From positions 74,897,824 to 74,961,823 of the forward strand of contig JARDVH010000099.1 in the NCBI GenBank assembly GCA_030324005.1: DNA of 64,000 bases, read 5' to 3'. Positions 1-64,000 of the stretch are shown in pieces. The translations under genes and the position numbers were made by a program. Source of the DNA: Negaprion brevirostris. Its lineage: Eukaryota. Position 1 is the stretch's first letter. Each line of letters opens with the position of its first letter. Below the pieces are notes generated by a model. That model did no database searches and was not told where the DNA came from. It saw only the letters and a program-made list of their open reading frames with translations.

Positions 1-1333
1 CCTTGACAAAGTGTTCCAGACAGTGTTCAAAAGTCCTCTTCAAACTCCAACAGCAAATGAACACTTCAAGAAAGGCTCAAAATGTAATGACCTGTTTATT
101 CCCAATTAGTTGGTCACTGTTGGACAGGGTTGTGTCAGGTCGTAGTCACAAATGCCATCCAGTCTTATTAATTAAAGCGAGCAGGAAATTAAATTACAAT
201 CAGTTGGGCAGCCTTTTCTACTGTATGCTTCAAATTCTTTAGCAAGATGGAATCTTGCACAAAACATGGGCTTAAACCAGCATGTCAGCTTAAGACCCTT
301 TGTGACCACTTCAGAGGTTCTTAATTGATAAAGTCTTTGTGAAAAATAACCTCTTTGTGGCTTAGATCTCCAGCAAGTCTTGGCAGAAATAACTGTTTGT
401 GACTGTATAACCAGTCCCAACAAAACCTGTGTCCTCCAGTAGCCCTGACTCCTTAGCTCCTGGGCAAAGTAGAAATACTCTGGGAAAGCTAGAAAAAAAA
501 GTTCTTCACGATCAGTAAAAGCTGTCAATCAAGGTGAAGGTTAAAGGCACAAAGCACAGGTTCCTAGTTCTATTTTTTAAAGTCTCTGTAGAATAAAGTA
601 ACACTGCCACAATATGTCATTCCAATCCTTCCCAACAGAATGACAATGCAGATGATGCTAGGCATTTGGAATACATGTTAAGCAATCTGCATAAACAGGG
701 GTCAGAAAATTACTTTGAAGTGGTGCATTTGCTCCCTACCACAGATGCAGACTCTTTCCATCTGCCACAGAAAACTAATTTTTGTTAGATAAAACTGACA
801 TTACCACATATTTCCATCAAAATATATAATATGCAGATTCCTGAGATCTGAAAAAGAAGACAGACCCTGATCCGACACAGCTGCTTCTGGTGGGTGTGCT
901 CTGTCTAGGGGAATCCTCAGTCTACCAGTCAGATGAAATTGAGATTCTGGTCTCCTGCTCCTTGATGCAGCAGTAGATACATTGCAGGACCAGGCCCATG
1001 GCAGAACAGTCACTGGCCCCTTCCTTCAAATTAACTGGATGACATTTCCACATTTAGTTAGAGGAATAGTATGACTCATTTTGATCCACCCTCCCTCTGA
1101 TTTATTATAAAACTGCATGCATCATTATGTAACTAAGCAGAGGACAGAATTAATTTTGGGTCAAAATGCAAGTAAAATTTCTTTAATTATTGACCCCAGT
1201 TGCTTCATTATTTTGGAACAACACCTATCTACTGGGGGACTGCAAATTATGTTTTTTTCCCTAATCAATCAACGTGGGATGCTCATATGAACGCCAGTGA
1301 TCAATGGTTTGGATAGAGAGCTGATGCACAGTA

Positions 1334-2070
1334 TGTTAAGGTATAGATCATAAACCCCAAAAGGATGTTATTAAGTTCAACTAAATCCCAACATTTTTTT
1401 TTCTATTTTGGCATTAGTGTGCAGGAAAGGTGTGTTTCATTCCTGGTGTGATTCTGTTAACATACTAGGAAGCCTTTATCAAAACAAACTTTATTCAAAA
1501 ATACAGTTTAACTATAACAAATGAATTAGTTCAACTTTTATCAAATGAAATACTCAAACATGACAAGACACAGTCTAATTGCTAACCTTTCTCTATTGGA
1601 TCCATTTCAAGCAATATTCTTCTTATAGACTTGTATGCTTGTACTTGGGCTGCTAGTCTTCAAGCCTCCAAAACACCTCTGGAGAGGGTGAGAGAGAGAC
1701 ACACACACACACATTTCTCCTACCAGGTCTTAAACAGCAGTCTCCACAAAGAGCGCAATTTCTTGCTTCTTTCAAGACCCAGCAGTAACTGCTTGCTTTT
1801 ACATATAAGCTTAGCTCCTCCCCATAAGCACATGATTGTCAATCAACCTACTCAGAATCCCACACTGAAACCCCAGGGAGAAAACCAAATAAATAAAAAT
1901 GTATCAGTTCAGATTGAAACAAACACAACCCTAAAAAAAATCACTAGCCTGCATTCTCAACATGAGCTGCCTGATGCCTAGACAAATTGGCACCATATAA
2001 AACACAGCTGAATTTTAAACATACCCCACAAGAAACATGATATGAATACATTTCTTAAAGGCACAGTACA
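1334..2070 (-). mobile_element. Solo LTR (737 bp), Gypsy/ERV-type
   Basis: Termini TGTTA...GTACA flanked by a 4-bp direct repeat AGTA (1330-1333, 2071-2074). Minus-strand AATAAA near 1490 and a TATA-like segment near 1800; internal (GA)n(CA)n tract. Confidence 0.65.
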
Positions 2071-2079
2071 AGTACTATG

Positions 2080-2415
2080 CTAGTAATCCAGCTGGTCAGG
2101 TGCACATCCTGGGGCAAAATTCTACTACAACAGCTGGTGGAATTTCAATTCTATTTATGAATTTGGAATTTAAAGCTAGTCTCAGTAAGGTGACCATGAA
2201 CCTATTGTGGATTATTGTAAAAACCTATCTTGTTCACTAATGTCCTGTAGGGGAGGAAATTTCCCCCACATCTTAACCTGGTCTGGCCTACATGTGACTA
2301 TGGCTGACTCAACTGTCCCCAGAAATGGCCTAGCAAGTGACTCAGTTCAAAGGCAATTCAGGATGGGCAAATACTGGCCTTGCCAGTAATGCGCATATCA
2401 AAGAAAGAATAAAAA
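2080..2415 (+). mobile_element. tRNA-derived SINE, decayed (shark family with LINE-like 3' tail)
   Basis: Shares blocks such as 'gttcactaatgtcct.tagggaggaaat', 'acctggtctggcctacatgtgact' and 'ggatgggcaaa' with the copies at 4609, 40490 and 40880. Confidence 0.7.
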
Positions 2416-4608
2416 GAGATAGTTTTGATAACCAAGAATAAAGTATAAACAAGGACAGAAGCATATTCAAAAATCTTTACACAGTCGTCATTGGGATATG
2501 ATGGTTTTTGGTTTGTCATAAGCTTAACTGAGAACTATTATTGTGAAGGTATGTTCCTTTAGCTATTCCTTCAAACCTATAGATCAATATCTTGAAGGAA
2601 CAGCATTGCATCCCCATTCTATGCAAAATATCAGCTTTCGTTTCAGAGAGGGATAATCAGTGCCCTTTTCATAGTGATATTTAGTATCAGTGCAAATAAG
2701 GCAGCTGTCATCAGACCAACCATTCTTAGTGCCAAACTAGATCCTTCTATCTGCCTAGCTGATACAAGTGCCAAACAAATATTATATCTGCACTTAATTT
2801 TACAGCATGTTTACCCTCTGCCTACTTGATGTTTTGATAGTTGCACGTTTGAAGGGTCAGGCTCCAAGTGCCATCTCATCTCTCTCTATTGCAAATGTAT
2901 GCATGCAGTCTACTCCCATTTCAAATGATTTAATTTAAATTATTGGATAATTAACTCATTTTTAGGATTTAATTCAAGTTTTTAAAAATCTGGAGTAGAT
3001 TGTAGTATAAAAGCTGCTTTGAGATTTTGTCATTTTTCTGAGACTGACCTGTGAGGGTCACAATGTTAGTGTGAATATCGATTTTTGTGTTCCTGTTAGG
3101 AAGTCAATAACAACACAGTTTAGGTACAGGTGTGCTGTGGCTCCTACCTCAGGTTTCTGGTCAAACAGTGGAAAAAATCTGATTAAAATATCAGGAAAAG
3201 TGGCCAAAAATGGAAAACCAAATTAAATTTTGGTTTTAAATCTAATAGAAAAATAAATGGCAGATTGTGTGTCAAACTGCAACATTAACTCTTCTGTCTG
3301 TACTCTATACTCAATGTCTGATCCGATACTAACTAAAGCTGACTGTGACAGTATCTATTTCACAGAATGGAAAGTAAATGTGACTTTCTTTCCTTTCTTT
3401 CCTTCATTTCTTTCTCATCTATTCAAAAGGAATCCAAACTTTGAAATGAAACCTGAAATACACAGCAAGTCAGCGAACATCCACACAAGAGATGACAGGT
3501 TAATTTTCTACTTTTATTTTGTACTTAACATTCACGTAATATTTTGTGCATTAACCTTAGTCTTTTCTCTTTAAACATTTTGTTCTTGCAGTCAAGAAAT
3601 TCTTGCTTTTGTCCATACATCCACTACTTAGAATAATAACGTTGAGAGAGATTATATGAAGACCTTTACCAGAATATGCTTCACTGTAAAAGCTGTGTTG
3701 AACATGACATCTGAATCATGTGTTATTCCTCTCTCCAAGGGGACACAAGTTCCCGATTCCAATCAACAGATTCCTGATGATATCCATGGATTGATTTTTC
3801 CCCATGACATTGCATCAAAACCGTCAGTCAGAATTGCAACTGTTGAAAACCAGCCCACATCTCCTCATAGCACATTTATTATCTCAGTGTCCTTCAAAGG
3901 GGCAATTGTTTCAGCTGGTAGGGAAAAAAATTGAATGCTGTGACAGCAATTTAAGAGCGTCAGCACTGCCATTTTGCTTACTTCAACATACCAGGTGATN
4001 NNNNNNNNNNNNNNNNNNNNNNNNNNNNNNNNNNNNNNNNNNNNNNNNNNNNNNNNNNNNNNNNNNNNNNNNNNNNNNNNNNNNNNNNNNNNNNNNNNNT
4101 TCAACATACCAGGTGATGCTCCTTCAAGACAGAGACCACTAAATTAAGTGTTATCCAACTGCGTTGCTATCTGTAATCCAGCAAAGGAAGCCTCTTCCCC
4201 GCCAAAAGAGGGATGATCTAGAAGGGCATGGCCTCAGCAATGATTATGCTTTCTCATTCTTGCTAACTTCTTAAAAGGGAAACAGATAATAATGTACCGT
4301 GTGCCCCAAGTTCCTGCTATAAATCTTTTTCAAATCTACATTTCTGATGAATTCTGAAATGCCTCAACATGTTTTCTACTTAAAAGCGCCATGGTGCTGT
4401 GAAATGTAAGTTGTGGTGGTTGTCCACCCAGCCATATGGTTAGAGTGGCCCCAAATAAATTAATCCTATAGAACTGAAAGAAAGTTTAAAATAATATTAT
4501 TTGGAGTACAATGTGTTCTCTGACTCTGTAGAAGTTAGAAAGAACCAACTAAAGGGCCTCAATACTGTAGATTGTAGGGGCACTATTCTTTTGTACGACC
4601 CTAGCCCT

Positions 4609-4900
4609 GGGAGGCAGTGACATAGTGGTATTTTTGCTGCATTAATAATCCAAACACCCAATCTAACGCACTGGGAACATGGGTTCAGATCCCACCACAG
4701 CAGATGGTGAAATTAAAAGTCTAATGTGACCATAAAACTTTAGAGAAGGAAATCTGCTGTTCTTACCTGGTCTGGTCTCCATGCAACTCCAGATCCACAG
4801 CAGTGCATTTGACTTTTAACTGCCCTCTGAAATGGCTTTGCAAGCCGCTCAATTCAAGGCATGGGCAACAAATGCCCACATCCCATGATGATTTAAATAA
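4609..4900 (+). mobile_element. tRNA-derived SINE, same family as 2080-2415
   Basis: A-box-like 'ggcagtgacatagtgg', B-box-like 'gggttcagatccc', shared core, and tail 'cccacatcccatga'. Confidence 0.75.
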
Positions 4901-4949
4901 ATTCTGATCAACTAAAACCCCATAGCTAAGTGCTGCATTAGATATGATT

Positions 4950-5008
4950 CCTAGTGTCACAAGTAGGCTTACATTAACACTGCAATGAAGTTACTGTGAA
5001 AATCCTAG
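4950..5008 (-). mobile_element. V-SINE 3' tail fragment
   Basis: 'tagtgtcacaagtaggcttacattaacactgcaatgaagttactgtgaaaatcc' matches the tails at about 20495-20545 (+) and 51262-51325 (-). Confidence 0.65.
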
Positions 5009-5152
5009 GTTTGTGCTCAACTTTCTGTTCAAACGCTGTTCAAATTCAAATCCAGTTTCTGCACTGGTTCCACTACTAAACTGACCAAAGTCTCTAGCAA
5101 TATCTTCTGTGAATACAGCCATAGCAAAATATCCTCCATAATCTGTTTATAG

Positions 5153-5586
5153 CAGTGGTGGGCTACCTGCATCCCAGAGCCACATGGGACCTTGACACAT
5201 TTTGCTGAACATTGCCACTGCGCAGGGTTGCCACATTCCACTGATTTCCATCCATTTTTTTTCCTGCTAGTATGCCTGAAGTGATCCAAATACAAGAACA
5301 AGTGAAGTGAGGTGCATGCTAATTGCTCACAACATTGTCTATGCAAGCCATACACTCCCTCCCTTCCAAAGTGTAAATATTTATTTTGCTTTTACTATTT
5401 GATGACAGTTCTATCAATATATTAATGATTAAGCATTTTCTATAACTCATTATGAAATTGACATTTATTAAATGTATTCAATCTTATTCATGACGTTAGT
5501 GAACAAGCTAATTTCAATCTTGCGGCCCACCAAGATGGAGGGGGGCCACTCGTGGCCCACTGACTAGCCTAGGCTGCCTATCACTG
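5153..5586. mobile_element. Non-autonomous hAT (Charlie-like) DNA transposon
   Basis: TIRs CAGTGGTGGGCTACCT ... AGGCTGCCTATCACTG; 8-bp TSD gtttatag/gtttatgg (7/8 match). Confidence 0.8.
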
Positions 5587-5839
5587 GTTTATGGTGTTTA
5601 CTTTCCCTACTTCAATTCCACCATCTCTTACATTATTCTCCATTGAAGTATCAACTTCTACACTCACCTCTTCTTCCTTATCATTAATTTCAATTGTCCA
5701 AAACTTTAGTACGCATGCCATGTCCTATTCATCTTGCGGAATCTTATCTTCGCCCACCTTCTCCATCCTTCTGTTTCCTCTGGCCCTTTGTTTCTGTGCA
5801 CCTCAGTCTCCATTTGCCCCACTTCACACCTATTTGCAA

Positions 5840-5935
5840 CTAAAGCAAAATACTGCAGATACTAGAAATCTGAAAAATACATAGCAGGTCAAGCAGCACC
5901 TGTAGAGCAAAAGAGTTAATGCTTCAGGTCAATGC
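5840..5935 (-). mobile_element. Penelope-like terminal repeat fragment
   Basis: 'aaagcaaaatactgcagatactagaaatctgaaa...gcaggtcaagcagcacctgtagag' is the reverse complement of the element at 55931-56045. Confidence 0.55.
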
Positions 5936-7849
5936 ATCTCAGAATTAAGTATTTTCACACTTTCATTTCAGTCTCACCTGAAATTCCTCAATTATTTTGC
6001 TTCCCCATAACGTGCTTCAAATTTAAAAATGAGTNNNNNNNNNNNNNNNNNNNNNNNNNNNNNNNNNNNNNNNNNNNNNNNNNNNNNNNNNNNNNNNNNN
6101 NNNNNNNNNNNNNNNNNNNNNNNNNNNNNNNNNNCAAGTGATGGAGGCAGAGGTAGAACAGGAACATTAATATTTTTTCAAAGTAAACAGCTCAGCAAGA
6201 GAATAGCAAGAGTACAGGCAGCTAGATCCTAAAATCCAACTGCAACTTGAACTGCTGTTGAAGCTGAAGTTACCACAAATGCTGACACTAGACTCACCTT
6301 CCGTTAATCTACATTTAAATATCTAATTCCAATTACAGAGCCTCAAGAGGCCTGCATTTTTCTCACTACCTACTAGCTCAGGAGTGGGAAATCTACATGG
6401 CTGTTGTTTTCCTTACATACCACTAGAACCTGACAGCTGCCTACCTCATCAGTGCCACGTATAATTGAAAAAGCACAACTGAGCAATGACAAAGATATTC
6501 TATTATTGGTATTCAGTTGGCAAGGTGATTGAACTGCTGGTTCTGTTTTGACTGTTAAATCAATCAGATGTTTGATTATAGGCACGAGAAACAAATGATC
6601 CCTCACCCTTTATCTGAAAAGAGACCATAGGCAGAAAAGTTGAGAAAGGTGGTAAATCTTTCTATTGCTGGCCCTCAAGTTGGCTACAAGTTCCTTTGCA
6701 AAAGGTACAGTCCATAAGAGATTCCCTGCTGACCCATAGTTTGCTGAGATTGTTGTTCATTCACTGGCAGGTGTCTGCTAAGACACAGAAGTAATTGGTA
6801 GCATATTAGTGAGTGCAGGCAGTCTGCCGATAGTACCTGCTACTTGTACTGACATGGCTTCTTTCAACTTGTATAATTTCAATCATATTTGAAACAAGCC
6901 AACTTAGTGACATGACTGGGCTCTAAAATTTGTACTTGGATGTCTTGTCACTCAGACACGTGTAGTTGTGTGTTTTTTAAATTTCAAGCTGTGTTCTAAT
7001 CCCGTAAATATTTCAATTAGCTTTCTGGCGAATTTGGATATTTTACTTATAGTCTGAATGTAAACATTCCTTACTGTGCATGGGATACAAACAAATGTCA
7101 GGATAATTTAAAGAGAGCACTAAAAGGGCAGTGGAAAAATGAAAATATTCCATCTAGCCCTTTAAGAACTCTATCACATGTAGCTTTCCTTTTCATCCAC
7201 GACATTTGGCCAAACAAATTGTATGGCATGATCCGAGTCAGCTGTGCTTTATTAACACTAATTGATTATAATATTTAAGTTAAGCTCTTGCACAATTTCT
7301 GTAAGAGAACCTTGGGCTGATTGAAAGATTGTATGCTTTGTGAATCAAGTGGTGGGCCTGCAAAAAAAAGGGTTCCCTGCCGGATATTCCAATGCCAATT
7401 GGGATCAAGCCAACAGATGGAAAAGATACTCTATCCTATCGGCATCCTGTTAAATAGGGCTGTAACACTTCTTCAGTTGACATAGATACGTTGTACCCCT
7501 CTATAGTAAAAATGTAAGCTTATTTTTCTTGATTTTTGCAGATAAGTTAGCTTTTATTGATATCTTCACTTTGTTCATTTCCATATAGATCAGATATGAC
7601 TGTAGAACTTTTATATACCTGCAGATACAAATTAGCTGTGTGGCCATTGCTTGACTTTCAGATCAAGCTATCACTAAGCTTTCAAGGTGGTGTTATAGAG
7701 GAAGTCAACTTCACAGAATCAATAAGCTGACTCATACATTTCATCAAGTATTGTTTCTGCATCGCTTCATTGCTCTTACAAAGCAGATACGGTGCAATAC
7801 TTACCTGTTAGACAGCAATGAAGAACATGCGTTGTAAAGTTACCTAAAA

Positions 7850-8268
7850 CAGTGGTGGGCAACCTGTAACCAGAGGTCCACAAAACATTTTGTTGACAGT
7901 GGTCCACACACAGAGTTAACACATTCTGCTGATTTCTGTCCAAGTAATTTTTCTCCTATCATTTTGGCTGGTGAGATGCACATAAAACAAGGGTCAAGTG
8001 AAGTAAGATGCTGATTGCACACAACATTGTATGCAGAGGGAACACGGCTGTCGCTGTCAAAGAGTAAATATTTATTTTGTTTTTACCATTTGAAGATGAT
8101 AGTTTTATTACCATATTTCTAACTTTTGAAATATCGTGCGTGTTAAACGTATTTAATCTAACTCATGGAGTCATGGTTGGTGAGCATGCCCAATTTCAAT
8201 CTTTGGCCCACTGAGACGAACAAAGGCCACTAATGCAGCCTTTCACTATCTTAGATTACCTATCACTG
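7850..8268. mobile_element. Second, more decayed copy of the hAT MITE
   Basis: TIRs CAGTGGTGGGCAACCT ... AGATTACCTATCACTG; internal 'gtaaatatttattttg' and 'aatttcaatctt' shared with 5153-5586; TSD not recognisable. Confidence 0.7.
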
Positions 8269-8589
8269 CAGTATGTAGCTACAATTCTTAAAGTAAATGG
8301 GTTATGTCTGATACAAATCTATAGATCCGTTTTATTTTATATATAATTTGATTTTTTTTGCTAAATTGATGCAGAATGAGTGTCATTTAGTTGTGAGAGC
8401 TTTGTCAGTCCATTATTGCAAAATACAGGTAGCAATTTAATTTAATAGAAGCTGAGGTCACTGATGTCACAGAATCAATGGGTTGATTAATGAAAATAAT
8501 GAACTTATTGCTTTCTGTAACACTGATAATTCTTAGGTTTTAAACATATAGAATTATTATGGAATTCAGAGAGGATCTAACCATCTTCT

Positions 8590-9232
8590 CCTGATATTGA
8601 ATGGCATTACAATTGTTGAATCCCCCATTATTAAAATCCTGGCAGGAGTTACTGTTGACCGGAAACTGAACTGGACTAGCTATATAAATATTGTAACAAG
8701 AAGTTGAAGATTGGGAATTCACCTTCTGATCCCCAAAGCACATCAACCATCAACAAGGCACACGTCAGGAGTGTGATGGAATACTCTCCTCTTGCCTGGA
8801 TGAGTGTGGCTGCAACAACACTCAAAAAGCTTGACAGCAGCCAAGATAAAATCGGTCCAATTGATCAGTACCCCACCTACTGACTTAAGACGTTCATTCT
8901 TCCACCACCAATGCACAGTGGCAGCAGTGTGTGCTATATACAAAATGTACAGCAGCAAATTACCATGGCTCCTTTGATAGCTTCTTCCAATGCCTACCAC
9001 CTAGAAGAACAACCTTTCCCCAAGGGAAACAATGCATATGAAAGTTTCCGCCAAACCAGGTACCATTCCACCTTGGAACTACAGAATCGCTCCTTCACTC
9101 TTCACTGGTTCAAAATCCTAGAACTCCCTGCATAACTACACCAACAGTACGCACTACCACCTTCTCAAAGGCAATGAGGGATGGTCAACAAATGCTGGCA
9201 TAGCCAGCAACACCTGTATTCCATGAATTAAA
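8590..9232 (+). mobile_element. CR1/L2-superfamily LINE 3' fragment
   Basis: Degenerate RT C-terminal text (caaggcacacgtcaggagtgtgatggaatactctcctcttgcctggatg, about KA.VRSVMEYSPLAWM) and tail 'caccttctcaaaggcaatgagggatggtcaacaaatgctggc'. Confidence 0.75.
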
Positions 9233-9878
9233 ATATGTATTAACTACATTTTTAATACATCTATGACATACAGTGGTGTTACAGACTACATCATCATGAT
9301 CACTTTGCAAAATATATATGGGTATACAAAGTCAAAAAGTGAAGAAATATCAATTTTAGTTGTTAGAATGCAGCTAGACCAAAACTATTCCTTGCTACAT
9401 TTGTACAGTTCCACCTGGGCTATCCGACATTTCACCTAAAGTGCGGACGTGCACTTTCCATTGCGGATCATTGCATATTGATCAAAAGCTGGAATCCTGA
9501 TTAACCCGTGGGGATGAGGTTAATTGCATGATCCTCAGTGGTGGAAATTGGGACTTAGAGCTGCCCTAGTGAAAATATTTATATGAAGCCTGCAGCCCTA
9601 CCATATTCCTAACTGTTAGTTGATCCACTCATTTACTACTGTTCTCTAAGCATATCACTACTTCTTCTTTGTTTGGTCTTTTCAAACTACATTTGATGTT
9701 TTAGTTAGTTGTTTTCCAGGATATTCTATTGAATTAAAAATAATGTACACTTTACCGAAATGCATTGCTAGACTATTTTCTAAAACAGCCTGGCACAATT
9801 TAACAAAGTGGACAGAATTGAATGGTTTTCTCATGTTATACGCCCTATCGAACAGAGTCCACTTCCTGTTTTGCACAG

Positions 9879-9931
9879 CTGCACAATCTGATGTGAACCA
9901 AACTGGTCACAGTAAACAACATTTGGTATGA
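9879..9931 (+). CDS. Candidate terminal coding exon of SDCCAG8 (convergent neighbour of AKT3); frame uncertain (LHNLM* or xAQSDVNQTGHSKQHLV*)
   Basis: Acceptor-like ttcctgttttgcacag| ending 9878. CACAATCTGAT (9882-9892) can encode QSD, as in the recalled human SDCCAG8 end (LPSMPQSDC). Position downstream of AKT3 fits known synteny. A plus-strand AATAAA lies at 11187-11192. No upstream SDCCAG8 exon was recognised in the window. Confidence 0.35.
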
Positions 9932-11779
9932 AGCTTATTTCTTCTTTCCTAGAAACAGGAAGTTCAACAAAATGTGGCTGAAATGAATTTCTGTCACTCT
10001 GTGACTTCACTACTTCGAATAACAAGAGTCATTCGCTTATCGAAACTCATTTTCAAATGCAAAGGTTACTTATACGCTACAGATTTATTCAAGTGAAGAT
10101 GAGAATCACTAGCATGACACACTCTTTTTCATAGGGTAGGTCTGCAAGAGACTAAAATGAGAGGTTTTTGTGAAACACTTGTTTACTGGAGCAGTAATTC
10201 TAACCACTGGTGAAATTCTAAGAATCTAGCAGATGTGAGAAATAGTGCAGTTAATAGAGGCCTATTTGCTGAAAACTAGACCTAAAATATCTATTTTCTG
10301 CCTCCCTTTTCAGCCTCCTCTTATGTCATAAGAGCAGCAGACCAACAAATGATCAACTGGACGCCAGCCTGCAACAATATAAAAAATCATTTTAATTGAT
10401 TAGTTTTGTACATATTTTTGATATCATACGATTAAATACAGGTATACTGTGATTATAAAAAGGTCAAGCATGGCCATCTCATATATGTGTACTGCTATCA
10501 TGGTGAGGTTTAATTTGCTCTTCAACATTATTAGATTACAACTTCTGTTTGTACATGAGAATCACTATTGCAAGTGGTCCAAATGCTTGACTTAAGTTGA
10601 AGGGAAACATGTTCCCATCTTGTTCAGTCTCATCTAGTGGCGTTGCTTGAAGTGATGCACATGATTTTATAAAAATGTTTCTTTGCTTCTGCCTTATATC
10701 ACTTTATAATAGTCAATGATCCAGTTTAAAAGTAGATTTTGCTGAGTCCATAGCAGCAAACATAAGCAGCAATATTTGGTTTCAAAAATGACAACCTAAC
10801 TCTGCACACACGAGCTTTTTATTTTGTTTACCAGTTGTGTGACATTTGACCTGGATTTCACAGACAACTTGATATCAGCCTTCTTCAGTATTTTGTTTCT
10901 GTACTGAAAAGATATATGTAANNNNNNNNNNTATGTAAACCAATACCTGTATAAATTATTTCATACATTTATCTCAATTGAAAGCCAGCTGTGAACTTTG
11001 AGATGCTATCAATTCAAAATGTATGCAAAAGGTGATAACTATTTTGATGTTTACGTTAAAATATATTTTCCTACAAGCTCTCGAAATGAGTACCTTTCAT
11101 TCTTATGTATAACCCGATGTAGAATGTTGCTCTGATATAGAATATTTTTGCACTTTTCATTTTACCTTTTCACATTATCAAGACTCAATAAAATGTTTGT
11201 TATTCCCATTTCCCTATTTTACATGCAGACATTTCCCAAATTATTTTCTTGTATCTGGATAAATATGAAAGTGCCATTTCTGTAAAAATAATAACTCTTT
11301 CCATTGTTTGATTTAATCTGCATACAGAAATTGTAGTAATGCAGGTAGCATTCATCACCTCATTTTCCTTTCACAATCATAACTTTTTGGCTCAGTCTAC
11401 TTTTTTTTAAAATTAGAAATAAAATGTCAAATAATTGATGAATAGCAAATGTCACACCCACTTTCAAAGGATCCTGCATTCCCCTCAGGATCAGCTGTAC
11501 CATTATAGCAGTTAACTTTTCTTTGGTAAACTACCCGAGTAATGTGAGATGAAGCGATCAAAGTACTTGGAGAGAAACAAGCTACTAGGAACCTGAAAGG
11601 CATGTTTGACAAATTACAGAATTAGCAGATGAAGGAACTGCAATGGAGATGGTTTTATGGCTTTTCAAATCCATTTGATGGCATTAAGAGGAATGCAGCC
11701 ACATGGACATGTTGCTATTTGGAGGGCTGAAAGAAAAGTGTGAGGTTAAAAAGACACCTTCTGGGCAGTAAGGAACTGG

Positions 11780-11990
11780 TAAGTGAAAGGAGGCATTTCA
11801 CAAGGCAGTCACCCAATCTGCATTTGATTTCTTCATTGTGGAGGAGACTGCATTATAAGCAGCAAATACAATATAATAGTTGAATGTAGTACAAGTAAAT
11901 CACTTTCACCTGGACGATGTGTTTGGGCCCTTGGACATTGAGAAGGAGTGAAGTAAATGAAACGCATTGCAGATTATCACTTTTACACAC
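11780..11990 (-). mobile_element. Penelope-like element GIY-YIG endonuclease relic
   Basis: Minus strand resembles QVK..FTCT.FN..YCI.C..C.LL...E.K.RLGD, with stops and frameshifts. Confidence 0.55.
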
Positions 11991-14900
11991 CCATGGGTCA
12001 GTTCAAGTTGGAATACTGTTTTAGTTACCACATTAAAGGAAGGATCAAGGGAAATAGTGCAGTGGGAGTTTACAACAGGGATTACAGATCACATTATCAA
12101 AATAGACTTCAGAAGTCGGACCTTTCCATTTTCATTAACAGAAGAGTTAAGGGAATGACCTAGTAGATTATTTCCAAGATTGTTAAATGTTATCACCAGC
12201 TGCGATAAGTTAAGCTAATATTTATTCTCTATTGTAAATGACATTACAGGCACTATCTACCTGACAGTAGATAAAGTTAATGAAGTATTCTTCAGCTGCC
12301 ACTAGAGGCTCCTATACATATTATATCCAAGCTTGAAAGAGGCAGTGACATATCTACACATTCTGTCTTGAATCCTCCCATTTCTGATCTATATGCTGCC
12401 TCTCAGCAACAAAGACATGTCAGATTCCGTATCTATGCTGATGCTACCCAGCCCTAGTCTACTATCACTTCTCTCAACCACATAGCATCCTGCACCACAA
12501 CGTAATGGATCTATTACAGAGCAAAAACTGCTCTGATGCATCAATTAAATCATTTGAAAACAGTTGGACAAATTGCTGTATTGAAGATTACTGGACTAAT
12601 ATAAACCAAAAGTATTAAAATGTCAACCAAAATAATGAATATAGGAATACTTAACCCATTTTGTGTAACAATTAGTCTTTTGCACATATATGCTCAGAAA
12701 TACATCCAGGTATTCTAAATAAAAGGGTCTAAGACAAATTTATTCAACTGTAGTTTTCAATTAACATCTTTTGCAGAAAGTCCTGAAAATAATCTTTAGA
12801 GATCTCATGGTGAATACTTTAGAGATATCATAGCCAATTAGCAAGAATTCAGGAACTGAAGACCAATATTGACATCTAATGAATGAGGAATGCAAATGAT
12901 AGATCCCTGGTTTAGAAAATATTCCAAATCTATTCTTAACTATTAAGGTAAACACTCAAAATGGGAGGCAATGTATATTTTGGAACAATTGAATTTTGAG
13001 ATAAGTTACAAGGTTAACTCAAGTCACGATCTTTGCACGCTTTTCTGCTTCTAATATATACCAGTCAATTTCCTATGACATTGTCAAATTCAAAGGTGGT
13101 CTTCAAGGGAAGGATGACCAGGGAACATGGATGTAATTTAATTTCAATTTACAAGTCATAACCCATATTTTTATTCTCATGATTTAAAATTGTAACACTA
13201 AAAATAAAGTTATGGCAACTGCATCATGAACAAGAGTTGAGTTTGTATAGGTCATTCCATTACAAATGTGGAAAATGATGCAGATATAATTGATATTTTT
13301 CTCTACATAAACACACACACGTCAATTTTTTGTAGCATTGCAACAAATCAATGTTGCACGTAGTTCAAATGAGGCAGTCAGAAAGTTAGAGAGGTAACAC
13401 AGTGCCAATTTTAAAGCCACACATTTCATCCCTATTTTGATGTACTTTTATTTGATAAATAATTAAGGAAAAGAAGAACTTGCATTTATATGTCATATTT
13501 CACAACCTCAGCAAATCCCAAAATGCATAAGAGTCAACGTACTCAAATGTAATCACTCTTGTAATGTAGGAGACAATTTACAGCCCTTCAAGAAACAGAG
13601 CATAGCATTGGTTGGAGTGTAGACATTTTGCTACAATAGCGGCTGAGGAGCCAACAGACAAAACTGAACAGCTTCAGTGTCATTGGCAGGTGGGTGTGTT
13701 CACAGCATAAGATTACATGAGCAATTTCTATTATAAACATTAACATAGATATTTAGATGGACAAATTAACATAGGAAGTTCTTGCAGATGTGAGATTTTA
13801 ATGACTATTGATAAAATTACCACATATAAATAGCAACTCTGAACCTGATACTCAAGGCAGGACAAAAAATAAAACAATCAAATTCAAAAGGAATAGTCCC
13901 TTTCTACACTTGATTCCTTACCTGAGCTGGAGTTGTGCCTACTATGACTCATTTGTGCCTGGAAAAATGTAGTTTGGATATCCTCTGGTAAAGATGAACC
14001 TAATTTTGGTGAGTGTGCAAGAGTTTATACTTGCAAGAATTATGTGGCATGGAAAATGAACAGGTACAGGGGGAAATTCAGCCTTAAAAAGTATCCCTGG
14101 CCCTCTGAATTTTGAAACTAATTGTGCCAGCATCAAAACAGCAGAAAATAAAATGCTGACGATGAGGTTAGCATTAGTCAGTCAGTACCAAGGTATAGCA
14201 AATATTGACATTAATGTGTTAATTATAAAAAAACTAAACTCATATTTGAAGTGAAAAGCTTTGAAAAAATTACACAAAGTGCTAAACTACAGCAAAATAA
14301 ATGATAAATGTCAGAATTAAACTCCTGTTTTGTATGGGCACTTGATCATTATGGCCAATGACTGGAGAGGAAATACAGATGCAGTTTAAAACAGCCCTTC
14401 ATACAACAGAGATGGGGGGAGGGGCAGAAAGAACACTGTCAACACTAACACAAAGCTCTGAGGGGACAGTTTGAGAATGAACTTTCCCTTCACCTGTAGA
14501 GTAATTGGTGTGTGTAAAAACACAAAAGAATGAATTAGAGAGTGTCCATAGCACATTTTATGGTTGAAACAGTGGTATTGGGAGGGCGGAGGGGGAATGA
14601 AAATATACTCAATTATGAAGAGCTTCCATTTAACAAAGTATCAAATATATCATGATAGATGGTTTTGTGAATTTGGCACCAACTACACTTAGCCATATTG
14701 AACAAAGAGCACCAGGTATAATTCCTCATTTATGCTGAGTTGGGCCTGAACAGCTAGGATGCCAAATTCAGCTTCAGTACCATTAGCTAGGGATGAAAGA
14801 AAAAAGTAGAGTATTACCACTTCTAGCCATAGATTTGGATGAACTCAGGTCTGAGGTTCTCAATGGTTTTAATTACATCAAAACTCATATAAGTTCACAT

Positions 14901-15049
14901 CCCAATAAAAGCCTGCTGGCACACTCAGTAGGGTGAGAGTCGAGAAAGGGAACTTTGAGTTGGGAGAAGGGGAAATTGTAGAAAATAATATGCAAAACTT
15001 AATACCCATTCATCAGAAACAGAATCAGTATTTGCAAGATTAGCAATCT

Positions 15050-17621
15050 ATAATGTGTGACAAAATACATAATTATTAATATTGATCTTAGCACAATTCA
15101 AATTTAAGATCTAAAGAAACATAGAGAACTTCATTAAGCAAGTTAAACAGGCCTCTACATGGTAAAAATAAAATCTACAGGTCTACATAGCCAGTAAAAC
15201 AAAGTAATTGAACATTTATAGAAAATAATTGTATGCTTTATGTATGACTGGAATATACAGATATCACCCCAACCTCACTCAGCTATTTACAAAGACACTG
15301 CAGTGCTAACATGGCAATGACATTCGCCGAACAGTATTTTAATTCCCCTGCAGTAATTACATGGTTTATGACCTGATATACTATTGCATCAACCTACATC
15401 ATTACAACAATAAAATGTTTGATTTAGAGATTTGATTACGTAAAGACTACAATATAGCTGAATAAAGAGAATAGCAGCTTTTTTTCTCTTGACAAACTGC
15501 TAAAACAATGAGAAAATGCAAAATCTAATTTGCAATTTAAAATAATAAATCTTAAAAAACTTGTATTCAATTGAATTTGGAATCAAAATAAAATTTTGTT
15601 AGCAGCCCTAGAAATATGTTACAGTATTTTATCGATCAATGTTCAATATGCTATTTTAAAAAGATTTTCCCAACTGGTCCAAGGCAAATTTCATATACTA
15701 CTGCCAAACAGACATACACAAGGTAAACAACCAAATTAGTAAGTANNNNNNNNNNNNNNNNNNNNNNNNNNNNNNNNNNNNNNNNNNNNNNNNNNNNNNN
15801 NNNNNNNNNNAATAATGTGCATCCCTATCATATACATTTATGTGTAAAAATACTAAGGATGTACAGTGTACAAAAACATTTTGTTGCAGTTTTTCACATC
15901 CTTGTGGGTCTTATACTTAAGGAAATAAACAGTTAAATTTTACCAACAGTAATACAGTTCACTAAGGTTCTTAGTCCCTTCTGCTTACAATCCTTAACCA
16001 TATGACTAGATCTTTATGCATTTAATGACAGAACTAGCAAAGGTCAAGAACTTTCACAAATCCTAGGCTACACAGAGGCAAAATTAATGACCAATTTAAG
16101 AATTTAAAATAAATACTTTACATCTTTTTCATGCTCATCTGTAATACACTACTAGTAGCAGATACAGGAAGTTCTATTTTTAGACAGTACAAATAGTAGC
16201 AGCAAAGTGTGTACATTGAGGTGTAATATATAGACCCTGCAGTTAGTAGAGGACCCCACCTTGTCACCTTGCCAGTATACTGTAGTAGCAACGCATTGCC
16301 TCAACAAGGAGTGGTAAACCTTGTGAAGCTGCAAATAAGGTGAATACATGTGTTATAGTCATAAAAGCATTTAGATTCAAAATGCCACAGGAATGTGACA
16401 ACAAATGGATTAGTGTTAAAGCAAAGCTATGGAATCTTGACAATCAAATAGGAATGGCCTGTTGCCCAAAGATGGCTGCAGTACAAGAGGGCATACTCAG
16501 TCAGGAAAGGTAATTTCAGACTTAATCCTTGAAGATCTAGACTTTGCACAGTAAATATATGAAAGCCAGTAAGCTAAGCAAAGTACAAAACCTTATGGAT
16601 TGACAGTTTGAAAAACCTTGTACAAAAAAAAAGACTAGCACTGTAAAGTTGGTCAGCCACCATCTATAAGCTTCCAGTAATAACTGTTCACTGATGGTGT
16701 AACTTATCTGACACAAACAAACGATCATTACAACTAAAAATAAATACTACATTTGTTTAACGTGTACATTCAAAATCAACATCAGAAAAAAAAGCTAGTC
16801 CACAAGTTTACAGGCAAACATTACTGTTTACCAATCAAGGCTAGGTGGCATGAATACTATACTCACATAAGTTTGGTGATAATCATAAATCTGAACATTA
16901 TGCCTGTCTATATCCTTCAGCCATCATAAAACAAATACAGGCAGAGGTGTGGAGTATCAAAAGTTGTGAAAAAATCTGCGATTGCACTTGATAAGTCTAT
17001 AACAAGTTTTCTGGGCTGACTAAACTTGAGCCTTCAGGTACATGGGTTGGTACTAACTTTAACATTGACAGGGATTGAGTCCTGGCAACTATCACAAATA
17101 CCCATTTTCAGCCAGCTATTAACGACACCAGCTCATTTCTTCAGTGATATGTCTAACAAAAACCTTGCATACTTGCCATACATCACAAACAAATGCTTGC
17201 TATGAATAGCAGAAATTAATATCACAAAAGGTACACAAGTTGCATCAGGTGCTTAAATTTCATTTTTTATCATTATTGTGAAATTTTGTCAAATGCCTTC
17301 TTCAGCCTCTATTAAAATTCTGTTCCATTTACAGGCTGAAATGCATAAGTGCTGCATCATGTACAATACATCCTATTAGGACTTCATATGTTTAAAAATA
17401 CTCTTTGCAGGACATTATGTCAAAATAGTAGGAGGTAACAGCTTGAATCTTCAGACTGACATTTAGATTCATGCAAAAAACATTCAACTTGAAATGATTC
17501 CTGAAGATGCCCTGCCTCTGAAATCAAGTATAGCTCAAACTCTTATACTGTTCAGGAATGATTTCCAGTGATACACCATGACGACAGCTGAGCAGCAAAA
17601 AAACAGAAAAGACTTGACGTC
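15050..17621 (-). other. AKT3: AKT3 3' UTR (minimum plausible extent; may continue to about 12.7-13.4 kb)
   Basis: Repeat-poor AT-rich sequence directly after the stop codon. Minus-strand AATAAA candidates seen at 13447-13452, 13170-13175 and 12739-12744. The true end cannot be fixed from sequence alone. Confidence 0.6.
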
Positions 17622-17707
17622 CTATTCTCTTCCACTCGCAGAGTATGAGAACTGGGGGAAATGAGGCCGTCTTTCATTGTCCATGCAATCCATACCATCC
17701 TCATCAT
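17622..17707 (-). CDS. AKT3: AKT3 terminal coding exon (86 bp coding), hydrophobic motif
   Basis: (Y)[30 protein letters not shown]; acceptor cacag|AT. The end SASGRE and [15 protein letters not shown] match AKT3 rather than AKT1 (SASGTA) or AKT2 (SASIRE). Confidence 0.98.
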
Positions 17708-19909
17708 CTGTGATGAAACAAAGATTGTTATATTTCAGACAATTATTTCACAATAGATCTTATCTGAGCAAATTTATCTTTAGAAGCTGCAGTTTTTTAA
17801 AGCATTTCTTGAAACTGAGTTGTTTAGGGTTCTGCTCCCTTTATGATTTTATATCCCACAGGCCATATTAAAAAGTATTCCAGTAAGCTGCACCAATTAA
17901 CCAATACAACTGCCAGTTTTAGTTATATATTAAAACAATTCAATAACAATTAGGAATAGAAAATACTTGTTGAATCATAATGAGAATCCTTAAGAACCAG
18001 CATGTTTACATGAATAGAAAATGTTCATTACACCCAATTTCCCAGGCACAATATAGCACAACATTTGGTTATTACAGCTAATAGGCTAACACATAATTAT
18101 ATGCACAGAGTCAGAGTTTCAAGCTTTTAATGACAGTAACAGAGGTAAAAATATAATGAGATAAAAGGACTAATAAATATATCCATTTTTATTTGTGCCA
18201 CTGCAACCATCAACAGTGTCTGAAATTTAGCATTTGTTTTACAATCACATTCAATGAACAAATTGGGGATTTGCATTAACACTAAAAATAAATTACTCTG
18301 TGATAACTATGTAGCTGTTTCTAACTTAACAGCACATTTGATGCATTTTTGAAGGAAAGGTTTGATGTAGTAAGTTTTGACAATTCTTCAAAAGGAAGCC
18401 AAGACAATGGTGATGAGGATAAAAATAACAGGTGCCCTTCCTTTGACTCCTTGAGTTACACATACAAAACTGCTTCCGTATTCAATCTTTGCTCTCAATT
18501 GTTTGAATTTTAGCAGTGAAGTGCTGCTCTTAGAAGATTGTTGCACGTGGTTCAGGGTGCTATTCAGCTTCTCTCCAAAAAGGAAGGAAGTGATTCTGGA
18601 AATAAATGTTGCTACAGTATTTGAAGATAAGTTTGCTAACATGTATGTAACGCCAAATGTTTTTTTTAAAATCAGAATAGTTTTTACCTTTTCCTAAAAT
18701 TCTAAGTCACAGAAGCAGATGGACAAATATATTTGTCTACCACTTTAAGTCTGAGCTTGAATTGATGTGTCGCAAAGAACTGATACAAAAAACATGACTG
18801 AAATAGATGGTAGTAGCATTGGAATTAATATACTTGATCATTTTATTCCTTCAGTGTGTTGATTCTAATGTTAACTGTTGTTTCATCATCACTGCAGTTA
18901 CATTTTCATTCAACTGCTGCTTGATGGGTACTTTCATTACACTGGGTCAGCAGCAGATACAATTCTTCGAGGTTAATTACCACATTGAAATGAAATCCTG
19001 CATCAATGAGGCAACTTCTTTTTCCATGAGTTGCTGTAGGGCGTGGAATTTTCAGGCAAGTTTTGTGGCAAACAAAACAAATCTCTTTTACACTACTACG
19101 AAATAAACTGGTACATGTTGCCAGCCAAAATCAGAAATATGGAACTTTAGCCGCTGAGGTATGTGTACTATTAGTGCAAGGGCAATGATTTGTCTTAACA
19201 GTGAAAAATACGCAAAATGAAGTTTTGTTATCCGTTGATTAACTAGTTGAAAGTCATAGCCCATGTCCTTGATGTTAAGGTAACAGAAATAAGTTTAAAA
19301 CCTGAAACAAGCCATTAGTTTCCACCAGAATGAATGGATCAATATAAATCAATTAATTTTAGTTCAACAAATCATACTTTAAATATTATCCTTTAAGCCA
19401 TGTACACCAAATCTGCAATTATTTGGAAATCTACTAGGCTGACCCCTTCCTGATAATTCTCAGTAGAGCGGTATTTAATTTCCCTCAGGTGTACACAGAG
19501 ATTAATCCTTTATTTCCTTATATAATAAGCTTAAGGTTTTTTTCCTGGAATTGTCCAAATATGCAATCAAAAATCCATCTGAATGTTGTTACATGCCTAA
19601 GTTTAGTGTTCTCTACACCTGGCAGGGCATCTCAAATCTGCTGTTTACTTAGTGATTCATTCTCGAATCTGCTCAGAATAACTGACTACTTACTGCTTTA
19701 AGAAATTTTGGGCATTTATTTCACATAGTAATGGTAGTACAAATGCATAACACCAACTTAAAGATCTTAAACTGTGCATTTTGCTGCTCTATTGGGATGG
19801 AACATTGCGTTTTGCATTATCTTTTATTATTTTACTTTATGAATTTTCACACACCTTCCTTTCTGGATTGGGGAGGAAAAAGTTAACCAGCTCCAAAAAA
19901 TCTTCTTTT

Positions 19910-21255
19910 AAATTTATTCTTTTACACTGGCTAGGAGGCATTTATTGCCCATCCTTAATTGCCCTTTATCACCTTCTTACATCATTGCACAGTCCACATA
20001 CTGTAGGTACACCCACAGTACAATTAGGAAGGGAGTTCCAGGGTTTTGATCCAATGACGGTGAAGGAATGGCGATATAGTTCCAAGCCAGGACATGGCGT
20101 GTAATTTGGAAGGAAACTTGCATGCAGTGTACAAATGCATTGTCTGCTCCTGACACTCAATACAGTAAAGGTTGCCAGTTTAGAAGGGACTGTTGAAGGA
20201 ACCTTGGTGTATCGCTGCAGTGCACCTTGTAAATTATACACATTGTTGCCATAAAGCATCAATGANNNNNNNNNNNNNNNNNNNNNNNNNNNNNNNNNNN
20301 NNNNNNNNNNNNNNNNNNNNNNNNNNNNNNNNNNNNNNNNNNNNNNNNNNNNNNNNNNNNNNNNNNNNNNNNNNNNNNNNNNNNNNCCCGTGTCTGCGTG
20401 GGTTTCTGCCAGGTGCTCCGGTTTCCTCCCACAGTCTGAAAGACATGCTGGTTAGGTGCACTGATCTGAACAGGTGCCAGAGTGTGGCAACTAAGGGAAT
20501 TTCACAGTGTCAATGTGAAGCTTACTTGTGACTAATAAATAAATTTTACTTCTGAGCGCTGTTGAAGTTGCACACATAAAGGCAAGCGGAGAGTACTGCA
20601 TCACATTCCTGACTTGTACCTTTAGATGGTGAACAGGCTTTGGAGAGTCCAGAGGTGAGTTACTCTCTGCAGAACCCCTACCTATTGATGTGCTCTTGAA
20701 GCACGAGTATTCATCTTCCCAGTCCAGGTTTCAGTCAATGATAACCACCAGGATGTTGATAGCAGGGGATTCAGCAATGGTAATGCCATTGAATGGCAAA
20801 GGGAGATAGTTATATTCTCTCTTGGAGATGGTCATCGTCTGGCATTTGTGTAGTGCAAATGTTACTTGCCACTTATCAGTCCAAGCCTGAATGTTATCTG
20901 GTGTTGCTGCATATGGGAACAAACGTTTCATAATCTGAGGCGGTGTGAGTGATACTAACACTGTGGGCTCATGAACATCCCACTAATGCCTTCATGATGG
21001 AGGCCCTAGGACATTACCCCTAAGGAACTCCTGCAGCAATACCCTGAACTGACATGATTGATCTCCAACAGCCACAACAATCTTGCTTTGTACTAGATAT
21101 AGCTCCAACCAGTGGAGAATTTTATCCCCGATTCCACTCCAATTTTGCTTGGGCTCCTTGCTTCCACACTCAGTCAAATGCTACTTTCATATAAGGGCAG
21201 TCACTCTCACCTCACACGAATTCAACTCTTTTGTCCATGTCTGAACCATGGCTGT
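19910..21255 (-). mobile_element. CR1/L2-superfamily LINE (same family as 8590-9232), interrupted by a gap and a SINE
   Basis: ORF fragments IQAWTDKWQVTFALHKCQTMTIS, ILHWLELYLVQSKIVVAVGDQS and HSFTVIGSKPWNSLPN; tail 'ggcatttattgcccatccttaattgccc' near 19937. Confidence 0.8.
20387..20550 (+). mobile_element. V-SINE (HE1-like), 3' half, nested in the LINE
   Basis: V-domain 'cccgtgtctgcgtgggtttc...tgctccggtttcctcccacagtc' and an (aata)n tail; 5' half lies in an N gap. Confidence 0.8.
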
Positions 21256-21261
21256 GCATAT

Positions 21262-23039
21262 GGACATACAAACTAGAAGTAGGCCACATGGCCTTTCGAA
21301 CCTGCTTAGCCATTCAATAACGTGGTTGATCGGATTGCACCAACTCCACATTCCTGCCTAACCTTGATAACCTTTCATCCCCATACTTATCAAGAAGCTA
21401 CTGAGTTCAGCCTTAAAAATATTAAAAGACTCTGCTTCCTGCGCTTTTGAGGAAGGGAATTCCAAAGACACAGTCCTCTGATGGAATTACATTTGCTTTT
21501 TTTTCAAATCTAATGGACCCTTCCCCAAAATCGAGAGAATTTTGGAAAAACCTGATTTACAGCTATTTCTGGGATGTTAGTTGTATCTTCAGTGAAGACT
21601 GATGCAAAATCCCAGTTCAATTCATCTACCAATTCCTTATTTTCAATTATTAATTNNNNNNNNNNNNNNNNNNNNNNNNNNNNNNNNNNNNNNNNNNNNN
21701 NNNNNNNNNNNNNNNNNNNNNNNNNNNNNNNNNNNNNNNNNNNNNNNNNNNNNNNATTCCCCAGACTCAATTTCCCTGGGATCAATGCTCATTTAATTAA
21801 CTTTAAATATCTACAGAAACTCTCAACACATTTAAATATTTTCAGTTAGCTTTCATTTGTACTCCAATTTTTATTTCCTTATCAATCTTTTCTGTTTTTT
21901 ATACTCTGTCCAATCTCCTGACCTGCCACTATCTTTACGCAATTACATGCTTTTTGTGTGTTTGATACAGTCCTTAACATTTTTTTTTAAGTTAATCATA
22001 GAAGGTTGGTCCTGCCTTTAGAATTTTTCTCTTTGGAACATTTCTGTTCTGTGTTCTTAAACGTCTATCACTGCTTCTCTTTTGACCTTTCTTTCCCTTA
22101 ACATAACTTGTCAGTTCACTTTACCCAACTATGCTTTCATGCCCTCATAATTGCTCTTATTTAAGTTTAAAATACAAGCCTTTTGACCTACTGTTCTCTT
22201 CCTCAAACTGAACGTGAAATTTATTCATATTATGATCACAGCTACCCAGGGATGTTTCAATATGAGGTCATTAATCAATCCTATTTTGTTGCACACTACC
22301 AAGGTTAGTATAGCCTGTTCTCTGGTGGTGCCAGAGATGCCATTCAAAAAACCATCCAAAAATATTTTATGAATTCCTCATCTAGGCTACTTTCGCCCAT
22401 CTGATTTTTCCAATCTAAATGCAGATTTAAATCCTCCCAGGTTATCACCAGACCTTTCTGACAAGGTCATATTATTTCTTCCTTTATACCCCACTCTACT
22501 ATATAGTTACTGTTACAGGACTTGTACATCACTGCCACAAGTGACTTCTTGTCTTTATTGCTTCTCATCACTTCCCAAAACATTTCCAACCCTGAATTCC
22601 TGAACTTGGGTCATTCCTCTCAAGTATGCTAATACCATCATTAATTAACAGAATCACACCTTCGCCACCTTTTCCTAGCTTCCTGTCCTTCCTAAACGTG
22701 ACGCATGCTTCAATATTCAGGTCCCAATCTATGTCATCCTGCAGCCGTGACTCTGTAATGCCTATCTAATGATATTTATATTTGTGTTCTCAGTTCATCT
22801 ATTTTGTTTTGAATGCTGATACAGAGCCACAAAGCCTTTTGACCTTTTATTTTTATACTATCTAGCCTTATCTGCTGATTTATTCTTAGATTTGTACTCC
22901 CTGTCCTTTCCCGTCATGGTCTGTTTATCATTTTCCACATTAATATGTTTCTCTCTGTCTTGTTTTTAAGCTTACCACATTTCCCCAAATGTGATCCCTT
23001 GCCCCCCCCCTGCAATTTAGTTTAAAACCCTCTCTATTT
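21262..23039 (-). mobile_element. CR1 LINE, decayed and internally deleted
   Basis: 3' UTR-like end near 21265-21480; LIIENKELVDELNWDFASVFTED fragment; endonuclease-region text near 22670-22745. Confidence 0.7.
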
Positions 23040-24187
23040 NNNNNNNNNNNNNNNNNNNNNNNNNNNNNNNNNNNNNNNNNNNNNNNNNNNNNNNNNNNNN
23101 NNNNNNNNNNNNNNNNNNNNNNNNNNNNNNNNNNNNNNNAATTTAGTTTAAAACCCTCTCTATTTTCCTAGTTATGTTGCCCACTAGAACACTAGTCTCA
23201 GCACAGTTCAGGTGTATTCTGTCCCAACTGTATAGCCTCCCCTTCCCTCAGTGTTGGTGCCATTACCCCACAACTAGAACCCTCTTCTCCCACACCAATT
23301 TTTGAGCCTGTAATGTTAGCTGAAATCTTTCACCATAATGTTTATTATCTTTATAGCAAGGGTTCAAATTCACACTTGTTGGTTCTTTAAAAACCAGCTG
23401 GTTTCAATTCTCCTTCACGGGTGGGAGCTCTAAGCCAAACAAATGCTACAGATGTGTAGTCATAATTGTAATGCAAGAAACACAGCACAGCAAGGGCCAC
23501 AAAATACTAACGAAGTATAGCAACCAGATAATCTATTAGTTACTGCATCAGCACAGCAGTGCAGTTGAGTTCAGACGTTTTTGTATGTGATTCCTAGTAC
23601 CTTGTGCCATGTCATTTACCACTAATTCAAAATTATCCAGCCTTAGTAGAATGACATTAAAAGTTAAGTAGCTACATCATAAAAGTTAGATACAGCAAGA
23701 ATGTCAAAAGTTGATTCACTGTGGGATATTCTGCATATTTCAAGTAATATTTAGCCTTTTATATTCTTTCACAAAATTTTAATGCTTAATACAATTAGTG
23801 ATTGAGCAGTGATCAGATTAACATGGGTTCCATAGGATATCTTTACGCAACTTCACGATCAATTGAAAAATGCAGATGAGTTCACCCAGCCATAATTTAA
23901 GAAAGCTCAACTCAAAATGTAATTGTAATTCTATATAATTAACAATTTACAAACAAAATAAAATGCTTTGCTGCAAGAGCATTAATTAACTGGTACATTT
24001 TAGATAATTTACTTTGATACAAAGCTTGTGTAATAAATTGATTTCCCCAAACAAAAGCCAATATGTAACTACAAATATGGCAACTATGGTAAATTTAAAG
24101 TAAATTACACCTAGATTTTCAAATATAATTTTTATTTAATCCAAATTTACCAACATGATGTTCTCTTACGTACAGATGCTGCAAACT

Positions 24188-24830
24188 CGCAGAATTTTAT
24201 AGTCCTCCATTGATGAGTTTGTCAGCAGTGGGGCCTATAAAGTTCCTCAAGTAGCCATCCTACCACCCACCCTTAATCTGCCTGCAATTTTACGTAGGGT
24301 TGGTGAGGCCTAGAACAGCCTGCCCGCACTCATTCCATGCGTGGCCCTTGAGTTGCCAACTAGCCACTAAAGAGCTGCCTCCTGTATGGTTGCAATTTTG
24401 AATATGACAAGAAGAGTTCAGGGATTGGAGGAGGCACAGCAGGACACCCTTCATCAGTTTCTGTCAAGGGGCCCCTTTCCAAATTGTGCACCTTCCCAGA
24501 TGCTCCTCGTCCCCCCATCCCCGGATCTCTGGCAAAACCACCACACCTGGGCCTGACCTCCCCATTGTGCCATAGGACACCCTCACACTTAATTGTTAGT
24601 GGACTACAGGACTTAGGATAGGGCACCATTTGTAGTCCAAGTCCTGGCCACTGCTGCCACAGGCGCTGCTGAGGTTACAGAGCTGCCAGTCAATCTGATT
24701 AGCTAGTAGCTCTCTGAGGTGGGACTTCTGCCTGTGTTTTTTGAGGGGAAGTGGGGGAGGAGTCCTGTCTTCAGCCAAGTCACATTCCCCAAAGTATTAA
24801 ATGGCTATATGATTGCTGCGTTCACCAGGG
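24188..24830. mobile_element. Decayed GC-rich non-autonomous element, probably a PIF/Harbinger MITE
   Basis: GC-rich island starting 'gcagaattttat', similar to the ends at 62499 and 42581; boundaries approximate. Confidence 0.4.
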
Positions 24831-25216
24831 ATGCTTTACTTCTTTGGGTGGCAAGACAGGAAACACCACCATCTAAAAATTCCTACCCATAGAAATAAAA
24901 TGTTTAGTTGTAAGTCTGGGTTACATGCTCCTGATCTTCCTGAAAGCTGGTCTAGAATATATTCATTTGCTATGCTCTTTTCACCACTATAGAGTGAAGC
25001 CAAAGATGGTAAATTGAATGCAGTATAAATATTATCTCCGTTTAGTAAATGGAGCTGGAAATGAAGTTCTAAAAGGCACAATTTTCAGCAAGTTTAAGAG
25101 TTAATATCTTTGCAGAAAGGGCACATCCTTAGGCAGGGCCACACTTACAATCTAATGATGAGAGATGAAAAATACTGTTACATACAGTGGTGAAAGGACT
25201 ATTAATTGTTGCTTAC

Positions 25217-25319
25217 ATTTTTCAGGTGGAGTTATTGTAATGGTCTGAGCTGTGAACTCTTCATCAAAATACCTTGTGTCTGTCTCAGATGAAACTTGAG
25301 GCTTGAAAGGAGGCAAAAG
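25217..25319 (-). CDS. AKT3: AKT3 penultimate coding exon (103 bp), AGC C-terminal tail with turn motif
   Basis: [34 protein letters not shown] + T; acceptor ttacag|CTT, donor T|gtaagc (phase 1). Confidence 0.98.
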
Positions 25320-25924
25320 CTGTAATGGCAGGAGCAAATAAGAAAGTTACAAATGATTACGGAGAGAACCAAGCATTTCTCTACTACTCAAATGATCATG
25401 GTTATTCAAATTTAAAATATTATGAATTGTTAAGATTTCAGTTAAGATCAGTAATTTTGAAATAAATCCTAAACCTCAGTTATTGTCTGAAAGGATAAAG
25501 CCACAAGGTTCAACTGTTTAAAACAGGAAATTTTAATATACAAGAAGTTAAACAAAGTAAGCACTAAATACCACCTTAGGTAACGTTCTACAGGTTTAAA
25601 ACCAAAAAGCAACATAAATATGAATTAACAGGCAAATTGCAGTCAAGTAGAAACTATAAACTACAAATTGAATGGCCAAAAATGACGGATCTTATGACTT
25701 GGTTCAACAGTCTGCTCAGCCATAAAGTCCTTCCTTAGAGAATTTCAGCTTCTCTGCGAGGAACTAGCCTGATTCCCAGCTGACTGGTTTGGTTGTGTTC
25801 TACAAAGGGCATGCTCTTCACCAAAAATGCAGAACCTCCTCAACTTAGTCCAAACGGCATAGATCCAGATCCAATGTTATCTTCAAGTAACAGAAACACT
25901 TGCAACAATTACATCTTTGTTTAT

Positions 25925-26015
25925 TTACCCTAACTAGTCCCCCTGACACTAAGGATCAATTTAGCATGGCCAATCTACCTAACCCACACATCTTTGGAGA
26001 TGTGAGAGGAAACCA
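25925..26015 (-). mobile_element. V-SINE fragment
   Basis: 'caatttagcatggccaatctacctaacccacacatctttgga' is the reverse complement of the core at about 47188-47230. Confidence 0.65.
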
Positions 26016-28307
26016 CCTATGGAGCTCAATGGAAATTGGGAGTTCAATGGCCCAGTGCATCAATGGCTATGTTACTATGGCATGGACGATTTTCAAGCCT
26101 GTGTGAGAAAAACACCACACCATTCTGCATTCATTACTGAGCCAAAATGACAAAGATCTTTGTTAAGAGCACATGATTTTCAGATGAAGCAGACTTTGAG
26201 ATTTTAGTGTACATGAAACAAACACAAAACAGTAAGCTTTTGTAACTAATCTAGCAATCTTGATTAGACAAAGGAAGGTTCTACCACATCAAATTCCTTC
26301 TTCTAATCGGTTCCAAGATCCTACCCTAATAGAATTCAATTAAGTAGATCCACAGAAATTCTTAAAACTGTGACTTTGATTTTATGATGGAACTTTCAAT
26401 AATCTATTTGAATCCTGATAAATGCTGCTGAAAATTTTCCCCAAGTACATTTTTGAAGCTGTTGGCTGTTTAAAGCAGGTACAGTTAAGGGCACCCCTCC
26501 ATCACTATTCCTTAAATAGATGAAACTGTTATTCCCATTAGTTGGATTTTATTTTCCTTTCTAATCCAGGAAACAATCAGAAATTCAAAATTAGTGTTGC
26601 CAATTAACATTAGCAGCAGAGGTTGAGAAAAATACATTTTGACTCAGTAACCAATGGTGCTTTTACAACTGTCCCGAGTATTTATAGGTATCTATCAAAA
26701 AATATTCAAATGCAGTCCTAAACATTTTTCAGAAAGCATTCCAATCTTTGAAAAGCACAATGTTTGAAAACAAAACACACAACAACAACCCCTCCCCCCC
26801 ACAATCAGAAAACTCTTATCGGCTATTTTTGGTAACATATCCCATATGCTTATGCTTTATATTAATTAAGTCAAATGTCTATCAAAATTGAAGCCTTTTT
26901 TTAAAAAAAACTGTGCCAATCTGTTGCACATTGATTTTGAAGTTGACATTAAAGAACTTCACGTCAGCATATGCACCTGACCCAAGATTCTGGATCTTCC
27001 CAATGACTTTTCTCACTAGCAAGGAGATCAATTTACAACAAAATATCAAAGTATTCCCCCGTTCTTTGCCATTCTGTAGTGCATCAAAATTGAGATATAA
27101 TATATTGGGAGAAGGTAATATACCCCACACACATCTCAGATCAAAAGTCTTATGGCAATGCTACACATTTGTTCCTAGTATCTTAAAATAACAACTCAAA
27201 CAAAATTCAACTTCAATTCCAAGTTGTTAATGTTCAAAACCCAGAGTATAAAATCCAGAAGAACACCTGCATATTCAGATTTCAAGATCTTTATGCCCAC
27301 ATTCTTAAGTCTTCTTCCTCAACCATGGTAAAATTTGTATCGATTTGTATAGATTCCAATGAATGTGCTGTACCATGTATTTCTCTGTATTTATTGTAAT
27401 GACTGTGCAATTTTGCTCAATTCATCAAAAGAAAAATGCTGCTTTATATTTTTTGATTTCTGGATGCCACAACAAGCATTTTGTAGCCAATTACTTTTGA
27501 AATACAGAAACTAATTATACATGCTAAGGCCACACAAATAGCAATGTGATAAAACTGAGTTTTTAAGTTTTGTTGGTGATGTTGGGAAAACTTTACATCT
27601 CTCCTTGGGACCTCAGTTTTCACTTGTTATCCCAAAGATGGCACCGCAATACCATACTGAAATATCAGTCTAGACTATGTTCCCAACTCTCTTGAATCCA
27701 AGTCCTTCTTGCTCAGGCAGCACTACCATTAAGCCACCTTTAAACAGTTAACAGAATGTGGGGGGATAGAATTTGCATAATTATGTATGTGGCATTAAAA
27801 TAATTGCATTAAGAGAATGTGAAATTATGATAAAATCAGGTTTGTGTGAGGGAAACTTTCATTATATATCGCTCATAGTAAAATTTTGTAATGAAATTAG
27901 GTTTAATGCAAGGGAAATGTCCAACATATATGTACCTCATAGTAAAATTCTACTGTATTTGGAGAGGAAAGAGATGCACCTATCAGGCCTAATTGACACA
28001 AAATTACAATCACATTATAAATTGATAAGCATATTAAAGCTAATTCATTAAAATAAATCCTGTTTCATATGTTAACACAACATGACATATAAGCCATAAC
28101 TTAATGTTCTTCATTTTATTATAAGTCATAAGATTGTGATTTACATGAAATATGCGCAGAACTGTGAAATATTTGCGATTGGAAGAACAAAACTCAAGTC
28201 TATTCCACAAAGGTTGAGGTGATCCAGTGTACATGAAATAGAGTATAGTGAAGGGACAGACTAACCAGGAGAGCTACCCTCAATTCACACAGATGATNNN
28301 NNNNNNN

Positions 28308-28628
28308 TGAATATAGGATCATACAAATAAGGAGTAGAAATAGGACACTGAGCCCCCTGAGCTTTCTCTGCCGTTTAATAAGTTTGCGGCAGAGCTGATT
28401 GTGGCCTAAACACCAAATTCTGTCCACCATTGATAACTTTGACTCCTTTAATAGTCAAGAATATATTTACCTCTGCCTTAAAAATATTAATTGACCCTAC
28501 CTCTACTGCCCCCTTTGGAAGAGATTTGCAAATATTCAAGGCCCTGTGGTGGAACAAAAATCTTCTAATTTCTGTCTTAAATGGGAGACCTCCTATTTTT
28601 AAACTGGCCTCCCTATTTCCATTCTAGA
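28308..28628 (-). mobile_element. CR1 LINE 3' end
   Basis: ORF fragment RALNICKSLPKGAVEVGSINIFKAEVNIFL followed by 3' UTR-like sequence. Confidence 0.75.
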
Positions 28629-31600
28629 ATGCAAACAGAGAAATCAGGGCCCCTCCTGTACAAACAAGTTTTCAGATTTAAAAGATCAAGAAACACGCAG
28701 TCACACTCACCCACTCACATCCCTCAGGTAAATTATAGTTGAGAAAGAAACCATAAATGTGAAACACTACAGATGGAGCAGCCTGGAATGATGCTAAGCA
28801 CAGTCATATATAGCACATGAGTTGTGAAACACAGCAGGATGAATATGGAAACATGAAGGAATAGATAGATTCAAGTTCTTCCTTTTTGTCTTTCGTTGTT
28901 TCTTTCCTGTACTTTTGCTTTGGTGGCTGTTATTTTAAACCTGGTTATAATGCATAAATAATTTGGTAAATAACTATACCTAAATCTTGTATCAGGTTTG
29001 TCCCACTGTTGCAAGATTGGTCAATTGTAAGCTTTGAGAGAGAGAATATTCAAACTTAATCCACGTGGTGTGATTAATTTAATGTGTATATTACTAATGT
29101 TATCATCCCCTAGAAACCAATTACTTTTAAAAATAGATTTGAATTCCCAGTGACCGACTCGAAGGATCACATGACAGGATTTCACATTTTAAGTCATTTA
29201 CTGTAACAAACTAAGGTCAACATTGGCTAAACATTACTTCGTAGGCAACTAACACACATTTCTTTAGAAAGAAATCCCCCCTTAGCTCCCGAACATGACT
29301 GAAACCCCATGCATTGTTTATGCATTACACCACAGTCTCCACAAAATTATTGTCTTTACAGGAACCAGTTCAAAGTTATTGCCAGCTCTCACTGGGCTTA
29401 CTACTCCCCATTTCACAGTGTCCTAACATCTACTGTCTACCAAAAGACATTTCCTTCAGTCTTCTGTGAATTCCTGAATTGACTTCCAGCAGCAAAGATC
29501 AGTCAGTCAATTCCTTCTCCCAGCCACATGCAGGTGAATCTTGCAGTGTCCTTAAACTATTGCAAGTTCTATCTCTTTGATCAGAGGATGAGCTCCCACC
29601 AGCTTTCTGCCTGTTAGCTAATCGGGAGTGTGAGACAGTTGAAAACAGCTGTCTTATCAAACCTCACAATTGTAACACTGGCTATTAAATTTTAGAAATT
29701 AGCTACTCTAAAATGCAAAGTCCCGGTAAGATGGTTCCTTCAGATATTAAAAAGAGATCATTCTGATTAGCTTAGTTCTTAGCGTTTTTAAATTTCATTA
29801 TTTGTCTACCCAAGGATTTAGGTAGAAATCTGTCTATTACATTAAATGCCATTATAACTTCAGATTTTAAACTTCAAACCAAGTCTGATGTCATGTTTTA
29901 TTAGTTTCAAAGACTGCTGTAAAAACTTCTGCAAATTTGAGATAAGTCAGGTTGTTCAAGTGAATAGCTTACAGGGTTGTTTTTATCTGAGGCATGTTAC
30001 CAAATGCTTGCGTAAATCTAGTGATGGGAAAATATCTTGAAAATACGAGGTATGTGATTTAATATGAAACTGATGTAATCTAGGGCAAAAGGCTAGAAGT
30101 ATCCCAAAGTCATACTGCATTTTCACAAAAGCCTATATATGAAAACTGTGGAGAATGAGACTGAAAAAGTGCGATGGCCATGTGCAGTCCAGAACTCAAT
30201 ACCAGCTTAGAGAACAAATGTGCAGGTGGTTAACAGAAGGTAAATAGTGTGCATGGTTTAAATCCAATGTAAATACAGAATTGGCATGAAAGTATATGGA
30301 GTTTAACTACTAGAGGATGGGCTGGCTGATGAGTAATAAAATCTGCGTTATAAAAAACCCATAAACATAAATAATAAAGGACATACTATTATTGGAACAT
30401 GACAAATGATAAACAGTTATACAGGTGCGCAGACTAGAATCCTACAACAAATTGGCAATCAGGAGCTTCAATTAAAACCACATCTGCAATGTCCTGCCAA
30501 AATGAGAATCAAGGGCTGCTACATTAAATTGGAGAAGCTAGGCAATATGGAAAGATTTTTTTTTAAGATTAAAAGCTTCGCTCTGTTGTCTAGGCAGAAG
30601 ATAGTTAAGGGAAAACCTTGTTCAAGTGGATAATGTATCATGTGGCTTAGGTAAGGTAAACACTGAATGAAAGCACAATAAGAGAGCATAAATATAAATA
30701 GTCTAAATCAGAAACTCAGAGGTGCTTCTTTACACAAAATATGCTAAATTTCTAGATGAATTTGGTGGCAGAGGGTGATCAGTTTAATATGGGAGACAAG
30801 GACAGGGCGGGGGGGGGGAGTGATCCTGTCTTGGTTTAGAGAAGGGGTGAAGACAGCATAATGGGAAGTGGAATACACATGTTCAAGATCTCTATCAACT
30901 TTGGTGAAGCAAGGCAAAAGGAAGATATTTCAGAAGTACTAATTTGAAAGATGGCATGATTGAAACAGATCATATGGAAAAAACGGAGAGAACGGAATGC
31001 AGTTTATTCGAGAATGCTGTTTATTTAGGAATGAGGAAGTATGATGAAGAGGTAATAAAAACAACATACCGTGGATGTTGAAAATCTGAAATAAAAGAAA
31101 ATTCTGGAAAACTCAACTGTGGGGAGAGAAACCAAGTTAACATTCTGATTCCAGCATGACTCTTCTGTGGGAATAGTTAGTTTTAATGTTTCTATGTTGC
31201 AACTGTAACTACACTGCTTAGTTGCCTGGAAAGTGCTCTGAGATGTCTGTTGGTCGTGAAATGCATCTAAAAATGCACTCCCGTCTTTCTTCCATATATA
31301 AGGCCTTTTGCAAGCTTGCAGGAAACCGAGAAATGAATTTTGGTTACAATGTTAACTTGGCCATTCCAAGAAATAATTTTGGTTTGTGACACAGTAAGTT
31401 TAATAATGGTGCTCAAACAAAAAATTTTCAAAGTGCATCTTTACCAACATCAAAAAACAACATATATTTGAGCACAATTTCAAGGCATTAGTCTAATTAA
31501 AAAATTTAGTGTCATTGTGAATTGCCAAGGTAAGGTCCTGGTTACTGNNNNNNNNNNNNNNNNNNNNNNNNNNNNNNNNNNNNNNNNNNNNNNNNNNNNN

Positions 31601-33227
31601 NNNNNNNNNNNNNNNNNNNNNNNNNNNNNNNNNNNNNNNNNNNNNNNCGTAACTGGCTTTCTCTGACTATTTATTTCATCTCTAAGAAAAGAGAATAAAA
31701 AATTCATTACCACTTTTTCAAAGCTCATATCCACATCATTGTAATGGAGGCAAACAGATAACAGCCAAACTGCTTGTTTAAGTCTACTTTTTGCTTTCTG
31801 CTTCCAAGCAACCTTTAAACATAAGTTATATCCCCTTTTAATATAATGCACCTTTTCATAACAAACCTCTTTTGTAGAACCCCTTTAAAATATCTACAGC
31901 ATACCCTTTGCCTGTACATATATTGTGATTTCCTTAAAAAATTCAGTTATATTAATCAACTCTAATCTACTCTTTACATGCTCTTGTTGCACCCCCCAAT
32001 TATCAACGCCTTTCTGTAGTCATTAATCTTATCCTAAGCCCTGGACTCCTGATGACTGCCCAAAAACAAAGGGGCCTGTTTTAGAGCTTCAAACATGAGG
32101 ATGTCACTTTACTATCTAAAATGTTCAAGTTNNNNNNNNNNCACCAAAAAATATTTCTTTAATCCTGGCTAAAATCAGCATTCTACGATAAATTGAATCG
32201 CCAGAAGTCATATACAGAAATTTTGTACGTTTAGAAACTTGACTATTTGATTTGTGAAGTTTGAATAAGTAAAACTGATCTGTATCATACAAAGTGTGGT
32301 TTTTCGCAAATTACATAACATCTGTAAAAATTACTGCCATTTAAAGTTATCCATAATTATTATCAGCAACTAATATTGAACACATTCAGTGCTGGGATAT
32401 AGTAATATGATGGTTATGGTACTCGACAAGAAGTCGACGGGTTAAGAGTTTAAATAGCATGTTCAAAAAACAGTTTACTCTTAATGGCCTCTAATTTGGC
32501 CTCACCAGCCAGTTGTTCAAACAACCAATACTCGTAAGGTAACAAGGATTTTGTATTCAACTCTTGCAAGATTCACACACATAACGAGAACAAATATAAA
32601 GAAATTTACAACTAATCACTGAAGTTTCAAAATTTGCTAACGCATTGATGATATTTGATACATTTACATAGAAAATACTGAAGTCGAACATCATCTCACT
32701 GCACAAAAAACTTGATTATAACCTGACGGATTATATTCTTCATTAAAAAAGTGGATTACTAGTGACGATATTGGTCACTTTACAAATATCAAATCTGTTC
32801 AACAGTTTTAAATACTGGAACTAAGATAGGCACATGGAGCTAAATATTTTGCAACTGGAGGCACTAGTTTCCACTGATGTGGGAGACAATTCATTACTAT
32901 TTAAGCATCAAATTTTATTACAAGATGATAATTTTGTTGTGAGAAATCCTACGCTATACTAATTTCACCCTGGATTTTTAAAAATTTACTGTAGCAGTGT
33001 CAACTGATTTGCAACAGAACATTACAGCTGTGGGGTTTTTTTAATCAAACTGCAAGATACATATTTTATACATTTAAATAGCAAACAATGAAAGTCTTCC
33101 CAAGATTAATTAGCAAATTAGAAATCAGTGTTTACACCATCTCTAACCAGACCAAGGTGATGGATCATTTTGGCATCAACCAAAATAATTTTCTGGAAAT
33201 CAAAATGCCTCATGACATCAATGCCTT

Positions 33228-33615
33228 GATTCTCAAATTCTCATCCTTGTTTTCAGATCCTTCTATGGCCTCACCCCTCCCCATCTCCAACCTACTTCAG
33301 CCCTACAACTCTCCAATGTACCGGCAACCCTCCCATTCTGTCGATTTGATCATCCCAGGTTTTAACTGCTCCACCAGTGGCAGCTTTATCTTCAACTGAC
33401 AAGGCCCTAAACTTTGGAATTCCCTTCTGACCATCTCTGGTCTCTAGCCCTCTCATCTCATAATGTTCCTTAAAAACACTCTTTGATCAAGTTGTTGGTC
33501 ATCTGCCCCAATATCTCACGTGACCCAATGTCAAATTTTGTTTGATAATGCTCCTGTGAAGCTTGGGACATTTTACTACATTACAGTTATTACACATAGA
33601 AATACACGTGGTTGA
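33228..33615 (+). mobile_element. L2 LINE 3' end
   Basis: KILILVF.S..GL.PP-like text and tail 'gataatgctcctgtgaagcttgggacattttactac'; related to the minus copy at 60620-61020. Confidence 0.7.
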
Positions 33616-35195
33616 AACTACTCAATGTACTCATTGGTTTGAATCCCTCTTCTGAACCAGCAGTCAGTGGAAAAATTAAAACTAATTCACTAGGTACTTC
33701 AATTTGTTTAGAAACTCCAACTGCCACTGTTTATATATCCAACCACATACATGTGCTGCATAGGAGCTAGAACTTCTCCTGATTGATGCAGGGTATCTCC
33801 ATGAGACTGTAATTTTTCCCGATCCATTCTTTTTGGAATAACATTTCACTAGTCCTAGACATAAAACTGAGGTAAGGAAAAGTCAAGTAGCAGAATCAAT
33901 ACCTAACCTGTCTTTTGGCAGGCCAATCAACTAGGACTTTTTTTTTGTTTAATTACAGAGCGCATGGATGCACTGGGTTGAAAGGCACTGTGAGAAAATA
34001 AAATAAAAACAAAAACTTTGCTTTGCACCAAATTAGCTTTTTCTTTAATTCTTTTTTCGTTTCCTAATCAACTCATTGCCTTATTTCCATGCATTCTTTT
34101 AACTAGGAAATCCTACAATAAATATCTTTTCAGCTTTCTTCTCACACTGCTTTGCACCCATCCATCCATTATTGTTTTTTAAAAATAAGATCACATCAAC
34201 CTTTTACACCAGAAGTTCGTTGTTCTACCATCACAGCCCAATTTATTTTAGCCAACAGCTAGAAAAGTAAATGCGTGCACAGTCCATGAAATCAGAGTCA
34301 AAGATTTATTTTTATCCTTACCAAAACCTGTAACTAAACCAGTAGCTACACCTTCCTAACAAAAGCTACAGGAAGAGATCTTAAGATGCATGTTGCCAGG
34401 CTTGAAATCCAAATTTCAATGTCATGGGCAGTGGAGTGAAAGTGCAATGATATCCAATGTTGAAGCAACCTACTATTCTTCACTGACTGCCTCTGGTTGC
34501 AGAAAACAATATATTAAATACAAAATGATTATTTTATTGATAAATTATTATGGATACAATTTCCACAAAATGATTTACGCTGCTATTATTCTGGCCACTC
34601 TAAATGGAGATTTACCGAAGCTTTCTGGATATGACCTTATGCAAATATGCTGGTTGAATCTTGGGTATAAAACTGCTATGAGCAATTTAACTAGCATAGG
34701 AACAGAAGTCATGATCACCTGTGGTGGAGCAATTCCAACTGGGAATGTACTGGAGGCCAGAATTAGAAGAGAGCAGATATCATGGAGGGTTGTAAGGCTG
34801 TAGATCACACAGATAGAGTATCATCAAATCAGAGCTTTATGTTAATGCAACTTGGAGGAAGATGGCAATGGCATGGATTTCCAACTCTCATCCCAGGACT
34901 GCAGAAGAACACTACAATAAGTTCCAGATATGGTGCAAGCAAAGTAACACACTGCAGACCATTCCATTTTCTTCCTTGTGCAACGGGTATCATCCTGTTA
35001 AAAGCTAAACTTAAAGAATAATGCTCACAATGATCTCTGGTTAAGCGTCCCCAACATATTATTCTGCACTATAACTCCCCAAAACACAATACCAAATCTT
35101 TTCATCCAAAATATGCTAACTATTTCCACATCTACTATTTCACCTCTCCCCATGCTGTTTGCCATTTGCTCAACTGCCAGCTTTACTTTAATTTA

Positions 35196-35366
35196 CTTAC
35201 CACCTTGCAGGAGAAATTAGTTCATAATCCCCAAAGGCAGGCATTAATCTTAATGAATTACTCTTAAGACATTAAACCTTAATCCATTTAAGAACATTGG
35301 TTTGCCACATGCAACCATTCAGTTCTTGCTGTACAAAATGCCACGGTCAGGGTGCACCGTACTGTC
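35196..35366. repeat. 171-bp local direct duplication, copy 1
   Basis: Matches 36451-36621 except for 4 substitutions and a 10-bp inversion. Confidence 0.95.
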
Positions 35367-36450
35367 TGCCTGGCATGCTTGTGCAAAGCAGAAGTAGTCA
35401 CACTCTTCTACCCAATTCCTATACAAAAGGATGATGCCTCCCTATTCTTTCCTTTTACCATTTAACAGCAAATGGGCAGTACAGCTGAAAGGATACGAGG
35501 ATAAGGACCATACCAGCCAGGATTTACAGCTGCATGCAATACTTTTCTTCAGGATAGTAGCTGCTGCCAGGTTACAGGCCAACCAGCTCAGAGCATCCTA
35601 AAATCAAAGGCAGCAACATTCTCTACTAGGTGTCATGGGGACTTCTCAGTGAGGTAACCCATTTGTGCAGTACTATAGTTTGTTCAGTCCCCGCAATTAT
35701 GGCTCTTAAGTGAGAAAAGGAGAAGGTGCCCATCATTAGTGTGATTTCCTTACCCGAGTACCCCTCATATTGGGTTGTGAGGGGCACAAATCAAGATCTG
35801 CTGTTGCTCAGACTTTTAAGGAGCAGTTAGAAGAAACTGCAGGTGTCTTTTGGCCATTCATAAAAAACACAAGATAATGTTTCTTACTTTCAATGATCAC
35901 CTATCAGAAACCCTCATTTCCATCTTTAACAGCCAATTTTGATAGCTGTTGCACCTAAAAGTAACACTTGGAACTTACCTAAATAAATAAATAAACTATA
36001 GCCATCAGGACATTTCCTGGATAAGTTCAAGAAATGCCCTGATGCTGCCTGGCAGCCTCAGGCAACGGATGGGCAGAACATGGCACGGCTCAAGTTACAA
36101 TTAACATTGTGATAGTTGGGATGGAAAACAGTTTAAAAGTGCACAAGCATGAGAAACACTCCCCTCCCCACCGCCCCCCCCAAGTTTCCCTGATGAAAAA
36201 ATGGTTAGGAATCAGTGAGAAAATTCAGTCCACATATCAACCACCTACTGTAGGCACCTCAAAAGTTATACATCTCTCTGCAAATGTTCTTTCTCACTTT
36301 GTTTTTCCTCTTCCCTGTCAGTCACTAACTAGGGACCTGCATCCCTCTCAGAGTACAGAGTACAATGCAAAAACTCTGCTTCTCAAACTCCATTTGGAAC
36401 ATTCTGCTGCCACAAACACACTTCCATCAAATTGTAAGCAGGTAAATCAG

Positions 36451-36621
36451 CTTACCACCTTGCAGGAGAAATTAGTTCATAATGCCCAAAGGCAGGCATT
36501 AATCTTAATGAATTACTCTTAAGGCATTAAACCTTAATCCATTTAAGAACATTGGTTGCATGTGGCAAACCATTCAGTTCTTGCTGTACAAAATGCCACG
36601 GTCAGGGTGCATCTTACTGTC
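36451..36621. repeat. 171-bp local direct duplication, copy 2
   Basis: Matches 35196-35366 at an offset of 1255 bp. Confidence 0.95.
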
Positions 36622-36777
36622 CGCTGAACAAACAAATAAATAATGTTCAAAAAAAATCAGGGTATTCACATATTAAACCATTAAGCCTTCATTTGTTTTC
36701 AGAATGCACGAGTTATTCACGAGTAAAGTCAGGATATGTAGTGCAATAACAGTAAGCATAAATGGGCCAGTGATAGG

Positions 36778-39700
36778 TGTTATGTAATTGCTTTCAGGTA
36801 TCAAGAGATTTCAGACTTTATTAGGGACAAAAGGTATTTACTGATAAAGAGAAACTTGGTATACAGCTTTGCAGCCCTAAGCTGCCTTGGAGCAACACTC
36901 CAGTTTCTACATGCTTACTACAAGGCTTCCAGATGTATTCTACCCGCGAGAGGATTCCACCCTCTGGGGTGATCATTCACTCTCGATTCCCATTTGTCGC
37001 ACAAGTTAGGAGACCCTCTTCTGCTGTAGTCTTACAAAGTCAGACACCACAATCACTACATTTCTTGCCCTATAATTTTTTTTCATATAATCTTCAAAAT
37101 CGATTTACTCAACCCCACATTGTAAATAAACATTATGCACAGAAGTTAGATATTCGCAAATCGACGTAGTGATTGCTCAATGTTGAGATATTGAGGCTTG
37201 CACTTAACACTTCTATCCGTTGGCTTCAACTATGCAGAGTTCCAAACATGGCCTTGCATGAGATTCTTCCATACAGGTTTGCTGCTTTCCAAGTTCAGCT
37301 CTAGATCGTGCGTTGACCATAAACTACATAGTTTACTTTGTGGATGGTGTCACTCTCCAATTCTTCGTGAATCCTTTTCTCTGTCAAGTACCTTACTCTA
37401 AAATGCATGTAATTCATCACGATACAGCACAATCTTGTGTTTTGACAGATCACTCACAATCTCGATCTGTTACTTGTGAAGGAACAGTCATGGTACTTGG
37501 TTTCTGGTACGTAGATTATGTGATGAAGTTCCTTCTTTTTCTAGTATTTATTTTCAACATCTTTCCCATTGATCACGTTATCATATTAGTTCTTGTGCAT
37601 TTCTATTAGTGTGACCATTTCAGCATGTAATCTCAAGTTTCCTTCTCTGCGTGAATTGCTGCTTTGTCTTGTTCTCTCTGGCATAACTTCCACAGCAGAG
37701 TGGTTTCATTTTCCAACCTCTTTCTTCTATCTTCCATACCAACAATTTCCTACTTGAAACCAAGTAGCTTTTCGTTTCATTCTCTACTTCTGCAATTCAT
37801 TCAGTTTAATCATTCTAGAGTTTCTTTCGTGGTGAATCCAACATTCTCATCTAACAATATTTGATAACAGTCTCTCCGTTCTCATGTTTTTAGACAACTG
37901 CCACATTCCTTTTATTGTAGTTGCATGCAACTCTGCTTCTTTGTTCAACATTTCTTCTTCTTGCTATTCATTAGACAACTCCCTGAATTGCTAACTTGTT
38001 CCAACAATTGTGCTCTCTCTTCAGGTTTGTTCATTGTTGAGTCATCCTCAGCACTCAAACACTGGACAGTTTCTGCCTCTCTTCAGCATGCCAATTCTCA
38101 AGCACATTTATATATTTTACACAACTGTAGTTCAATTGGATCTCTAGAGAATTCCCAGTAAAAGCTCTAGTCTAATTTCTGCTTCAACAGTATAGTAACT
38201 CTTGCAGTAAATGATACAGGACATCCTACATGAGTGCCATGGATCAAATCTTTGGTGCATTTCACTGAGCGAAGCAGTTCTCTCACTCATCACAAAACTG
38301 ATGGCATTCACTATATAGAATTTCCTTTACAGTTCTCAACTTCCATGCTATGACCTCTTGTTGCTGAGTTTCACTTGTGCTTTCATGCTCCTAACTTCTC
38401 CACTGTTTGCTGGTGAATGCTGTACTGTTTCTCACTGGCCCTAACAGATTTCCAAGCTACTTCCAACTTTTGGATGATGCTGGTTTTTCTTTATCTTTGA
38501 TATAGCTGGATTGCTTCTCAATTAGATTAGGGTCATTAACATTTACCTCATTGTCTATTTGCTGTAGTTGTGAGGTTAATTCAATTTTATTTGTTTACTC
38601 TTACTATTTCTGCCTGATCACAACTTCATCGGCTTGCAGTTTAAAACTTCAAGGAACTTCTTATTACAGTACAAAAGCATGAAACGCATTTGAAGATTGC
38701 CTGCTTTCTGCTCTTCAGTTGGTCATTTAGGGTCCATCAGCGCTCCCCTTCCAGGACCCAATGGCACCTACTCTGGTGTTGCCTCTAGTTTTGAATGCTT
38801 ATTACCTCCTCTAAGCTCCAGCATAGCCTCTTCTCTGGGGTCTTAAAGTATTCCAAAGAGATCTTGCATCGCTTATGGACCCCTTTTGAGAATTGTTCTC
38901 TGATTATCCTGTCCCTTTGTCCCTTCTTGTGGTTGCTGCATTAAATGCTGTACAACTTTAAATGTATTGCTACTTCGAGACTATCAACAGCCACAGCTGC
39001 TGTTTCTCTGTCTGTGCTTTTCCTGTGCTTCTGGAGTTTTGGCAAGAACCTGCACCTACTCCTTTTGGACCTTTTTTAAACTGTTCAACCTCTCTTCTTA
39101 GCTGGTGAAAGATTGTTTCAATGATATCTGCAGGGTTTTTTAATGCTTCTTAGCTGCCTAAAAAGTCCTTTCTTCGTTGTATTATTCTTTATTTATTCCA
39201 CTTAGTGCTGTCCATTTCAGAACGATCATTTTCTTAAAATTTTAACTTACTTTCTTTTCTTTTTTTGTAGATCTTCTCTTGTTTTAAAACAGCCAATCTT
39301 GATTGCCTGTAGTGCCTTATTGCAGTGATCATTACCTGAACTCCCTGTAGGCTCTGTCAGATTGGGAGATCTGTACATCTCAGTTTCTCGCTTTTCTACA
39401 TTTCTGGGATAAGCCTTGTAGCTCCAAAGCTTCTCTTCCACCCCTTTCTCTTTTTAGCCTCTGAACCTGTTTAACTACGGCAAGACTCTACTTTTTATAC
39501 AAATTTATTTTTTTCAAACCTGAAACACAGCTTTCTTCTAGATGGGCATATCTTTTTTCACTTCCTTTCTTTTCTCTTTATCTCAAGTACTATTTTTCTT
39601 GCTCCTGGGGGCTAATTTTTCTTCATTTTAATTTTTCATATCTTTCCAAAACTCTTGACTCGCCTGCCACACTAGGTTCATTACTTTGTCTGCCTCTCAG

Positions 39701-40048
39701 GGTCTGGCACGATCCGGACAACTATCGCTCTGATAGGCATGTGAGTGGGTATCTCTCTTTTCCAAGCTTCAATTAAATTGGATACTGACAGGTAGATTAT
39801 GGCACCAGATTGATCCACCTTGCCATCAATATGTTGTGTAGTGGCACTCAAGCGTCATCAAGGCATATCAGACTTTGTTAGGAACAAAAGGCATTTATTC
39901 ATAAAAAGAAACTGGGTTGCAGCCCTAGGCTGCTGTGGAGTAGTGGTCCTATTTTCACACACTTATTACGTGGTTTCAAGATGTATTCTGCCTGAGAGAG
40001 GACTCCACCTTCTGGGGTGATCACTTTATTAAAGAGACATACACTACA
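36778..40048 (-). mobile_element. Ancient, internally deleted Gypsy LTR retrotransposon with both LTRs
   Basis: Diverged direct repeats 36778-37060 and 39832-40048, both TGTT...CACTACA. Degenerate tRNA-Leu-like PBS (minus TGATGGCAAGGTGGAT, 39828-39813). Purine-rich tract (minus) at 37084-37061 abutting the 3' LTR. Integrase zinc-finger-like relic at about 38100-38300. Confidence 0.75.
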
Positions 40049-40266
40049 ATCGTTACATTGGACATGAGCTAGGTGAAAAAAGGCTAACAAAGGGTTCCTG
40101 CAACGTGTGTGAAAGAAAGAAAACACGGACTAGGAGGAAAGGTCTTGAAGTGCATCCTTTTGATGCNNNNNNNNNNNNNNNNNNNNNNNNNNNNNNNNNN
40201 NNNNNNNNNNNNNNNNNNNNNNNNNNNNNNNNNNNNNNNNNNNNNNNNNNNNNNNNNNNNNNNNNN

Positions 40267-40455
40267 CTATTTCTTCTTTGATGACGGATTCTAGCATTTT
40301 TCCAACTACAGACGTTAAACTAACCGGCCTATAATTCCCTGCCTTTTGTCTGCTATCTTTTTTAAATAGCGGCGTAACATTAGCCATTTTCCAATCTTCC
40401 GGCACTTCCCCGGAGTCCAGCGAATTTTGATAAATAATTACTAAGGCATCCACCA
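40267..40455 (-). mobile_element. CR1 LINE ORF2 (RT N-terminal) fragment, little decayed
   Basis: DALVIIYQNSLDSGEVPEDWKMANVTPLFKKDSRQKAGNYRPVSLTSVVGKMLESVIKEEI; runs into an N gap. Confidence 0.9.
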
Positions 40456-40464
40456 TCACCATCA

Positions 40465-41560
40465 TCCTTACCCAATCTGTCCTAAATGTGGCTCCAGAAT
40501 CATAGCAATGTGGTTGACTCTCAACTGCACTTGGACAACTAGGGTTGGGCAATAAAGGCTGGCCAGCCAATGATGTCCAAATCCCATGAATGAATTAAAA
40601 AAAACTCAGCTCTCAGCCTTGATTACCCCATAACCACTTCTCCGTAATTGCAGTCATATCGAGCAGTGTAAATGCTGATTTTAAATATTAATGTGATATT
40701 ATTAGTGAGCCCCGGACACAATTGTCCGGACTCACTGGCCTTAATGACCTCGCCAGTAAGGACCTCCACCAATGGGGACCTGACGTGATGGACTCGTCAA
40801 CGGGACCAGAGATCGTTGAAGTCTCCTAGGTGGTCAGGGGAAGGCCTGTCCTTCCCAAGTATTGAATACTGCTGTATACAGGGGAGACGATGGCCAAGTG
40901 GTATTATTGCTAGAGTATTAATCCAGAAACTGGAGGCCAGGTTCCAATCCCATCATGGCAAATGGTGGAATTTGAACTCAGTAAGAAAAATCTGGAATTA
41001 AGAATCTACCGATGACCATGATGCCATTGGTCAGTGCCCATTGGGCAGTGCCAGCCTGGTAGTGCAGCCTGGTACCCTAGCACTGCGCACCAGGCACCAA
41101 GGGGGGTGAGGCCTAAGGGCCTGCCTCCCAATCAGGGCCCTGCCCCTTCAGGCCAGCCATCATAGGCTTGCTGGTCTGAAGGGGACAGGGCCATGATTGG
41201 ACGGCAGTGGGAGTATATCTGCATCGGGGATTGACGTGAGCGGCAATCTCCTGGGATGGGAGGGCTGATTGGGCCCAGCGGTTAGCTGAGGGGTGGGCCA
41301 TGATTGGGCCAGCGATTGGGTGAAGTGATGTTTGATGATCGGGGGAAGAGAGAGGTGCAGTGTTTGGGGGAGTGGGGAGTGAGAGATCTCCCAGTGCTCT
41401 GTTCACAATTTTACACAATGCACGAGGAGATTGGAACGCATGAGCAGTCGTGCCCCTAAAGCTCAACAGCTGGTTTCCTGGCATGAATAGACTCCACCTA
41501 TGTGTTCTGCTGGTGGGAATAACATTAGGGACCTTTTTTTCTCTAAGTGCCATGTGATTA
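40465..41560. mobile_element. Cluster of SINE pieces (about 40465-40603 and 40880-41030) interleaved with GC-rich Harbinger-like non-autonomous sequence
   Basis: The SINE tail and head match the family at 4609-4900; the surrounding GC-rich sequence resembles the subterminal region at 42581-43200. Confidence 0.5.
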
Positions 41561-42580
41561 CATCAACAGCACTACCAAATATCCCTGCGAGGATATTGGC
41601 CCGAGTCCTGCTGAGGTGCAACCAGTCCATCTTGTATGTGTCCTATCTTCCCAGAATTGGTGGGTATTGGTGAGTTGGGGTGGAGAATCTAAAAGGTTAG
41701 GGTGGTGTTTTGGGGCTTGAGTTTGCATGATAGATACGAAGCTCATGGAGTTAATAGGAAGTAGATAGTGAATGATGAATTTTGAGGATTGAAGGCTAGC
41801 GGGCCAAGAGATGTCCTTGAGAACTGACAATTGTGGACACCTCCAAACTGCTCCCTGGGTGGTGAACTGAATCTGTCCTGCACCAGCCTCCCCACCCTAT
41901 CATACCAGAGTGAAAGTTGGATCTGACAGAGCACTTTCTATTAAGATGGGTTTATCAAGTGGGGAAATTTCCTGACTCAAGCCATCCACCTCAGTATCAA
42001 AAATTCATCCTAGAGTTTCTATTACTAGTTTCTGTTGATTTGCTCAAGTATTATTAGCACAAAAGATTGAGAATTAAACATAAAAGGCATGTCAAGTAAC
42101 TTTCTTTATTTTGTTTAAAATTAATTTCATACAAAGCCAGGACCACCCACAAAATTGATTTGGCCACAGTTTGATATTACGAGCCTGACAAGTTTCTGCT
42201 CATTGCATCTGTTTAAGAAAACTCATCAAATTGACTTTGTTTCTCTTGGCACTCAGGCACTAATGAGCATATTTTTATGTATCATAAATATTTAATTTAA
42301 CAGTACACTGACTAGTGTTTAGGATTGAAACCATTAAATGTCTCAGTATTGTTGTTATAGGTGTTATGGGTCATTATGAATGGTTCCACACGGGTTGAGG
42401 GCTAGCGTCTAGCTGCTACATCATCTTATTAGAAATGCTTGATTTCTTTACAATAAATCCATTTTCATCTCAATTAATAAAACTATATCTATTTACCACA
42501 CTTAAATTCATTGGGTAATTTTTTAACGTAAATAAGTATTTTATGACATTGACAGATTGTGCTGGTTTATAGAAGATTTA

Positions 42581-44720
42581 GGGGGCAATTCTCCCAGCCC
42601 ACTGCACTGCTTTGTAATGCAACGGGCTGGGAGACATCAGCAGTGGCCGACTCGCGAGATTCACGCTGGGCATACAGGTGTCTGTGCATGTCCCAGCCTA
42701 AGTTTTCTCTTGTCGACGGATCCATGCTGAAAATCAGCAAAACACTGATTTGCAATCATTAACATACCTTCGCATGCTATTAGAATCTGCGACTAGAATC
42801 TCACTCCCGCTAGTTTCTCCCCCCACTCTGGCATAACATCACGCTGGCGGGGTTCACAACTTCTCTATAGAAGTAAGGAGCTTTGAACAGGGGTAAGGAA
42901 GTAGGTTTTATGGGGCTGCAGTCCCCGGACTGTGGGGGTGGTTGGAGGCAGGTCAGGAAAAATTCTGCTTGGTGTGGGGAAGTTCCTGGAGAGCTGGTGC
43001 TGTCCCTGGGCCCAGGGTTGTTCCATGTAGTCTCTGTGGGATGGGATGGGGTCCTTTAACAAATGCTGGTCAGGCTGCTGTCTGTAGCTACTGGGCTGTT
43101 CCATTGTTCTGGCTGTGGGGTGTGATGAGGGACTGGACTGAGTGCTGAGGTTTTGGGGGAAGTGCACCATGTGTTCCCCAAGGGCTCACCAATCAGGCAG
43201 CTGTAAGCAGAGGCATCAGGTTAACACAAACACTCACGCTGCATATACTCTTCAGTGAATGGGAACGCATCTTGTGATACTTAGGAGTCTGTCCCTGCCC
43301 TGTGTCCCTGATCTGCAACCCATTCCTGGAAGGAAATACTTTATTGCACTCATGGCAGTGGCTCAAGAGATCGCAATGGCCAAGCCACACACCAACTTAC
43401 GTGCTCTTCCTGCCTGCCATGTTCACAATGCCGATAGCAGGCAACCTAATCAGGTAACGCAAGGCACTACAGATTGTGCTGTGTTGCCAGCATCCATAAG
43501 TGGGAGCAAGGGTCCCAGTGAGGGGTGGTGGGGATGGAGGAATGGAGGTGGTGCTGGGATAGTTGCAAGCAATGACATGTGTCTATCAATCTGTCTCTCT
43601 CACCCTGACTGTGCAGAATGGATCTCGGTCTTGTTGATCTAGAGCTGGCCATCATAGTGGTGGCTGAGGAGGAGACGTGGCTCAGGCAGTGGAGGGAGTA
43701 AGTAGGCCACTCCAGGAGCAGCCAGTGGCAGGCTCTCAGGAAGGAGGGCAGGGAGCTGCCGGTGATACCCGTGAGATGGGAGAGCAATCTCCCGAAAGGG
43801 TGGCCAGGAGAAGGATGCAGAGGCCAAGGTAATACTGGACCAGTAGATTATCTGATGGCCTATAAGAGGCCATATGTGCCACCTGTCTAAGGAAACTTGT
43901 GAGAGACGCTCGCGTACCTGGGACCTCAGTAGGGGAAGGCCACCTGCTCCCAGTAGAAGTTAAGGTGACGGCGATACTTAACTTCTACGCAACAGGGTTG
44001 ATCTAGGCACCCAGAGGGGACATTAGTGGAATCTTGCAGGCCTCAGTCCACAGATGTATTTGCCAGGTCACAGATGTTTTGTACGCCTGGGCAGGCCTTT
44101 ACACCAATTTTGATGTTGGTCAGGTTCAGCAGGAGGCCCGGGCTGCAATCTTCGCAACCATTGCTATGTTCAGGGGGCAGTGGATGAAACACACGTTGCA
44201 CTGTGATTCCTGCAAGGTGAGGGGCAACTATTTATTAACAAGAATGGGGTTCCACTCACTGAATTTTCAATTGTATGTGACCATTGAATGAACATCATGC
44301 AGGTCTGTGCATGCCACCCAAGGAACGTCCATAACAGCTATATGCTGGGCTAGTCTTCAAATAATCTGGCTCATCTTGGCTGACGACACCAGTGCAGAGG
44401 CCCGAGGTTGAGGTGGAGGCCCGCTACAATGAGGTCTGATTGTGCTGTCATAAGGTCTGTAGTGGAACGTTGCAAAGGCCTGCTGAAGATGCAGTTCTGC
44501 TGCCTGGACTGCTCTGGGGGTGCCCTCCAATATGACCCTGTGTGGGCCTCTGCACAATATTGCACACCATCAGTGAAACTAGCTGAGAAGGAGGATTGAC
44601 ACCATGCAGGAGTGGTTGATTGTCATGCAAGGAGTCGGAGGATGGAGGACAGGCATCGATGGAACGGGTCCGGGAGGGCAGGGCTGCAAAGGAGGTCCTG
44701 GTTGTAGCCTGCTTCATTCA
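42581..44720 (+). mobile_element. PIF/Harbinger DNA transposon remnant (one terminus plus transposase relic)
   Basis: Starts GGGGGCAATTCTCCCAGCCC right after TTA; subterminal inverted repeat 'gggctgggaga' at about 42623; GC-rich body; right end not found. Confidence 0.75.
43630..44720 (+). pseudogene. Harbinger (HARBI1/DDE_Tnp_4-type) transposase pseudogene
   Basis: Frameshifted fragments LPVEVKVTAILNFYATG (about 43947), QASVHRCICQVTDVL, GFHSLNFQL and RSVVERCKGLLKMQFCCLDCSGGALQYDP. Confidence 0.85.
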
Positions 44721-45309
44721 CATAGTTGATGCCATACAATCTGGAGTCATATCACTGCTCAATACTGGCATGAATAGCTATAGTACAAGGAGGGGTATGG
44801 GGAGGATTTTGGGAATTGAGGCCATGTTAGGCACTGCAAGTCAAGCTGATAAGTCAGGCGAAGTAAGCTTATGAATAGTATTAAGTTAGCATGGATCAGA
44901 AACAATAGATATAAATGTATATATTTACATCCATGTACAAACCTGTTGTGTTCAGTACAAGCATGAGGATAATGGCAATTACAGATGGCAAGATTACACT
45001 TTGTGAAAGTGACCACAAGATTTCAGGAGGCTACAACTTAACATGGGACTGTGGATAGCACTCAATACGTGGCCAATATTTAGATAAAAATGGACCCGAA
45101 TAAGGATACTTCGCAGACACCTGAAAAGTTTAACATCTCAGTTAATCGGTGTTTGAGGAATATAGGATCTCTAGAATGTTGATCTCAAAACATTGAACAC
45201 AGGTCAACATGAGAGCTCATGTTGAGGCAGAAATAAGGTGAATGGCTGTTGTCAACTGTTATTTTGCCATGGTGGCTTGGACTATAAGTATTAATCGTGC
45301 ACATTTATG

Positions 45310-45702
45310 ACAAACTAATTTTGCTTCCAAGTCCACCAGAGAACCAATTCCCTGGCTACTTGTCTACTAGAGACTTTGCAGCTTCATGAAAATCCATTGT
45401 GTCTAAAAGATCTTCACTCCACCAAAAGGATCAACTCAACTAAGACATTAGGCTTGCATCTTTTGAATTACACAAAAGTATGGGGGGACTACAGTTTCCC
45501 AGTGATATCTTCTTGGCGATGTCTCAGCAAATCAGAGTCAACCTGCCAACCAATCACACCACTTTTCTCCTCATGTAAATTGTTGCCATCACCTGAAATT
45601 TGATTGTCTTGTGTTTGTCCTAATGAGTGCAAAATGAAAAGTTTTGGCAACCTGTCTCTCTTTTCACCAGTATTCAAGTTCTATACAACAAAGTGATAAT
45701 TT
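45310..45702 (+). mobile_element. Penelope-like element 3' relic with a degenerate hammerhead core
   Basis: CTAATGA (45620-45626)...GAAA (45636-45639) within a tail resembling shark Penelope terminal repeats; family assignment by recognition only. Confidence 0.45.
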
Positions 45703-46621
45703 AGAAATAGGGATATAATACTATAAACTGCACCTTCTGCGAGCTCAGTTTCCCATTGGCCTCACAGGATCAAAATAATTTTCTTCATTGAAGTTTTCTC
45801 CACTTCCCTGGTCAAAGATACCAATTCATTTGGGGTATGTTTCAAGTATGACAAAACTTCTATTAACCCTCTTAGTGACTATTTCACACAAATGTTTGCT
45901 GGTTATTCAGTCATGGGGAATATCAGAGTCAATTCAGTCCTGTTTTCTCTCAGTATCTCACATTTATAGCAGAAGTTATTAGAGAGTATTCTTGCATAAT
46001 TGAATGTTATTTTCTTCAGTGCAGGAGGCTTGAGTCAGTAGAAATGCTCATACTGCTGTCTTAGCTTAAAAATGGGCATTTCTGGTCTGCCTGACTCAAT
46101 TGTAATTGTACAGCTTTACTAACTGGGCCAATAAAGCTTCATAAGATTTTAATGTTTACAGATGATACAAAAATTCCAAAACAGAATCTCGCATGGTAAT
46201 GATTAATTAATCTTTCCATCAACTTAAGATAGTGACTGATTGGAAGAGCATAACAAATAAATCAATGTAAAAGGGCAAATTCATAAACACCTTGCACCTA
46301 CAAGTGTAAAAAACTTATGTTGACATCTTAGAAAAATTCAGCTGTTTTTCAGCTAAAGTATTCCAGAATCAACATATTCTACCTTGCTACAGGGAATAAT
46401 CCACTGAAAGCATGGAGAGCAATATAATCATATTTAAGATTTTAAATTAAGCATAATTTGAAAAAAGCAAATTTCTTACTGTAAGAAATTCTTAAATGTT
46501 CAGATATTTCAAGTGTGGATCTACTTAAATCCATATACTATTTTTCCAACTGCTGATTAATATAACCATTATTTGACCCCCAAGTTGGTATGCCAAGAAT
46601 GGATGAACAAAGTATACCAAC

Positions 46622-46709
46622 CTTTTTGTCATAAACATCTTGCCAGTTGATTCCACTAAAAAAGCTGTGCTGCATGATGTCCTTTGCATCTTCTGGACCT
46701 CCACCAAGC
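46622..46709 (-). CDS. AKT3: AKT3 internal coding exon (88 bp)
   Basis: (R)[29 protein letters not shown]; acceptor atcag|G, donor AAG|gttggt; phases match the flanking exons. Confidence 0.97.
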
Positions 46710-47044
46710 CTGATGGCAAAAATAAAATGAATTAACAATGCATATCCAATTTGTCAAAACAATTCCCCTTCACTCCTTCATGATTTTGGTGCAGGGACAT
46801 TTGGTATTTGCTGTCACAATATAACTAGATTGTGTTGTTACTTACTTGAAATTCATATTTATCTGATAAGACCAAAAATTAAAACTCAAATATAGCTTAT
46901 GTTTTTAAAAAATGTTTTTTGGTAAGAGTTTACCAATTTGTTTATTCTTTTCACCAGCTACAGGTTACACGCTACTGAGAGATGAGGGCGCAATGAACTT
47001 CCCAATCCCAATACCTGCCAAATATAGATGCTGTGAATGGTTAG

Positions 47045-47370
47045 GACTGTGCTGTGGTTAACACTGCTGCTCTCAGCTCCAGAGACCTGAGCTCAATTCC
47101 AGTCTGGGCAATTATCTAAGGGAGTTTTGCACGTTTTCCCTTCTGTCTGCGTGGGTTTCATCTGGGTGCTCCAGTTTCCTCCAACTGTCCAAAGATGTGC
47201 AGGGTAGGTGAAATGGCCATGCTAAATTGCTCCTTAGCAGACAAAAATGTGGTTAGGTGGATGGTAAGGGAAATGTGTGGGGTTAAGGGATAGGGCAGGG
47301 AAGATGGCCTTGATAAGATACTTTGTCAGCAGACCCAATGGCCTTTTCTGGACTGTGGGGATGCTATCAT
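47045..47370 (+). mobile_element. Near full-length V-SINE (HE1-like)
   Basis: tRNA-like head 'gtggttaacactgctgc...gagctcaattcc', V-domain 'tgtctgcgtgggtttc...gtccaaagatgtgcagggtagg', CR1-like tail. Confidence 0.85.
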
Positions 47371-47635
47371 TTTGTGAAATATAAAAGCACAATCTTTGGA
47401 TACAACTTTCTCATAAATGTGTTCCTCCTCAAAAATTAACAAGCCATATGACAAGCTAAAAAACTGCTTCTGGAACCTAAACCGAGCAGTAGTGGTGCAG
47501 CATTCTGACTCACTGGGCCGTTATGAACATTAGCTCCTCCGCTGTACAGCCTGGTAACTGGTTAATAACGGTGTTAGTCTGAGATGAGATCATCACCCAA
47601 ACTAAAGAAACAGAAATTTAAAATGGGAAAGAAAG

Positions 47636-47674
47636 ACATGATTTAGCAATAGAACATGATTTAGCAATAGAACA
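47636..47674. repeat. 18-bp perfect tandem duplication
   Basis: acatgatttagcaataga x2 followed by aca. Confidence 0.9.
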
Positions 47675-48985
47675 CAATTTACCTCTGGGGCCTTCATTCA
47701 GTTCCATTTCAGACTGATAAGCTACAAAGACCGTTCTAACACACTGAACTATAGTGCTGCTTCTGGTAGAAATAAACAGTTGCTTCTAAGTTATTCATCT
47801 GCAAAGTATACTAGTTCCTGCAAAGTACCAACAACAAATATCTTTGCAACTCATCACCCAAATTGTCTTCTTTGGCCTGCTTGTCCTGTAGAGCAATACA
47901 CTCTAACAGTGTTGCCTAGTACAAACCTTTACGTAAATCTGGGAAGTCCAGGACCAGAATGGTGGCTTCCTGGACAGATTCTGTCACCAACAGAAGCCAT
48001 TCCACAATGTAAATCACTTATTAGCAAAGCAAGTTCAAGCACTTTCAAGCCAATAGCTAGCAGGCATACATCCGTACCAAAGGACTGTCTGTAATTTGAC
48101 ACTAATTGTCAGTCACACTCAGGAGCCACAAGGAGAACAGGTGTAGGAGATAAATGCGAGTTTAAAATGTTGGGAGAAAGCCCGAATTATAATTAGAGGC
48201 ACAAAGAGATAGTTGTAGATTGGTTATTCTGGGACCTAGGTTATAAGGCAAAGACAATCAAGTAATAATTCACCATAAATCATAGCAATCCACCAACTGG
48301 ACCATGAAGTATTGAAATGCACAAAAATCTTAAAATATCAAGAGGTATTTTGCACAGACAAACATAGAAATATAACTAAACATCTATTCTGTACTACACC
48401 AGGTGTGGATATAGATATTGGAAGTGAAAAAACTCAAATTTTGCCACCTCAAACAATATGGAAAAATTTAGAGGCAAAAGAAATGAATAACCAAAATCTG
48501 TCCCACTCAAGATATATGAATAAAAAGGACGAGTTAAAAAATCTAAACTGGTAGGAATTGGGACTAAATTTTTGCAGAGTTGGAAGGTCTCTGGGGCCAA
48601 TTAAAAATAGTGGGCAGGACTTGATTGTGGGATTCCCACCCCAACTTTTGCTGGAGCGCAATAAGGGCATGGGTAGTGAGCTCAGATCCTGCACTTCTCA
48701 CTGGCTCCATCCTGGGAGTAGACATTTCCTAGTCCCCCGCAATTTTTGTTTAATCAGACCTTCTTCTCCATAACTTGTGGTTCACGGCCCCATGAAGAAT
48801 TGTAAACCATACTTAAGTCCCTATTAAGTTCTCTCATTCAGTGAAATTTCATTTTAATGTCATGGATGCAACAGGGCTGGCACATATATTAAGGCTTTCA
48901 TTTTAGTGTCATTTCGCACTACGGCCAAAGGAGCATGTGTGATTCCATTTTGGAGCATTCTCTTCCATTCCAAGACTGCCTCCTT

Positions 48986-49752
48986 TAGATAAATGCGAGG
49001 TGATGCACTTTGGTAGATAGAACCAGGCAGGACTTACTCAATTAATGGTAGGGCATTGGAAGAGTTATAGAACAAAGAGATCTAGGTGTACATGTTCATA
49101 GCTCATTGAAAGTGAAGTCACAGATGGACAGAGTGAAGGTAGCATTTGGCATGCTTGGTTTCATTGGTCAGAACACTGAAGTTGTATAAGGCATTGGTAA
49201 GGCCACACTTAATACTGTGCACAGTTTTGGTCACCCTATTATAGAAAGGATATTATTAAACTAGAAGGAGTGCAGAAGAGATTTACTAGGATGCTACCAG
49301 GACTAGACCGTTTGAGTTATCAGGAGAGGCTGGATAGACTGGGACTTTTTTCTTTGGAGTGTAGATGGCTGAGGGGTGATCTCATAGAGGTCTATAAATA
49401 ATGAAGGGCATAGACCAGTTAGATAGTCAATATCTTTTCCCAAAGGTGAGGAGTCTAAAACTAAAGGGCATAGATTTGAGGTAACAGGAGTGTGTTATAA
49501 AAGGGTCCAGAGGAGGATTTTTTTTCCCCACAGAGTGGTGAGTGTCTGGAGCAAGGTGCCAGAGCTAGTAGTTGAGGCGGGTACAATTTTATCCTTTAAA
49601 AAGTGTTTAGACAGTTATGTGAGTTAGATGGCTATTGAGGGATATAAGCCAAACGCAGGCAATTGGGACTAGCTTAGTCATTTGAAAAGAAGGCAGCATG
49701 GACAAGTTGGGCTGAATGGCCCATTTCCATGCTGTAAACCTCTTTGACTCCG
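48986..49752 (+). mobile_element. CR1 LINE 3' fragment
   Basis: KCEVMHFG and YCAQFWSPYYRKDIIKLE.VQKRFTRMLPGL-like text; 3' tail 'ccatgctgtaaacctctttgactc'. Confidence 0.85.
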
Positions 49753-49899
49753 TGACTCCTTCTGTCTCTTTTCCACTTGCCAACTATTGCCCACTCGTTG
49801 CTCCCCTGCCCGACCCATCCACTCGCCATTCCCCTGTTCAACCTACCCATTCACCACTTCCGAAGTTGGCAATTTCTACTCAATTCAGTTCTAAATGAT

Positions 49900-50790
49900 T
49901 GGTGCTTTGTCTTGAGACGGTACTCTGTGTTTTAGATTTCCTGAACAGCGGAAACATACTCTCAGCATCTAACCCTATCAAGCCTCTTCAGAATCTTATA
50001 TGTTTTAATGAAATTGCCTCTCCTTCATCTAAACCTCAGGTAGTACAGGCACAATTTAGTCTGCCTCCCCTCATAAACAATCTTGTCAACCCAGGGATCA
50101 GTGCGGTGAGCCTTTGCTGCACCACCTTCAATTTTAACAGAAGCATGCCNNNNNNNNNNNNNNNNNNNNNNNNNNNNNNNNNNNNNNNNNNNNNNNNNNN
50201 NNNNNNNNNNNNNNNNNNNNNNNNNNNNNNNNNNNNNNNNNNNNNNNNNTAAGTATATCCTTCCTTAAATAGGAAGACCAAAATTGTACACAATATTCCA
50301 GATGTGATATCACCAGAACTCCGGGCAACTGTCACACTAGTTCTTTATTTCTGTACTTCAATACCCCTGCAATAAAGGCAAACATGCCATTTGCCTTCTT
50401 AATTGCTTGTTGCATCTCCAAGCGTATTTTCAGTATTCCTCATTTGAACACACCAATGTCTGCTTGAACATCAACACTTACAAATTCCACACCTTTTAAA
50501 AATTATTCTGCTTTTCTATTCTTGTGGATAACTTCACTTGGTTGCAATATAATTTCTCTACCAATGCTAATGTATCAACCCCCAACTCCTTGAGCCTTCA
50601 TCTTGCCCATGAAACCTTGTGCATGGCATCTCATTGAATTCCTTTTGGAAATCCAGGTATATTACATCTACTGGTTCCTCTTTATTTCCCTTGTTGCATA
50701 ATTCTTCAAAAGAGCCAACAAATTTGTCAAACTGGATTTCCCTTTTGTGAAATCTTGTTAATCATTTCTAGTCATTCTATACTTATCCAA
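49900..50790 (-). mobile_element. CR1 LINE fragment
   Basis: HLEYCVQFWSSYLRKDIL and LKVVQQRLTALIPGL fragments; KGKS.LTNL-like text near 50720-50750. Confidence 0.8.
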
Positions 50791-51259
50791 ATTGTACATT
50801 TTTAAATTTCTCAGGAAATTAAGGGATATGTGGAGGGGTTGGAAAATGGAGGTCAGCCACGATCATATTGGATGATGGAGCAGGCTCGGCAGGTCATATA
50901 GCCCACTCCTACTCCCATTTTTTGTGTTCATGAGATGGTGTGGTCGTTGCAAGCACAATTAGATCAAGAGTTGGTATTTTGAGGTGATAATGGCAGATTT
51001 AAACAAGTGAGAAACTGTACTGCACAGGGAATCATTAACAATATTGGCTAGTATGGACATCAGAACAGAAAGTTGGACAACTTAGTGGACAACAGTCAAG
51101 GAAGCAGGATACTGGTCTCATCAGCAAGATGAACTTAGGGAGAGGAGGAAAGCTGGGAGCAAAACTAGATGCATGCTGCAAATGAATCTCAAATATTTTA
51201 TACATCTTTTTGCAGATCTCTGACTCAAACTTATTTTAAAATAAGATTAATTTTTTTAA

Positions 51260-51440
51260 CATTTATTTATTAGCTTAATAACTAGGCTTACATTAATACT
51301 GCAATGAAGTTGTGAAAATTCCCTAGTCATCACACTCCAGCATCTACTCGGGTACACTGAGGGAGAATTTAGCAAGACCAAAGCACCTAACCAGCTCGTC
51401 TTTCAGACTGTGGGAGGAAACCGAAGCATCCAGAGGAATT
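51260..51440 (-). mobile_element. V-SINE 3' half
   Basis: Reverse-complement match to 20387-20550. Confidence 0.8.
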
Positions 51441-52911
51441 ATCAAATATTTGTTGAAATAATAGAACAGACATTGTGCTTTACATGGTGTAATATTGCTG
51501 CCTTTACAAAATAGCACATCATCTAACTTACCATAAGTAATGCTACATGAAAGGCAGTAATATTAAAAACAGCATGTTTGTTCACACGGACATCACAATT
51601 CATGACAGATGCAATGCAATCTTAAAATACTGTGTGCTTCTCAGCTGCAGCTTGAAACTGACAAAACACATTTCAATCAATTCTTTGGCCAGTTAAAGTC
51701 TGGGCATGTGCAAACTTAATTATTAGCTTTGTGGCCTGAAATAATGAAATTCCATCTTAACAAAATAACCATTGGATAACATAACACTCTTATAAAACAG
51801 CACATCTAACTGAATATGAGCAGCACTTGAGACACCATTTTTTAATTATAAATTTAAAGTATTGTCCCCAGTGCATATTCACCCGACACAGGTGCAAAAC
51901 AATTGTAAAGAAAAGGTCAGATATTTTGTGTTCTTCTGAGGATGAATTTAGTAGGAATGTACTGTGCTCTCTGACTGTGCTAACTGACCTCACCAATTTA
52001 TACATTTACAATTACCAGGGCTCCCACTAGGAGTGCTTAAACAATTGTTTCCACCTGCTAGGTTAACAGATAATCATGACTGTCGTTCTCCAAACCACTT
52101 GAGAACACTGATGTATGAATCTACTAGTACTTTATTCATTTTAAATTTGCACTAAACATGCATTCATAGCCTTTCCTGAAAAATTAATTGAGAAAGCACT
52201 TCAGCCCGAATTTTAACCAAACCGGCCAACAAGTATGTGACAGGTTCAGGACAGATTCCTTTTTACATCCCAGCCGATTTTAAAACTGGATGGGATATAT
52301 GACTGACTTCCTACTTGAGCCCCACCCCCCCCTCCTTAAGTGAGATAGGTTAGAATCATAGCATTGGTTACATTCACTATTATGAAACTACAGCATGGTA
52401 ATTCTATCCAAGCAGTCCAAGCTGGTTGCATTATCAGTGATTGCATTCTGGTGTGCACAATGTTTCTTACCCAAACCTAACAAAGCAAGAGGCTTCAATC
52501 TAATTTCTCGTACAGATTTTAGAATATTCACAATGTTTTATGAATAAGTGAAATTTTAATCCTTGTTCTTCAACTACCCAAATTTTCTCCTGTACAATGA
52601 TACACAGGTTCATACCAAACATTTTTGTATTGATACTGATAGGTGTATACGCAATTTATTTCACACTGCATACACACAATTCCTCCACAGGTCCAAGAAC
52701 TGTTCAAAAAAAAACTAAACACTTCAGATTCCTGCAGCTTTACATTTAGCCAATAACCTGAACTCCACTCAGATTTGCCTGGAAATAATATTGTTCCACA
52801 AATTACCCAAGACACTAGATATATAGCAAATTAGAAATAGACCACAATATGGAATACAAATTTTAACAATTCTGAAGGGAGTTTTAACAGAGAGGTCATA
52901 TAATTAATTAC

Positions 52912-53126
52912 CTTTTATTTGGGTCTTTTATAAGCAATCCAGAAAGTAATGATTTTGCATCTGATGAAAGAGTTCTGGGAAATTTAATGTCCTCCATTAG
53001 GATCAATTCAAAAAGCTTCTCATGATCCTGGTTGTAAAAAGGTAGCCGGCCACACATCATCTCATACATAACAACACCCAGACCCCACCAATCAACAGCA
53101 CGGCCGTAGTCGTTGTCTTCTAAAAC
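52912..53126 (-). CDS. AKT3: AKT3 internal coding exon (215 bp), kinase domain C-lobe
   Basis: Reverse strand reads [71 protein letters not shown](R). Acceptor atag|GTT at 53128/53127, donor AG|gtaatt at 52911/52910. Ends in phase 2 and joins the next exon in frame. Confidence 0.98.
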
Positions 53127-54108
53127 CTATACAAAAAGTAAATAAAGGACATGTTTGCCACAGCTCGAATACCCGTTTTCATTTTGCTCAAAAGTATTAA
53201 CAAAAATAAACTTAGACAACCTTGGAGTTAAATGTCACTAAAATCACATACGTTAAAATGGTAGTATTAAAGTAAAAAAAATTATCCAAGGCTCTCATTC
53301 TCAAGAGAATATATTTTTCTGCATTATTGAAAGTTTAGCTTTTTTCCAAAACCTCCCAAATTTTCTCCCTATGAAAATTATAATATCCAGGTTTATATCA
53401 AACATAGTCAGTCCTTGCTCATCAGTTCAGCAAGAACCCAAAACATTTTTNNNNNNNNNNTTTCTCTTAGCAGGGGACATTTAAACTACAGCTTTATGCT
53501 GAAACATTCTGCTTGTACTTCAGTGCAATGAAGGGAAAAGCAGATTGTGCCAAAATTTAGACAGATATAGCAGGATTTTATAGAGATAGAGTGAGAGATA
53601 TCACAGGAACAATGAAAGCTTGCACAGGACAGAGTTGCCAGGAGTCAGTTTGCCAGCAACATGTCTAGACAATTGATGTTGCTTGGCATGATGTCTCAGA
53701 TTTGATACAAGGTTTTTTTTTTAAAATAAAGCCATTATGCTCCAATTTTGACACCATTTGCCACCCTTGCTTATCAACAGAACTCCAGTCCAGTTTCAGG
53801 AAACAATATTTATCACAGCTCCAATGTAAATCATTTTTTTGATTCTAAACTGCAGCCCATTTGTGAAGTAGCACTTTCCTGTGTATTTTCAAAGTGACAC
53901 CACTAGGCAAAAAAAGTGTTCTGAAAAACGAGTCCATATGCATGTTAATGTTTAAAGCCTTTTCACCAACTGAAAGCTTCACATGTGATGATTCCAACGA
54001 TGGATCAAACATACCAACTGTCTTAATTTTCCCCATCCCTAAATGGGTAGAAAGCATAAAGGATATACAACACAGCAAGCCCAACAAGTTAACGATCTGA
54101 TGAAGGAT

Positions 54109-55923
54109 GGGCATGTGCTTATGAAAAGGGAGGACAGGAAAGGCAGGATTCAGGAACTCTGGATCACCAGGGAAATTGAGAGCCTAGTCAAAAAAAGGGG
54201 TGCATACGTGAGGTGCAGGCAACTAAAAAACAGATGAAGTGTTTGAAAAATACATGGAAAGTAGAAAGGAGCTCAAACAAGGAGTTAGGAAGACAAAAAG
54301 GGTCACAGAATGTCTTTGGCAGACAGGATTAAGGAGAATCCCAAGGCATTTTACACATCTATTAGGAACAAGAGGGTAGCTAGAGAAAGAGTTGGTCCAC
54401 TCAAAGGCAAAGGAAGTGGGTGAGATCCTTAATGAGTACTTTGCATCAATATTCACAAAAGAAAGGGACACATCGATTGATGGTGTCTCAGAGAGCTATG
54501 TAAACCGTTTAGAACAAGTCATCATTACGGGGGAGGAAGTGTTAAGTGAATTAAAAAACATTAAAATAGACAAATTGCCAGGGCCAGATATCATCTATCC
54601 CAGATTACTGAGGGAGACAAGAGATGAAATTGCTGGAGCCTCTAACAGAAAACTTTGTTTTCTCATTGGCCACTGGTGAGGTTCCAGAGGATTGGAGGAT
54701 AGCCACTGTTGTCCCGTTATTTAAGAGTAGCAAGGATAACCTGGGTAATTATAGGTCAGTGAGCTTGACGTCAGTAATAGTGAAATTGTTGGAGAACTAG
54801 CTAAATGGATTCAAAACTGGCTTGGCCATAGAACAGAGAGGGTAGCACTGAAAGAGTGTTTTTCTGAATGGAGATTTGTAACTAGTGGTGTTCTGCAGGG
54901 ATCAAATTGACTTGACGTAGCTAGTTTGATTAGCAAATTTGCGTTTGATTGGTGGAGTTGTGGATAGTGATGAAGATTGTCAGAGAATACAGCAGGAAAT
55001 AGATAGGCTGGAANNNNNNNNNNNNNNNNNNNNNNNNNNNNNNNNNNNNNNNNNNNNNNNNNNNNNNNNNNNNNNNNNNNNNNNNNNNNNNNNNNNNNNN
55101 NNNNNNNNNNNNNGTGGAGAAATGGCGGATGGAATTTAGTCCGGGCAAACATGAAGTGATACATTTTGGTAAATCCAATTTAGGTGGGAGCTACAAAATA
55201 AATGGCAGAACCATTAGGAGCAGCAACACATATCTGGGCATGCGGGTCCACAAGTCCTTAAAAGTGACAGCACAGGTGGAGAAGGTGAAGAAGAGAGCAT
55301 ATGGCATACTTGCCTTCATTGGGACAGGGCATCGGGTATAAAAATTGGCAAACTGTGTTACAATTATATAAAATGTTGGTTAGGCGACATTTGGAATACT
55401 GTGTCCAATTCTGGTCACCACACTACTAGAAGGATGTGGAGGCTTTGGAGAGAGTACAAAGAAAGCTCACCAGCATGTTGCCTGGTATGGAGGATATTAG
55501 CTATGAGGGGAGATTGAATAAACTGGGATTGTTTTCCTGGAAAGACAGCGGCTGAGGGGCGACCTGGTAGAAGTTTGTAAAATTATAAGGTGTATAGATA
55601 GGGTGAACAATTGGAAGCTTTTTCTCAGGGCAGAAATGACGATTACAAGGGAGCACATGTTCACGGTAAGGGGGAAAGATTCAGTAGAAACGTACAGGGG
55701 AAGTTTTTTTTCCCACAGAGTGGTGGGGGCCTGGAATGCACTGCCAAGTGAGGTGTTGACGTAGATACATTAGCAACATTTAAGACTCATCTGGATAGAC
55801 ATATGAACAGACGGGGCATAGAGGGATGCAAGCGGTTGATCTAGATAGGACAACGTGATTGGCGCAGGCCTGAAGGGCTGAAGAGCCTGCTCGTACGCTG
55901 TACTGTTCTTTATTCTTTTGTTC
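54109..55923 (+). mobile_element. 5'-truncated CR1 LINE with 7-bp TSD GAAGGAT
   Basis: ORF2 fragments (ILNEYFASIFTKE, KLPGPDIIYPRLLRE, EKWRMEFSPGKHEVIHFG); ttcttt-type tail; GAAGGAT at 54102-54108 and 55924-55930. Confidence 0.9.
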
Positions 55924-55930
55924 GAAGGAT

Positions 55931-56045
55931 CACGTAAACTTGAAAAGTTGGCTCTATTCTCTCCCCACAGATGCCATCAGACCTAAGATTTTCCAGCATT
56001 TTGTTTTTGTTTCAGATTCCAGCATCTGTAGTATTTTGCTTTTAT
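55931..56045 (+). mobile_element. Penelope-like terminal repeat (3' part; its 5' part is at about 54097-54108)
   Basis: 'gaaaagttggctctattctctccccacagatgcc...ttttccagcatttt...gattccagcatctgtagtattttgctttt'; related pieces at 5840, about 31065 and about 58230. Confidence 0.6.
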
Positions 56046-56339
56046 TTAAGTCAGTAACGGTAATGTTTATATTCCCATTTTTCTCATCCAAGTCTACCAT
56101 CACAGCCATCTAATTCCTTCTCCCTCATATGCTTATCTTGCTTTGTTTAAATGCACTTATTCACTTTTTCCTCAATGCTTGTTGAGCTTCACTTTAACAT
56201 ACCGGCTCATTTCGACCTCTCCCTGTGCTAGAAAATTCCACATTTCACTACTCTTCAGATAGCAGTTTCTTCAGAATTTCTTTTGACACCTTGGTCATGC
56301 TTTTCCTAGCAAATCCAACCACAAAGCTGCGCTCCTGTT

Positions 56340-58132
56340 CCTGGCTTACAAGCAAAAACTGAAACGGGAGAATCCATCAAAGAAAGTCATGCAACTTTGA
56401 TCTGAGGAATTAGATGATCGCCCACAGGGCTGCTTGGAGTCAGTATTTGAAAACTGTGGTCAGCCTGAACAAGTACAAGTACACTACAGTAGCTGACTTC
56501 TACTGTGTGCCAAAGAAGCAAAGCAATGTGTTCCCCAACCAGAAACCATGGATGAACAGGAATATCCACTGCTTGCTGAAGTCTAGATTTGAGGCATCTG
56601 AGTCAGGTGACCCTGATCTTTACAAGAAAGCCAGATACAAACTAAGGAGAGCCAAAGATGCCAAAAGACAGTATCAGACCAAGCTGAAGTCCCAGCCACA
56701 CAGACCCCTGCTGACTATGGCAAGGTCTGCAAGACATAACAGGTTACAAAATGAAGGCATATAAAATTACCAGAACCAACATACCCCTTCATGATTAAGC
56801 TCAATGCATTATATGCCCATTTTGCGAAGAGGTCAGTGAGAGCATGCCCTCCACCCCAGAAGCCTCGGATGAACTTTTATCTGAGGTCACCATTGTAGAT
56901 GTCAGATCAGTCTTCTTGAAGGTCAGCGCACAGAAAGCGACTGGTGCAGATGAGGACTCAGATCTGCTGCGGACCAGCTGGCAGGTGTATTTGCAGACAT
57001 CTTCAACCTCTCTTTACAATCTGAGGTCCTTATCCGCCTCAAGACGATGACCATCAGCCTGGTACTAAAGAAAAGTTAGGCAGCATGCTTTAGTGACTAT
57101 CATTCGATGGCTCTGACGTCGATCATTATGAAGTACTTTGAAAGGTTAGTCATGACACGAATCAATTTGGCCTCCCAGACTGGCTGGATCCACTACACTT
57201 CACCTACCGCCACAAAAGGTCCACAGCAGACGCCATCTCCCTGGCCTTGCGTTCAACCTTGGAACCACTAGATAACAAAGACATCTATGTCTGACTCCTA
57301 TTTATTGATGACAGCTCAGCCTTCATCACTATTACCCCTCCGAAACTCCTCACCAAACTCCGCAGCCTGAGGCTTGGCTCCTCCCTTTGTGACTGGATTC
57401 TGGACTTCCAAACCGCAAACAGTAAGGATAGGCGACAACACCTTCTTGACGATCATTTGTTACACAGATGCCCCACAAGGCTGTGTCCCCAACCTCTTAC
57501 GATACTTCTTATACACCTATGATTGTGTGGCCAAATTCCCCCAAATCGATTTCCAGATTTGTTAATGTTTGCTGATGACACTGCCACAGTGGGTCGGATC
57601 TCAAACAATGACAGAGTACAGGAAAGAGATAGAGAATCTGTGAATTGGTACGATGACAATAATCTCTCTCTCGACATCAACAAAATGAAGGAGACAGCCA
57701 TTGACTTCAGGAAGTGTACTGGAGGACATGCCCCTGCCTACATCAATGGGGATGAAGTAGAACTGGTCAAGCTCTTCAAGTTTTTAGGTGTCCAGATCAC
57801 CAACAACCTGTCCATGCTGACACTATAATTAAGAAAGCTCGCCAATGCCTCTATCATCTCAGGAGACTAAGGAAATTTGACAGGTCAGTGACAACGCTCA
57901 CCAACTTTTACAGATGCACCAAAGAAAGCTTTCTTTCTGATTGCATGACAACTTGGTTTGGCTCCTGTCTGCCCATGACCGCTAGAAACTACAAAGGTTC
58001 GTAAACGATGCCCAGTCTATCACTCAAACCAGCCTCCCATCCATTGACACTTCCTGCTGCTCAGAAAAGCAGCCAGCATAATTAAGACCTCACGCACCCT
58101 GGACATACTCTTCTCCACCTCCTTCCATCAGA
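56340..58132 (+). mobile_element. Rex1/Babar-clade LINE, decayed ORF2
   Basis: VFPNQKPWMNRNIHCLLKSR, (C)ADQLAGVFADIFNLSL-like text, APQGCV...LYTYDC and FADDTATVGRISNND fragments. Confidence 0.85.
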
Positions 58133-60619
58133 TCTGCATCACAGGAGCATTATAGAATGACACCAAACCATGCGGAGAAATATTAGAGTAAAAACAAGGT
58201 ACTTTTGAGTGCTGACATTGTAAAATAGGTCCAGAAAATACTAGAAGCACTTGGCAGGTCTGGTGGCATCTGTGGAAAGAAACACAAGTTCACGTTTCAG
58301 ATTGATGTTGAGGATTTCAGTCTCAGATCAGCTGAGACAGGGCCATTGGTGCTATTCAGGAGCCCCATCTAGCATCGTAATCTCAACCACATTTGTTGCA
58401 GAGGAAGTCAGTGAGCTGAGAAGGTGCATGATTTGCTGGCCTTTTTCATCTGGGTCCTCTGAGTCAACTAAGCTTTTGTTTCTCCTGGACTCTCCCAATG
58501 CCCTTCCAAACAATCAGCCTCCAGAGGTACAATTGTTCAGCAACTAGCTCTCCATCATCAGCGTTAGCGTCCATCACCTTCATAACTCACTTGCAGGTGT
58601 GCTTGTAGCAGAGATATGGACATCCTGCAGGCTGTGACCCAATGCCCAGTTGACGGTACAAGTGGCCTTTGGGTATTTGGCCATCACCCACTAAATGAAT
58701 GTGCCCGAGCCAGTGCAGTTGCCATGAGCTTTGCAATGTGTCGGTTACTTGTGACATAGGGATCAAAACTTCTTTCTACAGCATTCAAATAGTGCAATTA
58801 TACAATGCGACACCTTTACAAAGGCAAAAGCAATTATAAATGTGATCAGAATTTATAATAAAAAGCTAGCAAAATGACAAATAGGATTAAGGTATTTGTT
58901 GTATTTTCCGATATTAAAATACCACAGATATTAGATTCTGTACATCTGAGNNNNNNNNNNNNNNNNNNNNNNNNNNNNNNNNNNNNNNNNNNNNNNNNNN
59001 NNNNNNNNNNNNNNNNNNNNNNNNNNNNNNNNNNNNNNNNNNNNNNNNNNNNNNNNNNNNNNNNNNNNNNNNNNNNNNNNNNNNNNNNNNNNNNNNNNNN
59101 NNNNNNNNNNNNNNNNNNNNNNNNNNNNNNNNNNNNNNNNNNNNNNNNNNNNNNNNNNNNNNNNNNNNNNNNNNNNNNNNNNNNNNNNNNNNNNNNNNNN
59201 NNNNNNNNNNNNNNNNNNNNNNNNNNNNNNNNNNNNNNNNNNNNNNNNNNNNNNNNNNNNNNNNNNNNNNNNNNNNNNNNNNNNNNTGCTTCAAATGAAG
59301 CTGAAATGTAACCTAATGACTTCAACCAAGTGCAGCATGTTGATACTACACTTGATCTGAGCCTTAACATTTGCTGAGGACAATTAAGAGCCAACTATGT
59401 TTCCAAGGAACTGCAGTCACATTTAGGGGACCCTGTATAAGCTTGGAAAGTTTTCTTCCATTAAAGGCATGAGTGAACCAGTTGGAGTTTTACCATAACT
59501 GGACAGTTAGTCACTTTTAATCCAGTAATCTAACTAATATACCCATTTTATGTCTGTGCACCCTGTCCTAATTATTTCATTCCTTCTCTCTCTCTGTAAA
59601 TAGAATAAATAAAACTGGATCAGTTTCGGTATTGTTACTGTGTTATCTGGGGAATTGAGATGAATCAAAGTGACATAGGATACCTCCAATAAAAGGGAAA
59701 TTTACAAGGCATCACCACTGGGATACAGAGTAATTAATTTTGATTGGTTCCTTGAAAATAAGTGAAAGCTATCTTCCATATGCACATAACACAAGCAAAT
59801 ACAATTCTTCCCCTCATTGTATAAATACATAAGTAAATAAATTACTGGATCAGGCATAGCAGTGTAGCTCATTACTTGTTTAGGGATTTTTTTCAAGTGA
59901 TTATTTTAAGATATTGTAACCAAGAAAAAATGTAAACTAGTTTGCACATTTTCTACTTAAATCATTCCTTCTATAATTAGTTCTGATAATACTCTGAACT
60001 TAAAAATTCAGCCTGTTTGTGCAGAAACTGCTTCAAATGTGTATTAAGCCATAATCCTTCCTGCACGTCTCACTGTTCACACAAAACATTTTGATTTCCT
60101 GGTTGTTCGAGTTTTGAAGCAAATCAAGATTGTGTAATCATTTAGAATACATCATATATTAAAATATGACTTGCTTCAAGCCATTTCAACCTGTCTTTTT
60201 TGCTCATGTACTGTACTGTACATGCCAGCTACAGTTGTGGGATTGCACGCATGTAGTATAATATATAACTTCAGAGTTAGCTCATCATGTTTTGTTTATA
60301 TAAGCACAACCTCCTTCCAATGTTCCTAAAAAAGTGTTCCTGGGGATTTTCTAATGGGAGTGAAGCAGCAAGATTAATAGTCTAAAAATGCAGATGATTA
60401 CTGTTTCTGCAAATCATAAAAAACCTATTCTGGAATTATGCGTTGCTAATCTTCTGAGTGATATGACTACTGAGTGATATGGTAACTATGAACTGTAGGC
60501 TTAGTGCAGGCTTACTGGTGGAAAATGGTGGTGGTAATACAAATTTGGAAAATTCTACTGCAAGGGCAATCCTGATTTTCTTGTATATTTTGCTATTTAT
60601 TTGCTATTTGTATTTTCAT

Positions 60620-61020
60620 TACAACAATTTGCATTTACCTTTAATGTAATAAAGCATACAAAGGTACTTTGAAGGAGCATTATTGAACAAAATATGACAC
60701 GAAGGCACATAAGGAAATATTAGACCAGAAGATCAAAAGCTTCGTCTAAGAGGTAGGTTTTAAAGAACTTCCTTTCCTTTTCCTTCCTTTAAAGGAGGAA
60801 CGAGTTATACGTAAAGAATTCAAGCTTAAAGCCTGTGGAACTGAAGGCACAGCCTCCAAAGATGGAGCAATTAAAATCAGGATGTCTAGACAGAATTAGA
60901 GAGGCACAGATGGGTGAGGTGGGGAGCAGTGTGTTCATGGAGGGATTTGAAAACAAGGATGAAAACATTAAAATCAAGATGATGCCTGACCAGGAAGTAA
61001 TGTAGGTCTGAGCACAGGGT
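60620..61020 (-). mobile_element. L2 LINE 3' end
   Basis: Reverse-complement relative of 33228-33615 ('gggatttgaaaacaaggatgaaaac', 'gaaggcacagcctcc'). Confidence 0.7.
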
Positions 61021-61037
61021 GATAATGTAACATAAAT

Positions 61038-61147
61038 GGGTGGGATTCTCCAATCTTGTTCATTCCTGCATCACTGCCAGCAAGAATGGAGAATTAGGCG
61101 CTCAGCCAAAACTCCGTTCATTGCAGTGACACCGGAGAATCCCAGCC
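61038..61147. mobile_element. Tiny Harbinger-type MITE (110 bp)
   Basis: TIRs GGGTGGGATTCTCC / GGAGAATCCCAGCC (13/14 complementary); TSD not evident. Confidence 0.65.
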
Positions 61148-62498
61148 ACAGGCAAGGTTGGTGGTTTCTGGCAATAATTTTTCCAGCAAGTCCTCAGTTG
61201 TGTGAAGGCAGCAAGATAATCATCAAAATCTTCCAAAAATTATTTGGGCCAATTTTGCCTCCCTTTCTGCTGTTTGCTATTGGTAGGCATTTTTTGCTAG
61301 CATGTCTTTTCTTTGAAGAAATTTGCTGATTGGAGTTGTAAGTCCCACTTGTTATGTACTATTGGTATGTTCATAANNNNNNNNNNNNNNNNNNNNNNNN
61401 NNNNNNNNNNNNNNNNNNNNNNNNNNNNNNNNNNNNNNNNNNNNNNNNNNNNNNNNNNNNNNNNNNNNNNNNNNNNNNNNNNNNNNNNNNNNNNNNNNNN
61501 NNNNNNNNNNNNNNNNNNNNNNNNNNNNNNNNNNNNNNNNNNNNNNNNNNNNNNNNNNNNNNNNNNNNNNNNNNNNNNNNNNNNNNNNNNNNNNNNNNNN
61601 NNNNNNNNNNNNNNNNNNNNNNNNNNNNNNNNNNNNNNNNNNNNNNNNNNNNNNNNNNNNNNNNNNNNNNNNNNNNNNNNNNNNNNNNNNNNNNNNNNNN
61701 NNNNNNNNNNNNNNNNNNNNNNNNNNNNNNNNNNNNNNNNNNNNNNNNNNNNNNNNNNNNNNNNNNNNNNNNNNNNNNNNNNNNNNNNNNNNNNNNNNNN
61801 NNNNNNNNNNNNNNNNNNNNNNNNNNNNNNNNNNNNNNNNNNNNNNNNNNNNNNNNNNNNNNNNNNNNNNNNNNNNNNNNNNNNNTTCTCAAAGAGACCA
61901 AAACTGCACACAATACTCCAGGTGTGGACTCACCAGCACCTTATACAGCTAGATCTTCAGGTGTAATTTATTTCTTTCCTACTATGTGCTTACTCCCATT
62001 GCTACCTCCTTCAAAATCATCATTGTAACACTACTAAAGCTCTCTACCCTGGTCATTGTGTCAAGTGATAGAGCCAATCTCCATGCTTTGTTCAATCCAG
62101 AAATGAACACAGTCAGAAATCCTACTCTTCCCGACATTGCTTCCAACTCAACATTACTCAGGTCTATACCCATCTGCGACAGTCACACACCTTTACCCAC
62201 TTCATCACCTGACTCAACTTCCCCAAATTCCTTTGGCTGGCTTTGTGATCTCCATAAACTCACTGTTCAAAGCCTTGCTACCCATATCCTCTCCCACACT
62301 AAACCCATTTGCTGAAGCAAAATTATCATTGACCATAAATCCCTCCATGGTCTTGTCCCAGTTCCTGACTGCAAGTTTCTCCAGTTTTATATTTTATGTT
62401 CACCTCCCTTCTCCAATTTTAAGTCATCCAGTTGGCTTCCATGCATGCCCCTTCCTTCCCGCTGCAATAGCATAGCCTTTAGCTACATCACACAACTA

Positions 62499-63348
62499 TG
62501 GGTGGAATTTTACCAGCTTGCTCTGCGTATTGATGGGCGGGGCAAGTCAGTAAAATCACACGAAAGCCAAGAAATCAAGACCACGCCTGATTTCTCAACT
62601 CTCTCACGATCTTATAAGCCGGATTTCCGGCGAGGTCAGCCTCTTTCTGGAAATGGGCGGGAGGCTAAATAAATTTAAGTATATTCTAACGTTAATTTAC
62701 ACATGTTTAGTGAGCCTAATCTTCCAGGCTAACTTGCCTTTATGGTCTCGCTGGGATAGATGTTCTGTGGCAAGGAAAATACCTGCTCCCCAGGAATAGG
62801 GAACAGTCATCTTGGCCTCGCTGGTAGAACTGGAGGTCATTGAGGGCCCCAGAGGGAGGCCAAGGACAAGGGGGTGCCCCTTCAGCAGTGATAGCCTGGC
62901 ACCTTGGCAATGATGTGGATATGCCGGCGTTGGACTGGGGTAAACACAGTAAAAAGTCTGACAACACCAGGTTTCAGTCCAACCGANNNNNNNNNNNNNN
63001 NNNNNNNNNNNNNNNNNNNNNNNNNNNNNNNNNNNNNNNNNNNNNNNNNNNNNNNNNNNNNNNNNNNNNNNNNNNNNNNNNNNNNNTGAATCAGTTGGAC
63101 TGAAACCTGGTGTTGTCAGACTTTTTACTATGTTTACCCCAGTCCAACGCCGACATATCCACGTCATGACTACTATCGACACTGCAAACTGCCGGGTCCA
63201 AGTGGAGAGGATCTCCAAGAAGATTGCGCATATCGACACAGACATCAAGTTTTAAATCGGTTGGACTGAAACCTGGTGTTGTCAGACTTTTTACCTTGGC
63301 AATGATCACCATTTTGGCACTGCCGGGAGCAGATCCTACGGCAGACCT
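62499..63348. mobile_element. Harbinger-like non-autonomous element hosting a Penelope insertion
   Basis: Begins 'tgggtggaattttacc' with an internal inverted 'gtaaaatc'; GC-rich body continues on both sides of 62901-63306. Confidence 0.5.
62901..63306 (+). mobile_element. Young Penelope-like element with inverted and tandem pseudo-LTR pieces and a 14-bp flanking direct repeat
   Basis: ACCTTGGCAATGAT at 62901-62914 and 63293-63306; inverted arms at about 62910-62985 and 63091-63168; ORF start MTTIDTANCRVQVERISKKIAHIDTDIKF (63166-63255); third partial repeat at 63256-63294. Confidence 0.75.
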
Positions 63349-63369
63349 NNNNNNNNNNGCGGGAGAGGA

Positions 63370-64000
63370 TCAGTAGTCATGTGGAAAAATGTGGGTTGGT
63401 TTGGAAGAGACATGGATTTCTAAAAGGGAAATCGTGTTTAACTAACTTGGGAGTTTTGAGAAGGTAGCAGAAAGGATGATGAGGATAATGCTGTTGATGT
63501 GGTGTAAATGGACTTTCAAAAGGCAGTCAATGCAGTGCCACACAACAGGTTTGACAGAAAAAGTTATAGCCATGAAATAAAAGGAATAGTAGCAATTTGG
63601 ATACAAAATTGACTGAATAACAGAAAGCAGACAGTAATGGTTATGAATAATGGCTTTCCCTAGGGGCCGGTACTGGGATCCTTGTTTTTCCTGATTATAA
63701 ATAAATGATCTTCTAGACCTTGGTATGCAGGGAACAATTTCACAATTTTCACATACAAACAGTGAAGAGGACAGTGTAGAACTTCAAAAAGGACACAGGC
63801 AAGTTGGTGGAGCTGGCAGAGGGGTGGCAGATGAGGTTCAGTGTGGAGAAGTATAAGGTGATGCATTTTGGTAGTAAGAATATGGAAACAATATAAAATA
63901 AGCAGTCAAGGGATGAAGGGGCAGAGGGACCTGGGTGTATATACGCGTACATCATTGAAGGTGGCAGGGCAGGTGGAGAGCAGGGTTAATGTGAGGTACA
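63370..64000 (+). mobile_element. CR1 LINE RT fragment
   Basis: HGFLKGKSCLTNL...NAVDVV.MDFQKA and KYKVMHFG-like text. Confidence 0.85.

Follow-up and report, generated by a model that had tools for sequence, protein, structure and literature searches.

The question raised by this locus is whether sharks carry, at the 3' ends of AKT3 and SDCCAG8, the exon of two genes on two strands that can be traced in mammals, and if so at which bases. The mammalian AKT3 isoform 2 (PKB-gamma1, AKT3 -S472) uses a 3' alternative last exon which replaces the hydrophobic motif, as set out in passages of three papers (PMC7703976, PMC6873690, PMC8306188), and mouse Sdccag8 and Akt3 are described as convergent, or 'tail-to-tail', in the part of PMC5812623 that deals with them. 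The passages of PMC6395382 on the Sdccag8/Akt3 locus hold nothing on exon overlap. We analyzed a window of 64,000 nucleotides from the lemon shark Negaprion brevirostris (contig JARDVH010000099.1, 74897824-74961823; positions are those of the window), in which gene order and strands are the same as at the mammalian locus. An earlier note on this DNA had proposed that positions 9682 to 9931 form such a two-strand exon, one that may date back to the jawed-vertebrate ancestor.

The mammalian tails which that note had cited were both found in protein records: the guinea-pig AKT3 record P0076 ends CQQSDCGMLGNWKK and the buffalo SDCCAG8 record P0189 ends LPSMPQSDC. When back-translated together with their acceptors the two tails were antisense-compatible at exactly one offset, at which the SDCCAG8 exon shares every one of its 30 coding bases. 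The scan pattern made from them has 46 positions and is a degenerate back-translation from two species (buffalo, guinea-pig) rather than DNA. A metagenome scan with this pattern gave six matches, all six of which look like chance prokaryotic coding sequence, and Rfam gave no match in window positions 8000-26000.

Exons and 3' ends of the two shark genes

The minus strand carries AKT3, whose exons here start at 53126, 46709, 25319 and 17707, and the plus strand carries SDCCAG8. The features that define their 3' ends are as follows.

25217..25319, minus strand: AKT3 penultimate coding exon, 103 bases, phase-1 donor, from sequence and record match
17622..17707, minus strand: AKT3 canonical last coding exon; it contains FPQFSY and agrees 100% with a shark AKT3 record
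10818..10823, minus strand: AATAAA, predicted AKT3 poly(A) signal from the sequence; read on the plus strand, these bases form the T-rich tract of acceptor 10835
10314..11389, plus strand: likely SDCCAG8 last exon, phase 0 PPLMS-stop (10314-10331), 3' UTR reaching 11389 or beyond; AATAAA on the plus strand at 11187 and 11418
9953..10093, plus strand: minor alternative SDCCAG8 last exon of the Heterodontus annotation, tandem acceptors 9953/9959 (scores 5.2/6.0), a candidate in this species

The canonical exon and FPQFSY are kept in 40 of the 41 chondrichthyan AKT3 records found among the 120 matches listed out of 778, the remaining one being an elephant-shark model whose tail did not map in the window. 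Two shark AKT3 records (P0135, P0380) carry an insertion of 33 residues between the kinase domain and the penultimate exon, which was not found in the window. A usual poly(A) site consists of an AATAAA followed by CA and a GT/T-rich stretch. On the minus strand the AATAAA at 10823-10818 is followed by CA at 10804-10803 (14-15 bases later) and by GT/T-rich sequence to approximately 10783; among the variants listed for 10818-10857 in four sequencing runs there was only T>A at 10824, which keeps the hexamer. Low-depth unstranded contigs of run X1 covered 11369-12298 and 12327 onward, beyond the SDCCAG8 contig of that run, and are such as would be given by a long AKT3 3' UTR. In human, too, the main AKT3 mRNA ends where the last exon of SDCCAG8 begins.

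For SDCCAG8, the 12 Pfam CCCAP matches listed include ten exons that lie upstream on this contig and an eleventh on a different one, and an exon 67 kb upstream is the same as that of Mustelus asterias in 45/45 residues. The middle exon that lies on another contig (L012, G000:C140:15803842-15803982, minus strand) shows that the gene is incompletely assembled. The penultimate exon was found neither between contig position 74828001 and the window nor genome-wide, and probably lies in an assembly gap.

To score acceptors we built a smoothed matrix on the 16 true AKT3 and SDCCAG8 acceptors of this genome, a small training set whose members scored 0.7-7.6 in leave-one-out. The AG at 10312-10313 scored 7.1. 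The exon which it opens reads PPLMS-stop in phase 0 and LLLCHK... in phase 2, and both endings occur in shark and ray records. We classed 62 chondrichthyan SDCCAG8 records by tail pattern, three short unnamed fragments having been dropped; these are predicted isoforms of 21 species and not independent of one another. The last exon began at 10314 in 42 of them, at 9953/9959 in three and at 9879 in none, 17 having other endings, and 19 of the 21 named species use the 10314 exon. The Heterodontus record P0010 has a tail that maps to 9956-10093 with 61% identity.

Contigs from sequencing runs point to the same start. Four runs (X1, X2, X3, X6) of 18, from three studies, were used as evidence of presence only, the libraries being unstranded and guessed to be RNA. 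In 4/4 runs a contig began at this exon, at 10311 in X1, X2 and X3 and at 10314 in X6, and the X1 contig continued unspliced to 11389. Before 10311 the contigs carried unaligned letters (117 in X2, 66 in X3 and 2582 in X1, the last taken to be on the same side), which we infer to be upstream SDCCAG8 exons. The shark SDCCAG8 last exon thus likely starts at 10314.

Several other observations were made around this gene. An unspliced X2 contig over 9904-10158 spans the tandem acceptors 9953/9959. Window positions 3425-3505 (plus strand) are 89% identical to a cassette exon of the Mustelus SDCCAG8 isoform X2, which in Mustelus takes the place of the penultimate exon and is spliced to 10314 in phase 2. 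Compared with bony vertebrates, sharks have about six more codons in the penultimate exon (..SGNVTGK), and skates and catsharks have alternative donors within it. At 9152-9230 there is a short high-copy repeat on which many unrelated contigs pile up.

The stretch at 9682-9931

Two overlapping candidates had to be considered here.

9682..9902, minus strand: proposed alternative last exon of AKT3 (73 codons); its AG is weak and its open frame likely due to chance
9879..9931, plus strand: candidate SDCCAG8 last exon, QSD in phase 1 only; likely unused

What the earlier note had read from the letters of the minus strand was confirmed: the AG at 9904-9903 gives an exon start at 9902 which is in frame with the AKT3 phase-1 donor after 25217, and the joined product, FWFTSDCAAVQNRKW..., runs for 73 codons to a stop at 9682 and lacks FPQFSY. 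On the plus strand the AG at 9877-9878 and the QSD codons at 9884-9892 are likewise present, but QSD requires phase 1, while in phase 0, the phase in which the upstream SDCCAG8 exon ends in annotated sharks (the phase being taken from those sharks and not from this assembly), an exon from 9879 reads LHNLM-stop. The acceptor scores were -1.7 for 9902 and -0.9 for 9879, each below all 16 of the true acceptors.

The ungapped match of SDCAAVQNRK to SDCGMLGNWK, which had been put forward as a sign of homology, proved to be common by chance. Its BLOSUM62 score of 25 was equalled or exceeded at 11 of the 1600 AGs that the minus strand has below the donor, at 10 loci, and at 31 of 8017 AGs across the window, and when anchored at the junction the match ranked 295 of 6032. 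The SDC of the minus strand is also one codon out of register with the mammalian tail. At the DNA level the mammalian pattern at 9869 ranked 39-1275 of 128,000 over 24 settings, so that neither as protein nor as DNA is the likeness of 9879/9902 to the mammalian element better than chance. A frame of at least 73 codons was opened by 1.25% of 1515 phase-1 AGs, which is a point in favor of 9902; since the mammalian tail has 14 residues, however, this length is no sign of homology. A protein search with 72 codons of the frame of 9682-9902, a weak search, returned two candidates and no match.

Neither strand of the stretch was used in the records: no SDCCAG8 record among the 62 starts its last exon at 9879, and the tail from 9902 occurs in none of the 41 chondrichthyan AKT3 records among the 120 matches listed out of 778. 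Among the contig ends listed for the four runs in 9000-12400 there was no joint or loose end at 9902 or 9878, and no contig covers 9829-9903, so coverage is uninformative there. The site thus has a phase-1 AG that continues the frame of the AKT3 penultimate exon, and a tail without the hydrophobic motif, but it is not antisense to the SDCCAG8 last exon in use and its plus acceptor is wrong for phase 0. With weak acceptors on both strands, the wrong plus phase, a chance-level peptide match and no record, we judged that 9879/9902 is probably not a two-strand exon. The SDCCAG8 last exon that the earlier note had tentatively placed at 9879 maps instead to 10314, an outcome which that note had itself named as contrary to its reading, and 9682-9931 is likely non-exonic DNA between exons, with a chance likeness to the mammalian element.

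A candidate counterpart at 10818-10853

Approximately 950 bases downstream of that stretch, within the SDCCAG8 last exon, a second site surfaced in the null list of the peptide test, through its minus-strand AG at 10850.

10835..10849, plus strand: likely corresponds in position to the start of the mammalian SDCCAG8 last exon, AG 10833-10834, phase 0 LCDI-stop, inside the shark 3' UTR
10828..10850, minus strand: likely corresponds in position to the mammalian AKT3 isoform-2 exon, AG 10852-10851, phase 1 CQMSHNW-stop; a candidate only
10741..10760, plus strand: resembles the forward primer for mouse Sdccag8 exon 18 and lies 75-94 bases upstream of 10835

CQMSHNW aligns to the mammalian tail as CQ, a gap of five codons and M..NW, with C, Q, M, N and W identical, and as an anchored peptide it ranked 6 of 6032. 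The acceptors scored 3.3 for 10835 and 1.5 for 10850, the latter above 2 of the 16 true acceptors, so that both fall in the range spanned by true sites. Both AGs stand in the mammalian arrangement and frame, with a spacing that is 15 bases shorter, equivalent to one gap.

With one gap allowed, 10835 ranked 1-18 of 128,000 for the mammalian pattern over 24 settings, the site having been seen before the model was chosen, and it was the top match within 10314-11389 in 24/24 settings. On either strand of the window, CCAGTT followed in frame by TGACCT occurs only at 10818-10853. Three minus-strand positions scored 17.3-17.6, near-equal to the 17.6 of 10835, and the match is therefore significant only within the 1.1-kb last exon and not window-wide; such gapped matches occur about four times per 128 kb, and the chance of one within the 1.1-kb exon is roughly 0.03. 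In the ungapped test 10835 was outside the top 8, and a first gapped test with a steep gap cost missed it, placing the site at 9900 sixth on the plus strand, ahead of 10314. As an independent check, the mouse exon-18 forward primer (PMC5812623) matched here tied-best, as one of three loci among 6396 tiles on both strands, while the reverse primer had no match (1/2 primers matched). Duplication among the 9879, 10314 and 10835 regions was unsupported (p 0.25-0.81).

On this evidence 10835 is quite probably orthologous to the mammalian SDCCAG8 last-exon start. Mammals start that exon at the shared element and read nine codons, whereas sharks start 521 bases upstream and read five codons, which leaves the element in the 3' UTR. 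The proposal of the earlier note that the overlap dates from the jawed-vertebrate ancestor finds no support at 9879/9902, but with the site at 10818-10853 the reading that the two-strand element predates the shark/bony-vertebrate split gains support.

In the viper Vipera latastei three AKT3 records (P0084, P0086, P0372) have CQ after PPEK and then, at a distance of ten codons, ILG; in mammals MLG follows after five codons, and in the shark site M follows directly. These CQ isoforms could be the same element or intron read-through.

Alternative readings, preferred model and meaning

That 9879-9902 is after all a conserved two-strand exon we regard as very improbable. Besides the in-frame AG and the long frame it agrees with the mammalian pattern at ten consecutive positions in the QSD region, which is 445 bases from the used exon; the 9900 site is the best gapped plus-strand match in 1-17600 under one scoring, and an X2 contig ends at 9904, an end without a loose part that was not counted as a junction. 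Weak acceptors on both strands, the wrong plus phase, the SDC one codon off, the rank of the DNA pattern and the lack of any record that uses it weigh against these points. Somewhat less improbable, though still doubtful, is the reading in which it is exon 10314 that truly corresponds to the last exon of mammals, 10818-10853 being a chance match. The 10314 exon is in use and has the same phase; PPLMS shares xPx[ML][SP] with the buffalo and paddlefish tails and is nearer to bony-vertebrate tails (rank 37 of 3931) than is LCDI (rank 1497), and a white shark SDCCAG8 record ends LPVML. However, its nucleotide pattern ranked only 154-2666 of 128,000, the minus strand lacks an AG where one would be expected, the mouse primer scored 19 near 10335 vs 23 near 10835, and the 10314 and 10835 sites show no sign of being duplicates (p 0.81).

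A further reading accepts the site at 10818-10853 and takes it one step beyond: sharks would also splice AKT3 from 25217 to 10850, giving a minor AKT3 which ends CQMSHNW and lacks Ser472 and the hydrophobic motif, so that isoform and two-strand element would both be as old as the jawed vertebrates, the poly(A) signal having seeded acceptors on both strands. The phase-1 AG in the mammalian position with its acceptor score, the five shared residues and a single five-codon gap that is a multiple of three favor it, a terminal exon of 50 bases would easily be missed by annotation and contigs, and an X3 contig ends at 10852. That end has no loose part, however, and was not counted as a junction. The contigs of X1, X2 and X6 cross 10835 and 10850 unspliced, and these contigs are unstranded; none of the 62 SDCCAG8 records starts its last exon at 10835, none of the 41 chondrichthyan AKT3 records (among the 120 matches listed out of 778) is spliced to 10850 or ends CQMSHNW, and the N-W of the minus strand is an automatic consequence of CCAGTT on the plus strand. 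We consider such splicing unlikely, though the least so of the three alternatives.

The preferred reading, which we hold to be moderately probable, is that 9682-9931 is non-exonic, that the SDCCAG8 last exon runs from 10314, and that 10818-10853 is the counterpart of the mammalian two-strand element, probably kept as the 3' end of AKT3. AKT3 is spliced from 25217 to 17707 with the hydrophobic motif kept, as the sequence and 40 of the 41 records show, and under the preferred reading would continue through a predicted 3' UTR of approximately 6.8 kb to the AATAAA at 10823-10818. SDCCAG8, as the records and contigs show, is spliced in phase 0 to 10314, reads five codons and runs to approximately 11400, and the two mRNAs would overlap tail to tail by approximately 600 bases. 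The A-rich letters of a poly(A) signal, read from the opposite strand, make up a T-rich tract, so the element comes prepared to act as an acceptor on the plus strand. It serves mammals as the last acceptor of SDCCAG8, and they use the adjoining minus-strand AG for AKT3 isoform 2; sharks have both AGs with neither apparently a main site, as annotation and contigs suggest. Its place at the end of the long AKT3 3' UTR is probably what has preserved the element.

A shark product of 10850 would be like AKT3 isoform 2 in its phase, its CQ start and its NW end. It would differ in being five codons shorter and stopping after W, and it is predicted from the sequence, no shark record or contig showing it, whereas isoform 2 has been observed in mammals. 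AKT2-13a and other AKT forms without the hydrophobic motif are described in passages of PMC7703976 as having weak splice sites, an intact kinase domain and a lost motif, and the three AKT variants are argued there to be independent in origin. Unlike AKT3 isoform 2, AKT2-13a and its kin involve no exon of a neighboring gene. An AKT3 form without Ser472 has been reported to suppress mammary tumours (Suyama 2018, as cited in passages of PMC6873690 and PMC8306188). In the literature that our search covered, apart from the original descriptions of the isoform, nothing dealt with an antisense AKT3/SDCCAG8 exon or with how old it is; such an account may nevertheless be in print. Brodbeck reportedly gave the original description of AKT3 isoform 2.

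The junction 25217->10850 would be an exact handle for dating the AKT3 form without Ser472, and failing that junction the finding would say only something modest about how gene structure evolves. Should 10818-10853 be the counterpart, the tails of AKT3 and SDCCAG8 would have met at one and the same place ever since the divergence of sharks and mammals. This would also offer a simple route to a two-strand coding exon, in which the bases of a poly(A) signal act at the same time as a pyrimidine tract, to which one of the genes later shifts its last acceptor.
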